NCBI GenBank assembly: GCA_049517335.1
Contig: JBEKSD010000001.1
Location: forward strand, 160,032-224,031
Direction: 5' to 3'
Source of the DNA: Candidatus Omnitrophota bacterium
GTDB lineage: Bacteria > Omnitrophota > Gorgyraeia > Gygaellales > Profunditerraquicolaceae
Length of the DNA: 64,000 nucleotides
The notes under the pieces are model-generated. The model was not told the origin of the DNA. It was given only the letters and a program-made list of their open reading frames with translations, and did not search any database. Numbering within the stretch: position 1 is the stretch's first letter; each line of letters starts with the position of its first letter. The position numbers were made by a program, and so were the translations under genes. Shown one piece after another: positions 1-64,000 of the stretch.

Positions 1-1
1 T

Positions 2-403
2 ATGCCCGGAACTTTCGGCAGCTTAGCGGGGTTGCTGCTTTTTTATTACGTTAAAGACAGCTGGCGATTAAGTTTATTATTGGCTTTGAGCGTGACTGCG
101 CTGGGTTTTTTAATTTCGGGGAGAGCGGAAAAACTATTCGGAAGGAAAGACCCCAGTCGCATAGTGATAGATGAGGTAAGCGGGATGCTTTTGTGTCTTT
201 TGTTTATCCCGCATGATTTAAAATACGTAATTGCTGCCTTTTTCTTATTCCGTATATTTGATACCCTTAAGCCGTTCCCGGCCGCAAGGCTACAGGGTTT
301 AAAGGGAAGTTTAGGGATTATGATTGATGACATAATCGCGGCAATTTACGCCGGAGTTTTACTTCAGCTAGTTTTAAGGTTGGCTGCTTTTAAAGCTTCA
401 TAG
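2..403 (+). CDS. pgpA: Phosphatidylglycerophosphatase A (5' end probably outside the window)
   Basis: PGTFGS, DPSRIVIDEVSG, FRIFDTLKPFP and GIMIDDIIA motifs typical of PgpA. Confidence 0.9.
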   Translation: MPGTFGSLAGLLLFYYVKDSWRLSLLLALSVTALGFLISGRAEKLFGRKDPSRIVIDEVSGMLLCLLFIPHDLKYVIAAFFLFRIFDTLKPFPAARLQGLKGSLGIMIDDIIAAIYAGVLLQLVLRLAAFKAS

Positions 404-936
404 GTAGGGCCTATGGACGAAAGTGTACTCTTAAAAAGAGTAATCTTGGTTACTTGAAATTCCGAATTATCCAGCTTGAAATTTTTAAGGATTCTTTGTA
501 TTTCTTTCGCCAATTCTTTCCGGTTAGATGGAGAACGGGTCCGTCCGAGCGTAATGTGCGATGAAAAAGCGCGGCCGTCTTTCGGTATGCCCAATTTTTC
601 AATCCTGTCTTCTAACTCTTTAAAGATTTTTTTAGTTTCGTCAGCACCCATAACAATCCCCACCCATACCACTTTTAGCAGACTTAGTTTTGGGAAGGCT
701 CCGATGGAAGAAATTTTTATTGTATAGGGAGGGTAGTTATTCGTTACGCTGTCCAATATTTCAGAAACTTTCTTAAGCTGTTTATCTTCAATATCCCCTA
801 AAAACTTTAAGGTAAGATGTAGGTTTTCAGGGATAACCCATTTTACGTCGGCGTTCGTTTTCTTAAGTTGCTCCTCCAAGCCTGCTAATGCTTCTTTTAT
901 TTCTTTAGGAAGCTCAATTGCAATAAATGCTCTCAT
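364..936 (-). CDS. thpR: RNA 2',3'-cyclic phosphodiesterase (2H phosphoesterase, LigT/ThpR)
   Basis: MRAFIAI start (ATG at 936); two HxT motifs, HLTLKFLG and HITLGR. Confidence 0.9.
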   Translation of the reverse strand: MRAFIAIELPKEIKEALAGLEEQLKKTNADVKWVIPENLHLTLKFLGDIEDKQLKKVSEILDSVTNNYPPYTIKISSIGAFPKLSLLKVVWVGIVMGADETKKIFKELEDRIEKLGIPKDGRAFSSHITLGRTRSPSNRKELAKEIQRILKNFKLDNSEFQVTKITLFKSTLSSIGPTYEALKAANLKTS

Positions 937-988
937 ATTTGGATCATGGTCGCTCGTATTTTTGACGTGCTGCTCAAGGAAAAACACG

Positions 989-1468
989 TCAGCTTATAAA
1001 CGCAAGCAGTAACTTTAGTACACTCAGAACGGATTTGTTACGGATTAATCCTCTAGAACCTGAAAATTTAAACTTTTTACAGATTACATGATTTTTATTT
1101 GAAACTGCAATAAAAACTGTGCCTACTGGTTTTTGTGTAGTGCCGCCGCTGGGGCCGGCAATTCCGGTTATACTTACCCCAAAGTCGGTTTTGGCTATTT
1201 TTCTCACTGATTCGGCCATTTTCATAGCAGTTTTAGCTGACACTGCTCCATTTTTACGGATAACTTTTGAGGGGATTTTCAATATTGATTCTTTTACTTT
1301 ATTATCATAGGCTACCACGCCTAAAATAAAGTATTTTGAGCTACCGGAAAGATCGGTAAGCAGCTTGGAGAGCAGACCGCCGGTGCAGGACTCGGCAACT
1401 GATATAGTTTTGCTGCTATTTATCATAATTTTTTGTATTTGGCACGTAATTTTTGTCATAGTAAGCAT
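989..1468 (-). CDS. pncC: CinA C-terminal domain protein / NMN deamidase PncC (start could be 1459)
   Basis: AESCTGG, GSSKYF, GAVS, SITGIAGPSGG and PVGTV motifs. Confidence 0.85.
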   Translation of the reverse strand: MLTMTKITCQIQKIMINSSKTISVAESCTGGLLSKLLTDLSGSSKYFILGVVAYDNKVKESILKIPSKVIRKNGAVSAKTAMKMAESVRKIAKTDFGVSITGIAGPSGGTTQKPVGTVFIAVSNKNHVICKKFKFSGSRGLIRNKSVLSVLKLLLAFIS

Positions 1469-1490
1469 ATTATATTGCCACTTTGCGGTA

Positions 1491-1518
1491 TTGACAAGCT
1501 AAGTTTTTGTGTTATACT
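1491..1518 (+). promoter_or_regulatory. Sigma70-type promoter of the rib operon
   Basis: TTGACA (1491-1496), 16 bp spacer, TG-n-TATACT (1513-1518), directly upstream of the riboswitch. Confidence 0.7.
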
Positions 1519-1530
1519 ACTGCCAATAGA

Positions 1531-1694
1531 TTAATCTTCGGGGCAAGGTGTAAATCCTTACCGGCGGTTTAGCCCGCGAGTCCTGATGTAAAGTCGGGAC
1601 AGATCTGGTAGATTCCAGAGCCGATGGTTGCGCAGAAACGCACACCAAACCATCAAATTGGTTTGAGTGCAAAGTCCAGATGAGAGAAGATTAA
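1531..1694 (+). ncRNA. FMN (RFN) riboswitch aptamer
   Basis: P1 TTAATCTTC/GAAGATTAA; conserved blocks GGGGCAAGGTGTAAATCC, ACCGGCGGT, AGCCCGCGAG, AGATCTGGT..ATTCCAGAGCCGATGGT and AGTCCAGATGAGAGAAG; lies upstream of ribBA. Confidence 0.95.
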
Positions 1695-1706
1695 GCGGTT
1701 TCATAT

Positions 1707-1736
1707 ACCCGAAGATCCTCTTCGGGTTAATTATTA
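1707..1736 (+). terminator. Riboswitch expression-platform hairpin
   Basis: ACCCGAAGA-TCC-TCTTCGGGT followed by an AT-rich tail; its 5' arm CCCGAAGAT can alternatively pair with ATCTTCGGG (1534-1542) of P1. Confidence 0.6.
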
Positions 1737-1737
1737 T

Positions 1738-2955
1738 ATGAGCACATTTAACAGTATCCCAGAAATATTGGAAGATTTAAAAAACGGCAGGATGGTCATC
1801 GTAGTTGATGACGAGGACCGTGAGAACGAGGGGGACCTAATAATCCCTGCCTCATTCGCAAGGCCCGAACACATAAATTTCATGGCTAAATTCGGCCGCG
1901 GCCTTATTTGCGTACCGATGGAAGAAGAAAGGTTAAAAGATCTGAACCTTGAACCTATGCTTAAAGACAGTGCCAACAGCTTAAAAGAAGACCCTTTTAA
2001 AACGGGTTGGATGATTTCCGTTGATGCCAGGCACGGCATTACCACGGGTATCTCTACGCATGACCGATCCCGTACGATAGAAGTCCTCATTAACCCTAAT
2101 TCCAAGCCGGAAGATTTAATCCGCCCGGGACATATTTTTCCTTTAAGGGCGCGCCGCGGCGGCGTATTAGTCAGGGCAGGGCATACCGAAGCCGCAATTG
2201 ATTTTATGACGCTCTCTGGGCTCTATCCGGCAGGGGTTATTTGCGAAATCATGAATGATGACGGCACTATGGCCCGCTTCCCGGAGTTATTGGAGTTTTC
2301 AAGACAGCACAATTTAAAAATTTGCTCCATTACCGGCCTTATTGAATACCGCAGGCGCTTTGAAAAATTAATTGAGCGTGTTGCCGAGACGACCCTTCCG
2401 ACCGAATCCGGAAACTTCAGGTTAATCCTTTACCGCGACATGATTAATAAGAAAGTCCACACTGCTTTGGTGGCCGGAGACTTAAAAGGCCCACCCGTAT
2501 TAGTACGCGTCCATTCGGAATGCCTTACGGGAGATGTTTTCGGCTCATTAAGATGCGACTGCGGCAGGCAGTTGAGCGAAGCAATGAGAATAATCAGCAG
2601 GGAAAAGACAGGGGTAATACTTTATATGAACCAGGAAGGCAGGGGTATCGGCTTAGTTGATAAAATCCGCGCTTATAGCTTACAGGATAAAGGCATGGAT
2701 ACAGTTGAGGCAAATGTTGCCTTGGGGCATAAGGGGGACTTGCGGGATTACGGGATAGGCGCGCAAATGCTGGTAGATTTAGGGGTTAAAAATATCAGGC
2801 TGCTTACGAATAATCCGCGTAAGATTATCGGGTTAGAGGGTTACGGCTTAAAAGTCGTGGAAAGGGTTCCTCTTGAAATTGAACCGAACCCGTTAAATTA
2901 TAATTATTTAAAGGCCAAGAAAGAAAAGCTGGGCCATAATCTGAAAATAGATTAA
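1738..2955 (+). CDS. ribBA: Bifunctional DHBP synthase / GTP cyclohydrolase II
   Basis: [39 protein letters not shown] and LLTNNP. Confidence 0.97.
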
Positions 2956-2969
2956 AAGGAGGAAATAAA

Positions 2970-3434
2970 ATGAAAATAACCGAAGGTAACCTGATGGCAA
3001 AAGGGAAAAAGTTTGCGATAGTTGCATCGCGCTTCAATGATTTTATGACCAAGGAACTGATTTCAGGGTGCACGGATACCTTAATAAGGCACGGCGCCGA
3101 AGATAAGGATATATCGGTCTCCCTGGTTCCCGGCGCATTTGAGATTCCTCTTGTTGCACAGAAACTAGCCGGCAACAAGGCAATTGACGCGGTTATATGT
3201 TTAGGCACGGTTATCCGCGGCTCAACCCCGCATTTTGATTATATTGCCGCCGAGGTTTCTAAAGGCATAGCTAAAGTATCCCTGGAATCAGGTGTGCCGG
3301 TAATTTTCGGAATCATTACCGCCGATACTATTGAGCAGGCCATTGAACGAGCCGGAACCAAAGACGGGAACAAAGGAAAAGACGCGGCAGTCAGCGCTAT
3401 TGAGATGGTTAATCTTATGGCTCAACTTAAATAA
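2970..3434 (+). CDS. ribH: 6,7-dimethyl-8-ribityllumazine synthase
   Basis: [22 protein letters not shown] and GNKG. Confidence 0.97.
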
Positions 3435-3442
3435 GCTACCCA

Positions 3443-3859
3443 ATGAGAAAACGGACACAAGCAAGGGAATTTGCCCTGCAAATTCTCTATCAAATTGATA
3501 TTACTTCTGATAGCACGGATGCGGCTTTAGATAATTTCTGGCAATCGCATTTAGGAGAGGATATCCAGGATGATTTGAAGCAATTTACCTCTGAACTTGT
3601 CAGGGGGGTGAGGGAGAATCTGGCAACTATAGATGAAAAAATATCCAAATATGCGGCTAATTGGCATTTAAAACGCATGGCAGTAGTGGACAGGAATATA
3701 CTCCGGCTGGGAACTTGCGAATTAATTACCCGTGAAGATATCCCGCCCAAGGTAGCTATTAATGAAGCAGTGGAGTTGGCCAAAAAATATTCGGGTATTG
3801 AAGCAGGCAAATTTGTCAATGCCATCCTTGACAAGATAAAACTGGAAAAAGAGCAATGA
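3443..3859 (+). CDS. nusB: Transcription antitermination factor NusB
   Basis: RTQAREFALQILYQ, DRNILRL, INEAVELAKKY and FVNAILD. Confidence 0.96.
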   Translation: MRKRTQAREFALQILYQIDITSDSTDAALDNFWQSHLGEDIQDDLKQFTSELVRGVRENLATIDEKISKYAANWHLKRMAVVDRNILRLGTCELITREDIPPKVAINEAVELAKKYSGIEAGKFVNAILDKIKLEKEQ

Positions 3860-4680
3860 AATCCGCCGATTTACACCTTCACACCGTCTTTTCAGACGGT
3901 ACCTATACCCCGCAGGAATTGGTAAGAAAAAGTAAAAAAGCCGGACTTGACACGATTGCGGTGACTGACCATGACACAATCGGCGGTATTGAACCGGCAA
4001 TGGATGTAGGTAGGATTGAAGGATTGGAAGTCTTATCCGGCATAGAGTTAAGTGCGGAATACTTAGAAAAAGAAATCCACATCCTCGGCTATTTAATTGA
4101 TTATAAATCCCCGAAACTCAAAGCCCAACTTGATAAATTAAAGGATAACCGTATTGAGCGTATTTACAAAATTATTGCTAAATTGAAAGAGGAAGCAGGC
4201 CTTGATTTAAATCCCGGAATTGTTTTTGATATTGCCAAAGGAGGGGTTATCGGCAGGCTACATATTGCACGGGCAATGGTAAAAGAGGGTTTAGCCGGTT
4301 CTGTGGCACAAGCTTTCCAAAAATACATCGGCGATAAATGCCCCGCATATGTTTTAGGTTTTAAATTCACCCCCGCGCAGGCAATCAAATTAATTAAGGA
4401 TGCCGCAGGCGTGCCGATACTGGCGCATCCGTATATCATTAATGACGATAATTTAATTTTAGAATTCGTAAAAGACGGGCTTATGGGCCTTGAAGCTTAT
4501 TATCCTGAGCACACCCAGGGCATGGTAAATTTCTATGTTGATTTCTGTAAGAAAAATAATTTACTCATTACCGGAGGCTCGGACTGCCATGGTTCGGCTA
4601 AGCCCGAAGTGAAGATCGGTTCGGTTAAAATACCTTATGAAATGGTTGATAAACTAAAAGAAGCAAGGCAAAGGCTATGA
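3856..4680 (+). CDS. PHP-domain phosphoesterase (TrpH/YciV-like)
   Basis: DLHLHTVFSDG, AVTDHD, GIELS, HILGY, LAHP and GGSDCHG. Confidence 0.9.
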   Translation: MKSADLHLHTVFSDGTYTPQELVRKSKKAGLDTIAVTDHDTIGGIEPAMDVGRIEGLEVLSGIELSAEYLEKEIHILGYLIDYKSPKLKAQLDKLKDNRIERIYKIIAKLKEEAGLDLNPGIVFDIAKGGVIGRLHIARAMVKEGLAGSVAQAFQKYIGDKCPAYVLGFKFTPAQAIKLIKDAAGVPILAHPYIINDDNLILEFVKDGLMGLEAYYPEHTQGMVNFYVDFCKKNNLLITGGSDCHGSAKPEVKIGSVKIPYEMVDKLKEARQRL

Positions 4681-5771
4681 TAAAGAAACACGAATATTTC
4701 ATGAATTTGGCTTATGAACTTGCCCGTAAAGGCAGGGGCGAAACTTCTCCTAACCCTAATGTGGGAGCAGTGGTAGTTAAAGCAGGCAGGGTTATCGGTA
4801 GGGGATACCATAAGAAGGCAGGGGCTCCTCATGCCGAGATTCTAGCTTTGGAGGATGCAGGCAGTAAAGCAAAAGGAGCTGTTCTTTATGTTACCTTAGA
4901 GCCCTGCGCGCATTTCGGCCGTACCCCGCCCTGCGTGGACACGATAATTAAAAGCGGAATAAAAAAAGCCATCGTAGGTATGGTTGACCCTAACCCGCTT
5001 ACCAACGGCCGGGGAATTGCCAAGATGAGAGAGTATGGCATAACGGTGAGAGTAGGTTTTCTGGAGGATAAGTTAAGAAAACTGAATGAAGTCTTCATTA
5101 AGTATGTTACCCGGAAAATCCCTTTTGTTACGGTGAAAATTGCCCAATCGCTTGACGGAAAAATCGCCACTAAAACGGGAGATTCCAAGTGGATTACTTC
5201 CGATAAATCCCGCGCTTATGCGCACCGGATGAGAGCTGATTTTGATGCGATTATGGTTGGGGTAAATACGGTTTTAAGGGATAATCCCAAATTGGATGCC
5301 TGGTTTGCAAAGAAACATCCGATTAAAATCGTAACCGACAGCCACTTAAGCACGCCGGAAAATGCCGCTATTTTTTCGGGTAACAGTCCGGTCATAATTG
5401 CGACTATCCCTGCGGTCGCGGGCCAGGAAACGGATAACCGCAATATCCTCTCCCAAAAAGCAAAGATTCTGGAGGTAAAAGAAAAATCCGGCGAGGTCAA
5501 TTTAAAGGATATGATGAAGAAACTCGGTGCAATGGAAATAACTAGTATTATCGTTGAGGGGGGCGGCACTTTAATAGGTTCTTTATTTGATGAAGGGTTG
5601 GTTGACCGGGTATTATTTTTTATCAGCCCGAAGATTATCGGAGGCAAAGAATCTTTAAGCTCCGTCATGGGGCGGGGGATTTCGCGCATCGACAGCGCGA
5701 TTAAAATTAGGAATGTAGCTTTGAGGCATTTAGGGGAAGATATTTTAATCGAAGGGGATGCAGGATACTAA
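4677..5771 (+). CDS. ribD: Riboflavin biosynthesis deaminase/reductase RibD
   Basis: PNPNVGA, HAE, TLEPCAHFGRTPPC, SLDGKIA and VEGGG. Confidence 0.97.
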   Translation: MIKKHEYFMNLAYELARKGRGETSPNPNVGAVVVKAGRVIGRGYHKKAGAPHAEILALEDAGSKAKGAVLYVTLEPCAHFGRTPPCVDTIIKSGIKKAIVGMVDPNPLTNGRGIAKMREYGITVRVGFLEDKLRKLNEVFIKYVTRKIPFVTVKIAQSLDGKIATKTGDSKWITSDKSRAYAHRMRADFDAIMVGVNTVLRDNPKLDAWFAKKHPIKIVTDSHLSTPENAAIFSGNSPVIIATIPAVAGQETDNRNILSQKAKILEVKEKSGEVNLKDMMKKLGAMEITSIIVEGGGTLIGSLFDEGLVDRVLFFISPKIIGGKESLSSVMGRGISRIDSAIKIRNVALRHLGEDILIEGDAGY

Positions 5772-5774
5772 AAG

Positions 5775-6341
5775 ATGTTTAGCGGTATTGTTGAAGAATT
5801 ATGTTGCGTGAATAATGTTTACCGCAGCGCCAAGGCAGCGCGGATAACCATTGGCTCCAAACTGGCCGTAGAGGATACGGTAATTGGAGATAGTATTTCC
5901 GTAAATGGCGTATGCCTTACCGTAGTTGAGAAATCAAAAGACTCGTTGACCTTTGAAGCCATGCCTGAAACATTAAAGATAAGTAATCTTGGGCAGATAG
6001 GACAGGGGGATAAAGTAAATACGGAGCGCGCTTTAAAAATAGGGGACAGGCTGGGTGGGCATTTTGTTACCGGACATATTGATTGCAGCGGATTAATTCG
6101 CCGGAAGTATTATTTGGATAATAACCTATGTTTTGATATAGCTGTTCCGCAGGAATTTATGCAATATGTTATCCTGAAAGGCTCAATCGCAATTGATGGG
6201 ATCAGCCTTACAATTACGAATAGAAAATCGGGTATATTCAGTGTTTATATTATTCCTCATACCTTCAAGAATACAACGCTCGGGATTAAAGGCCCATCTG
6301 ATAAGGTCAATATTGAATTTGATATCCTCGCCAAAAGGTAA
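5775..6341 (+). CDS. ribE: Riboflavin synthase (alpha type)
   Basis: MFSGIVE, GDSISVNGVCLTV, GGHFVTGHID and KGSIAIDGISLT. Confidence 0.95.
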   Translation: MFSGIVEELCCVNNVYRSAKAARITIGSKLAVEDTVIGDSISVNGVCLTVVEKSKDSLTFEAMPETLKISNLGQIGQGDKVNTERALKIGDRLGGHFVTGHIDCSGLIRRKYYLDNNLCFDIAVPQEFMQYVILKGSIAIDGISLTITNRKSGIFSVYIIPHTFKNTTLGIKGPSDKVNIEFDILAKR

Positions 6342-6373
6342 ACCTAACTTTAAGTTAACATAACTTGAAGTTA

Positions 6374-6402
6374 TTGCTTAATACTTTAATTTCTGATATA
6401 CT
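6374..6402 (+). promoter_or_regulatory. Putative promoter of tRNA-Pro and the downstream genes
   Basis: TTGCTT, 17 bp spacer, TG-n-TATACT. Confidence 0.5.
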
Positions 6403-6435
6403 GGTTAAAATTTGAATAATGCTATGAAGATGCAA

Positions 6436-6510
6436 CGGGGCGTGGCTCAGTTTGGCTAGAGCGCAGCGTTCGGGACGCTGAGGTCACAGGTTCAAGTCCT
6501 GTCGCCCCGA
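6436..6510 (+). tRNA. tRNA-Pro(CGG), CCA not encoded
   Basis: Cloverleaf: acceptor CGGGGCG/CGCCCCG, anticodon arm CAGCG-TTCGGGA-CGCTG, T-arm ACAGG-TTCAAGT-CCTGT. Confidence 0.95.
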
Positions 6511-6520
6511 GTTAATTCTT

Positions 6521-6793
6521 ATGAAAAAGCGGCTTCATGTGTTCTACAGTGGCAATGTTCAGGGAGTGGGATTCCGTTTTACCGTTTTAGCCATTGCCGG
6601 CGACTTAGGCGTTTGCGGCTGGGTAAAAAATTTAGCCGATGGAAGGGTCGAGCTGGTAGCGGAATCAGAAGAAAGAATGCTTGAGGCATTCTTTGAGCGC
6701 ATAAAGAAAGATTTCTCGCCTTACATAAGGGGCACCGATATTGAGTGGTTGCCCGCGAGGAGCGAATTCAAAGATTTTGGAATAGAATTTTAG
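6521..6793 (+). CDS. acyP: Acylphosphatase
   Basis: GNVQGVGFR and [12 protein letters not shown]. Confidence 0.93.
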
Positions 6794-6804
6794 GCCCTAC
6801 TTAA

Positions 6805-9286
<2,482 letters not shown>

Positions 9287-9290
<4 letters not shown>

Positions 9291-9907
9291 TACTTAAGAT
9301 TATTCCCGTAGGCGCAATGGAAGCGAATTGTTATATTCTTGCTTCCGGCAAAGGCTCAAAGGCCGTAATAATAGACCCCGGGGGCGAAGCGGATAAGATT
9401 TTCAGCGTCCTTAAGCAACACCATTTAAGCGCAGGTCTTGTTGTTAATACGCACGGCCATTATGACCATATCGGCTGTGACGACAAATTCGGCGTGCCGG
9501 TTTATATACATAAAACGGACTTACCGATGCTGAAAGACCCAAAGCTTAATTTTTCCGCTTTTTTCTCCGTTTCTTATAATGTAGAATCTGAAATCCTGGC
9601 TTTAGAAGAGGGCGAGGTTATCAGCTTAGGCGGTATTAGTTTGAAGGTTTTGCATATCCCGGGGCATACCCCCGGAGGCATTGCTTTAGTGCTGATGGAT
9701 AAAAAAGAAAAGATGGTTTTTACCGGCGACACTCTCTTTTGTCAGGGTATAGGCCGTTCGGACTTGGAAGGCGGTAACGGCGATTTATTGGTTAAATCAA
9801 TCAGGGAAAAACTATTGGTCTTACCGCCCGATACCATCGTATATCCAGGGCACGGAGAGCCTTCAACGATAAAAGCAGAAAAGAATAATCCCTATTTAAA
9901 TGCGTGA
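9287..9907 (+). CDS. MBL-fold metallo-hydrolase (glyoxalase II/YcbL-like)
   Basis: THGHYDHIG, PGHTPG, FTGDTLF and YPGHG. Confidence 0.9.
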
Positions 9908-10787
9908 GCTCATTGATGCGTTTTTAAATTATCTTTCGGTTGAGAGGGGGCTTGCAAATAATACAATAATCTCCTATCGCAAGGACCTTAATTTTTATAT
10001 GGATTTCCTTAGCGTAAACTATATTAAGGCTTTATCCGGGATTAAAAGGGATGATGTTACGAATTTTATGTTTTCGCAAAAAGCCAAAGGGATTGCGGAG
10101 AATTCAATTGCAAGGCGGTTGGCTGCGATAAGGATGTTTCACAGGTTCCTAACAAGGGAGAGAATTTCCAATTCGGACCCTACGGCTATGGTGGATTCGC
10201 CTAAGTTATGGAAGAAAGTGCCCGACGCGCTTAGTTTAGCCGAGGTTGAAGCATTAATCGCCCAGCCGAATATCCGCAACAGGCAGGGCTTAAGGGATAG
10301 GGCAATACTGGAGACGCTTTATGCCACGGGAATGCGGGTTTCTGAAGCGGTAAACCTGAAATTTGACGATGTAAATCTGGATATCGGTTTCCTGCGCTGT
10401 ACGGGGAAGGGGAATAAAGAAAGAGTGGTGCCTATCGGCTCAAAGGCGATTAACAGCATTAAGCGCTATCTTCAGGACAGCCGAACGCACTTTTTAAAAA
10501 ATCAAAAATCCGAATTCCTCTTCTTAAACCGTTTCGGTAAAAAAATATCCCGGCAGTCATTATGGAAGATTTTAAAAAGATACGCCAAAGAGGCGAAGAT
10601 AAATAAACCCATAAGGCCGCATATATTAAGGCATTCGTTTGCTACCCATTTATTGGAGAGGGGAGCGGACCTGCGTTCGGTGCAGGAGATGCTTGGGCAT
10701 TCAAATATTTCAACTACCCAGATTTATACGCATATAGACAAAAACAGGCTTAAAACAATACACAAACAATTCCATCCGAGGCCGTAA
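9900..10787 (+). CDS. xerD: Site-specific tyrosine recombinase XerD
   Basis: LYATGMRVSE, GKGNKER, HILRHSFATHLL, LGHSNISTTQIYTH and C-terminal HPR. Confidence 0.92.
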   Translation: MRELIDAFLNYLSVERGLANNTIISYRKDLNFYMDFLSVNYIKALSGIKRDDVTNFMFSQKAKGIAENSIARRLAAIRMFHRFLTRERISNSDPTAMVDSPKLWKKVPDALSLAEVEALIAQPNIRNRQGLRDRAILETLYATGMRVSEAVNLKFDDVNLDIGFLRCTGKGNKERVVPIGSKAINSIKRYLQDSRTHFLKNQKSEFLFLNRFGKKISRQSLWKILKRYAKEAKINKPIRPHILRHSFATHLLERGADLRSVQEMLGHSNISTTQIYTHIDKNRLKTIHKQFHPRP

Positions 10788-10788
10788 A

Positions 10789-12108
10789 ATGAAAGAATAC
10801 CTTAAGAAATTATCCAATGAAATGCAGGGTATAATCCGGCTGGCCGCAGATACCGCCAAAAAGAATAACCTGCGTGCTTATCTTGTGGGCGGATTCGTCA
10901 GAGACCTAATTTTAAATGCGGATAATCTTGATCTTGATATTGTTGTTGAGGGCGACGGCATAAAATTTGCCGAAGAATTAAGCGCCCTTTTGGGCCTAAA
11001 GTTGATCCGTAATAAGAAATTCGGCACAGCCACAATAGCGCTTGGGGTGCATTTAAAAGTTGATATAGCCAGCGCAAGGAGCGAAATCTATCCGTATCCC
11101 GCAAGCTTACCCGTTGTGAAGGCGGGAACCTTAAGAGAGGATTTATTCAGGAGGGATTTTACGATTAACGCGATGGCTATAAGTATTAATCCTTCTGATT
11201 TCGGCGCCTTGATTGATTATTTTTCCGGTAAGTCTGATTTAGCTGCCGGTAGGATCAGGGTCTTGCATGATTTAAGTTTTATTGATGACCCCACGCGGAT
11301 ACTGCGTGGCATCCGCTTTGAGCAGCGCTATGATTTTAAAGTCGAGCCCCATACGTTAAGCCTTTTAAAAGATGCAGTCAAACAAGGAAGCTTAAGCAGA
11401 GTAAGCCCACATAGAATACGCGATGAGTTAATCCTGATATTTAAAGAAAAAGACCCGCTAAAAGAAATCAGGCGCATCAGCCGTCTTACGGGATTTGATT
11501 TCATACATAAGAAAATGGCCGTTTCTTTAAAAACTTATAATTTACTAAGTTTTGTGCAGCAGGAGATTAACTGGTTTAGTGAAACCTATCCTCGTCACCG
11601 GCGACTGGATATCTGGCTTATTTATTTTATGGCGCTGCTTGATAAACTCTCATCAAAAGAAACGCAAGGGCTTTGTAAGAAATTCGCTCTTAGGAGAGGG
11701 GAAGAAATAAGGATACTCAGCTTTAAAAGTACCGAATCCCGACTTCCATCCGGCCTTAATAAAAAAGGTCTGCTTTCTTCAGAGATATTTTATATGCTTG
11801 AGCCGTTAAGTTATGAAGTCATAATTTTACTGCTGGCAAAATATAAAACCTCTAAACTCCTGAAGAATATCAAAGTATTTTTTGACGCCCTAAACGGCAC
11901 GCGCATATTTACTTCCGGCCATGACCTGCGCAGGCTTGGGGTAACGCCGGGGCCGGCATACCAGGAATTATTCGCCAAGGTGCTGGAAGCTAAACTCAAC
12001 GGAAAAGTTTCCACTAAAATAGAAGAATTGGAATTAATCAGGAAGTTGGTTAAGCAAAACAAAAGACAGAATAAGAAAAGGGAGTTGATCTATGGCGCGA
12101 CGGGATAA
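10789..12108 (+). CDS. cca: Class II tRNA nucleotidyltransferase (CCA- or A-adding type)
   Basis: VGGFVRD..DLD, DLFRRDFTINAMA and DDPTRILRGIRF. Confidence 0.85.
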   Translation: MKEYLKKLSNEMQGIIRLAADTAKKNNLRAYLVGGFVRDLILNADNLDLDIVVEGDGIKFAEELSALLGLKLIRNKKFGTATIALGVHLKVDIASARSEIYPYPASLPVVKAGTLREDLFRRDFTINAMAISINPSDFGALIDYFSGKSDLAAGRIRVLHDLSFIDDPTRILRGIRFEQRYDFKVEPHTLSLLKDAVKQGSLSRVSPHRIRDELILIFKEKDPLKEIRRISRLTGFDFIHKKMAVSLKTYNLLSFVQQEINWFSETYPRHRRLDIWLIYFMALLDKLSSKETQGLCKKFALRRGEEIRILSFKSTESRLPSGLNKKGLLSSEIFYMLEPLSYEVIILLLAKYKTSKLLKNIKVFFDALNGTRIFTSGHDLRRLGVTPGPAYQELFAKVLEAKLNGKVSTKIEELELIRKLVKQNKRQNKKRELIYGATG

Positions 12109-12532
12109 AGTTGCAGAAGCAATAAGGGAGGAAGCAAGCCTTATTCTACATGATAAGTTAAAGGACCCGCGTTTAGGGTTCGTAACCATAACCGGGGTGG
12201 AGGTCGCTCCCGATTTAAGGAACGCCAAGATATTCTTCAGCGTCCTCGGAAACGAAGAAGATTACACTAAAACACAAGAGGCGCTTGATTCAGCACTTGG
12301 GTATATCCGTAAATTGATTTCCGAGAGGATAAACCTGAAATTTGCCCCGGAAATAATTTTCAGGCAGGACCGTTCAAGCGAATATAGCGTGCGTATTCAG
12401 GAACTGCTGGATGAGGTAAAGCAAGTGGATGAGGGCAGGCAACAAAATCAACCCGAGAAACCCGCCAAAAAGAAGAGAAAGGCAGCCGAAATTGAGCCTA
12501 AAAAAAGCAGTAGAAACAATAAGAAAAAATAA
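12092..12532 (+). CDS. rbfA: Ribosome-binding factor A with a Lys-rich C-terminal tail
   Basis: KDPRLGFVTIT, DLRNAKIFFS and PEIIFRQD. Confidence 0.93.
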   Translation: MARRDKVAEAIREEASLILHDKLKDPRLGFVTITGVEVAPDLRNAKIFFSVLGNEEDYTKTQEALDSALGYIRKLISERINLKFAPEIIFRQDRSSEYSVRIQELLDEVKQVDEGRQQNQPEKPAKKKRKAAEIEPKKSSRNNKKK

Positions 12533-13460
12533 GAGTTTTCTGATAACCGCCCACACTAATCCTGAAGGTGATGCTTTGGGTTCGGAACTTGCATTTTATC
12601 TTCTCTTAAGGAAGCTCGGAAAAGAAGCGGTTATTGTAAATGAGGATAGCGCCCTTTATGGTTATGAATTCCTGCCCGGAATTGACAACATAAGAAGATA
12701 TAAGAGCGAGAGCCAGAAATTTAATTTTGATTGTTTTGTTACTTTAGATTCTTCTGATTTGAAACGCACGGGCGAGGTCTACCGTTTAAATTGCAATAAT
12801 AAGCCTGTCTTTAATATTGACCATCATATAAGCAATACTAAGTTCGGCAATGTGAACTGGGTTGAACCCGGAGCTTCCTCCTGTTCCGAAATGATCTACC
12901 GGCTCTACAAGGCGATGAAAGTCGGGATAGACAAAGATGCGGCCCTGGCTTTATATACTGGAATACTTACGGATACAGGCTCATTCCGTTATTCCAATAC
13001 TTCAAGTTTTACGCACCATGCGGTTGCGGAGTTACTGAAATACGGAATTGACGTCCCTGAGGTTTACAAGTGCGCCTATGAGAATATCCCTTTTGAAGAT
13101 ATGAAACTTCTGATTAAAATTTTGCCCGAGATAAAGAGATGCGTTAAGGGAAAATTAATCTGGTTTCAGGTGCCTCATAACTTACTTAAGAGAAATAAGG
13201 TATCTTTTGATTTGGCCGAGCATCTTTTAACGTTTGGCCGGGAGATAAAGGGTGTTGATGTGGTGGCGCTTTTTAAGGAAAATTTAGGTGTTAAAGATGA
13301 AATAAGGGTAAACCTGCGCTCGCAGAGCAGAGTTGATGTTAATGAAATAGCTTCTTATTTTGGCGGGGGAGGCCATAAGGCGGCAGCGGGAATTACTATT
13401 CGCGGTAAAATAGATGAAATCCGCCGCAAAGTTCTGGCTAAAATTAAAGAGGCCCTATGA
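12492..13460 (+). CDS. nrnA: DHH/DHHA1 phosphoesterase (NrnA-type); TTG start inferred
   Basis: HTNPEGDALGS, NIDHHISN, TDTGSF and GGGGHKAAAG. Confidence 0.88.
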   Translation: MSLKKAVETIRKNKSFLITAHTNPEGDALGSELAFYLLLRKLGKEAVIVNEDSALYGYEFLPGIDNIRRYKSESQKFNFDCFVTLDSSDLKRTGEVYRLNCNNKPVFNIDHHISNTKFGNVNWVEPGASSCSEMIYRLYKAMKVGIDKDAALALYTGILTDTGSFRYSNTSSFTHHAVAELLKYGIDVPEVYKCAYENIPFEDMKLLIKILPEIKRCVKGKLIWFQVPHNLLKRNKVSFDLAEHLLTFGREIKGVDVVALFKENLGVKDEIRVNLRSQSRVDVNEIASYFGGGGHKAAAGITIRGKIDEIRRKVLAKIKEAL

Positions 13461-14368
13461 AGGTTATACGCGGCATTAAAAATATTAAGGGAATTAAGAA
13501 GTCGGTGGTGGCAATTGGTGTTTTTGACGGCGTGCATTGCGGTCATATCAATATCATAAGAAACGTGGTTAAGCAGGCGCGTAAAATCAGCGGTAAGAGC
13601 GTTGTCGTAACATTCCTGCCTCATCCTCAGAAAGAACCCAGCCTCTATTCGTTAGACCACCGTTTAAGGCTTATTGCCGGGCAGGGGATAAATATTTGTG
13701 TGGTAGTTGATTTTGACCGGAAATTCGCTTCAATCCCGGCTAAAAATTTTATAAAAGACGTACTGTTTAAGAAACTTGGGGCAAAGTATATTTTTGTGGG
13801 CAGTAATTTTCGTTTCGGCAAATACGCAAAAGGCAACATTGATACCTTAAATAAATTTGGCCCGGTTTATGGTTTCAAGGTCAAGGTCTTTAAGGTAATC
13901 CGTAAAGAAGGCCTTGCCGTAAGCAGTACGCTCATCCGGACATTGATAAAAAAAGGTGAACTTGATAAAGCGGAAAATTTACTGACCCGGCCGGTTTCCG
14001 TATTAGGCACTGTAATTAAGGGGGCATCTTTAGCCCGGCAGATGGGAGTGCCCACGGCAAATATTAATCCGCACCATGAAGTTACTCCGGGCGCGGGTAT
14101 TTATGCGGTGCGCGTATTCCTGAATGATAAAAAATATTCCGGCGCCTGTTATATCGGCCGCAAGCCCACGTTCAATATTACAAAAGACAGACATATAGAA
14201 GTGTATATATTTAATTTTAACCGGGATATTTATGGTAAGGATTTGGAAATCCAGTTTTTAAAGAAGATCAGGAATGGCAAAAAGTTCAGTTCGCTGCCGG
14301 CTTTGGCCTGCCAGATAAAGAAAGATATCCGCAAAGTTACACAATATCTATCTACCCGAACCCCCTAA
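13457..14368 (+). CDS. ribF: Bifunctional riboflavin kinase / FAD synthetase
   Basis: GVFDGVHCGH, VSSTLIR, PTAN and IGRKPTF. Confidence 0.95.
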   Translation: MKVIRGIKNIKGIKKSVVAIGVFDGVHCGHINIIRNVVKQARKISGKSVVVTFLPHPQKEPSLYSLDHRLRLIAGQGINICVVVDFDRKFASIPAKNFIKDVLFKKLGAKYIFVGSNFRFGKYAKGNIDTLNKFGPVYGFKVKVFKVIRKEGLAVSSTLIRTLIKKGELDKAENLLTRPVSVLGTVIKGASLARQMGVPTANINPHHEVTPGAGIYAVRVFLNDKKYSGACYIGRKPTFNITKDRHIEVYIFNFNRDIYGKDLEIQFLKKIRNGKKFSSLPALACQIKKDIRKVTQYLSTRTP

Positions 14369-14412
14369 ATACACTACCTATTGTAATTTAATAATTTAGG
14401 TAAATTTTTTTC

Positions 14413-14476
14413 TTGACAAACAGCCTCAATTTTACTAAAATCAATCTACAAAGTGGTTTAAAGTGGAGTAAAGTGG
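14413..14476 (+). promoter_or_regulatory. dcw promoter with three MraZ-binding boxes
   Basis: TTGACA (14413), 17 bp spacer, TAAAAT (14436), then AAGTGG three times at 10-bp periodicity (14451, 14461, 14471), like the GTGG repeats known to bind MraZ. Confidence 0.8.
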
Positions 14477-14480
14477 TTAA

Positions 14481-14539
14481 GCACATAAGTTATGGAGCTT
14501 GCTATTAAATTAGCTCTAAACGACATAACTTATGTGTGC
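14481..14539. repeat. Palindromic element in the mraZ leader
   Basis: Perfect 13-bp inverted repeat CACATAAGTTATG (14482-14494) / CATAACTTATGTG (14524-14536). Confidence 0.8.
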
Positions 14540-14616
14540 GAAGCCATCCTTGACAGTTTACTTTATAAAGTATACTAATAGAAAATGTCAAGGATAGTCA
14601 AGAGGAGTATTTCTTC

Positions 14617-15054
14617 ATGTTTTACGGCGAATATCAACATTCCATAGACCGTAAAGGCCGTCTTATTCTACCCGCCAAATTCCGCGAGGGAGCCAAAGCA
14701 CATTTTATTGAGCGGTTCTTTGTAACGCGCGGACTGGATAAATGTTTGTTTATGCTTTCGGAAGAAGAGTGGCGCTCTCAAGAAAATAAACTTAAATCCA
14801 TGCCTTTTACCAGGCAGCAGTCCCGCATCTTTAACCGCCTTTATTTCTCAGGGGCAATAGAAGTGGTTCCGGATTCCCAAGGAAGAATCCTACTCCCGCA
14901 GAATTTAAAAGATTACGCCGAGATTAAAAGGGAAGTCGTTGTGGTGGGAGTTTCTAACAGGATTGAGATTTGGGCAAAGAACAAGTGGGATGAATTTTAT
15001 TCAAATTCGCGGGAATCCTATGAAGAGATTTCCGAGAAGCTGATGGAAATATAG
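14617..15054 (+). CDS. mraZ: Transcriptional regulator MraZ
   Basis: DRKGRLILPAKFR and DSQGRILLP duplicated motifs; first gene of the dcw cluster. Confidence 0.96.
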   Translation: MFYGEYQHSIDRKGRLILPAKFREGAKAHFIERFFVTRGLDKCLFMLSEEEWRSQENKLKSMPFTRQQSRIFNRLYFSGAIEVVPDSQGRILLPQNLKDYAEIKREVVVVGVSNRIEIWAKNKWDEFYSNSRESYEEISEKLMEI

Positions 15055-15059
15055 TTTTT

Positions 15060-15959
15060 ATGGAAGTTAAATATCACGTTCCAGTAATGCTGGAAGAAGT
15101 AATAGATTATTTGAAGCTTCAGCCCGGGATGACGATAGTGGATGCAACAATGGGGACCGGCGGCCACAGTATGGCGGTTATGGAACGTATCATGCCGGGG
15201 GGACGGTTAATCGGGATTGACCGGGACAAAGAGTCGCTTGAGGTCTGTCGCCGTAGGTTCAAAGATTACAGCACGGCGTGCGAATTCGTACATGCTAACT
15301 TTATTGATTTAGACTTGGTATTAAAAAATATGAGCATTAATAAAATTGACGGCATACTTTTTGATTTAGGTATTTCTTCTTTTCAGTTAGCGGATGCGCA
15401 AAGGGGCTTTAGTTTTCAGAATGCCGGGCCGTTAGATATGCGCCTCGACAGGGAAAGCTATATTTCAGCCTATGACTTGGTAAATAACCTGAATGAAGAG
15501 GAAATTTCAGGGTTACTATGGGCATTCGGAGAAGAACGCTGGCACAATAGGATTGCCCATCTCCTGGTGCAGGAAAGGGAGAGGCAGCCCATTTCTACTA
15601 CGGAGCAATTGGCGAATATCGTCGAGCGGTCCATCCCATACAGGTACAGGCACAGATATTACCGTATTCACCCTGCGACCCGGACATTTCAGGCGGTGCG
15701 CATCGCCGTTAACAGGGAGCTGGAAATTTTAGAGGAAGCAATAAATAAGGCAATTGATTTTCTGCACGGAAGATGTAGGATATGCGTTATTTCGTTTCAT
15801 TCTTTGGAGGACAGGCAGGTAAAGCATGCATTCCGCAAAGCGGCATTTGACGGTTTGATAAATATAATAACTAACAAGCCGCTAACTCCCGGGATGGGTG
15901 AAATCCAGGCGAACCCTTCCAGCCGTAGTTCCAAGCTGAGGGTTGCAGAAAGATTATAA
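15060..15959 (+). CDS. rsmH: 16S rRNA m4C1402 methyltransferase
   Basis: HVPVM, DATMGTGGHS, DLGISSFQ, HPATRTFQA and SFHSLEDR. Confidence 0.97.
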   Translation: MEVKYHVPVMLEEVIDYLKLQPGMTIVDATMGTGGHSMAVMERIMPGGRLIGIDRDKESLEVCRRRFKDYSTACEFVHANFIDLDLVLKNMSINKIDGILFDLGISSFQLADAQRGFSFQNAGPLDMRLDRESYISAYDLVNNLNEEEISGLLWAFGEERWHNRIAHLLVQERERQPISTTEQLANIVERSIPYRYRHRYYRIHPATRTFQAVRIAVNRELEILEEAINKAIDFLHGRCRICVISFHSLEDRQVKHAFRKAAFDGLINIITNKPLTPGMGEIQANPSSRSSKLRVAERL

Positions 15960-15960
15960 G

Positions 15961-16332
15961 ATGATGAGAATATCCAGATTTGTCACGGTAGTCAGCTTCA
16001 TTACTTGTTTTTCCCTCCTTTACGTTTACCAACAATCTGAAATCTTCCGCCTCGCTTATGTAGGCCAAAAAAATCAGGTATCTTTTCAGGATTTACTTGA
16101 TAAGAACACCATTCTAAGATACAATATAGAAAGAAATGCCTCACTTATCTCTATCGGGAATAAGATCTCAAAGGAAAAAGATTTCCAGATGCCTGACAGT
16201 TACCGTCTGGTAAAGTTATCTCCGACAAAAGAAGGCTTTAGGATTAGTCCGGAAAGTCCCTCAAAGCAGACGCTTATAGCCAGGATTTTCGGGATAAGAA
16301 GCCAGGCTGAGGCAGAAATAATCAATCCATAA
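15961..16332 (+). CDS. ftsL: FtsL-like bitopic cell division protein
   Basis: Single N-terminal TM segment followed by a short coiled coil; canonical position between rsmH and ftsI. Confidence 0.55.
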   Translation: MMRISRFVTVVSFITCFSLLYVYQQSEIFRLAYVGQKNQVSFQDLLDKNTILRYNIERNASLISIGNKISKEKDFQMPDSYRLVKLSPTKEGFRISPESPSKQTLIARIFGIRSQAEAEIINP

Positions 16333-16382
16333 AATACAGAATTTAATAACAATATTTTCATAGCAATTACGAACTGCTGACT

Positions 16383-18113
16383 GTGTATATAAATAATTAT
16401 CGCCGTAGAAGCGAGGCGGTATTTTTATTTTTTCTCCTGTTGTTGTTAATTTTCATCCTGCGTCTTTTGTTCATCCAGTTTTTTCGCTCAAGCTACCTTT
16501 CCGCGATAGCCGATAAACAGCATAATTTATTCGTTGAGCTTGAACCCGTAAGGGGTACTATCTATGACTGCCGGCACCGGCCTCAAGGCATTAACCTACC
16601 TGCCGAATCCCTCTATGCGTCGCCCAATGAAATAAAAGATAATGACAAAGATGCGATTATAAAGAAACTTACCCCCTTATTTGAAGCCGATTACGCTTAC
16701 CTGAAAGAAAAGCTCGACAAAAAAAAGTCATTTGTATGGCTGTATCGTAAACTTACTCCCGAACAGTCGCTGGCGATTAAAAAATTGAATATCAAAGGGC
16801 TGGGGTTCATAAAAGAAAGCAGGCGTACTTACCCCAACAGTTACCTGGCCAGCCATGTTTTAGGTTTCGCCGGTCTTGATAATACCGGCCTGGAAGGAAC
16901 GGAACTTTACCGGGATAAATATTTAAAAGGGATAGCGGGCTGGGCAGTGTTTTTAAGGGATGCCCGCCAGAAACGGCTTGATTTGTGGCGCAAGATGGTC
17001 CTGCCGAGGGACGGGTTGAATTTAACATTGACTATTGATGAGGTAATCCAATATATCGCGGAAAGAGAACTGGATAAGGCATTCAGGGCTTATCACGCCA
17101 AAGGCGCAAGCATTATCGTGATGGACCCGCATACGGGAGCGATACTTGCGCTTGCCAACCGGCCTACCTATGATTTGAATAACCATTCTAATGTGAATAA
17201 GGATATGACCCGGGACCGCGCAATCTGCGATATGTTTGAACCGGGCTCGGTTTTTAAGATCGTTACCGCGTCTGCGGCTCTGGAAGAGAATAAAGTACGC
17301 GAGGAAGACAGGTTTTTTTGTGAAAATGGCGCTTATCGTTTCGGCGCTCATCTTTTGCATGACCACACCCCCCACGGCTGGCTCACCTTTAGGGAAGTTA
17401 TCGAACAATCCAGCAATATCGGGACGGTAAAAGTCGCTTTATTGCTTGGACCTGAGGTAGTTTACCGCTACGCGAAGCTATTCGGTTTCGGCACAAAAAC
17501 AGGCATTGATTTGCCTGGAGAAATTAACGGACTACTTAGGCCGGTACACCAATGGTCAAAAATGTCTATCAGTTCGGTCCCGATAGGGCAGGAAGTAGGC
17601 GTTACGGCAATACAACTTGCCGCGGCAATTTCAGTGATTGCCAACGGAGGGCAGTTAATGAAGCCCTACATTTTAGAGGAGGTCCGGGATAAAGAGGGGC
17701 AGCTCATTAAGCGCACCTCTCCTGTTTTGATGCATAAAGTAATTTCCGTTGATACGGCATCCCGGATGAAGAAGATGCTCACCGGGGTTGTGGAGGAAGG
17801 GACGGGCAAGCTGGCCAAACTTATTGGCTTTAGCGCCGCCGGGAAAACAGGTACCGCGCAGAAGCTAGAACCCAACGGAACATATTCGCACAATAAATTC
17901 GTAGCTACATTTATGGGTTTTGCCCCGGCGGAAGATCCGCTGGTAACGATAGTTGTTACCCTGGATGAGCCGTACCCGTATTACGGAGGCGTGGTCGCGG
18001 CCCCCGTATTTAAAAATGTCGCAGGAGACGTCATCAGGTACCTTAAAACGACTCAAAACCAACAGGCTCAAAGGTACATTTATACTTTAGATGAAATTAA
18101 CAAAGCTGATTAA
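16383..18113 (+). CDS. ftsI: Class B penicillin-binding protein FtsI/PBP3
   Basis: RGTIYD, RTYP, EPGSVFK (SxxK), SSN and KTGTAQ; dcw position. Confidence 0.92.
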   Translation: MYINNYRRRSEAVFLFFLLLLLIFILRLLFIQFFRSSYLSAIADKQHNLFVELEPVRGTIYDCRHRPQGINLPAESLYASPNEIKDNDKDAIIKKLTPLFEADYAYLKEKLDKKKSFVWLYRKLTPEQSLAIKKLNIKGLGFIKESRRTYPNSYLASHVLGFAGLDNTGLEGTELYRDKYLKGIAGWAVFLRDARQKRLDLWRKMVLPRDGLNLTLTIDEVIQYIAERELDKAFRAYHAKGASIIVMDPHTGAILALANRPTYDLNNHSNVNKDMTRDRAICDMFEPGSVFKIVTASAALEENKVREEDRFFCENGAYRFGAHLLHDHTPHGWLTFREVIEQSSNIGTVKVALLLGPEVVYRYAKLFGFGTKTGIDLPGEINGLLRPVHQWSKMSISSVPIGQEVGVTAIQLAAAISVIANGGQLMKPYILEEVRDKEGQLIKRTSPVLMHKVISVDTASRMKKMLTGVVEEGTGKLAKLIGFSAAGKTGTAQKLEPNGTYSHNKFVATFMGFAPAEDPLVTIVVTLDEPYPYYGGVVAAPVFKNVAGDVIRYLKTTQNQQAQRYIYTLDEINKAD

Positions 18114-19512
18114 GAAAGCTAAATTATCTCTTTCTCTGCCTGAAACCAGGGACTTTACTGTGCGGGGCATCACCTGTAATTCCGGGCAGGTAAAAAAGGG
18201 TTTTGTCTTTATAGCCATAAAAGGGTGCAGTAACGACGGAACCAGATTTATTCATCAAGCGCTGAAAAACGGGGCCGGAGCCGTAATTTCTCCTTTGACA
18301 GTGCCGCCTGAGATAAATACCCGTTTAATTGCGGCAAAGCTTGCAGCGGAGTTTTACGCTAACCCTTCCGCTAAAATCAGGGTCGTAGGGATTACCGGAA
18401 CGAATGGAAAGACAACGGTATCGTATCTTTTGGAAAGAGTACTAAAAGAAGCACTGAAAAATCCCGCAGTAATCGGTACGATTAATTACCGTTTTAATAA
18501 AAGGATAATCCCTTCAAATAATACCACCCCCGGTCCGGTAGACCTGCAGCATATGCTTAGCCGTATGCTAAAAGGAAAAGTTACTCATTGTGTTATGGAA
18601 GTTTCATCGCACGCTTTGGATCAGGAGAGGGTTAAGGGAATAGGTTTTAGTTCCGCTATATTTACGAACCTCACAAGCGACCATCTTGATTACCATAAAA
18701 CTTTATCTGGCTATTTCAAGGCAAAAGCAAAGCTGTTTAAGGAATTGGATAGAAAAGCATTCGCCGTGATAAATAACGACGATAAATATGCGCGTTTCCT
18801 TAAGAAAATATGCGCCGCTAAGGTTATCACCTACGGAATAAATAAAAGTTCATCGGTGATGGCGCGCAATATAAAATTTAATCCTTCATCTACGGAATTT
18901 ATCCTGAAGATTCCCCGAAAAGAACTTTTAATCAAAACTAAACTTATCGGTAGGCATAATGTCTATAATGTCCTTAGCGTAATTGCCTGGGCATTAAACG
19001 AAGGAATAAAATTCTCCCATATAAAACGCGCGATTGAAGGGTTTGACTTCGTGCCGGGCAGGCTTGAAAGGGTGGAATGTAAAAAAGGGTTTTCGGTTTT
19101 TGTGGATTACGCCCATACCGAAGATGCCCTAAGGAACATAATCCGGTCTTTAAGGCAGGTCTCTAAAGGAAGGATTATTGTTGTCTTTGGCTGCGGAGGA
19201 GACCGCGATAAAATAAAGAGGCCGAAGATGGGCAAGACCGTAACGGAACTGGCGGATTATGCCTTGATTACCAGCGATAATCCCCGCTCGGAAGACCCCG
19301 CAGAGATAGCCCGCGATATTATAAAAGGCATACGCAAAAAAAATTATGCCGTAATCCTGCAGCGCAGGGATGCGATAAAGAAATCTCTTGTATTGGCAAA
19401 AAACGGCGATATCGTATTGATTGCCGGCAAGGGCCATGAAACTTATCAGGTAATAAAAGATAAAAAAATCCATTTTGACGACAGGAAAGTGGTTAAATCA
19501 TGTTTAAAGTAA
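18091..19512 (+). CDS. murE: UDP-MurNAc-tripeptide synthetase (meso-DAP type)
   Basis: GTNGKTT, MEVSSHAL, DYAHT, DNPR (DAP specificity motif) and GKGHE. Confidence 0.96.
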   Translation: MKLTKLIKKAKLSLSLPETRDFTVRGITCNSGQVKKGFVFIAIKGCSNDGTRFIHQALKNGAGAVISPLTVPPEINTRLIAAKLAAEFYANPSAKIRVVGITGTNGKTTVSYLLERVLKEALKNPAVIGTINYRFNKRIIPSNNTTPGPVDLQHMLSRMLKGKVTHCVMEVSSHALDQERVKGIGFSSAIFTNLTSDHLDYHKTLSGYFKAKAKLFKELDRKAFAVINNDDKYARFLKKICAAKVITYGINKSSSVMARNIKFNPSSTEFILKIPRKELLIKTKLIGRHNVYNVLSVIAWALNEGIKFSHIKRAIEGFDFVPGRLERVECKKGFSVFVDYAHTEDALRNIIRSLRQVSKGRIIVVFGCGGDRDKIKRPKMGKTVTELADYALITSDNPRSEDPAEIARDIIKGIRKKNYAVILQRRDAIKKSLVLAKNGDIVLIAGKGHETYQVIKDKKIHFDDRKVVKSCLK

Positions 19513-20852
19513 CGGAATTGCTAAAAGCTACTAAAGGAAGGCTCTCAAGCGGAGAATCCAATACCGTCGTCAAATCCATATCCATAGATTCAAGGACGCT
19601 CCTCCGGGGCGAGGCTTTTTTGGCTATTAAAGGCGATAATTTTGACGGCCACGATTTTGTTAATGAAGCAATAAGCAGGGGCGCTGTAGCCGTTATCCTC
19701 CATAAGAATGTAAAAATCAAAAATCATGGGGTTTGTTGCATAAGAGTCAAAAATACAACTACGGCTTTGGGCGATATCGCGCGTTTCCACAGGGATAAAT
19801 TTAACATTCCGGTAATTGCGGTCACCGGTTCAAACGGAAAGACGACCGCCAAAGAAATGATTGTTTCTGTTTTGGGCTTAAAAGGAAAGGTCCTGAAGAG
19901 TCCGGGAACGAATAACAACCATATCGGCCTACCTAAAACCCTTCTTGAGCTGAACAATACGCATAATTTTGCCGTAGTTGAATTGGGGACAAACCATAGC
20001 GGGGAGATTGAGTACTTGAGCGGCATTTGCAAGCCAGATATTGCGGTAATTACCAATGTCGCTGCTTCGCATCTTAAGCATTTCGGGAGTTTAAAAGGTG
20101 TTTTAACTGAAAAATACAGTATCGTTGATAATTTGAATAAAAAAGGTTTAGTAATACTTAATGCCGATGACGGTTTTTTGGCAGGTAAGCTTAAGGCTAA
20201 ATTTCCTTTCAAGCTCAGTTTCGGCATAAAAAATAAAGCGGAATTCCGCTCAGGCGCTATTAAGGTTAAGGGCCCGAAGACTGAATTTACGGTTAACGGA
20301 AAATATAAATTTGCACTGGATACTCTGGGGTATTATAATATATATAATGCGCTCTGCGCTATTGCCTGCGGTCGTATCTTTGGCTTAAGCTACGATGGAT
20401 TAAGGCAGCGCCTGTCAGGTTTTGTATTCCCTAAAGGTCGCCTGAATTTAATAGAGATAAACCGGATTAAATTTATTGACGATACTTATAATTCTAACCC
20501 TTACTCGTTAAAGCGAGCGCTGGAAGCATTAGATGCTTATGATATAAAGGGAAGGAAGATTTTTGTTATGGGAGATATGATGGAACTGGGTAAGAGGGAA
20601 CATTTATTCCATATGCAGGCGGTAAAGGCGGCATTAAAGGTTTGCAATATTTTAATCACTGCCGGAAGCCTTACTAAAGCGGCGGTAGAAGCGTTAGGGA
20701 GCGGAAGCGCCGAAAAAGGGAGGATATTTAGCGCTCAGACTTCAAGGCAAGCAAGGCGAATTTTATCGCTGAGGATTTTTCCGGGGGGAAATGATATCGT
20801 CCTCGTTAAAGGTTCGCGCAGAATGTTCATGGAAGAGGTTTTGAAAATCTAA
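19500..20852 (+). CDS. murF: UDP-MurNAc-pentapeptide synthetase
   Basis: TGSNGKTTAKE, NNHIGLP, DTYNSNP, GDMMELG and KGSR. Confidence 0.96.
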   Translation: MFKVTELLKATKGRLSSGESNTVVKSISIDSRTLLRGEAFLAIKGDNFDGHDFVNEAISRGAVAVILHKNVKIKNHGVCCIRVKNTTTALGDIARFHRDKFNIPVIAVTGSNGKTTAKEMIVSVLGLKGKVLKSPGTNNNHIGLPKTLLELNNTHNFAVVELGTNHSGEIEYLSGICKPDIAVITNVAASHLKHFGSLKGVLTEKYSIVDNLNKKGLVILNADDGFLAGKLKAKFPFKLSFGIKNKAEFRSGAIKVKGPKTEFTVNGKYKFALDTLGYYNIYNALCAIACGRIFGLSYDGLRQRLSGFVFPKGRLNLIEINRIKFIDDTYNSNPYSLKRALEALDAYDIKGRKIFVMGDMMELGKREHLFHMQAVKAALKVCNILITAGSLTKAAVEALGSGSAEKGRIFSAQTSRQARRILSLRIFPGGNDIVLVKGSRRMFMEEVLKI

Positions 20853-20853
20853 T

Positions 20854-21942
20854 ATGTTATATCTCTGGTTCTATCCTTTGCACGAATTTTTTTCAGCGCT
20901 CAATATCTTCCGCTATATTACCTTCCGTTCGGCAATGGCAGCGTTGACCGCATTTATTTTAAGCCTGATTTTCGGCCCTCTCGTAATCAGGAAACTAAAA
21001 GAATTAAAAATAGGGGAAAAGATAACCAAGCAGGATAGTCTCAGGCTGGACGAACTGCATAACCATAAAAAAGACACTCCCACTATGGGAGGGATTCTGA
21101 TCATCGGGGTAATCCTGATTTCAACCCTGCTCTGGGCGGATATTACCAATCGTTTTATTTTAGTCGTGACATTCTCTATGGTTTGGCTCGGGGTAACTGG
21201 TTTTATAGACGATTATCTTAAGCAGACAAAGAAGAGGGCAAAGGGCCTGCCCGCAATTGCAAAATTTACCAGCCAGATTGTTTTGGGGCTTATACTCGGG
21301 GTTATCCTGCTTTTGTATTTTCAGGGCTTGGTTAAGCTGGACATACCTTTCTTTAAAAATATTTCACTGGATTTAGACGGCTTATACATACTATTCGTGA
21401 TTGTGGTAATTGCCGGGACGTCCAATGCCGTAAACCTTACCGACGGGCTTGACGGTTTGGCAATAGGCATTGTGGCAATGGTGGCAATTGCTTTTAGTGT
21501 ATTATGTTATGTTTCAGGCAACATTAAGTTCAGCGAATACCTTTTTATACCTTTTATCAAAGGAAGCGCAGAATTAACGGTCTTCTGTGCCGCTATCCTG
21601 GGTGCTGCACTTGGATTTTTGTGGTTTAACTGTTACCCGGCTTCCGTTTTCATGGGTGATGTCGGCTCGCTTGCATTAGGCGGAGCTTTGGGTACGGTAG
21701 CGCTATTAATCAAAAAAGAGATGCTTCTTGTTATAGTCGGAGGCATTTTTGTAGTGGAGGCGCTTTCGGTAATCCTGCAGGTCGGCTCTTTTAAGCTGAC
21801 TAAGAAAAGGATTTTTAAGATAGCACCCTTGCATCACCATTTTCAATTCCTTAACTGGCAGGAAAACAAGGTTATCGTCAGATTCTGGATTATTGCAGGT
21901 TTCCTAGCGCTCCTTGCCGTTATTACCCTGAAGATTCGTTAA
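20854..21942 (+). CDS. mraY: Phospho-MurNAc-pentapeptide transferase
   Basis: TPTMGG, NAVNLTDGLDGLA, FMGDVGS and APLHHHF. Confidence 0.98.
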   Translation: MLYLWFYPLHEFFSALNIFRYITFRSAMAALTAFILSLIFGPLVIRKLKELKIGEKITKQDSLRLDELHNHKKDTPTMGGILIIGVILISTLLWADITNRFILVVTFSMVWLGVTGFIDDYLKQTKKRAKGLPAIAKFTSQIVLGLILGVILLLYFQGLVKLDIPFFKNISLDLDGLYILFVIVVIAGTSNAVNLTDGLDGLAIGIVAMVAIAFSVLCYVSGNIKFSEYLFIPFIKGSAELTVFCAAILGAALGFLWFNCYPASVFMGDVGSLALGGALGTVALLIKKEMLLVIVGGIFVVEALSVILQVGSFKLTKKRIFKIAPLHHHFQFLNWQENKVIVRFWIIAGFLALLAVITLKIR

Positions 21943-21948
21943 CCTTTC

Positions 21949-23223
21949 ATGAGGGATACCGCATATTTTAAAAATAAAAAAGTGATTGTCGTGGGGTTGG
22001 CGCGCAGCGGTCTGGCCTGCGCCAACCTTCTTTATGACTTGGGCGCACGGGTAAGCATTACCGATTGTAAGGATGCTGAATTGCTGCGTACAAATACCGC
22101 TTTACTTAAGTCCAAAGATATACGGCTGGAACTGGGCTCGCACAGCGCTGCTATCGTCAAAGGTAATGAACTTATGATTATTTCTCCCGGAGTAGAAAAT
22201 AAGGCAAAGCCGGTGCTTTGGGCAGAGAAGTTCGGGATCCCTGTCATCAGCGAGATTGAATTTGCATCTATGCTTTGCCCAGCTGATATTATCGCAGTAA
22301 CTGGTTCAGGCGGCAAGAGCACGGTTACTACCCTAATCGGTAAAATTATTGAGGCAAGCGGAAAAAAAGCTTATGTTTGCGGCAATATCGGCAAGCCTTT
22401 TTCCCAGTATCTGCAGGCAATGAATGCGGGGGATATTGTTTCTCTCGAGGTCAGCTCATTCCAGCTTGAACGAATTGTTAAATTCAGGCCGAAGATTGCT
22501 TTAATTCTAAACTTTGCCAAAAATCACCTGGATAGGCACAAAGATATGCAGGAATACCTTGATGCGAAAAAGCGGATATTTATGAATCAGGGCGAAGATG
22601 ATTACCTGATTTTGAACTCCGGGGATTCCGTTGTCAGCAGCCTGGCTAAAGAGGCCCGGTCAAAGATTGTTTTCTTTTTCGGCAACGCTGAATTAAACCC
22701 TAATCAGGCTGCAGTTATGGCAGTAGGCGCGATACTCGGTATTAATAAAGATTTAATCCTAAAAGTTTTTAAAGAATTTAAGGGTATAGAGCATAGGCTA
22801 GAGTTTGTAGCGGAACTAAACGGCATTAAATTCATAAATGACTCAAAAGCGACCCTAGCTGAATCAACAATATGGGCTTTGGAGAGTATTAACGGCGGAG
22901 TTGTCTTGATTTGCGGAGGAAGGCATAAAGGCGTTGATTACAGCGTCATAAAAAAAGTGGCAGAGAAAAAAATACGCAAGGTGATTGTAATCGGAGAAGC
23001 TGCTCAGCTGATAGAAGATGCCTTAACGCCCTCATTTGTGGTTGAGCATGCAATAAGCCTGGCTGAGGCAGTTGATAAGGCCTTTCATTCAGCCAAGCGC
23101 GGGGATTACGTTTTACTTTCTCCGATGTGTTCCAGCTTTGATATGTTTAACAACTATGAAGACAGGGGTAGGGTATTTAAGAAGTTAGTAATGGAAAAAG
23201 CTAAAACGAAGGTACGGGCTTAA
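21949..23223 (+). CDS. murD: UDP-MurNAc-L-Ala:D-Glu ligase
   Basis: GLARSG, EVSSFQLE, HLDRH, HRLE, NDSKAT and SFDMFNNYEDRG. Confidence 0.96.
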   Translation: MRDTAYFKNKKVIVVGLARSGLACANLLYDLGARVSITDCKDAELLRTNTALLKSKDIRLELGSHSAAIVKGNELMIISPGVENKAKPVLWAEKFGIPVISEIEFASMLCPADIIAVTGSGGKSTVTTLIGKIIEASGKKAYVCGNIGKPFSQYLQAMNAGDIVSLEVSSFQLERIVKFRPKIALILNFAKNHLDRHKDMQEYLDAKKRIFMNQGEDDYLILNSGDSVVSSLAKEARSKIVFFFGNAELNPNQAAVMAVGAILGINKDLILKVFKEFKGIEHRLEFVAELNGIKFINDSKATLAESTIWALESINGGVVLICGGRHKGVDYSVIKKVAEKKIRKVIVIGEAAQLIEDALTPSFVVEHAISLAEAVDKAFHSAKRGDYVLLSPMCSSFDMFNNYEDRGRVFKKLVMEKAKTKVRA

Positions 23224-23226
23224 AAT

Positions 23227-24321
23227 ATGATCCGGAATATAAGGATAAATTTATTTACCGTTGTTTTTACGCTTATATGCATCGGCGTGGTGATGATTTA
23301 CAGCTCTTCCAGTATTTATGCTTGGGAAAGATATAAAGATAGTATGTTTTTTCTAAAGAGGCATATTATTTTCCTGAGCATAGGTGCGGTGTTGGCATTT
23401 TTTGCCATGACTTTTGATTACCGGCGCTTTAAGACGTACGCCAAGCCGCTGCTGATTGTTTCTTTTATTCTTCTTATTTTAGTTTTAATACCGGGTATCG
23501 GCAGGGAAGTTTCAGGCGCACGCAGATGGTTCAGGTTTAAGTTTTTGAGCTTCCAGCCTTCGGAGCTGGCTGTGCTGGCGGTAATTATTTATGTTGCGGA
23601 TTTCCTCTCCCGTAAAGGTAACAATATTAAACTTTTTTTCCGCGGTTTCCTGCCATCGGTTTGCGTGTTGGGCGTATGTGCTATGCTTATCTTGGTTCAG
23701 CCGGATTTGGGAACTACCCTTTCAATAAGCGTCGTAGTATTTTTAATGCTTTATATCGCAGGGACACGGGTGATTTACCTGTTTTCGATAATTCTGGCAA
23801 GCCTACCGGTTCTTTATATTCTAGTATTCAGTGTTCCTTACAGGAGGGCGCGTATCCTTAGTTTTCTAAATCCGTGGATAGATCCTAAGGGAAGCGGTTT
23901 TCAAATAATCCAGTCTCAAATTGCTATCGGTTCAGGAGGGTTTTTCGGCGTAGGGCTTGGGCATTCCAAACAGAAACTGTTTTATCTTCCCGCTGCGCAT
24001 ACGGATTTTATTTTTTCCATTATCGGCGAAGAGCTGGGCTTAATCGGCACATTAGGCATAATTATCCTGTTTGTTTTATTCATTCAGCAGGGCTTAAAGA
24101 TTGTAAAAAATGCTCCCGATAAATTTGGTTATTTCCTTTCTTTAGGCTTACTATTGATGCTAACCTTAAGAATCGTGATTAATATTGGAGTTTCCTGCGG
24201 TTTCTTTCCTACTAAAGGTTTGCCCCTTCCCTTTATAAGTTACGGAGGTTCTTCTTTTATTTTTGACATGGTTAGTGTAGGCATCCTCATTAATATTGCG
24301 CGAACCGGAGAATATCCATAG
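23227..24321 (+). CDS. ftsW: SEDS peptidoglycan polymerase FtsW
   Basis: GARRW, QPSE, QPDLG, HTDFIF..EELG and PFISYGGSS. Confidence 0.96.
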   Translation: MIRNIRINLFTVVFTLICIGVVMIYSSSSIYAWERYKDSMFFLKRHIIFLSIGAVLAFFAMTFDYRRFKTYAKPLLIVSFILLILVLIPGIGREVSGARRWFRFKFLSFQPSELAVLAVIIYVADFLSRKGNNIKLFFRGFLPSVCVLGVCAMLILVQPDLGTTLSISVVVFLMLYIAGTRVIYLFSIILASLPVLYILVFSVPYRRARILSFLNPWIDPKGSGFQIIQSQIAIGSGGFFGVGLGHSKQKLFYLPAAHTDFIFSIIGEELGLIGTLGIIILFVLFIQQGLKIVKNAPDKFGYFLSLGLLLMLTLRIVINIGVSCGFFPTKGLPLPFISYGGSSFIFDMVSVGILINIARTGEYP

Positions 24322-24337
24322 TAAATAAGGTAGGCGG

Positions 24338-25408
24338 ATGAGAATACTGGTAGTTACAGGTTCAAGCGGCGGACATATATTCCCGGCCTTAAGCTTCCTG
24401 GAAGAGCTTAAAGAAAAACATAAAAGCGTAGAAACGCTTCTGGTGTTACCCAAAAGGAGTATTCAAAAGCGGATAATACGGGAGGATGTTTATCAGGTAA
24501 GATATATTGCTACTTCTAAAGTAGCCTACAAGCCGGGTACGCTTTTTAAATATCTGTTGGGAGCAGCCCAGAGCCTTGAGATATTGCTTAAGTATAAGCC
24601 GGATTTAGTGGTTGGTTTCGGGAGTTCCGACTCATTGCCTTTGGTATTTTTGGCATGGCTTTTCAGAATCAGGACAATGATCCATGAGCAGAATGTTGTT
24701 CCCGGAAGAGCGAACAGGCTGCTGGCAAAGCTGGTAGATACGGTAGCTATATCCTTTCCGGAGACAGCAGGGTGTTTTAATATAAGTCCTGCGCGTATCA
24801 GCGTGACCGGGAATCCGATACGTAGGGAATTAATAAAAGTTGAAAAGCAGGAAGCGCTTAATTTTTTTGGATTAGCTGATAAATTTACCCTGTTGGTAAT
24901 GGGAGGCAGCCAAGGCAGCCACAGGATAAACCTTGCGCTTATAAACGCACTTTCAGTGCTTGATAAGCACCTTGATTTTCAGGTAATACATATAGCGGGT
25001 TTAGAAGACGTTGAATTAGTCAAGCAGGGATATGAAAATTTACATATAAAGACAAAAGTTTTTTCTTTCTTTTCGCAGATAAATTACGCATATTCGGCCA
25101 GCGACCTTGTGCTTTCGCGCTCGGGCGCTTCGGTGGTTTACGAACTTATTTTTTTTGGGAAACCGGCGATACTTATACCGTACCCATTCGCCTACGGGCA
25201 TCAATTAAAGAATGCGCAGGTGCTGGAAAAGCTTGGGGCAGCCCGCATTGTCAGGGATTCCGAACTGGATTATAATATCCTGCAGGAAACTCTTACGATG
25301 CTGGTTAGGGAACCGCAAAGGTTAAAGAGCATGAGTTCGTCTTATAAAGAAGCAAAATACCTTGACAGTGCGGATTTATTGGTAAAGGCGGCATTAAAAA
25401 CAGAATGA
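24338..25408 (+). CDS. murG: Lipid II GlcNAc transferase MurG
   Basis: GSSGGHIFP, HEQN, GNPIR, GGSQGS, RSGA and HQLKNA. Confidence 0.95.
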   Translation: MRILVVTGSSGGHIFPALSFLEELKEKHKSVETLLVLPKRSIQKRIIREDVYQVRYIATSKVAYKPGTLFKYLLGAAQSLEILLKYKPDLVVGFGSSDSLPLVFLAWLFRIRTMIHEQNVVPGRANRLLAKLVDTVAISFPETAGCFNISPARISVTGNPIRRELIKVEKQEALNFFGLADKFTLLVMGGSQGSHRINLALINALSVLDKHLDFQVIHIAGLEDVELVKQGYENLHIKTKVFSFFSQINYAYSASDLVLSRSGASVVYELIFFGKPAILIPYPFAYGHQLKNAQVLEKLGAARIVRDSELDYNILQETLTMLVREPQRLKSMSSSYKEAKYLDSADLLVKAALKTE

Positions 25409-26178
25409 AGAGAATATTCTTATTGTTTGCCCCATTTCTAATTTTGACTTCGGCTCACGCGCAAGGGCAGGAGTGGAAGGTTTCAAAGAGCACGCACTTC
25501 ATCGTTTATTATAAGAATTCGGGCGAAGATTTTATTAATAAGCTAACCGGTTATGCCGAGGACTATTATAATAAGATCGCCGATAACTTAGGTCTGACGC
25601 GTTTTAATTTCTGGCTTTGGGATAACCGGGCAAAAGTTTACGTTTATGATGATTCCAGGGATTACCATGTTTCTACAAAACAGCCTCAATGGGCCTCAGG
25701 AAGTACACATATTATTCAAAAAAAGATTGAAACCTATCCCGGGGAAGAAGGATTTTTTGAGACGGTCCTGCCGCATGAAATGGGCCATATAGTTTTCAGG
25801 GAGTTCGTGGGATTTAACAATATGGCTGTTCCTATGTGGCTGGATGAAGGCGTGGCTATGTATCAGGAAAGAGGCAGGGGTTTAAATGCCAATAGCTATT
25901 TGCGCCAGGCTATGCGTGAAGGGAATTTTATGAATATTTTTGAGCTCTCAACTTATAATGTTGAAAGTTCTACGGACAATAAAAAAGTGGAAATATACTA
26001 TATTGAATCCCTTAGTATGGTAGTTTATCTGATTAAGGAATTTGGCAGGGAGAAATTCGTGCTCTTTTGCCAAAATTTGCGCGATAAGCAAAACCTGGAG
26101 CGGGCTGTCGCAGCGAGTTATAATTTTTCAAATTTAAAAGAGCTGGATTCGGCTTGGCAGGAGTATATTAAGAAATGA
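25405..26178 (+). CDS. Secreted zincin metallopeptidase (peptidase MA-like)
   Basis: Signal peptide ending AHA; HEMGH (HExxH) followed by WLDEGVA carrying the third-ligand Glu. Confidence 0.8.
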   Translation: MKRIFLLFAPFLILTSAHAQGQEWKVSKSTHFIVYYKNSGEDFINKLTGYAEDYYNKIADNLGLTRFNFWLWDNRAKVYVYDDSRDYHVSTKQPQWASGSTHIIQKKIETYPGEEGFFETVLPHEMGHIVFREFVGFNNMAVPMWLDEGVAMYQERGRGLNANSYLRQAMREGNFMNIFELSTYNVESSTDNKKVEIYYIESLSMVVYLIKEFGREKFVLFCQNLRDKQNLERAVAASYNFSNLKELDSAWQEYIKK

Positions 26179-27542
26179 ACAACCATTACCATTTTGTAGG
26201 CATAGGCGGCATCGGGATGAGCGGTATTGCGCAGCTTATGCTGCATAGCGGCGCCGAAGTGAGCGGTTCCGATTTGAAAGAAAGCAGGGCGACACGCGAA
26301 TTAAGACAGCTGGGCGCCAGGATTTATATCGGCCACCGCCCTGAAAATATCAACGGCGCCAGGCTTGTAGTCTATTCTTCCGCCGTAAAAGAAGATAACC
26401 CTGAGATAGCCGAGGCAAGAAAGCGAGGCATTACTTTGATGAAACGGGCTGAGGCGCTTGCGCGGCTTATGCAGGATAAAACCGTAATTACGGTAGCCGG
26501 AAGCCATGGGAAAACGACGACGACTTCCCTTGTTTCGTATTTACTTATTGAAGCCCATCTTTCACCTACGGTGGCTATCGGAGGGATATTAAAGAATATA
26601 GATAATAATGCCTGTTTAGGCCGGGGTAGGTATTTCGTAGCCGAAGCCGATGAGTCCGACGGCTCATTCCTTTATTATAACCCCGTTTATTCAATCGTGA
26701 CAAACATTGACCATGAACATCTTGATTATTATGTTAATTTTGACAATGAAATTTCCGCATTTCGTGACTTTATCAATAAAACAGATAAAGAAGGGTGCCT
26801 TTTTGTTTGCTCTGACGACGAGAATTTATATAAAATAATGAGTGATTATAAAGGCCGTAAAGTATCTTTTGGTCTAAAGCCTTCCGCAGACGTACAAGCG
26901 CAAGATATAAAATTGAACGGTCTCAATTCTGAATTTAACTCTATTTATAAAGGCAAGGCCTTGGACCGATTTAAACTTTCCTTAGGCGGCAGGCACAATA
27001 TCTCTAACGCGCTTTCAGTCATCGCTCTGGGGCTTGAATTGGGAATAGAGTTGAGTTTTATTAAAAAGACGCTGGAGCGCTATAAAGGAGCAGGCCGCAG
27101 ATTAGAAGTTAAATCCAAAGCCAAAGGTATCATGGTTATTGACGATTACGCGCATCATCCCACTGAAATTCAGGCGACACTCTCGGTTGCTAAAACCTTA
27201 AAACATAAAAGGCTTATCTGTGCGTTCCAGCCGCACCGCTATACGCGCACTAAACTCCTTTTAAATGAATTCGCTCCAAGCTTTAATGACGCCGACTACA
27301 TTATCATTACTGACATCTACCCGGCAAGCGAACTACCGATACCGGGAGTTGAGGGAAAAGTGCTTTATGATAAAATAAAAAATTACTATGCGGATAAAAA
27401 AGTTATTTTTCTGCCAAAAGAAGAGATTAAGGATTACGTTCTCGAAGAACTTAGGACAGGTGATATCTTTTTAACGTTAGGCGCAGGCGACATTGTTAAG
27501 GTGAGCGATGAATTGGTGGAAGAGCTTAAAAGGAAAAGTTAA
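26175..27542 (+). CDS. murC: UDP-MurNAc:L-Ala ligase
   Basis: GIGGIGMSG, GSHGKTTT, EADESDGS, DDYAHHPTE and FQPHRYTRT. Confidence 0.98.
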   Translation: MNNHYHFVGIGGIGMSGIAQLMLHSGAEVSGSDLKESRATRELRQLGARIYIGHRPENINGARLVVYSSAVKEDNPEIAEARKRGITLMKRAEALARLMQDKTVITVAGSHGKTTTTSLVSYLLIEAHLSPTVAIGGILKNIDNNACLGRGRYFVAEADESDGSFLYYNPVYSIVTNIDHEHLDYYVNFDNEISAFRDFINKTDKEGCLFVCSDDENLYKIMSDYKGRKVSFGLKPSADVQAQDIKLNGLNSEFNSIYKGKALDRFKLSLGGRHNISNALSVIALGLELGIELSFIKKTLERYKGAGRRLEVKSKAKGIMVIDDYAHHPTEIQATLSVAKTLKHKRLICAFQPHRYTRTKLLLNEFAPSFNDADYIIITDIYPASELPIPGVEGKVLYDKIKNYYADKKVIFLPKEEIKDYVLEELRTGDIFLTLGAGDIVKVSDELVEELKRKS

Positions 27543-28389
27543 GCGTTCGGAGCCGTTAAATAAGCATACTACCTTCAGGCTAGGGGGTAGGGCGGATTTT
27601 TTTATAGAGCCCAAGGATAACCAAGACTTAAAATTGCTACTTAACTATGCTAAAATCCATAAGCTTAAACTTTTATTAATCGGCTCGGGCAGCAATATTT
27701 TAGCCAAAGACGGGAATATCAGGAAAATAATCGCTCATCTAAATTCAGGTTATTTTGCTAAAATTAAATTTGAAAATAATTATTGCGAAGCAGGAAGCGC
27801 AACTGTGCTTGCGCGATTAATAAAAGCAGCACATGCGCGTTCCTTAGCCGGATTGGAATTTTTAACCGGAGTGCCGGGAACAGTCGGTGGGGCGCTGGTA
27901 ATGAACGCCGGCGCATGGGGAAAAGAAATCGCCGATTTTTTGACAGAGGTAAAAGTTATGGATTATAACGGCAGGGTGAGGTTGATGAAAAAGGAAGAAA
28001 TTAAGTTCGGCTACCGTTCTTCCTCTTTGGATAAATATATAATTTTAGGAGCGAAGTTTAAATTAAGCAGGGATTCAGAAAAAAATATCGGGAATAGAAT
28101 AGCCGATTATTTAAAAAAGCGCCGCAGTAGCCAGGATAACGCGTTTCCCAATGCAGGATGTATTTTTAGGAACCCTCGGGGTACTTCGGCTGGAAAGCTA
28201 ATTGATTTGTGCGGTTTAAAAGGTAGGTGCGCGGGCGGTGCCGTTATTTCAAAGAAACACGCTAATTTTATCCTGAATCGGAAAAATGCCTCTGCGCAGG
28301 ACGTCTTGGAGCTTGTTAAATTAATCAAAAGGGAAGTCAGGAATAAATTCCGCATAAATCTGGAAACGGAAATAAAAATATGGCAGTGA
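27508..28389 (+). CDS. murB: UDP-N-acetylenolpyruvoylglucosamine reductase
   Basis: TTFRLGG, GSGSN, PGTVGGALVMNAGA, GCIFRNP and HANF. Confidence 0.96.
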   Translation: MNWWKSLKGKVKRSEPLNKHTTFRLGGRADFFIEPKDNQDLKLLLNYAKIHKLKLLLIGSGSNILAKDGNIRKIIAHLNSGYFAKIKFENNYCEAGSATVLARLIKAAHARSLAGLEFLTGVPGTVGGALVMNAGAWGKEIADFLTEVKVMDYNGRVRLMKKEEIKFGYRSSSLDKYIILGAKFKLSRDSEKNIGNRIADYLKKRRSSQDNAFPNAGCIFRNPRGTSAGKLIDLCGLKGRCAGGAVISKKHANFILNRKNASAQDVLELVKLIKREVRNKFRINLETEIKIWQ

Positions 28390-29342
28390 ACCCACGAACT
28401 ACGGATCAGTTCGGCCGCATCGGTATTTTAATGGGCGGCCCCTCTTCAGAGCGCGAGATTTCCTTAAAATCGGGAAAAGCGGTTTACGATGTGCTTTCTG
28501 CCTTGGGCGAAGACGTTGTCGCTATTGATATTAAGAGCGATGGCGTTGAGGAAAATATCCGCCTCATAAATTCCCAGGGAATAGATTGCGCTTTCCTGGC
28601 TTTGCACGGCCGCTTTGGCGAGGACGGAACAATTCAGATGATTTTAGAGAATATGAGAATCCCGTATACGGGCTCAGGAGTATTGGCGAGCAAACTTGCA
28701 ATGGATAAAGTTTCCTCACGGGAAATTTTTAAGAAAGCTAACTTGCTTGTCCCGCGCAGTAAAGTAGTGGATAAACAATCTTATAAGCAAGGTTCTTTCC
28801 TTAAACTTAATTTAGGAAGCCGCCTAGTAATAAAACCGGCGGCTCAGGGTTCAAGTATAGGTTTATCCATTATTGACAGGAAAGAAGATTTAGCTAAAGC
28901 ATTGGAACTTGCTTTTAAATTTGACGATAGACTTATCGTTGAAGAGTATATTAAAGGCAGGGAAATGACCGTGGGGATACTGGAGGAATCAGCTTTACCG
29001 GTTATTGAGATAATCCCGAGCCGCGCGTTTTTTGATTTTGAGGCCAAATACAAGGATGGGTTGACTGAATACGTTATTCCCGCCGGAATTGACAAAAAAA
29101 CCGCTGCCAGGATTCAGGCTTCAGCTTTGTCCGCGCATAAGTTGCTGGGTTGTTTTGGCTATTCAAGGGTGGATTTGATCCTTCATGAAGAAGGCGATAT
29201 CTTCGTTCTGGAAGTAAATACCATACCTGGAATGACCTCAACCAGCCTGCTGCCGAAAGCAGCCGGAAAGATACACATTAAATTTGAAGAGTTATGCATG
29301 AGGTTAATAAAATTAGCTTATGAAAAAGCAGAAAAATACTAA
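28380..29342 (+). CDS. ddl: D-alanine--D-alanine ligase
   Basis: GGPSSEREISLKSG, LHGRFGEDG, GSSIG and LEVNTIPG. Confidence 0.97.
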   Translation: MAVNPRTTDQFGRIGILMGGPSSEREISLKSGKAVYDVLSALGEDVVAIDIKSDGVEENIRLINSQGIDCAFLALHGRFGEDGTIQMILENMRIPYTGSGVLASKLAMDKVSSREIFKKANLLVPRSKVVDKQSYKQGSFLKLNLGSRLVIKPAAQGSSIGLSIIDRKEDLAKALELAFKFDDRLIVEEYIKGREMTVGILEESALPVIEIIPSRAFFDFEAKYKDGLTEYVIPAGIDKKTAARIQASALSAHKLLGCFGYSRVDLILHEEGDIFVLEVNTIPGMTSTSLLPKAAGKIHIKFEELCMRLIKLAYEKAEKY

Positions 29343-30087
29343 TTTTCTGGGTTTGTTTGTTTTTGTAACTTTAATTCTTCTTGCTATCTTTATTTTTCTG
29401 GGATATATTTGGAATGTTGTTAAACATTCGGATATCTTTACGGTCAGGGAAGTAGTGGTGAAAGGTTCAGCAACAGGCAGCCTTTCTTATTTGAAAGGCA
29501 GGAATATATTTGACATTGATTCAAGAAGAGAATTCCGGGATGCCCTAAGGTCGTACCCGGATTACAGCTGCATCAAATTGGTAAAAATATTTCCTAGCCG
29601 CATATTTGTGGAATTTATCGGGCGTAAACCGGTTGCCTTAATAAAATTATACCGTTATTTTGCCGTTGATGAATCCGGCACCATATTTTACACTCAGGGT
29701 TCTCTGCCTGATGAACCCGGTTTACCGGTAATAACCGGCTTAGAGACAAAGCTCTTCGGGCCTAAACCGGGGGTAAGGTATAATATTAAGGAATTGGGCC
29801 TTGCTTTGGAAATCCTGCGGCAGGCAAAGAGGACGCATCTTTTGAAATATTACAAGATCCGTAAAATAGACGTTTACAACCCGGATAATGCTTCCATATT
29901 TATCCCGTTCGCTGATAATACAAGGAGAGATCTTGAGGTTAAGCTCGGCTCGAATAATATTACGGATAAGATCTCTATTCTCGCTGGTTTAATCATTAAC
30001 GGGAAGAACGACATATCCGGCATAAAATATATTGACTTAAGATTCAATGAACCGGTAATAAAATTAAACGATGTTAAATCAGAATAG
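29320..30087 (+). CDS. ftsQ: Cell division protein FtsQ/DivIB
   Basis: N-terminal TM, POTRA-like region, LPVITG and C-terminal YIDLRF; canonical position. Confidence 0.85.
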   Translation: MKKQKNTNFLGLFVFVTLILLAIFIFLGYIWNVVKHSDIFTVREVVVKGSATGSLSYLKGRNIFDIDSRREFRDALRSYPDYSCIKLVKIFPSRIFVEFIGRKPVALIKLYRYFAVDESGTIFYTQGSLPDEPGLPVITGLETKLFGPKPGVRYNIKELGLALEILRQAKRTHLLKYYKIRKIDVYNPDNASIFIPFADNTRRDLEVKLGSNNITDKISILAGLIINGKNDISGIKYIDLRFNEPVIKLNDVKSE

Positions 30088-31330
30088 TTACATCTGCGCG
30101 CTTGATATCGGCTCAAGTAAAATATCCGTAACCTTTGCGCAAATTAAAAAGAAGCGGTTAAGCAGCCTTGAATTTGTAACCGTTCCGTCTAAAGGCGTCA
30201 GGGGAGGAGTTATTGTTGATTCAATTGAGTTGGTCGGCGCTATCAGCAAGCTGATGAAAACCCTGAAAGCCAGGTCTGGCGTCAATATCAAGAATATTTA
30301 CGCTAATATTTCGGGACAGGATATTGTTACCAAGCGCAGCCACGCAATAATCCCTTTGGCCGAGAGAGGGAATAAAGTCATCACCCAATCGGATATTGAA
30401 GCCGCAAATGAACAGGCGCGTATACTCGGTTCAAGCCTTGAAGAAGAAATTATACAGATTATTCCTTCAAGCTATACTATTGATTCCAAGGATAATATCA
30501 TAAACCCATTCGGGCTCTACAGCCATAAGCTGGAAGTGGATTTATACCTTATCTGCGGGAGACTTTCATCCATCCAGAGCCTTGCGAGAGTAATCCATCA
30601 GTCCGGTTATGAAATCAAGGATTTATTCTTCTCAGGCCTGGCCACAAGTAAAGCCGTGTTCAACAAAGAGCTAAGTGAGGGGCTGAATTTATTTTGCGAT
30701 ATCGGAAGCGATATTGTTGAATTATTGGTCTTTAAAGACGGACTTCTCAAGGATATGGAAATTATGTCTTTTGGAGGGGATGATTTGACGCAAAAGTTAA
30801 GTGATGAGCTTAAGATTCCCTTTGACTTAGCTGAAGATATAAAAAGATCCTACGGCATTATCGGGGATATAGAACAGATAGAAGAGAACAAGGAGATTTT
30901 AGTAAAAAAGAGCGAGCTTTATAAGCCGATAAAACAGAAACTCGTTTCTCAGATTATTACTCTAAGCGCAAAAGATATCTGCTCAAAGATAAAAGACGCA
31001 GTTGTCAGGAAAGTTGCGCCCCATGAAGTAAATAATTTCATAATTACCGGGCGCACCCTGCTTTTGGAAGGTTTTATTGAAACCCTGGAAAATACCCTTT
31101 CTATGCCCGTAAAGCTGGGCCGCATCAGGAATGAAGAGGTCCTCGCCCTTGCAAAAGAAGACGACGCTCTATCCGGGCAGAAATACCTGAATTATCTCAC
31201 CTCGCTCGGTATGATCTGCGAGGTCTTACAAAGAAAGCCTATTTCAATGCAACCCCTTCATCAGCCCGCCAAAAACCTCCTTACTAAGGTCAAGAACAAG
31301 CTTACAGAGGTATATCAGGAATATTTTTAA
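30071..31330 (+). CDS. ftsA: Cell division protein FtsA (divergent)
   Basis: ALDIGSSKI, SKGVRGGVIVD, NPFGL..LEV, AEDIKRSYG and a C-terminal amphipathic helix; follows ftsQ. Confidence 0.9.
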   Translation: MLNQNSYICALDIGSSKISVTFAQIKKKRLSSLEFVTVPSKGVRGGVIVDSIELVGAISKLMKTLKARSGVNIKNIYANISGQDIVTKRSHAIIPLAERGNKVITQSDIEAANEQARILGSSLEEEIIQIIPSSYTIDSKDNIINPFGLYSHKLEVDLYLICGRLSSIQSLARVIHQSGYEIKDLFFSGLATSKAVFNKELSEGLNLFCDIGSDIVELLVFKDGLLKDMEIMSFGGDDLTQKLSDELKIPFDLAEDIKRSYGIIGDIEQIEENKEILVKKSELYKPIKQKLVSQIITLSAKDICSKIKDAVVRKVAPHEVNNFIITGRTLLLEGFIETLENTLSMPVKLGRIRNEEVLALAKEDDALSGQKYLNYLTSLGMICEVLQRKPISMQPLHQPAKNLLTKVKNKLTEVYQEYF

Positions 31331-31344
31331 TTCATCTTTAAGGT

Positions 31345-31372
31345 TTGACCACTCAGTATTCTTGTGTATAAT
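31345..31372 (+). promoter_or_regulatory. Putative promoter of the yggS operon
   Basis: TTGACC, 16 bp spacer, TATAAT within the 73-bp ftsA-yggS gap. Confidence 0.55.
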
Positions 31373-31403
31373 ATATTAACTTAAAATTTGCTTAAGTAAG
31401 CTT

Positions 31404-32096
31404 ATGATTAAGGATAATATAGGTAAGGTAAGAGAGCGTATTGCTGCTGTTTGCAGCAGGATTGGCAGAAAACCGGAAAACATCACTATCGTAGCCATAA
31501 GTAAGGCTAGGCCGGTAGAAGAGATAAAAGAAGTAGTTGAGTCCGGGATTTGCGATATAGGTGAAAACAGGGTCCAGGAAGCTTTTTTGAAATATCACGC
31601 TTTACAGTATGCGATAAGCGGTAAGCTTATAAGGTGGCATATGGTCGGGCATCTTCAGACCAATAAGGTAAAAGATGCGGTTAAGATTTTTGATTTAATC
31701 CAGTCGGTGGACAGCCTGCATCTGGCGCAGGAAATTGATAAGCAGGCGGCAAAAATCAATAAACTGCAGGACGTGCTGGTTGAAATAAAAACTTCCCCCG
31801 AGGAAAACAAGTCCGGGATGAGCCCGCGCGCTGCCGTGGTTGTGATAAACGAAATAGTAAAACTGAAAAACGTAAAGATAAAAGGCCTGATGACCATCGC
31901 TGCCGTAGTCGATGAGGCGCAAAAGGCACGGGAGTATTTTAAAGAATTGAGAGAGTTTAAAGAGAAGATAGACAGTTTTCATCTGGAATCCTGTGATATG
32001 CGTTTTTTGTCCATGGGCATGACCGATGATTATGAAGTGGCAATAGAAGAGGGCTCAAATATGCTGCGTATTGGGCGCGGCATATTCGGAGAATAA
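31404..32096 (+). CDS. yggS: Pyridoxal phosphate homeostasis protein YggS/PLPBP
   Basis: AISK, GENRVQE, WHMVGHLQTNK, LSMGMTDDY and RIGRGIFG. Confidence 0.96.
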   Translation: MIKDNIGKVRERIAAVCSRIGRKPENITIVAISKARPVEEIKEVVESGICDIGENRVQEAFLKYHALQYAISGKLIRWHMVGHLQTNKVKDAVKIFDLIQSVDSLHLAQEIDKQAAKINKLQDVLVEIKTSPEENKSGMSPRAAVVVINEIVKLKNVKIKGLMTIAAVVDEAQKAREYFKELREFKEKIDSFHLESCDMRFLSMGMTDDYEVAIEEGSNMLRIGRGIFGE

Positions 32097-32103
32097 TAAA
32101 AAT

Positions 32104-32946
32104 ATGTTAACTTTTTGGCCTAAAAAAATAGTCGGGATAATTGGTTATGGTAATATGGGTTCAGCTATCGCCGAAAGGATAAAGACAAAATATCAGGTAC
32201 TAGTTTTTGACAAAGATGCAGAGAAGACAAGGAATCTTAAAAACGTAAAGGTATTTGACAATATTTTGGACCTCGCAGAAAAAGCCGATATCTTGATTTT
32301 AGCGGTAAAGCCACAGGATTTTGATACGTTACTAAAAGACATTAAGGAGAATATAGATAATAAATTGATTATTTCAATTGCTGCCGGTATTTCTACAAGG
32401 TATATTGAAAACATCTTAGGTACGGCAAGGGTTATCAGGGTAATGCCGAATATAGGGGCAATTGCCGGTAAAGCTACTTCTTGTCTTTGTAAGGGGAATC
32501 TTGCAAGCATGAAAGATTTAAAGTTTTCAGAAAGATTATTTAGAGGAATCGGTAAAACTTCGATAATTTCGGAAGATAAAATGCCTGTGGCGACAGCGGT
32601 CTCCGGTAGCGGTCCGGGATTTTATGCCGATAAGCGAGAGTCTAATTCCGAGGATTACAATCGCAATCCGCAAAAATTCTTAAAAGATTTCATAGTTTCT
32701 TTAGCCCGGGGAGGGGAAAAAGAAGGCCTTACTAAAAAAGAAGCTGAATTTCTAGCAAGCACTACTGGTGTAGCATCCGAGTATCTTATAGTCAAAATAA
32801 AAATTCCTCCTCTGAAATTAAAGCAGCAAGTTGCTTCTAAGGGTGGTACTACTGAAGCTGGATTAGCTGTATTGCATAGTGGAGGTTCGGTGGAGGACGC
32901 CGTAAAAGCAGCAAAGGCACAAGCGGAGAAATTATCGAAAGGATAA
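32104..32946 (+). CDS. proC: Pyrroline-5-carboxylate reductase
   Basis: GYGNMG, LAVKPQ, SIAAG, RVMPN, SGSGP and VASKGGTT. Confidence 0.92.
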   Translation: MLTFWPKKIVGIIGYGNMGSAIAERIKTKYQVLVFDKDAEKTRNLKNVKVFDNILDLAEKADILILAVKPQDFDTLLKDIKENIDNKLIISIAAGISTRYIENILGTARVIRVMPNIGAIAGKATSCLCKGNLASMKDLKFSERLFRGIGKTSIISEDKMPVATAVSGSGPGFYADKRESNSEDYNRNPQKFLKDFIVSLARGGEKEGLTKKEAEFLASTTGVASEYLIVKIKIPPLKLKQQVASKGGTTEAGLAVLHSGGSVEDAVKAAKAQAEKLSKG

Positions 32947-32949
32947 AAT

Positions 32950-33810
32950 ATGGGGCGTATCGGTATTATCGGCGGAAGCGGGCTTTATAAAATAGAAGGA
33001 ATCAAGATTAAGAAAGAAGTTTTGGTAAATACGCCTTTTGGCAGGCCTTCCGGTAAATTCATTATCGGCGAGCTTGAAGGGAAAGAAATCGTTTTTGTCC
33101 CCCGCCATGATGTCAGCCATTGGATCCCTCCTAGCCGCATCAATTACCGGGCAAATATCTTTGCTATGAAGAAGCTTGGAGTGGATAGGATTATTTCGGT
33201 ATCTGCCTGTGGAAGCCTTAAGGAAGAGCTTAAACCGCTTGATTTTGTAGCGGTTGACCAGTTTGTGGACCGCACTAATTCTGCGCGAGATATGAGTTTT
33301 TTTGATAAGGGAATAGTCGTTCATGTCGAATTAGCCCATCCTGTTTGTTCCGAGCTGCAAAAAGCAATCTATGAATCGGGAAGGGCGCTGAATTTGAGGA
33401 TTCATAACGCAGGTACCTATATAAATATGGAAGGCCCGGCTTTCTCAACTTTGGCAGAGTCGCGGCTTTATCGCAGCTGGGGTATGGATGTCATAGGAAT
33501 GACGAATTTTGCCGAGGCAAAATTGGCACGGGAAGCGGAAATATGTTATGCTACTTTGGCTGCAATTACGGATTATGACTGTTGGCATCCTGAACATGGC
33601 AGCGTTACGATAGAAATGATTATTGACAACCTGCGCAAGAATATAGAAAACGCAAAAAATATCCTTATAAGGTTGATTCGTAACTTGCCTCAAGATAAGC
33701 ATTGCCCTTGCGCCAGCGCACTTAAGCACGCAATAGTTACGGATAAGAGATTTATACCGAAAAAGATAAAAAAAGATCTGGATATAATAATCGGTAAGTA
33801 CGTAAAATAG
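32950..33810 (+). CDS. mtnP: S-methyl-5'-thioadenosine phosphorylase
   Basis: GIIGGSG, TPFGRPS, NYRANI, EGPAFST.AES and TDYDCW. Confidence 0.93.
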   Translation: MGRIGIIGGSGLYKIEGIKIKKEVLVNTPFGRPSGKFIIGELEGKEIVFVPRHDVSHWIPPSRINYRANIFAMKKLGVDRIISVSACGSLKEELKPLDFVAVDQFVDRTNSARDMSFFDKGIVVHVELAHPVCSELQKAIYESGRALNLRIHNAGTYINMEGPAFSTLAESRLYRSWGMDVIGMTNFAEAKLAREAEICYATLAAITDYDCWHPEHGSVTIEMIIDNLRKNIENAKNILIRLIRNLPQDKHCPCASALKHAIVTDKRFIPKKIKKDLDIIIGKYVK

Positions 33811-33812
33811 AT

Positions 33813-36608
33813 ATGGATTACAAGAATACCCTTAATTTGCCTCAGACTAAATTCCCGATGAAGGCGGATCTACCCAGGCGGGAGCCGGTATTGTTAAAAT
33901 CATGGGAAGGAAGAGGAATTTATAAGCTCATCCTTTCTAAAAGTAAAGATAGGCCTAAATATATCCTGCATGACGGCCCGCCTTACGCAAACGGGGATAT
34001 CCATATAGGTCATGCTTTAAATAAAACCTTAAAAGATATTATCATCAAGTATAAGACAATGAAGGGATGCTATTCGCCGTATGTCCCGGGCTGGGATTGC
34101 CATGGCCTGCCTATTGAGCATGCCCTTTTTAAAGAATTAAAAATAAACAAACAAGAGATACCTCAGATAGATTTCAGGAAAAAAGCTTATGGATATGCAA
34201 TGAAATACGTAGAGAACCAGAAAGTCCAGTTTAAAAGACTCGGTGTTTTTGGCGATTGGGAGAATCCTTATTTGACATTAAGCCGCGAATATGAAGAAGC
34301 GATAGTTGCGTCATTTAACGAATTGTTCAAGAAGGGCTATATTTACAGGGGGTTTAAGCCGGTTAACTGGTGCTTCAGGTGCGAGACAGCGCTGGCAGAA
34401 GCAGAAGTAGAGTACGAAGATCATACTTCGCCTTCCGTTTACGTTAAATTTAAATTGGAAGAGGGTAAGGATTTCGGCAAAGACAGTTTTCTGGTCATCT
34501 GGACCACTACGCCGTGGACTTTACTTGCTAATGTTGCCGTTAGCGTGCACCCGGATTTAATCTATTCTTACGTTGAAACTGAAAAAGGCAACCTCATTAT
34601 TGCTGGGGAGCTTCTTGAAAAATCTGTTTCCGATATGGGGCTTGAAAAAATTAAAATTATAAAGGAATTTCAGGGGAACAAATTAGAAGGCCTGATTTAT
34701 ACGCATCCATTCGGACTAAGAAAAGGTAGAGTCGTTCTGGCGGATTATGTTTCAAAGGAGGAAGGAACCGGCCTTGTGCATACCGCTCCCGGGCATGGGC
34801 TTGAGGATTATCAAACCGGCTTGAGGTATAAGTTAGATATAATCATGCCGGTTGACGCAAAGGGAAGATTTGATCCTACGGTTGAGGAATTTAGCGGGAT
34901 GAATGTTTATGACGCAAATAAAGTTATTATTGAGAAGCTGCAGAAAATAGGCGCCCTTCTTTTTGAATCAAAAGTTTCTCACTCATACCCGCATTGCTGG
35001 CGTTGTAAAAACCCGATAATATTCCGGGCTACCAAACAATGGTTTTTGTCTATAGATAAAGACAGCTTGCGGGATAAGCTTATCCGCGCGATAGAAGAGG
35101 ATGTAACATGGGTTCCGGCTTCAGGCAAAGACAGGATTTCTGCGATGGTGAAGTTACGGCCCGATTGGTGTCTTTCCCGCCAGCGCTATTGGGGGGTGCC
35201 GGTGCCGGCTTTAGTTTGCCTTGAGTGTAAAGAAGAATTTTTTACCCCTGAGGTGATAGAAAAATTTTCTCAGCTTGTAGCAAAAGAAGGCACGGATTGC
35301 TGGTTTACAAGAAAGATAGAAGATTTCTTGCCTCAAGGCTTAACCTGCCCTGTCTGCGGAAAAGGTAAAACGTTTTCCAAGGGCTCGGATATCCTTGATG
35401 TATGGTTTGACTCCGGAGTCAGCAGCCAGGCGGTATTAAAGAAAAGGAAAGAGCTAGGCGGAGTGCCTGCGGATTTATATCTGGAAGGCTCTGACCAACA
35501 CAGAGGGTGGTTCCAGTCTTCGCTTATTCTGGGTATGTGCATAGATAATGCTCCCTCTTTTAAGACAGTGCTGACGCACGGATTTGTGGTGGACGGGGAA
35601 GGCAGGAAGATGTCCAAGTCCTTAGGCAATGTAATTTCCCCTTTTGATATTATCAAAGATTACGGAGCGGATATTTTAAGGATGTGGGTAGCTTCAAGCG
35701 ACTATAACGAAGATATCCGTATCTCCAAAGAGATATTAACCCGGCTTTCCGAAGCATACCGCAAGATCAGGAATACCGCTAGATTTATCTTAAGTAACCT
35801 TTATGATTTTAATCCGGATACTGATAAAGTCAGTTATGAGAACCTTAGAAAGATAGATAAATGGATTCTATTCAGAATGGAATTCGTTTTAAACATTGTA
35901 ACTACTGCATATGGCACAGAAGCTAACCCTACTTTTGAATTCCATAAAGCATACAAAACTATTTATGATTTTTGCAATGAAGACCTTTCTATGTTTTACC
36001 TGGATACGGTAAAAGGCAGGCTTTATACTTATAGGGCGGACTCGTCAGAGAGACGTTCTGCCCAGACAGCTATTTATGAAGTATTGAATTGTTTGGTGCG
36101 GATGCTTGCGCCTATTCTCGTTTTTACTTCGGAAGAGATCTGGCAGATTATGCCTAAAGAAAGCAAAGATAAAGAAACCGGCAGTATTCATATTGCGTCT
36201 TTCCCCATAAAAAATTCTGTCTTCGCGCAAGATAATGCCAAGGTTAATATAGATGAAGAGTTAAAACCGGGAATTGAATTAAGACAAGAGGTGGCAAAAA
36301 AAATAGAAGAATTGCGCGGGAAAGGCGCCATAGGAAGTTCTTTTGACGCCAAAATAAATCTATTGACAAATGACCCCGCTCGGTATACATTTTTAGAAAG
36401 CTTAAAAAGCGATCTTTGCGAGATTTTCAAGGTTTCACAGGTTGAAGTCAGAAATGCCGCTAATGTAACTGAGTTTACGGTGGAGGCAGTTAACGCGCAG
36501 GGGAAAAAATGCGTGCGCTGCTGGAATTATTCCTCTGCCGTGGGTAGCGATAAAACCCACAGCGGGCTCTGCGATAACTGTTTGAAGGCAATAGGAGAAG
36601 AAAAATAG
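33813..36608 (+). CDS. ileS: Isoleucine--tRNA ligase (type 1)
   Basis: HIGH, GWDCHGLP, WCLSRQRYWG, EGSDQHRGWF, KMSKS and C-terminal CxRCW zinc motif. Confidence 0.98.
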   Translation: MDYKNTLNLPQTKFPMKADLPRREPVLLKSWEGRGIYKLILSKSKDRPKYILHDGPPYANGDIHIGHALNKTLKDIIIKYKTMKGCYSPYVPGWDCHGLPIEHALFKELKINKQEIPQIDFRKKAYGYAMKYVENQKVQFKRLGVFGDWENPYLTLSREYEEAIVASFNELFKKGYIYRGFKPVNWCFRCETALAEAEVEYEDHTSPSVYVKFKLEEGKDFGKDSFLVIWTTTPWTLLANVAVSVHPDLIYSYVETEKGNLIIAGELLEKSVSDMGLEKIKIIKEFQGNKLEGLIYTHPFGLRKGRVVLADYVSKEEGTGLVHTAPGHGLEDYQTGLRYKLDIIMPVDAKGRFDPTVEEFSGMNVYDANKVIIEKLQKIGALLFESKVSHSYPHCWRCKNPIIFRATKQWFLSIDKDSLRDKLIRAIEEDVTWVPASGKDRISAMVKLRPDWCLSRQRYWGVPVPALVCLECKEEFFTPEVIEKFSQLVAKEGTDCWFTRKIEDFLPQGLTCPVCGKGKTFSKGSDILDVWFDSGVSSQAVLKKRKELGGVPADLYLEGSDQHRGWFQSSLILGMCIDNAPSFKTVLTHGFVVDGEGRKMSKSLGNVISPFDIIKDYGADILRMWVASSDYNEDIRISKEILTRLSEAYRKIRNTARFILSNLYDFNPDTDKVSYENLRKIDKWILFRMEFVLNIVTTAYGTEANPTFEFHKAYKTIYDFCNEDLSMFYLDTVKGRLYTYRADSSERRSAQTAIYEVLNCLVRMLAPILVFTSEEIWQIMPKESKDKETGSIHIASFPIKNSVFAQDNAKVNIDEELKPGIELRQEVAKKIEELRGKGAIGSSFDAKINLLTNDPARYTFLESLKSDLCEIFKVSQVEVRNAANVTEFTVEAVNAQGKKCVRCWNYSSAVGSDKTHSGLCDNCLKAIGEEK

Positions 36609-36991
36609 TGAAAAATAAATTTACGAAAAAAGAGCTGTCGGAATTTAAAAAAATAGTTTTAAAAAAGAAAGACGAGCTTTTGGAAGATATCCAGCATATT
36701 TCGGATGATACCCTGAAGAAGTCCCAGAAGGAAGCGTCTGGAGATATTTCCGGTTATACCTATCACATGGCTGACGTGGCAACCGATAGTTATGACCGCG
36801 AATTCTCGCTGGGCCTTGCCTCAAGCGAGAGGAAATTTATCTACGAGCTTGATGATGCCTTAAAGAGAATAGAAGAAGGCACCTTCGGTATATGCCAGGA
36901 CTGTAAATCTTTAATATCAAAGAGCAGGCTTAAGGCTGTTCCCTATGCGCGCAGTTGCGTAAAGTGCCAGGAAAAAAGGGAGAAGAGGTAA
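36608..36991 (+). CDS. TraR/DksA C4-type zinc finger protein
   Basis: Coiled coil with HMADVATD, ALKRIEEGTFGICQDC and RLKAVP..CVKC. Confidence 0.88.
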   Translation: MKNKFTKKELSEFKKIVLKKKDELLEDIQHISDDTLKKSQKEASGDISGYTYHMADVATDSYDREFSLGLASSERKFIYELDDALKRIEEGTFGICQDCKSLISKSRLKAVPYARSCVKCQEKREKR

Positions 36992-37005
36992 TTTTATCTC
37001 ATCAG

Positions 37006-37443
37006 GTGATCTTTTTTATCATCGTTTCGGTAATCCTTGTCTTAGACCGTGTAAGTAAAATTCTCGTCACCAAATACCTTAGCCTTAATAGCTCTGTACC
37101 CCTGATTAAGGGGGTGTTCCATATCAGCCTTGTGCATAACCGGGGCGGTGCGTTTGGCCTGTTAAGAAATCAGCTCCCGTTCTTTATCCTGACTTCGCTT
37201 GTCGCAGTAATACTTATTTGGCGCTCCTTACGGGCCGATAAGCACAACAAAGTTTATACAATAGCGTTAAGCTTAATTCTCGCCGGAGCTTTAGGTAATT
37301 TAATTGACCGTGTATTTTACGGATACGTTATTGATTTTCTTGATTTTCGTATCTGGCCTGTCTTCAATGTAGCTGACAGCGCCATTACCGTAGGCGCACT
37401 TATTTTAGGCTGGGGTATAATATTTAATAAAAATGCATCCTGA
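37006..37443 (+). CDS. lspA: Signal peptidase II (GTG start inferred)
   Basis: NRGGAFG, GALGNLIDR, VIDF and FNVADSAI. Confidence 0.95.
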   Translation: MIFFIIVSVILVLDRVSKILVTKYLSLNSSVPLIKGVFHISLVHNRGGAFGLLRNQLPFFILTSLVAVILIWRSLRADKHNKVYTIALSLILAGALGNLIDRVFYGYVIDFLDFRIWPVFNVADSAITVGALILGWGIIFNKNAS

Positions 37444-38125
37444 AATTTGCAGAATCGGTCCTCTGGTAATTTATTCTTACGGTTTAATGCTCGTTATCGC
37501 GTTTACCTGCGCGGTGAGCCTGGCTTCGGCTGAAGCAAAGAGGCAGAATATTGACTCCGAAGCAATCTTCAACGTTTGTTTTCTGGCATTCATATCCGGG
37601 ATTATCGGTGCCCGTATATTGTATGTCGTTGAGCATTTCAAAGATTATTTAGGCGCTCCGCTTGAAATCATCATGATTCAGCACGGCGGACTCTCTTGGT
37701 TCGGCGGGCTTATTTTCGGGGTGCTTTCAGGCCTGATATATTTAAGGATTAAGAAGCTACCTGTCTTAAAAGTCCTTGATATTATCGCGCCTTACATCGC
37801 CTTAGCCCAAAGCATAGGCAGGATTGGTTGTTATTTTAACGGTTGCTGTTATGGCAGTACGCCCTATTTGCCGACGCAAATCTATTCATCGTTACTCCTG
37901 CTTCTGATTTTTCTGTTCTTAAGAAACTTCCAGTTCAGGCCGCATAAAGAAGGGCAGGTCATTGTTCTCTACCTTATCCTCTATTCTGTCAAAAGGTTTT
38001 TTATAGAGTTCTGGCGCCTTGAGCATAGCCCCATTTTATTCGGCTTGAACTTATTCCAATTAATTAGTATCGTCGTATTTATTACGGCGTTATTAATCCA
38101 TCGCGCGATAAAAATAAAAAAGTAA
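37433..38125 (+). CDS. lgt: Prolipoprotein diacylglyceryl transferase
   Basis: YSYGLM, GARILYV, GGLSWFGG, GRIGCYFNGCCYG and PTQIY. Confidence 0.93.
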   Translation: MHPEICRIGPLVIYSYGLMLVIAFTCAVSLASAEAKRQNIDSEAIFNVCFLAFISGIIGARILYVVEHFKDYLGAPLEIIMIQHGGLSWFGGLIFGVLSGLIYLRIKKLPVLKVLDIIAPYIALAQSIGRIGCYFNGCCYGSTPYLPTQIYSSLLLLLIFLFLRNFQFRPHKEGQVIVLYLILYSVKRFFIEFWRLEHSPILFGLNLFQLISIVVFITALLIHRAIKIKK

Positions 38126-38131
38126 CCATAC

Positions 38132-39034
38132 ATGAAAGAATATCTCCTGGAAGTTACTGCTGAATTTTCGGGTAAAAGACTTGATTTATTTTTAATGGAC
38201 GCTTTAAAAATGCTGGAGCCGGGTTTATCCCGCACTGCGGTGCAGAAGATAATCCTTAAGGGCAAGGTTCGTGTCGGGGGAGTGGAAAATACAAAGCCGC
38301 ACCATAAAGTAAAAGACGATGACGAGATTAAAGTTGTAATTGAAGATAAGAAGGAAGGCGGGATTAAAGCGGAAGATATTACGCTAGATGTTATTTATGA
38401 AGATGAAGACATTGCCGTAATTAATAAAGATGCGGGCATTGTGGTGCACCCTGCTCCGGGTAACTATGAACATACTATGGTTAATGCGTTGCTGTACCGT
38501 TTTAAAAAAATATCCGATATCAATCCCGGAAGGCCCGGTATAGTACACAGGCTTGATAAAGAAACCTCCGGGCTTCTGGTTATCGCCAAGAATAATGCCG
38601 CCCATTTGCATCTTACTAAACAGTTTGCCCAGCATTCCATTGAGCGTAAATACGTAGCAGTTGTCAGCGGTAAGGTCGAGTTTGACGAACACATCATAGA
38701 GGCCTCAATTGGAAGGCATCCCTTTAAAAGGACGAATATGTCGGTAAATTTTAGCGATAAATCAAAATATGCAAGGACATATTACCGTACTTTAAGGCGC
38801 AGCGATAGTTTGAGCTTGTTGGAATTAAAGCCTTTTACCGGCAGGACTCATCAGTTGAGGGTGCATCTTGCTTTTATCGGACATCCGGTTCTGGGAGACA
38901 TTAAATACGGCAGGAAAGGAAAATACATCCGTATGTTCCTACACGCCAAAGAAATAGGCTTCATCCATCCGCGTACCAATAAGTTTGTTAAATTCTCTAC
39001 GGAAATACCCAAAGAGTTCCTGGTACTGTTTTAA
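38132..39034 (+). CDS. rluD: RluA-family pseudouridine synthase (RluD-like)
   Basis: S4 domain RLD, GIVHRLDKETSG and TGRTHQLRVH. Confidence 0.9.
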   Translation: MKEYLLEVTAEFSGKRLDLFLMDALKMLEPGLSRTAVQKIILKGKVRVGGVENTKPHHKVKDDDEIKVVIEDKKEGGIKAEDITLDVIYEDEDIAVINKDAGIVVHPAPGNYEHTMVNALLYRFKKISDINPGRPGIVHRLDKETSGLLVIAKNNAAHLHLTKQFAQHSIERKYVAVVSGKVEFDEHIIEASIGRHPFKRTNMSVNFSDKSKYARTYYRTLRRSDSLSLLELKPFTGRTHQLRVHLAFIGHPVLGDIKYGRKGKYIRMFLHAKEIGFIHPRTNKFVKFSTEIPKEFLVLF

Positions 39035-39196
39035 TTTCCCCTTGCCGTAAGTTGCCTGTTCGTAAACTAACGTTATCCTGCCTCACATTAACTCAGTAAG
39101 TATAAACATGGTATCTTATCCTTATGCTGTTGGATTAAATCTTTTTGTGGCAGCAAGGATTAATTCGCAGACGCCCGCCACATTTCATTACGGGCT

Positions 39197-39236
39197 ACAA
39201 TTTATGTTCGTTCGTTTCACTCGCTCCATAAATTGT
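39197..39236. repeat. Short palindromic element
   Basis: Perfect 10-bp inverted repeat ACAATTTATG/CATAAATTGT around the loop TTCGTTCGTTTCACTCGCTC. Confidence 0.7.
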
Positions 39237-39255
39237 CTGCTCATTAAAAAATGTC

Positions 39256-39284
39256 TTGATTTTTGCCTATGCGATTGTTATATT
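39256..39284 (+). promoter_or_regulatory. Putative promoter of the coiled-coil gene and aroA
   Basis: TTGATT, 17 bp spacer, TG-n-TATATT. Confidence 0.5.
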
Positions 39285-39342
39285 AAAACAGTTAACTTTA
39301 AGAACTTACGTAAAAATTTTAAATTAAAGAGGGAGGGGCAAG

Positions 39343-40209
39343 ATGGGCAATAAAGCCAAAGTAGCCGTACTCATATTAATTATATTATTCATAGCTGCCT
39401 TAGCTTTGGCAGGCGGGGTATTTTATCTTTTGCAGCAGGAACACAATAAGAACGTAACTCTTCAGGGACAGCTTGATGATTTAAAAGAGCGGCAGCGCAT
39501 AACCGAGAACCAGCTTCAGGAATCAATAAAGACGGCTTCCGACTTGAACGTTAAACTTAAAGCTGTGCAAGAGCAGCTGGATTCTGTAAGTAATGAATTA
39601 AAGCAGGTAAAAGCGGATAAAGAAGCGGCGTTAAACAGGGTAGAGGAATTTAAGAGATACATGGGGCAGGCTAACAGTGAACGCGCGCTTTTAGAGGGTA
39701 GGCTGACCGTCGCCAACGAAGATATAAAGAAAGCCCAGGCAAGCTTAAAGGACATTCAGGACCAGAAAACCCAGCTTGAGAATAAAGTTAAAGAGCTCCA
39801 GACGCAAGTTCAGGGCATTGAGTTAGGCAAGATTGTGGTCAGCCCCGAAACCAAAGAAACGGCGAAGAAAGAAAATAAAAAGCTAGCTAAAGAAAAGAAG
39901 GGCGCCGCTCAAAAGAAAGCTCCGGAACCAAAACCGGCAGTTGAAGAAAATAAAGCAGCAGCTCCTACCGGCGCCTTGGAAGGCAAAGTTTTGGTCATAA
40001 ATAAAGAGTATAACTTTGCGGTGTTAAACCTCGGTAGTCGCGACGGTATTAATGTAGGGGACTCTTTCTCCGCATATCATAACGGTAATTATATCGGCGA
40101 TCTGGTAGTTGAAAAACTTCACGATTCCATGTCGGCTGCTAACTTCGTGAACCCTGACTTAAAAGATAAAATTGCCGAAGGCGATAAGGTTATGCAAAAG
40201 AGTAAATGA
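39343..40209 (+). CDS. Membrane-anchored coiled-coil protein with a C-terminal beta domain
   Basis: N-terminal TM, about 130-aa heptad-rich region, K/A/P-rich linker and a GKVLVIN..NLGSRDG domain; GGAGG RBS. Confidence 0.75.
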   Translation: MGNKAKVAVLILIILFIAALALAGGVFYLLQQEHNKNVTLQGQLDDLKERQRITENQLQESIKTASDLNVKLKAVQEQLDSVSNELKQVKADKEAALNRVEEFKRYMGQANSERALLEGRLTVANEDIKKAQASLKDIQDQKTQLENKVKELQTQVQGIELGKIVVSPETKETAKKENKKLAKEKKGAAQKKAPEPKPAVEENKAAAPTGALEGKVLVINKEYNFAVLNLGSRDGINVGDSFSAYHNGNYIGDLVVEKLHDSMSAANFVNPDLKDKIAEGDKVMQKSK

Positions 40210-41501
40210 AGCCCTTTGTAGTCAAGCCGCTTGAAAGGCTAAAAGGCTGGATTTCTCTTCCGGGCGATAAATCTATTGCCCACCGCGCTGTTATCTTTAG
40301 CGCTCTCGCCAGTGGAAAAACCCAAATTAAGAATTTTCCTGCGAATAACGATTGTCTTGCCACTATCTCCGTATTTAAACGATTAGGGATAAAAATAGTT
40401 AAAGGAAAAACAATCTCTGTCTACGGGAAAGGGCTTATGGGTTTAAAACCGTCCAAGGACCCCATTTTCGTAAAGGAGTCGGGAACGACTGTGCGCCTTC
40501 TGCTCGGAGTTTTGGCGGGGCAGAATTTTCAAACACTTATTTTGACGGGACGGGGTTTATCTAAGAGGCCGATGTTACGCGTAACAACGCCATTAAGATT
40601 AATGGGTGCAGTTATCCGCGGGCAAGAGTATCCGCCGATAACGATTAAAGGTGGTAATCTCAGAGCTATTAACTACAAAATACCGGTAGCATCTGCTCAG
40701 GTAAAATCCGCAATTCTTCTGGCGGGCCTTTACGCCAGGGGCAAAACAACAATTATTGAGTCAGTAAAAACGCGTGACCATACTGAACGGATGCTTAAAT
40801 TATTCGATGCATCTATAGAAAGTAAAAAGAACAAAATAACCGTTAAAGGGACCAAAGAATTGATTTCGCCTGCTAAAGTTTACGTTCCGGGAGATATTTC
40901 TTCCGCAGGTTTCTTTATCGTGGCTGCAACGATATTACCGGGTTCAAAAATCGTGATTAGAAAGGTAAGCTTAAATCCTTCTCGTACGGGGATTATTAAG
41001 GTATTAAAGAGAATGGGCGCAGATATTCAGTTACCAGCTTTAAAAACCCGGTTTTCTGCCGGCGAACCAATGGGGAATTTAACGGTAAAGAGCAGCCCCT
41101 TGAAAGGTGCGATAGTAAGGAAAGAAGAAATACCCTTTCTTATTGATGAATTACCTGTTTTAATGGTGGCAGCTTGCTTTGCTCGCGGCAGAACCGAATT
41201 TCAAGGTGTGGAAGAATTACGCATCAAAGAAACAGACAGGATTAAATCAATGTGCGTTAATCTGAAGAAAATGGGCGCTGATATTAAAGTAATTAAATCC
41301 AATCATTCAGAAAAAATCGTGGTTAAAGGCGTAAAGGGGCTGAAAGGCTCAAGGGTAAGCAGCTTTGGCGACCATCGCACGGCAATGAGCCTGGTTGTGG
41401 CGGGTTTAGCGGCAAAAGGTAACTCAAAAATAGATGATATCTCCTGTATATCTAAATCTTTCCCAGGTTTTATCAAGACCTTAAATACTTTAAAGAGCTA
41501 A
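40206..41501 (+). CDS. aroA: EPSP synthase
   Basis: PGDKSIAHR, SAQVKSA, RDHTERML, PGDISSA, KETDR and DHRTAM. Confidence 0.97.
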   Translation: MKPFVVKPLERLKGWISLPGDKSIAHRAVIFSALASGKTQIKNFPANNDCLATISVFKRLGIKIVKGKTISVYGKGLMGLKPSKDPIFVKESGTTVRLLLGVLAGQNFQTLILTGRGLSKRPMLRVTTPLRLMGAVIRGQEYPPITIKGGNLRAINYKIPVASAQVKSAILLAGLYARGKTTIIESVKTRDHTERMLKLFDASIESKKNKITVKGTKELISPAKVYVPGDISSAGFFIVAATILPGSKIVIRKVSLNPSRTGIIKVLKRMGADIQLPALKTRFSAGEPMGNLTVKSSPLKGAIVRKEEIPFLIDELPVLMVAACFARGRTEFQGVEELRIKETDRIKSMCVNLKKMGADIKVIKSNHSEKIVVKGVKGLKGSRVSSFGDHRTAMSLVVAGLAAKGNSKIDDISCISKSFPGFIKTLNTLKS

Positions 41502-41523
41502 CTTTTTATACATTCGCGGCTAA

Positions 41524-41562
41524 AAAATTGATATTTGGGTAGGGTCGCTCAGTATCAATTTT
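41524..41562. repeat. Short palindromic element / hairpin after aroA
   Basis: 10-bp inverted repeat AAAATTGATA/TATCAATTTT with an internal GGTCGCTC. Confidence 0.6.
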
Positions 41563-41591
41563 AGGCTAATGAAAATGACGTAAAAATTGAT

Positions 41592-41620
41592 TTGACATAG
41601 GGTTTAATCTCTGTTAAAAT
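41592..41620 (+). promoter_or_regulatory. mreB operon promoter
   Basis: TTGACA, 17 bp spacer, TG-n-TAAAAT. Confidence 0.75.
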
Positions 41621-41650
41621 TCCTAAACAGCTTTTCTAAGGGGGATTCAT

Positions 41651-42724
41651 ATGATTAATTTCAGGAAAATCGCTAAAAATACCGCTGATTACATCCATGG
41701 GCTCCTTTCCAATGATATAGGTATTGATTTGGGGACAGCCTCTACTTTGGTTTATGTGAAAGGGGAAGGCATTGTTATTTGTGAACCTTCGGTAGTAGCT
41801 ATTGAAAGAGGCACTACCCATGTTTTGGCAGTAGGTAGCGAAGCTAAACGTATGCTTGGCCGCACCCCCGGCAATATCGTAGCTATCAGACCGATGAAAG
41901 ACGGGGTTATCACGGATTTTGAGATAACCGAAGCCATGCTCAGGTACTTTATCAGAAAGGTCCGCCGCGGCCGTTTCCAGTTAAACCCCCGTATTGTCAT
42001 TGCTATACCTTCCGGCATCACGGAAGTTGAGAGGCGCGCGGTAAAGGAATCTGCCGAGCGTGCAGGGGGAAGGGAAGTATTCTTGATTGAAGAGCCTATT
42101 GCCGCTGCAATTGGGGTAGGGCTGCCGATACAGGAACCTTTGGGTAATATGATTATTGATGTTGGAGGCGGGACAACGGAAATTGCCGTCATATCTTTAG
42201 CCGGGACAGTATTCTCTAAGTCTATCAGGATAGGCGGCGATGAGATGGATGAGGCGATTGTAGAATACTTAAAGAAAACTTATAACCTGATGGTCGGCGA
42301 ACGTACCTCCGAAGAAATAAAAATAAAGATCGGTTCGGCTTATCCGTTAGAAGAAGAGATGAGCCTTGAGGTCAAGGGCAGAGATTTAGTTGCGGGCCTA
42401 CCCAAGACGGTTACTATTACTTCCGAAGAAATACGCGAAGCATTGCAAGAACCTGTACACGCGATAGTAGAAGCTACAAAGATTTCCCTAGAAAGGACGC
42501 CGCCGGAATTATCTTCAGACCTGATTGAACACGGCATTGTCATGGCCGGAGGCGGTTCCCTCTTAAGGGGCCTGGATAAACTCATTTCCGAAGAAACGGG
42601 TTTACCGGTGCATGTTGCTGACGATCCTCTGACTGCCGTTGCCAAAGGCACAGGCAAGGTTTTGGATGAAATACATTATCTAAAGAAACTTACCGTTCCC
42701 ATCAAAAGCGAAGTTCAACCTTAG
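41651..42724 (+). CDS. mreB: Rod shape-determining actin MreB
   Basis: [32 protein letters not shown] and AGGGSLL. Confidence 0.98.
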
Positions 42725-42742
42725 TTGATTTAGCAAACAGAT

Positions 42743-43516
42743 GTGCTTAATCTTAAAAACAAAAATTTAATTTTCTATTTTCTTGTCGGTTTATCGGTTT
42801 TATTCGCCGCAGGTTCAGTTTCCGTATTAAAAAACCCCGTCCTTGACTTTTCAAAATTCCCTTCCATAGCGGTTAGCGCAGTCCGTCGCGAGTTTATGGG
42901 TATCATTTTTTATCACCGGAATTATGTCCAGAATGAACATTTGCGCAACGAAGCGGATTTCTTTAGGCAGAAAGTAAATTCTCTTAATGAAATAGATCTG
43001 GAAAACCTACGCCTTAGGAAGCTCCTATCTTTTAAACAGGAGCTTCCTTTTAAGGTAATAGCCGCCAGGGTTATAGCCCGTTCGCCGGACAACTGGTATT
43101 CGGTGATTATTATAGATAAAGGCTCATCAGGCGGCGTCCAGCGGGGGCAGGCGGTTATAAATAATTTCGGGCTTATCGGCCGCGTAATGGATACCACTGC
43201 TTTTACGAGTAAGGTCATGTTAATCAGCGACCCTAATTTGAGCGTATCCGCTATTGTTGAACGCAGCCGCGAGGTGGGGCTTATTACCGGCACCCTCGGA
43301 ACGCAATTGCTCATGAAATATCTTCCGCAGGATGCGGATATAAAAGCACAGGATAAAATTATTACCTCCGGAATGAATCGGAATTACCCTAAAGGCCTCC
43401 CAATCGGGAACGTGGTTGAAGTCGGCAATGAGTTTTCCAGCCTCGGACGCTATGCGGTTATCAAACCTGCGGTAAACCTTTCTTTTCTGGAAGAAGTTTT
43501 TGTGATTGTAAAATGA
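42743..43516 (+). CDS. mreC: MreC
   Basis: TM segment, ENLRLRKLL, IIDKGS and TSG..YPKGLPIG. Confidence 0.93.
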   Translation: MLNLKNKNLIFYFLVGLSVLFAAGSVSVLKNPVLDFSKFPSIAVSAVRREFMGIIFYHRNYVQNEHLRNEADFFRQKVNSLNEIDLENLRLRKLLSFKQELPFKVIAARVIARSPDNWYSVIIIDKGSSGGVQRGQAVINNFGLIGRVMDTTAFTSKVMLISDPNLSVSAIVERSREVGLITGTLGTQLLMKYLPQDADIKAQDKIITSGMNRNYPKGLPIGNVVEVGNEFSSLGRYAVIKPAVNLSFLEEVFVIVK

Positions 43517-44001
43517 AAAAGGCAAACTTCTGCGTAATTTTGGCCGGCTGCGCGATAATACAGGTTACGCTTTTAAATTACCTGAAAGTTTTTACGGTCG
43601 GGCCGGATTTGCTTTTGATTTGTACCGTAATAGCCTCGCTTGTTTTCCCTTTGAAATGGGCTTTATTTTTTTGCCTGTCGGCAGGAGTTTTTAAGGATGC
43701 CTTTGGCGCAGGCGTTTTCGGTATAAATACCGCTTTATTTCCTCTTTGGGGTTTTTTGATTATTAAACTTACGCGAAAGATAGCAATTGATAATAATATA
43801 ATGAGGGTATTGTTAATCGCTGTCGTAACACTGGTGCATAACCTGCTGACAGGCATAATATTTATGTATTACGGAACCAATCTCCCTTTTGGTATATTAT
43901 TTCGCATATTATTGCTATCGCCACTTTTGGCAGCTATTTTTTCCCTTCCCATGCTTAAATTCTTTAAGAAACTTCCCCAGGTTCACTATGAACAAGACTA
44001 A
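43513..44001 (+). CDS. mreD: MreD
   Basis: Polytopic membrane protein with PDLLLI and G.FKD; follows mreC. Confidence 0.85.
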   Translation: MKKANFCVILAGCAIIQVTLLNYLKVFTVGPDLLLICTVIASLVFPLKWALFFCLSAGVFKDAFGAGVFGINTALFPLWGFLIIKLTRKIAIDNNIMRVLLIAVVTLVHNLLTGIIFMYYGTNLPFGILFRILLLSPLLAAIFSLPMLKFFKKLPQVHYEQD

Positions 44002-45700
44002 AATTGTAAATATAATTGTGGTTTTGATGTTTTTATTACTAGGTCTGGCACTTTTTAACACAGAAGTAATTCAAGGCAGGAAGTACAGAGATTTAAGCAA
44101 TAAAAATTGTATCAGGTTAATCCCCCAGATGGGCAGCCGCGGGAAAATCCTTGACCGTAACGGCCAAGTTTTAGTTGACAACAAGATATCTTACGATGTC
44201 CTTATCGCTCCTGAAGACCCGTTCCAACAGGAAAAAATCTTGCAGGCCGTAAGAAGCGTATTAAAACTAAGCCTTGAAGATTTAGAAAAGGCTTATAGGG
44301 GAAATTTTATTTCTGTTTCAGTACCTACCCTTGTTGCCCGGAATATTGGCTTAAAGAATGCAATTGCCCTCGAGGAAATCAAAGTTGACCAGCCGGGGAT
44401 TATTATTATGCCGCGGCCGGTGAGGAATTATCCTTTTGGGAATTTAGCCGCGCATGTTATGGGATATTTAGGTGAGATTGACCGCTGGCGCCTGACCAAG
44501 CTTTCGGATTACGGTTATAAGACTAAAGATAAAGTCGGATTCGGAGGGGTAGAAGAAAAATATGATTATTATTTGCGGCAGGAGGAAGGAGGGGTCTCGC
44601 TTGAAGTAGACCACCGGGGAAGGCTTACGCGTGTTTTGGGGTATCTTCCTCCTAAGAACGGGTTGGATATCCAGTTGACTCTGGATTTAAAGATAGAAAA
44701 AATCTCAGAGGCCGCCCTTTCCGGATTAAAGGGCTGCGTTGTCATTATGGATCCATATACTGGAGAAATCATTTCTATGGCCAGTTTTCCTGTTTTCTAC
44801 CCTGGTGATTTTATTGAGTCCGGAAAGTCTCTGTCTGCTTATTTTACTGATCCTGATGCCCCGTTGGTCAACCGCGCAATAAGTTCAAGTTTTCCGCCGG
44901 CTTCGGTTTTTAAGGTGGTTGTCGCAACTGCAGCGCTTGAGACAAAAAAAATTAATACATCCACTACTTTCGTTTGTTCGGGAAGTACGCTTATCGGAAA
45001 AAGGAAATTCAACTGCTGGAGTATTCACGGTCCGGTAAACCTGAATCAGGCTATAATCCATTCCTGCGACGTATTTTTTTACCGCACAGGTTTATTAGTC
45101 GGAGCGCAGGTTATACATGATTATGCGCTAAAGTTCGGATTAGGGAAACCTTCGGGGTTTGAGCTCCCTTACGAAGCGGGAGGCTTTGTCCCTTCTCCTT
45201 TATGGAGGAAAATAAATAAATTCAAAAACTGGTTTGACGGGGATACGGCTAATTTAGCAATCGGGCAGGGCGATTGTCTTATTACTCCTTTACAAATGGC
45301 AAGGATGATCTGCGTCTTTGCTAATAAAGGTTATCTTGTAACGCCTTACATTGTCAAGGCAATAGGCGGCAGGGATATTTCAAGGTACCAGAAGAGGATA
45401 ACTCCGCTTTCCTTAAAGGCATCAACAATCAATAATATCAGGGAGGGCTTAAGAGGCGTTGTTAGCAGCGCAGACGGAACCGCCAGTACTTTATCGGTTT
45501 TACCTGTTGAGATTGCCGGAAAGACCGGCACGGCCCAGGCGTCTCCAAAGCAGCCTCATGGCTGGTTTGTGGGGTTCTTTCCTTATAAAGAGCCTAGATA
45601 TGTTATTTGCGTGTTTCTGGAGCACGGCGGCTCAGGGTATGCAGCTTCCGTGGTGGCAGAGGATATAATCAAAGGGATGCACAAAGAAGGCTTATTGTAA
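43988..45700 (+). CDS. mrdA: Penicillin-binding protein 2 (ATG at 43988 inferred)
   Basis: RGKILDRNG, RNYP, PPASVFK, SCD and KTGTAQ. Confidence 0.95.
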   Translation: MNKTKIVNIIVVLMFLLLGLALFNTEVIQGRKYRDLSNKNCIRLIPQMGSRGKILDRNGQVLVDNKISYDVLIAPEDPFQQEKILQAVRSVLKLSLEDLEKAYRGNFISVSVPTLVARNIGLKNAIALEEIKVDQPGIIIMPRPVRNYPFGNLAAHVMGYLGEIDRWRLTKLSDYGYKTKDKVGFGGVEEKYDYYLRQEEGGVSLEVDHRGRLTRVLGYLPPKNGLDIQLTLDLKIEKISEAALSGLKGCVVIMDPYTGEIISMASFPVFYPGDFIESGKSLSAYFTDPDAPLVNRAISSSFPPASVFKVVVATAALETKKINTSTTFVCSGSTLIGKRKFNCWSIHGPVNLNQAIIHSCDVFFYRTGLLVGAQVIHDYALKFGLGKPSGFELPYEAGGFVPSPLWRKINKFKNWFDGDTANLAIGQGDCLITPLQMARMICVFANKGYLVTPYIVKAIGGRDISRYQKRITPLSLKASTINNIREGLRGVVSSADGTASTLSVLPVEIAGKTGTAQASPKQPHGWFVGFFPYKEPRYVICVFLEHGGSGYAASVVAEDIIKGMHKEGLL

Positions 45701-45705
45701 CCGCC

Positions 45706-46809
45706 ATGCATAAATCAGCTTTATACATTTTATTTATTGCGTTGCTTATCGTTTCAATAGGGATTATATCAATTTACAGCAGCACTTATCAAAAAGAAGG
45801 CAAGCCCTGGCAGGACATATACAAACGCCAGATTCTATGGATCATTATAGGAGCAGTATTTTTCGTGCTTTTGTCAAACCTGCATTATCGCCGGCTCTGG
45901 GATTGGACTTATCCGTTATATATTGTGGCGTTGTTTTTATTGTTGCTGGTTTTTGTATCCGGCGTGGTGCGCCTGGGTGCTCAGCGTTGGTTAAAGATAG
46001 CCTGGTTTAATTTTCAGCCTTCGGAATTTGCGAAGTTAATTCTTGCCATATTCCTTGCGCGTTATTTCAGCAGAAAATCGGTTGACGACGTATCGGTATT
46101 AAGCAAGAGGTTCGGAATATTCCGCGGGATAATCCTTCCGTTTATCTTTGTTTCTATCCCTATTTTTTTCATCATTGAACAGCCTGATTTGGGCAGCGGC
46201 ATGATTTTACTGCTTTTATTCGTAACCTTTTTATACCTGACTGGAGTAAAGATGCGTTATGTCATAATATTTATCTTTGTCATGGCTTTACCGTTGCCCT
46301 TTATATGGCATTTATTAAGGGATTACCAGAAACAAAGGCTGCTCGTATTTTTAGACCCTAATATAGATCCGCTCGGTGCGGGCTATACCGTAATTCAGTC
46401 AAAAATTGCGGTTGGCTCGGGTTGGTTGTGGGGGAAAGGCTGGCTTTCAGGAACGCAAAGCCAGCTGCATTTCTTACCTGAGTCGCATACGGATTTTATT
46501 TTTGCTACCTTTGCCGAAGAGTGGGGTTTCTTAGGCAGCGCTCTTTTACTGCTTCTGTATTATTTGTTAATACACCGCGGTTTTATGATTGCCAAAAGGA
46601 CGAATGACCCGTTCGGTAAATTGCTTGCTTTCGGGATTTCTCTTATGTTTTCCATTCAGGTCTTCATTAATATTGCCATGAATATGGGATTAGCGCCCGT
46701 AGTGGGCGTGCCTTTGCCGCTAATGAGTTACGGTGGTTCTTCTATTCTGGTCACTTTTATTGCTTTGGGAATCCTGGCGAATATAGATAAGACAAGAGGT
46801 GTGTTTTAA
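45706..46809 (+). CDS. rodA: SEDS polymerase RodA (ATG at 45706 inferred)
   Basis: GAQRW, QPSEFAK, QPDLG, PESHTDFIF and SYGGSS; follows mrdA. Confidence 0.95.
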   Translation: MHKSALYILFIALLIVSIGIISIYSSTYQKEGKPWQDIYKRQILWIIIGAVFFVLLSNLHYRRLWDWTYPLYIVALFLLLLVFVSGVVRLGAQRWLKIAWFNFQPSEFAKLILAIFLARYFSRKSVDDVSVLSKRFGIFRGIILPFIFVSIPIFFIIEQPDLGSGMILLLLFVTFLYLTGVKMRYVIIFIFVMALPLPFIWHLLRDYQKQRLLVFLDPNIDPLGAGYTVIQSKIAVGSGWLWGKGWLSGTQSQLHFLPESHTDFIFATFAEEWGFLGSALLLLLYYLLIHRGFMIAKRTNDPFGKLLAFGISLMFSIQVFINIAMNMGLAPVVGVPLPLMSYGGSSILVTFIALGILANIDKTRGVF

Positions 46810-48581
46810 TGGAAGATATCCTATTAACCGTAAAACGGCCTGCTCAATACATCGGGCGTGAATGGAATGTCTCAAAAAAGGAGTTTGATAAAACGAATAT
46901 CCGTTTTGCCCTTTCATTCCCCGACCTTTATGAAGTAGGGATGAGTAATTTAGGCCTAAGGATTATTTACGGGATATTAAATAATATATCTGATGTTGTT
47001 TGCGAAAGGTTCTTTTCTCCTGATAGCGATATGGAGGCGCTCTTGAGGAGCACTAATCAAAGTATCCGTTCGCTTGAGTCGCAAAAAGGGTTAGATGAAT
47101 TTGAGTTAATCGGGTTCTCTTTAGGTTCAGAATTGTGCTATACGAATATTTTGAATATTTTAGAGCTTGGGGGGATTCCCCTGAAGAGCAGCGAACGTTT
47201 GAATAATCATCCTCTTGTTATCGGAGGCGGGCCGTGTGCCTTGAATCCGGAACCATTGCATGAGTTTTTTGACATATTCATCATAGGGGAGGCAGAAGAG
47301 GCGTTAGTCGAAATAGTTGATATTTACCGGCAACATAAGCCTGACTATAAATCGGGAAATATATCCAAGAGCGGGCTCCTGTTATTGTTTGCGCACCTAG
47401 AGGGTGTTTATATTCCCTCTTTTTATGAAACTAAGGAAACTTGCGATGGCCTGCTTGAAGAATTCAGGCCTAAGATAACAGGTGTGCCTTCAAAAATCTC
47501 AAAACGCACCATAGAAGACCTGGATGTTTCATTTTTCCCCGTTGAATGGTTAGTGCCGTACATTCAGATTATCCATGACCGGATTACGCTGGAAATTATG
47601 CGCGGCTGCCCGAACCGCTGCCGTTTCTGTCAGGCAAGGTCCCAGTATTTCCCCTTGAGGATAAAGAAAGCAGAAAAAATCCTGGAACTGGCAAAACAGG
47701 CTTATAAAAATACGGGTTATGAAGAGATATCATTGGGGGGTCTTTCCGTAAGCGATTATCCAAAAATAGAAGGACTTTCGCAATCCCTGCTTGACGCATT
47801 TAAAGGTGAGGCAGTCAGTGTTTCTCTTCCTTCAATCAAAGCGCATTCTTATGTCGGTAATCTTTCTTCCATTATCGCTAAAGTAAAGAAGACCGGCCTC
47901 ACCTTTGCTCCGGAAGCAGGCAGCGACAGATTACGCAGTTTATTGTTAAAGGATTTTGATGAGAAAGAATTCTTTCGCGCGCTTCTTGAGGCTTACGCTG
48001 CGGGCTATCAGCGGGTAAAACTTTATTTTATGGTTGGTCTTCCTTTTGAGACGGATGCGGATTTGGATGCCATTGTCGACTTTTCTAAGCGCGTATCGGA
48101 AGAGCGCAGGAAGGTAGCTAAGGGAGCGGCTGAAGTGAATGTCAGTATCAATACGCTGATACCTAAACCGCACACGCCTTTTCAATGGTTCGGGATGAGC
48201 AGCGGAGAAGAGATACAGAGGAAATACGATTACCTTAAGACTAAGATTAAAAGCCGACACCTGAAGCTTAATTTTCATAACTGGCAGATGAGCATGCTAG
48301 AAGGAATACTTTCGCGCGGGGATAGGCGGTTAAGCGCGGTAATATTGAATGCCTTTAAGAAAGGCGCTAAATTTGATGCCTGGAGCGATCATTTTGATTT
48401 TCAGAAATGGGCGCAGGCCTTCAGGGAATCAGGGGTGGATCCTGCAGCGTACTTGAAAGAAAGGCCCGGAAATTCTTTCTTTCCGTGGGATTTTCTGGAT
48501 GTAGGGATAAATAAAGACAGTCTTATCCGCGAATTTTACAAACTTATTGAAAACAAAGGAGATAAAGGGTATAATCACTAA
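46809..48581 (+). CDS. TIGR03960-type B12-binding radical SAM protein
   Basis: FPDLYEVGMSNLG, RGCPNRCRFCQA (CxxxCxxC), TFAPEAGS and PKPHTPFQW. Confidence 0.85.
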   Translation: MEDILLTVKRPAQYIGREWNVSKKEFDKTNIRFALSFPDLYEVGMSNLGLRIIYGILNNISDVVCERFFSPDSDMEALLRSTNQSIRSLESQKGLDEFELIGFSLGSELCYTNILNILELGGIPLKSSERLNNHPLVIGGGPCALNPEPLHEFFDIFIIGEAEEALVEIVDIYRQHKPDYKSGNISKSGLLLLFAHLEGVYIPSFYETKETCDGLLEEFRPKITGVPSKISKRTIEDLDVSFFPVEWLVPYIQIIHDRITLEIMRGCPNRCRFCQARSQYFPLRIKKAEKILELAKQAYKNTGYEEISLGGLSVSDYPKIEGLSQSLLDAFKGEAVSVSLPSIKAHSYVGNLSSIIAKVKKTGLTFAPEAGSDRLRSLLLKDFDEKEFFRALLEAYAAGYQRVKLYFMVGLPFETDADLDAIVDFSKRVSEERRKVAKGAAEVNVSINTLIPKPHTPFQWFGMSSGEEIQRKYDYLKTKIKSRHLKLNFHNWQMSMLEGILSRGDRRLSAVILNAFKKGAKFDAWSDHFDFQKWAQAFRESGVDPAAYLKERPGNSFFPWDFLDVGINKDSLIREFYKLIENKGDKGYNH

Positions 48582-48596
48582 GCATGGAGGTTTAAA

Positions 48597-50030
48597 ATGA
48601 CAAAAAATTTAAATAATTTATCTTTAGCTTCGCGTGGCATTAAATATAAGTTAAGGATTTCTTTTTGTCTGATGTCCGTCCTGCCCCTCCTGGTTAGTGC
48701 CTATCTTATTTCTTCCTATGTTTTGCCTAAATTTGGTTTAAAAATTGATATTGCGTTAGCAATGGCAATAAGCGTAATAATTGCTTTGATAGGTTTTTTC
48801 TTGATTAAAGAAGTTATTGACCGGATACTTTCAGTCACAACTGAGGCAAAATTAATTGCCGCAGGGGATTTAAACCGGAAAGTTGTGGCCAAAGAGGACG
48901 ATGAAGTCGGCGACTTAAGCGAGGCGCTTAATCAGCTGACTATGCGCATCCGCAGCAACATGGATGAGCTTAAGGGCTATGGAGAGAAAACCTCCGAGAT
49001 AAACCTTGAGATACAGAGGCGGGTCCTCGTGCTTTCCAGCCTTCTGCAGATCAGTTCCCTTATTTCGCAGGGAACGAAACTGGAAGATATTTTTAAGGTC
49101 ACGATAGAGAAATCCCGTATGCTGGCAAATTCGGAGGTCGCGTTCCTGCTTTATCGCGAAGAAACGGATAACAATTTCCGCATTAAGTTGGTGGACGGAA
49201 TTAACCCAAAGCCGCTTCTTAACTTACATGTTTTCCTTCAGGATGAGATTTTCAGCAGCGCCATTAAGCATAATAATCCTCTTTTAGTGGATAAACAGAG
49301 CAAACTTCCGGATATTACGAGGAATGCGCTTTCTGAAAAATTCCGGGTCAAAAACATGCTTGCTTTGCCTGTATATCTAAGGGGAAGCGTAAGGGCGATA
49401 TTCGCCATAGGCAACAACAAGGAAGATTTTATTTACAGGAAAGAAGACATCGAGCTTCTGGATGTTTTTTCCAAGCAGATCGCCATTGCTATCGAGAACG
49501 ATTTGTTAATGGCAAAAGTTGAAAAATTAGAGATACGTGACGCCTTAACTGGGCTTTACAACTTAAGTTATATCAAGAGCCGCCTGAACGAAGAAATCAA
49601 GAGGGCCATTGCTTACCAGCGGCCATGCGCGTTCATAGTTTTTGATATTGATAATTTTAGAAAATACCTTGATTCTTTCGGCTCCCTTAATTCCGAAGCG
49701 ACGCTGAAAAAAATTGCTACCCTGATTAGCTCTTCGGTAAGTGAAGTTGACCGGGTAGGAAGGACCGCGGATGATGAATTTGCCGTAATCCTTCCCGAAA
49801 GGAATAAGCGTCAGGCCAATGAAATAGCCGAGAATATCAGAAAGAAAATAGAATTTACTTTTAACGAAGAAGACGAAGTAATTAAGCGCCTTACCGTAAG
49901 CGCGGGTATCAGCGAGAATCCGCTTGATGGAGTAAGTTCCGAAGAACTAATCGTAACTTCCTGCGAGGCGCTAAAAATTTCCAAAGAACAGGGAAAGAAC
50001 AGGGTTAGTATCTTTAAGGGAGCCAGATAA
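48597..50030 (+). CDS. Membrane HAMP-GAF-GGDEF protein with a degenerate active site
   Basis: Two TM segments, HAMP (DEVGDLSEALNQL), GAF, DALTGLYN, DIDNF and RTADDEF in place of RYGG(D/E)EF. Confidence 0.85.
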   Translation: MTKNLNNLSLASRGIKYKLRISFCLMSVLPLLVSAYLISSYVLPKFGLKIDIALAMAISVIIALIGFFLIKEVIDRILSVTTEAKLIAAGDLNRKVVAKEDDEVGDLSEALNQLTMRIRSNMDELKGYGEKTSEINLEIQRRVLVLSSLLQISSLISQGTKLEDIFKVTIEKSRMLANSEVAFLLYREETDNNFRIKLVDGINPKPLLNLHVFLQDEIFSSAIKHNNPLLVDKQSKLPDITRNALSEKFRVKNMLALPVYLRGSVRAIFAIGNNKEDFIYRKEDIELLDVFSKQIAIAIENDLLMAKVEKLEIRDALTGLYNLSYIKSRLNEEIKRAIAYQRPCAFIVFDIDNFRKYLDSFGSLNSEATLKKIATLISSSVSEVDRVGRTADDEFAVILPERNKRQANEIAENIRKKIEFTFNEEDEVIKRLTVSAGISENPLDGVSSEELIVTSCEALKISKEQGKNRVSIFKGAR

Positions 50031-50473
50031 TGCCCTTAAGAAGGATTATTAATAAGCAATTGGGAGAGCTTTTAGTCGACAGAGGCCTGATTACGCCGGA
50101 GAAGCTTGAGAAGGCCCTGGGTTACCAGCGGGATAGGGGCGGGTTAATCGGTGAAATCCTCGTTGAACTGGGTTTTGTCAAAGAGGAGGATATTGCCCAG
50201 GCCTTAACCACTCAGTACGGTTTTCCCTTCTTGCCGTTGGGCAATTATGATATTAACATTGAGATATTGAACATTATCCCCGGCCGCGTTGCCCGGCAAT
50301 ACCTGCTTATACCGGTAGATAAAATCGGGAATAATCTTACGATTGCCATGTCCAATCCCCTTAACGTGCAGGCAGTTGAAGATGTGGAATTGCTTTCCGC
50401 TTGCAGCGTGCAGGTATTTGTCTCAACTTCATCCGATATCAAGAAGGCAATAGAAAGATATTATAAAGAATAA
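50030..50473 (+). CDS. Stand-alone MshEN / T2SSE_N domain protein
   Basis: Tandem LGxxLVxxGxI...L..Q repeats plus the IP...A...LIP...LTIAMSNP subdomain; no ATPase domain. Confidence 0.85.
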   Translation: MPLRRIINKQLGELLVDRGLITPEKLEKALGYQRDRGGLIGEILVELGFVKEEDIAQALTTQYGFPFLPLGNYDINIEILNIIPGRVARQYLLIPVDKIGNNLTIAMSNPLNVQAVEDVELLSACSVQVFVSTSSDIKKAIERYYKE

Positions 50474-52188
50474 TGCTTTCACTGAAAGAACGGCTGACTG
50501 AGATTTTAATTAACAACAAAATTGTTTCTGAAGAGCAACTAAGGCAGGCCTTAAGCGTTCAGGCAGAAAAAGGTGGACGCTTAAGCGACATTATCGTAGA
50601 GTTAAAATTCATTCAGGAAAGCGAGCTGGTTTCTCTGATAAGCAGGAGCCTAGGCCTACCCCTGATTGACCTTAAGCGTTTTAAGATTGACTCGGAAATG
50701 CTCAAAATTATCCCCGCGGATATTGCCCGCCATTATTTGATAATGCCCGTTTCCAAAATTGCCGATACGGTTACTCTGGCAATGGCCGACCCCCTGAATA
50801 TTTTTGCCATTGACGATGTGAAATCCCTGACCGGTTACAAGATAAATCCCATAATAGCCACAAGTAAGGATATACTCCAGGCCATTGAAATTTCCTATCC
50901 GGATGCGACAAAGAGTATCATTGACGATTTGGTAAAAGAAATTTCCTCTTCTTCAATAGAACTTATACGTGAAGAGAAGGAAGTCCTGCTCAGCGACAGT
51001 GAGCTGGACCGCATAAGCCGGGAAGCCCCGGTGATTAAAATTACAAACATGATTTTAGAGCAAGCGGTGATGAAGAAGTCTTCGGATATATTGCTTGAGC
51101 CGTTTGATAAAAAATTACGTATTCGTTTCCGCATTGACGGCATCCTTAACGAAGAAAAGGCTCCGCCCAAGGGCATGCATCCGTCTATAGTATCCCGTAT
51201 AAAAGTCATGTCTGATTTGAACATTGCCGAACACCGCCTGCCTCAGGACGGTAGGTTCAAAGCCAAACTATCGGGAAGGGAGGTTGATTTCCGCGTTTCC
51301 ATACTTCCTTCAAGTTTTGGCGAAAAAGTAGCAATACGTATTTTAGATAAAAATCAGGCTATGCTTGATATTGAAAAACTGGGCTTTAGCGAAGATATGG
51401 TTTCTATATTGAAAAAAATATCAAAATTTCCGCACGGCATGATCTTGGTTTGTGGCCCTACGGGCAGCGGAAAGACTACTACTTTGTATTCATTATTAAA
51501 ATACTTAGACAGCCCCGAAAAAAATATCGTTACGGTTGAAGATCCTATAGAATATCAGCTGGACGGGATCAATCAGGTCACGGCGAGGCCCGAGATCGGG
51601 CTTACCTTCGCAGCGTCGCTGCGTTCCATTCTAAGGCAGGATCCCAATATAATTATGATCGGCGAGATCCGTGATTATGAGACGGTAGATATAGCGATTA
51701 AGAGCGCCTTAACCGGTCACCTGGTCTTGTCCACTTTACACACTACCACGGGTCCCGGTTCAATAGTACGGCTTATTAATATGGGGGTTGAACCGTATTT
51801 AATCAATTCGTCCATTATCTGCGTTATGAGCCAGCGTTTAGTGCGTAAAATATGCGTTAATTGCAAAGAGCCATATCTATTAAAGGAAGATATATTGGAA
51901 AGCCTAAAATTGGATGTGCACGAATACGGAAAAAAGGAATTTTTCCGGGGTAAAGGATGTGTTCGTTGTTTTAATTCAGGTTATAGCGGCAGGACCGGCA
52001 TCGCCGAGGTTTTATTGTTAAGCCCTAAAATACGGGAATTGATACTTGAGCGCGCGCAGGAACACGTTATCAAGGCTCAGGCGCGCAAAGAAGGCATGAT
52101 TACTTTAAGGGAAGACGGCCTGCGGGCTGTTTCTAAAGGCCTGACTTCATTGGAAGAGATATTGCGGGTTACTGCGCCCGATGAGTAA
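50473..52188 (+). CDS. pilB: PilB/GspE-family extension ATPase (copy 1)
   Basis: PQDGR, GPTGSGKTTT, TVEDPIE, LRQDP..GEIRD, STLHT and CxxC..CxxC. Confidence 0.9.
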   Translation: MLSLKERLTEILINNKIVSEEQLRQALSVQAEKGGRLSDIIVELKFIQESELVSLISRSLGLPLIDLKRFKIDSEMLKIIPADIARHYLIMPVSKIADTVTLAMADPLNIFAIDDVKSLTGYKINPIIATSKDILQAIEISYPDATKSIIDDLVKEISSSSIELIREEKEVLLSDSELDRISREAPVIKITNMILEQAVMKKSSDILLEPFDKKLRIRFRIDGILNEEKAPPKGMHPSIVSRIKVMSDLNIAEHRLPQDGRFKAKLSGREVDFRVSILPSSFGEKVAIRILDKNQAMLDIEKLGFSEDMVSILKKISKFPHGMILVCGPTGSGKTTTLYSLLKYLDSPEKNIVTVEDPIEYQLDGINQVTARPEIGLTFAASLRSILRQDPNIIMIGEIRDYETVDIAIKSALTGHLVLSTLHTTTGPGSIVRLINMGVEPYLINSSIICVMSQRLVRKICVNCKEPYLLKEDILESLKLDVHEYGKKEFFRGKGCVRCFNSGYSGRTGIAEVLLLSPKIRELILERAQEHVIKAQARKEGMITLREDGLRAVSKGLTSLEEILRVTAPDE

Positions 52189-52199
52189 TTAAAAAAAAC

Positions 52200-53912
52200 A
52201 TGGCGTCGATTAAAGAGAATGTAATAGGCTTATTATTAAAGAATAATCTTCTTACCAGAGAGCAGCTGGACGAGGCGTTGCTTATCCAGAAGGAAAAAGG
52301 AGTGCCGTTAAGGAAGGTCCTCATCAGCCAGAAATTAATTTCTGAAGAGACGCTACTTTCTTTGTTTTCAAGGCAACTCTATATGCCCACGCTGCATTTA
52401 AGCAAATACAGGTTTGACCCAGTTGTGGTTAGCCTTGTGCCTGAACGTATGGCTCGGCTTTACAATCTGATACCCCTATCAAAGATTGGAGATACCTTGA
52501 CCGTGGCAATGTCAGACCCGCTTAATGTGTTTGCGTTGGATGACCTTAAGACCATTACAGGCTGTGATATTGATACGGTCTTAAGTTCCGAAGAAGAAAT
52601 ATCCCGGGTCATAGATACACAATACCGTAGTGAAGTCAGGAATATGCAGGAAATACTGGATGAAAATGTTTTAGATGTCAAAGCCGGAAGCGAAAAAAAT
52701 ATTGAACTGCTGAGGCCGGATGAAATAGAATTAAGCAGCGTATTGGAAGAAAGTGAGAAGGCTCCAATTGTTAAGCTTGTGGATTTGATGCTTTCGCAGG
52801 CGCTTAAGAAACGCGCTTCGGATATCCATATCGAACCTGAGGTTGATTGTGTACGCGTCAGGTACCGTATTGACGGCGCCCTGCATGACATACTTAAAAT
52901 CCCCAAGAAAAACCAGAATGCGGTTATTGCCCGCTTAAAAATTGTATCCAATCTTGATATTACCGAAAATCGCATACCTCAGGACGGTCGTTTTAAGGTA
53001 AGGTTTGAAAATAAAGAAGTTGATTTCCGCGTTTCCAGCCTACCCACCACATTCGGCCAGAAGTTTGTTTTGCGTGCGCTTGATAAATCAAATCTTTCTT
53101 TAGGGTTGGATAAACTAGGTTTCTCCGAACAGCCGTTCAGGATTTTTCAGGAAGCAATTACCAAGCCGTTCGGCATGATTCTTGTTACGGGACCTACGGG
53201 TTCGGGTAAATCTACCACGCTTTATTCGGTCTTAAGCCAGCTAAATACGCCTGAGCGCAATATCATTACAATTGAAGACCCGGTAGAATATCAGGTTGAA
53301 GGGATAACCCAGATACAGGTGAAGCCCGATATAGGTTTGGATTTTGCATCGGGTTTGCGTTCACTCCTGCGCCAGAGCCCTGATGTAATCATGATCGGAG
53401 AAATACGCGACCCCGAGACTGCAGATATCGCCATCAAAGCGGCACTTACGGGCCAGCTTATGCTTTCAACCTTACATACTAATGACGCCATAACCAGTAT
53501 TACTCGCCTTATTGATATGGGGGTTGAGCCGTTCCTTGTTGCTTCCAGCCTTATAATGCTTTGCGCGCAGAGGTTGTGCAGGAAGATATGCCCCCGCTGC
53601 AAGAAACCAACGGAAGTCCGGAAAGATTTCTTGGAAAAAATCGGCTTTAAGGGAGAATCCAAATTTTACACGGCCGAGGGGTGTAAATATTGCAGTAGTA
53701 CCGGGTTTCACGGCCGCGTGGCAATACTGGAAGCGGTATCGATAGATGACGCAATCAGGGAGATGATTATCAGGAGGAAATCTATCGACGAGATAAAGAA
53801 ATATGCAATTGAAAAACGCGGTATGCTGACTTTAAGGGACGATGCCTTTTTAAAAGTAAAAGAGGAGCTGACTACCCTTGAAGAGGCGCTGAGGATTACA
53901 ACCGAGGAGTAA
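52200..53912 (+). CDS. pilB: PilB/GspE-family extension ATPase (copy 2)
   Basis: ASDIHIEP, GPTGSGKSTT, TIEDPVE, GEIRD, STLHTN and CPRC..CKYC. Confidence 0.9.
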   Translation: MASIKENVIGLLLKNNLLTREQLDEALLIQKEKGVPLRKVLISQKLISEETLLSLFSRQLYMPTLHLSKYRFDPVVVSLVPERMARLYNLIPLSKIGDTLTVAMSDPLNVFALDDLKTITGCDIDTVLSSEEEISRVIDTQYRSEVRNMQEILDENVLDVKAGSEKNIELLRPDEIELSSVLEESEKAPIVKLVDLMLSQALKKRASDIHIEPEVDCVRVRYRIDGALHDILKIPKKNQNAVIARLKIVSNLDITENRIPQDGRFKVRFENKEVDFRVSSLPTTFGQKFVLRALDKSNLSLGLDKLGFSEQPFRIFQEAITKPFGMILVTGPTGSGKSTTLYSVLSQLNTPERNIITIEDPVEYQVEGITQIQVKPDIGLDFASGLRSLLRQSPDVIMIGEIRDPETADIAIKAALTGQLMLSTLHTNDAITSITRLIDMGVEPFLVASSLIMLCAQRLCRKICPRCKKPTEVRKDFLEKIGFKGESKFYTAEGCKYCSSTGFHGRVAILEAVSIDDAIREMIIRRKSIDEIKKYAIEKRGMLTLRDDAFLKVKEELTTLEEALRITTEE

Positions 53913-53914
53913 CT

Positions 53915-54985
53915 GTGGACGAGAAGATTAAAATTTTAATGATTGCATCGGAGGACGACTTTTCGGACTATATTAAAGACGCGCTTGAACTTAACGACGA
54001 ATTTATCCTTCATTTTGAAAGTTTTCTTGAAGGGGGATTATCAGCTTTAAAACATGGAGTTTTTGATGTGCTTATAGTCAATCCGGGTATCCCCGCAGAC
54101 CCTTATGCGGATTTTATAAGAGAGCTTAAAAAAGCGGATCCCGAAGCCGTAATTATCGCGTTTTTAGGCGATAATGAAAGTTCAAAAATGGCCGCTCTAG
54201 CCAATCTTGGTGTATATGATTTTATAACCAAGCCCCTGAATCTTGAGAATCTGTTTTTATTAATCAGGAAAGCCGGCCAGTTTCATCACGCTTTAACGCT
54301 GTCCAATAAACAGATACGGAGCTTAAAAGAACAGAATAATGCTTTAGCAAAGCAAAACCTGCTTTTAGCCGGAAGGATTGAAGATTCGGCAAAAAGTTTA
54401 AGCCGCCTTTATGAAGCGTTACGCTCAACGTATTTGCGCACCATAAAAGTCCTCGCCCAGACAATAGACGCACGCGATCATTATACGCACAGCCATTCCG
54501 AGAACGTAGCAAAATACGCCGTAGCAATAGCCGAGGATTTGGCGTTGTCTGCCAAAGAAGTTGAGAACATAAGAGAAGCGTGTGAATTACATGATCTGGG
54601 CAAAATTGGGGTTGAAGACAATATCTTAAGCAAACCTTCCGGCCTGACCGCACTGGAGTGGGAACAGATTAAACTCCATCCGGTTATCGGAGCGAAAATC
54701 CTTGAACCGTTGACTTTCTTAGGCGATGTGATAGACTTGGTAAAGCAGCATCATGAGCATTATAACGGGACAGGTTATCCGGAAGGGATAAAATTGGATA
54801 ATATCCTTTTGGGCGCGCGTATAATTCACGTCGCCGATGCTTATGAGGCTATGCGTTCGGTGCGGCCCTACAGGAAGCATACTTTTTCCAAAGAAGAAGC
54901 AGTCGCTGAGATTGAAAGGAATGCGGGGATACAGTTTGACCCCGAAGTTGTAAAAGCATTTCTGAGGGTAGTGGACAAGTTATGA
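53915..54985 (+). CDS. Pseudo-receiver HD-GYP phosphodiesterase
   Basis: Receiver-like N-terminus (FITKP; acceptor position reads LIVN), then RDHYTHSHS, LHDLGK, HHEHYNGTGYP and RPYR. Confidence 0.87.
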   Translation: MDEKIKILMIASEDDFSDYIKDALELNDEFILHFESFLEGGLSALKHGVFDVLIVNPGIPADPYADFIRELKKADPEAVIIAFLGDNESSKMAALANLGVYDFITKPLNLENLFLLIRKAGQFHHALTLSNKQIRSLKEQNNALAKQNLLLAGRIEDSAKSLSRLYEALRSTYLRTIKVLAQTIDARDHYTHSHSENVAKYAVAIAEDLALSAKEVENIREACELHDLGKIGVEDNILSKPSGLTALEWEQIKLHPVIGAKILEPLTFLGDVIDLVKQHHEHYNGTGYPEGIKLDNILLGARIIHVADAYEAMRSVRPYRKHTFSKEEAVAEIERNAGIQFDPEVVKAFLRVVDKL

Positions 54986-55062
54986 CCCATTCGACTCGCT
55001 TCGCTCGCTCAGGGTCATCCTGAGCGGACGACGAACGAAGTTAGGGGGAAGTTGAAGGATGA
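54982..55062. mobile_element. MITE/REP-like double-hairpin element between the HD-GYP gene and pilC
   Basis: Hairpins ATGACCC..GGGTCAT and CATCCTGAGC..GTTGAAGGATG; mirror-repeat loop CTCGCTTCGCTC; ATGA at both ends. Confidence 0.65.
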
Positions 55063-56270
55063 ATTCTTATCAGTATACGGCAAAAGATAAAACAGGCCAG
55101 GCTGTAAGCGGCGTGGTAGAGGCAGCCTCAGAGCTAGAGGCAGCCGAAATCCTGCATAAAAAAGATTTGATTGTCCTTTCTGTCGCACCCGTTAAGGGAA
55201 AACCCGCCAAGGACAAATCCGTAAAAAACCAAAAGGTCAAGACGGATGACTTAGTGGTTTTTTCCCGCCAGCTCGCCACCATGATTGACGCCGGCATCCC
55301 CTTGGTCCATGCTTTGGGTATTTTAGCCGAGCAAACCGAGGCAAAAGGGTTAAAAGACGTAGTTGCGGTTGTGCGGCGCGACATAGAAGCAGGGATGAAT
55401 TTTGCGGATGCCTTATCAAAGCACGACAAAGTTTTCTCCGAACTTTTTATTAATATGGCCAAAGCCGGCGAATCTTCCGGTATGCTTGATGAAGTATTGG
55501 ACAGGCTGGCAACCTATTTAGAGAAAACGGCGGCTTTAAACCGAAAAATTGGCTCAAGCCTTGTTTATCCTGAGGTCGTGATTACTATGGCGATTTTGAT
55601 AACCGGAGTCTTGCTTTTAAAAGTTGTTCCTACCTTTAAGGGCATTTTTGAGAGCTTGGGAGGGACGCTGCCGCTGCCTACCCGGATACTTATCTTTATA
55701 AGCGACCTTTTAAGCAGGTATTTTTTGTATATAGTTGCTGCAATCGTTATTACGGGCTTCCTATTTAAGAGATACATTAGTACCGACGCAGGTAGGTATC
55801 AATTTGACCGTAGGAAACTTGAAATGCCTGTTTTGGGTGTCTTGTTCAAGAAGATAGCTGTGGCAAAATTTGCCCGCACGTTCTCAACTTTGGTTAAAAG
55901 CGGCGTTTCTATATTGAACGCGCTTGAGATTGTTTCCAAGACTTCCGGCAATAGAGTGGTGGAGAATGCCATAATGGAGTGCCAGAAAAGCGTGCGCGAA
56001 GGCGAGCCGATTTCAAAACCGCTTTCTAAAAGCGGCGTATTCCCACTGATGGTTTGCCGCATGATCGGGGTAGGGGAACAGACAGGGCAACTTGAGAAGA
56101 TGCTTACAAAGATCGCCGACTTTTATGATGAACAAGTGGATGCGGCGGCCGCGGCATTAACTAGCTTAATAGAGCCTTTGGTCATCGCTTTTTTGGGGAT
56201 TGTCATCGGTGGCATAGTCATCTCGCTCTTTTTACCCATATTCAAGATTAGCCAGCTAATTTCTCACTAA
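55059..56270 (+). CDS. pilC: Type IV pilus / T2SS platform protein PilC (GspF family)
   Basis: FSRQLATMIDAGIPL, AGESSGMLDEVL.RLA.Y.E, GEQTGQLEKML and IEP..LFLPIF. Confidence 0.93.
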   Translation: MNSYQYTAKDKTGQAVSGVVEAASELEAAEILHKKDLIVLSVAPVKGKPAKDKSVKNQKVKTDDLVVFSRQLATMIDAGIPLVHALGILAEQTEAKGLKDVVAVVRRDIEAGMNFADALSKHDKVFSELFINMAKAGESSGMLDEVLDRLATYLEKTAALNRKIGSSLVYPEVVITMAILITGVLLLKVVPTFKGIFESLGGTLPLPTRILIFISDLLSRYFLYIVAAIVITGFLFKRYISTDAGRYQFDRRKLEMPVLGVLFKKIAVAKFARTFSTLVKSGVSILNALEIVSKTSGNRVVENAIMECQKSVREGEPISKPLSKSGVFPLMVCRMIGVGEQTGQLEKMLTKIADFYDEQVDAAAAALTSLIEPLVIAFLGIVIGGIVISLFLPIFKISQLISH

Positions 56271-56311
56271 GTTGAGTGTTTTTAAGTAGTTTAGTTTTAT
56301 TAAAAAAATAC

Positions 56312-56339
56312 TTGACAATATAGAGTTATCTGTTATATT
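56312..56339 (+). promoter_or_regulatory. rRNA operon promoter
   Basis: AT-rich UP-like tract, TTGACA, 16 bp spacer, TG-n-TATATT. Confidence 0.75.
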
Positions 56340-56451
56340 TATATTCCCCGTTAAGTATAGGGGGCTACTTATAGTGAAAATACTTAAGAGAGGTATTGAC
56401 AAAATTAACTAAGCAATAGAAACGGCAGAAGGACGAGTTTCGTAAATCTTG

Positions 56452-56492
56452 AAACGTCCCGGCAGCTGTCGGGGCGTTTTTTATTTTTTTTT
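56452..56492 (+). terminator. Intrinsic-terminator-like hairpin in the rRNA leader
   Basis: AAACGTCCCGGC-AGCT-GTCGGGGCGTTT followed by a long T tract; a boxA-like TGCTCTTTTGATAA follows immediately. Confidence 0.6.
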
Positions 56493-56666
56493 GCTCTTTT
56501 GATAATTGAAAATAGCCAAGCGAGTCGCGTTACACATCAAGCAATTGATGGGTAATACGACTTTAGGCCTACGTGAGTCCTTTGCTGGATTCACGAGGTC
56601 AATTCACAAGAGGTAACAAATAATAAATAAATCATTAGAGCCATCATACATAATTTTTCGAAAAAT

Positions 56667-58250
<1,584 letters not shown>

Positions 58251-58402
58251 AAAAACTTTTCACGGAGTTTTTTTGGAGCTTGGCTATTTCAATTTTTTTC
58301 TAAGGGAGCTACTCTTTAACAATTGAGAGGGCTTCTGATTTATTGTGTATTAGAGTGTAATGAATCAGGGCATTACACAATGTAAATTAGCACTCTAAAT
58401 TC

Positions 58403-58479
58403 GGGCCCATAGCTCAGTTGGTTAGAGCACAGCCCTGATAAGACTGGGGTCAGTGGTTCGAATCCACTTGGGCCCACCA
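58403..58479 (+). tRNA. tRNA-Ile(GAT)
   Basis: Cloverleaf GGGCCCA...TGGGCCCACCA with anticodon loop CTGATAA, in the ITS. Confidence 0.95.
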
Positions 58480-58484
58480 TTATT

Positions 58485-58560
58485 GGGGGCGTAGCTCAGC
58501 TGGGAGAGCACCTGCTTTGCAAGCAGGGGGTCGGCAGTTCGATCCTGCTCGCCTCCACCA
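58485..58560 (+). tRNA. tRNA-Ala(TGC)
   Basis: Cloverleaf with G3:U70 pair, anticodon loop TTTGCAA and encoded CCA. Confidence 0.97.
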
Positions 58561-58769
58561 AAATACAGCGTAAACTTGTTTCGCGTTTCGTACGCGAATC
58601 TACGCTCTTTGACAACTTTCTGACACGTAAGTGTCAGACTATTCCTGCAATTGATGAGATTGACAGGGATAGACATCAAGTAACAAGGTCTTTTTTAGAT
58701 CTTGCAAATCCCGCGCAAGCGGGGTTTGGGTAAAAACTACAAATCAAAACCGAGAGAATCAGGTTTATT

Positions 58770-61715
<2,946 letters not shown>

Positions 61716-61850
61716 TTAATACCTTTTTGCTCTACAAAAAGGTATTAACTCCAAGCTTCCTTCAAAGCAAAAGTGATTGAAGCGAGGAGTAAATCTTCTC
61801 TGGTTTTGGATTTGTGTTTTATTAAAGCTTGATGTGGTTGTTGATGTTTT

Positions 61851-61967
61851 TTGGAGTGCTCATACCGAGGGGGAAACACCCGTTCCCATTCCGAATACGG
61901 CAGTTAAGCCCTTCAGGGCCGATGGTAGTGTAGTCGTAAGGCTATGTGAGAGTAGGTCGGTGCTCCT
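61851..61967 (+). rRNA. rrf: 5S rRNA (ends approximate)
   Basis: CACCCGTTCCCATTCCGAA, GTTAAGC, GCCGATGGTA and GAGAGTAGGTCG. Confidence 0.96.
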
Positions 61968-61972
61968 TAAAT

Positions 61973-62010
61973 AAAAAAAGCCCAGCTATTAATTTAGCTG
62001 GGCTTTTTTT
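61973..62010. terminator. Bidirectional intrinsic terminator of the rRNA operon
   Basis: A-tract, GCCCAGCTA-TTAATT-TAGCTGGGC, T-tract. Confidence 0.9.
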
Positions 62011-62217
62011 ATTTGTCCTTAGGCGATACAAAAAAGAACAAGAGTCAGGGTTCACTGCTTCACTTCTACAGCCCCAGCTCTTGTATGGAAGGATGGTTAA
62101 CTATACGTACCTTTATTCTACCCACCTTCCAACTAAAGTATATAACATTTAATTCCAATTACAAGAGGCGGAGAAGAATTATTTTTTAAGGGGCATATTT
62201 TAAACAGATAATTTTGA

Positions 62218-62246
62218 TTGACATATATATATAATAGCGTTAGAAT
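62218..62246 (+). promoter_or_regulatory. Promoter upstream of the MEDS gene
   Basis: TTGACA, 17 bp spacer, TAGAAT. Confidence 0.65.
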
Positions 62247-62349
62247 TTATCACTTCCGTAAAGGAGCAGTAAAAATTTTGGGTAATTAAATTCACGAGCA
62301 ACTTTGTAAAAACAATAGTTGCTTTTTTATTTTTATAAGGAATAATGAC

Positions 62350-62901
62350 ATGGGTAGCCATACTTGTTTGTATTATGAGTCTGAAGAAAACTTATTAGAG
62401 TTAGTATCTTCTTTTTTTGAGCAAGGATTCAGAACCAATAAGTTATGCCTATGGGTTGTTCCGCAATCACTTGGAGTTAAAGGTGCGAAGGCAGCCTTGA
62501 GTAAGAAAATAAAAGATTTGGATATATATATAGAAAAAGATCAGCTTGAATTATTAAGTCACGAAGATGTGTATCTCAAATCGGGGATATTTAATGCAGA
62601 TGATACCCTAGCACTTTTTGCTAAAAAATGGCAGGATGTATTAAAACAGGGTTTCAGCGGGCTTTGTGTAAGTGGAGATGCTTCTTGGCTTGAAAAAAAA
62701 GATTGGGATAAAATAACTACTTATGAAAAAGAAGTAGACAAATTAATACCCCAAAGAGAGATAACAGCTCTATGCACTTATCCTGCTGAAAAATTTGATA
62801 TGGTTAATTTGTTTAGTTTAAGTTTTTCTCACGATCTTATTATTAGAAAAAATAATGATAAAACGGATATTTTAATGGACAGACGAGATATTTTTAAATA
62901 A
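62350..62901 (+). CDS. Stand-alone MEDS (DcmR sensory) domain protein
   Basis: GSHTCLYY, FFEQG....CLWV, YLKSGIF, GLCVSGDASW, YE.EV and ALCTY...H pattern. Confidence 0.8.
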   Translation: MGSHTCLYYESEENLLELVSSFFEQGFRTNKLCLWVVPQSLGVKGAKAALSKKIKDLDIYIEKDQLELLSHEDVYLKSGIFNADDTLALFAKKWQDVLKQGFSGLCVSGDASWLEKKDWDKITTYEKEVDKLIPQREITALCTYPAEKFDMVNLFSLSFSHDLIIRKNNDKTDILMDRRDIFK

Positions 62902-62903
62902 AG

Positions 62904-63128
62904 ATGATTAAACTTATCCAAATTTTACTTTCACTCCTTAGTGTCACATTCGGATTATTCATGTTCCTTAAGCCGGATTTGGCTATTGAAATGCAAAGAA
63001 AGTTTTATGCGACAATCAATTGGCGCATTGAGCCGATTTCAATGCAAAAAGAATTACGCAATACCAAAATTATGGGTATATTTTTGATTGTTTTCGCTCT
63101 CTCAACACTGCTATTCATTTCGCGTTAA
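62904..63128 (+). CDS. Small two-TM hypothetical membrane protein
   Basis: Two hydrophobic segments around a WRIEP loop; starts 2 bp after the MEDS gene. Confidence 0.65.
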   Translation: MIKLIQILLSLLSVTFGLFMFLKPDLAIEMQRKFYATINWRIEPISMQKELRNTKIMGIFLIVFALSTLLFISR

Positions 63129-63179
63129 AAATACAGAAAACTGTTTCTATTATTTTGTCCCATAATTAGCTGGTCCTGC

Positions 63180-63282
63180 CTGTCGAGCCACCTCGCCGTG
63201 CTCACTTACGTTGTGTACGGCAAGGTCTTCGTCTCGGCAGTCACCCGCGAATTACTCATTCGTTCGTAATCTCGCCTGGGGG
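63180..63282. repeat. GC-rich palindromic REP/MITE-like element
   Basis: Nested inverted repeats CTGTCGAG/CTCGGCAG and ACCTCGCCGTGC/GTACGGCAAGGT, then GCGAATTAC/GTAATCTCGC around a TCATTCGTTC loop, in AT-rich surroundings. Confidence 0.6.
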
Positions 63283-63344
63283 TATTTTTAGCAATGCACT
63301 AGCACATTAGAAGCAAATAGGTGCAGAATAAGGAAATCTAACCT

Positions 63345-63521
63345 TTGGAAAAACTATTAACCTTACAAGAAGTATGTGAATTCTTACAGGTTACGCCATC
63401 GTTGGTTTATAAATGGGTCCATTATGGGTTTGTGCCACATATAAAAATTGGAACTTGTATTAGGTTTGAGGAGGGTAAATTAAAAACTTGGCTTATAAAA
63501 AGAGAGAGACCTGGGAGATGA
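63345..63521 (+). CDS. Excisionase-like helix-turn-helix DNA-binding protein (58 aa, not in the ORF track)
   Basis: TTG start after AAGGA; my translation is MEKLLTLQEVCEFLQVTPSLVYKWVHYGFVPHIKIGTCIRFEEGKLKTWLIKRERPGR, an HTH_17/Xis pattern. Confidence 0.75.
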   Translation: MEKLLTLQEVCEFLQVTPSLVYKWVHYGFVPHIKIGTCIRFEEGKLKTWLIKRERPGR

Positions 63522-63614
63522 ACGTATAAACCAAATATTCCTGACTTAAAATAATAAAAAGTAGTATAATTATATAATAAATTACTGATGAATTAAGCCT
63601 AAGGAGTTTATAGT

Positions 63615-64000
63615 ATGATATTGGTATATTCTGATGAATCAGGAATAAATTATAAGTTGAATGGTGATTTTTTCAATGATGGTCCTTTTATTATCAGGGG
63701 TGGAATTTTTGTGAATGAGAGCAAATATTTTCACCTTGAAAGAATGTTTATTGAATTAATAGATGATTATTTTAAGATTAGTGATTGGTTGTTGCAAGAA
63801 ATTCATGCATCAAATATCTGGAATAGAAAAGGATTTTTCTCTGGCTTTGAAGAAAAACATATCAAGTCTTTTTTTGGAGAGTTAATACAGGTAGTAGTTA
63901 AACTAAAAATTCATTATGTGTGTGGAGTTAGAAAAAAAACAAAGAATGCAGATGTTAATCTACAAATAACAGAAATCAACAAAGCAAACTTTTCTTTTCT
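63615..64000 (+). CDS. DUF3800-like (RNase H-like) protein, runs off the window end
   Basis: AAGGAG RBS; MILVYSDESG start and a later EIHA motif; frame open to the window end. Confidence 0.65.
   Translation, partial: MILVYSDESGINYKLNGDFFNDGPFIIRGGIFVNESKYFHLERMFIELIDDYFKISDWLLQEIHASNIWNRKGFFSGFEEKHIKSFFGELIQVVVKLKIHYVCGVRKKTKNADVNLQITEINKANFSF

Follow-up and report, generated by a model that had tools for sequence, protein, structure and literature searches.

FtsZ is the near-universal division protein of bacteria, and the usual view of FtsA is that it tethers the FtsZ ring to the membrane. In E. coli, residues 234-245 and 294-304 of FtsA form the predicted binding site of the FtsZ tail, which a passage of PMC10769210 says fits a genetic screen. 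The deletion of subdomain 2B from E. coli FtsA is said, in a section of PMC4281207, to abolish FtsZ binding and to cause filamentation.

Chlamydiota, whose division is based on MreB, RodZ and FtsK, resemble the bacterium analysed here: they have no FtsZ and they keep the peptidoglycan synthases, FtsQ, FtsK and MreB. However, passages of PMC8178401 and PMC12283558 report that FtsA is absent from Chlamydiota, whereas it is kept in Omnitrophota, where the dcw cluster studied here is, unlike that of Chlamydiota, intact and contiguous. FtsZ has also been lost across Planctomycetota, a PVC-related phylum. According to an excerpt of PMC12673574, Planctomycetes have lost ftsB in all species, ftsA in most and mur genes in many, whereas the present genome keeps FtsB, FtsA and the full mur set.

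In the parts of the literature consulted, there is a single mention of the absence of FtsZ from Omnitrophica, in the legend of a 2021 figure, and a passage of a review (PMC12283558) places Omnitrophota among the phyla in which the dcw genes show high conservation. No analysis of Omnitrophota FtsA or of a natural FtsA without 2B was found there; the supplements of PMC8178401 and PMC12283558, and Figure 5 of the latter, may hold per-genome tables.

A dcw cluster without ftsZ

The window, a stretch of 64,000 nucleotides from a Candidatus Omnitrophota genome, carries a dcw cluster which runs from mraZ to ftsQ-ftsA and is followed, after a gap of 73 bp, by yggS-proC-ileS (Table 1). The ORFs and their Pfam matches confirm the observation, made in an earlier sequence-only reading of this DNA, that the cluster lacks ftsZ; the short gap, in which that reading placed a promoter, holds a near-consensus match to one. 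The place after ftsA where ftsZ normally sits is occupied by yggS. The gene found 3' of ftsA varies with the Omnitrophota lineage (proC, yggS or a radical-SAM gene) and there is no conserved replacement of ftsZ.

The ORF in the ftsL position matches no Pfam or NCBIfam family; its product has a single hydrophobic stretch, which is N-terminal. The cytoplasmic tails of this protein and of FtsQ are just a few residues long. The MreB system that had been placed about 10 kb from ftsA is indeed there, as an mreB-mreC-mreD-pbp2-rodA operon at 41651-46809. A membrane-anchored coiled-coil protein is encoded beside murA-mreB (39343-40209); its matches are of the generic SMC/Rad50 coiled-coil type only.

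Table 1. Features of the dcw cluster, its 3' neighbours and the mre operon (positions in the window)
Feature	Position	Strand	Basis and remarks
mraZ	14617..15054	+	Pfam MraZ, 135.5 bits; the dcw cluster opens here
rsmH (mraW)	15060..15959	+	Pfam Methyltransf_5, 340 bits
129-aa membrane protein in ftsL position	15943..16332	+	FtsL-like by position only
ftsI (class B PBP)	16383..18113	+	Pfam Transpeptidase, 263 bits, and PBP_dimer
murE, murF, mraY, murD	between ftsI and ftsW, in that order		ORFs and Pfam
ftsW	23227..24321	+	Pfam FTSW_RODA_SPOVE, 378 bits
murG	start 24338		ORFs and Pfam
Peptidase_MA_2 gene	start 25405, between murG and murC		Pfam
murC	start 26175		ORFs and Pfam
ORF in murB position	27508-28389		placed by position alone
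ddl	28380..29342	+	Pfam Dala_Dala_lig_C, 179 bits
ftsQ	29320..30087	+	Pfam FtsQ_DivIB_C, 27.6 bits (cut-off 21); 17-nt overlap with ftsA
ftsA (419 aa)	30071..31330	+	TIGR01174; Pfam FtsA and SHS2_FTSA
candidate sigma-70-like promoter	31345..31372	+	TTGACC-16-TATAAT, 11/12; consensus match only
yggS (ylmE-type PLP protein)	31404..32096	+	TIGR00044, 201 bits; Pfam Ala_racemase_N
proC	32071..32946	+	Pfam F420_oxidored and P5CR_dimer
PNP_UDP_1 phosphorylase	between proC and ileS		Pfam
ileS	33813..36608	+	Pfam tRNA-synt_1, 462 bits
mreB	41651..42724	+	Pfam MreB_Mbl, 498 bits
mreC, mreD, pbp2, rodA (elongasome)	42743..46809	+	Pfam MreC, MreD, Transpeptidase and PBP_dimer, FTSW_RODA_SPOVE

Searches for FtsZ and its partners

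The genome to which the window belongs (92% complete, 31 contigs) gave no match to the tubulin/FtsZ profiles PF00091 and PF12327. When E. coli FtsZ was compared with the 8537 six-frame ORFs of this genome (phmmer --max), the best E-value was 0.018, and tblastn returned nothing. Profile searches found FtsZ in none of 41 genomes, the present one and its relatives. The survey was extended to 401 Omnitrophota genomes, 341 of which are at least 90% complete and which include single-contig ones (G182, G188 and G383): 399 have no tubulin-family match. The two exceptions encode TubZ-like proteins, a kind absent from the present genome, that score 45–49 bits, against about 177 bits for true FtsZ with the same model; these proteins also match TubZ-like_C, have a Lys-rich N-terminal tail and lie outside the dcw cluster. 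FtsZ is thus undetectable in this organism, and its absence is far wider than the sequence-only reading had supposed. This is the outcome of profile searches, which a protein with the role of a tubulin and no detectable sequence similarity would escape, but their sensitivity is fair, since TubZ-like proteins of 45 bits were picked up.

The usual partners of FtsZ are missing as well. ZapA and MinC are found in none of 101 sampled Omnitrophota genomes; SepF and YggT have no match in the present genome and DivIVA has only a sub-threshold one of 21 bits. FtsK, FtsB, ftsQ, ftsW and ftsI are kept, and PspA/IM30 was not found in this genome. A canonical MreB (about 500 bits) is present in 99 of the 101 genomes, and bactofilin in 55 of 61, being absent from 5 of 55 high-quality ones. 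The organism has MreB, FtsK and FtsA together, whereas the Chlamydia type combines MreB and FtsK with the absence of FtsA.

FtsA and the pocket for the FtsZ tail

The window protein is a true FtsA. It scores 200.3 bits with TIGR01174, above the curated equivalog cut-off of 175.85, carries the SHS2 insert of subdomain 1C (PF02491, 54.2 bits, residues 82-161) and is encoded directly 3' of ftsQ, where the dcw cluster ends. In the structure model (pLDDT 87.4) the FtsA fold is complete and includes 1C, 2B and the C-terminal helix; the best Foldseek matches are the FtsA structures 7q6i, 7q6f and 7q6d (TMt 0.86–0.88), and PilM and MreB rank lower. Canonical FtsA from E. coli (7q6d), Vibrio (7q6f and 7q6i), S. 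aureus (3wqu) and T. maritima (4a2a) has the same fold (TMt 0.81–0.88), the SHS2/1C insert, the C-terminal helix and the position after ftsQ in common with it. The helix is predicted at residues 403-418, after a disordered linker; its conserved tail, LLTKVKNKLTEVYQEYF, is kept as the sequence-only reading had it, with a predicted role in membrane binding.

FtsA is retained almost throughout the phylum. At E ≤ 1e-25, TIGR01174 matches in 143 of 151 sampled Omnitrophota genomes and in 120 of the 125 high-quality ones; 8 of the 151 have no match at this threshold, and the curated cut-off is passed in just 69. The matches of PF14450 in 401 of 401 genomes overstate FtsA, because this family also scores MreB (44.8 bits) and PilM-like paralogues. 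Three loci were left out of the FtsA counts: L012 and L026, which look PilM-like and adjoin a T2SSE ATPase, and L028, in which their YIGT motif recurs and whose alignment is only partial. None of the matches listed has an internal stop, and their ORFs are intact. The best 120 homologues of the window protein are 64–92% identical, and their names, where given, are Candidatus Omnitrophota or Omnitrophica. In this close clade 1C is the best-conserved region (0.862, against 0.761 for 2B) and the C-terminal YQEYF is found in 118 of 120.

The residues D210-IGSDI, G327-R328 and S299, which the sequence-only reading had aligned with DIGGGT, TGG and R300 of E. coli FtsA, are as it gave them, and an alignment to E. 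coli FtsA puts them at those motifs, but its claim that the ATP motifs are lost goes too far. Judged from the sequence, phosphate-1 (DxG) is kept, phosphate-2 reads DIGSD and the adenosine motif has GR instead of GG. DIGSD resembles the DIGEDVT of S. aureus FtsA, a protein with PDB structures that contain ATP (3wqu) and AMPPNP (3wqt), and such phosphate-2 variants also occur in FtsAs from outside Omnitrophota that retain R300 and D242. The change from TGG to TGR is real, and it is fixed in the close clade (120/120); it does not track the loss of FtsZ, because the 27 FtsAs of other Omnitrophota keep GG. The G-to-R change, which sets this clade apart from canonical FtsA, is confined to it and would be of later date.

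The proposed loss of the FtsZ-binding site is borne out. In the window protein K242 and S299 replace D242 and R300 of E. coli, and the pocket residue E303 is replaced as well. R300 is present in 40/40 FtsAs of Pseudomonadota, 39 of which have ftsZ next to ftsA, and in 1/35 of Omnitrophota; the values are 40/40 and 0/28 for D242, 40/40 and 7/35 for E303, and 39/40 and 14/35 for E298. Residues 294-304 are the window with the second-highest gain in entropy from Pseudomonadota to Omnitrophota, whose FtsAs are more diverse throughout (mean column entropy of 2.02 versus 1.04). The pocket is not the sole changed region, because about 45 other sites fixed in Pseudomonadota differ too. A further Omnitrophota FtsA was compared with 84 homologues (P0198, of 227 aa, was left out): D242 and R300 are both present in all 74 that lack the Omnitrophota-type tail and both absent from the 10 that carry it. 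The FtsZ-positive side of these comparisons consists of one phylum, Pseudomonadota, with an S. aureus chain and mostly metagenome proteins of unchecked FtsZ status.

The TIGR01174 match breaks off at about model position 230 in 30 of the 151 genomes, where the ORFs are 334–386 aa long. The stretch equivalent to E. coli residues ~241-296 is absent from 10/10 of the short FtsAs examined, and the five tested all have SHS2_FTSA and come after ftsQ. These short forms remain in frame and retain 1C and the tail, and the structure model of one such protein is still closest to FtsA. Around one fifth of the sampled Omnitrophota genomes seem to have lost 2B by deletion, apparently more than once within the phylum. 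These FtsAs resemble the engineered 2B deletion mutant of E. coli (cited in a section of PMC4281207), but their deletion arose in nature and is fixed, and the organisms that carry it have no FtsZ.

Division in Omnitrophota

With FtsZ not found, FtsA retained and its pocket eroded or deleted, we infer, with a probability of roughly 0.7, that FtsA is an FtsZ-independent part of the divisome. Omnitrophota would have lost ftsZ, along with ZapA and MinC (and SepF in this genome), before they diversified, while the dcw cluster stayed intact and FtsA remained under selection. The 2B pocket would have decayed in every lineage examined because there was no FtsZ tail to bind; 1C (SHS2), the actin core and the invariant C-terminal helix (...YQEYF) would have been kept. 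That FtsA persists with its docking site decayed or deleted argues, therefore, for a division role which does not need FtsZ. Bound to the membrane, FtsA may link to or activate FtsQ/L/B-FtsW/I via 1C, and septal peptidoglycan synthesis may drive placement and constriction, possibly aided by MreB, FtsK or bactofilin. The stronger proposal of a tubulin-free, FtsA-centred divisome is only tentative; FtsA, an actin-family protein that lacks its FtsZ-binding subdomain in some lineages, would then be the main organiser, in the cytoplasm, of septal peptidoglycan synthesis throughout the phylum.

Division might also be led by MreB, which together with FtsK would assume the organising role of FtsZ, FtsA being a mere accessory adaptor or regulator. 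In Chlamydia, MreB and FtsK are reported to organise division without FtsZ (PMC7029139 and PMC11975371). The near-constant MreB, the operon 10 kb from ftsA and the presence of FtsK are consistent with this proposal, which is possible if rather unlikely. However, MreB is ordinary in any bacterium with an elongasome, and the retention of FtsA nearly throughout the sample, with a well-conserved 1C, argues for a needed role of FtsA, which Chlamydiae are reported to lack. The proposal overlaps with an FtsZ-independent FtsA and does not exclude it.

A substitute for FtsZ, either a very divergent tubulin fold or an unrelated filament former tethered by an FtsA surface other than 2B, is improbable. 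Sequence profiles would not exclude one, YQEYF is conserved beyond the need of a plain membrane helix, and bactofilin and the coiled-coil protein without assigned family beside murA-mreB would be candidates. However, the tubulin search was sensitive enough to catch TubZ-like proteins, no gene is conserved after ftsA and bactofilin is missing from some high-quality genomes.

It is very improbable that FtsA is a decaying relic heading for loss, as implied by the "intermediate stage of FtsZ loss" of the sequence-only reading. Relaxed motifs (phosphate-2 and 2B), many matches below the equivalog cut-off and eight genomes with no strong match would fit such a decay, but the ORFs are intact among all matches listed, G327-R328 and the tail are fixed in the best 120 homologues, 1C is strongly conserved and the forms without 2B keep their frame, 1C and tail. 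The state is better read as old, stable, phylum-wide and under selection. Incomplete metagenome bins, of which the present genome is one, hardly come into question as the reason why ftsZ is missing, since ftsA and yggS are contiguous, single-contig genomes are among the 399 without a match and ftsZ lies directly 3' of ftsA at 39/40 proteobacterial loci.

Omnitrophota add a third kind of FtsZ-less state among PVC-related lineages. Having kept FtsA for very long without FtsZ, they amount to a natural separation-of-function experiment, which suggests that the FtsZ-independent role of FtsA is carried by 1C, the actin core and the C-terminal tail. If the divisome of these bacteria is indeed centred on FtsA, it would expose a core function of FtsA that is independent of FtsZ.

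The dcw cluster and the search for FtsZ

According to the ORF list and the Pfam scans of the window, the dcw genes form a contiguous cluster on the plus strand, which ends with ftsA and contains no ftsZ (see table). Considering these ORFs and Pfam matches, the 73 bp with a promoter match and the genes that follow, the gene order described in the sequence-only reading was correct as written.

The source genome (1.45 Mb, 31 contigs, 92% complete) gives no match to the Pfam Tubulin and FtsZ_C models; the Tubulin search found a match in 13 of 14 control genomes. When E. coli FtsZ (NC_000913.3) is searched with phmmer --max against the 8537 six-frame ORFs of this genome, the best E value is 0.018, in a 1651-aa ORF, and tblastn returns nothing, whereas E. 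coli FtsA finds the window ftsA at 1.8e-26. Neither the family nor the order of the organism yielded an FtsZ (41 genomes), and in an even sample of the phylum, 401 genomes of which 341 are 90% complete or more, only two have a tubulin-family match. These two proteins, which have Lys-rich N-terminal tails, are not FtsZ: they score 45–49 bits on the Tubulin model (about 177 bits for a true FtsZ), also match TubZ-like_C and Tubulin_2, and are encoded outside the dcw cluster. In the source genome, a search for their relatives gave only a low-complexity match.

Several other division proteins were not found either. ZapA and MinC gave no match in any of the 101 genomes scanned, SepF and YggT were not found in the source genome, and DivIVA gives only a sub-threshold match there. 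The source genome does have FtsK, FtsB/DivIC and bactofilin, of which the latter was found in 55 out of the 61 Omnitrophota genomes sampled for it. Altogether, the searches support the proposal that this organism divides without FtsZ.

Features of the window and of sampled loci (G, sampled genomes; L, fetched loci)
Feature	Position	Strand	Remarks
FMN riboswitch	1530-1695		
mraZ	14617 (start)	+	first gene of dcw cluster
rsmH, ftsL-position ORF, ftsI, murE, murF, mraY, murD, ftsW, murG	after mraZ, in this order	+	ftsL-position ORF (between rsmH and ftsI): 129 aa, no family
Peptidase_MA_2 gene	25405-26178	+	zinc metallopeptidase; between murG and murC
murC, murB-position ORF, ddl	next, in this order	+	murB-position ORF (between murC and ddl) assigned by position
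ftsQ	29320-30087	+	
ftsA	30071-31330	+	
YQEYF (last five FtsA residues)	31313-31327		
Sigma-70-like promoter match	in the 73 bp 3' of ftsA		TTGACC-16-TATAAT, 11/12 consensus matches
yggS	next gene after the 73 bp	+	TIGR00044
proC, purine/uridine-phosphorylase-family gene, ileS	after yggS, in this order	+ (proC, ileS)	
DksA/TraR-type zinc-finger gene	36608-36991	+	flanked by ileS and lspA-lgt
288-aa coiled-coil protein	39343-40209	+	immediately 5' of murA-mreBCD-pbp2-rodA
mreB-mreC-mreD-pbp2-rodA	41651-46809		Pfam
Complete rRNA operon	56667-61968		near contig end; 16S, 2 tRNAs in spacer, 23S, 5S
TubZ-like tubulin	L001:1012-2295	-	G422
TubZ-like tubulin	L002:1318-2517	+	G384
Bactofilin	G000:C2:32162-32455		single-copy
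FtsA/PilM-like paralogue	L012:2061-3206	+	T2SSE-type ATPase directly 3'
FtsA/PilM-like paralogue	L026:302-1429	-	T2SSE-type ATPase directly 3'

FtsA, its FtsZ-binding pocket and its nucleotide-binding motifs

The window protein is above the TIGR01174 equivalog cut-off (200.3 vs 175.85) and carries the SHS2/1C insert. The nearest matches of its structural model (pLDDT 87.4) are experimentally solved FtsAs (TMt 0.81–0.88), PilM and MreB ranking lower. The 120 best homologues are 64–92% identical to it, and all those that are named come from Candidatus Omnitrophota or Omnitrophica. PF14450 matches in 401/401 genomes of the phylum, a count that overstates the presence of FtsA because the model also scores MreB (44.8 bits) and PilM-like paralogues located beside T2SSE ATPases. 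In two such paralogues YIGT replaces DIGT, and with their ATPase they probably form a pilus or secretion module. TIGR01174 finds FtsA at E≤1e-25 in 143 of 151 genomes (120 of the 125 high-quality ones), but its curated cut-off is passed in only 69 of the 151. FtsA is thus nearly universal in Omnitrophota, yet unusually divergent.

The pocket of subdomain 2B, which receives the C-terminal tail of FtsZ, was compared between 35 dcw-type Omnitrophota FtsAs and a reference set that is mainly one phylum, Pseudomonadota (40 FtsAs; in 39 cases ftsZ is the next gene 3'). The Omnitrophota set consists of the window protein, seven members of its clade and 27 proteins of other lineages; three rows were left out as PilM-like. 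In E. coli numbering, R300 is present in 40/40 Pseudomonadota sequences and 1/35 Omnitrophota sequences (E in 12, S in 8, others), E303 in 40/40 and 7/35, E298 in 39/40 and 14/35, P299 in 39/40 and 15/35, and D242 in 40/40 and 0/28. Residues 294–304 rank second among 11-residue windows for entropy gain, in a protein which is more variable throughout in Omnitrophota (mean entropy 2.02 vs 1.04) and in which about 45 further sites fixed in Pseudomonadota also differ. Another Omnitrophota FtsA provided a second, independent set, its 84 full-length homologues, which were grouped by C-terminal tail. D242 and R300 are both present in each of the 74 sequences that lack the Omnitrophota-type tail (those with a name are from Nitrospirota, Gracilibacteria, Proteobacteria and one unclassified bacterium), whereas the ten with this tail have neither. 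S. aureus FtsA (PDB) likewise has the E-x-R motif. Both alignments support the idea that this FtsA would no longer bind FtsZ.

The same cannot be said of the ATP motifs, which had been described as lost. Phosphate-1 is retained (DIGS). Phosphate-2 reads DIGSDIVE, but it is DIGEDVTQ in S. aureus FtsA, whose structures contain ATP and AMPPNP (3wqu, 3wqt), and it also varies in other FtsAs that have D242 and R300; this variant is therefore no evidence for a loss of ATP binding. The change in the adenosine motif (G327-R328, window numbering) is real and fixed in 120/120 close homologues, but the 27 sequences from Omnitrophota lineages outside this clade retain GG, so the alignments point to a later, clade-specific change which does not track the loss of FtsZ.

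Natural FtsAs without subdomain 2B

Among the close homologues, conservation is highest in subdomain 1C (0.862), and 2B (0.761) ranks with the least conserved regions. The YQEYF terminus is found in 118 of these 120 proteins; the ending ...[ED][EQ]YF is shared throughout the phylum, and FtsAs of other phyla end differently. Since this conservation exceeds what a plain membrane-targeting helix needs, the terminus may be a binding motif.

In 30 of 151 genomes the TIGR01174 match ends near model position 230, in ORFs of 334–386 aa. Ten of these short FtsAs were fetched (loci L148-L157, from genomes G044, G052, G091, G073, G059, G045, G075, G048, G127 and G093). All ten, dcw-encoded and about 340–385 aa long, align end to end with the window FtsA except for a missing stretch at about E. 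coli residues 241–296, and have retained subdomain 1C, GG in the adenosine motif and a tail ending in ...YF. SHS2_FTSA and a location right after ftsQ were found in the five tested, and FtsA remains the best structural match for a model of one of them (pLDDT 84.4), at a lower target coverage. The boundaries of the gap vary between groups, and short forms occur in the class of the window and in another class, which suggests that 2B was deleted more than once. According to PMC4281207, E. coli FtsA without 2B does not bind FtsZ and the cells form filaments; in Omnitrophota, by contrast, the 2B-less forms are natural.

Cell division in Omnitrophota

The legend of a figure from 2021 gives FtsZ as absent from Omnitrophica, which implies FtsA without FtsZ, although this is not discussed there, and a 2025 paper places Omnitrophota among the phyla with highly conserved dcw genes (PMC12283558). 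The text of the main Omnitrophota genomics paper (PMC10066038) does not contain the words Fts, divisome or MreB, and, supplementary files aside, no literature was found on Omnitrophota FtsA or on natural 2B-less FtsA.

Division may be led by MreB, which is common in the phylum (99 of 101 genomes) and is encoded with mreC, mreD, pbp2 and rodA in the window. The protein encoded just upstream of murA and these genes combines a membrane anchor at the N-terminus with a long coiled coil, a linker rich in Lys, Ala and Pro, and a small domain at the C-terminus; it belongs to no family and has only generic coiled-coil matches. There may also be an FtsZ substitute that escaped detection. The gene 3' of ftsA varies with the lineage (proC, yggS or a radical-SAM gene), and no conserved replacement takes the place of ftsZ in the Omnitrophota lineages examined.

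The sequence-only reading thus stands as regards FtsZ-less division and an FtsA that would not bind FtsZ, not as regards the ATP motifs or an intermediate stage of FtsZ loss, since the FtsZ-less state is read as stable and phylum-wide. The finding extends from one window to the whole phylum: most likely, the divisome of Omnitrophota is FtsZ-less and stable, and FtsA would act in it independently of FtsZ through subdomain 1C and its membrane tail.
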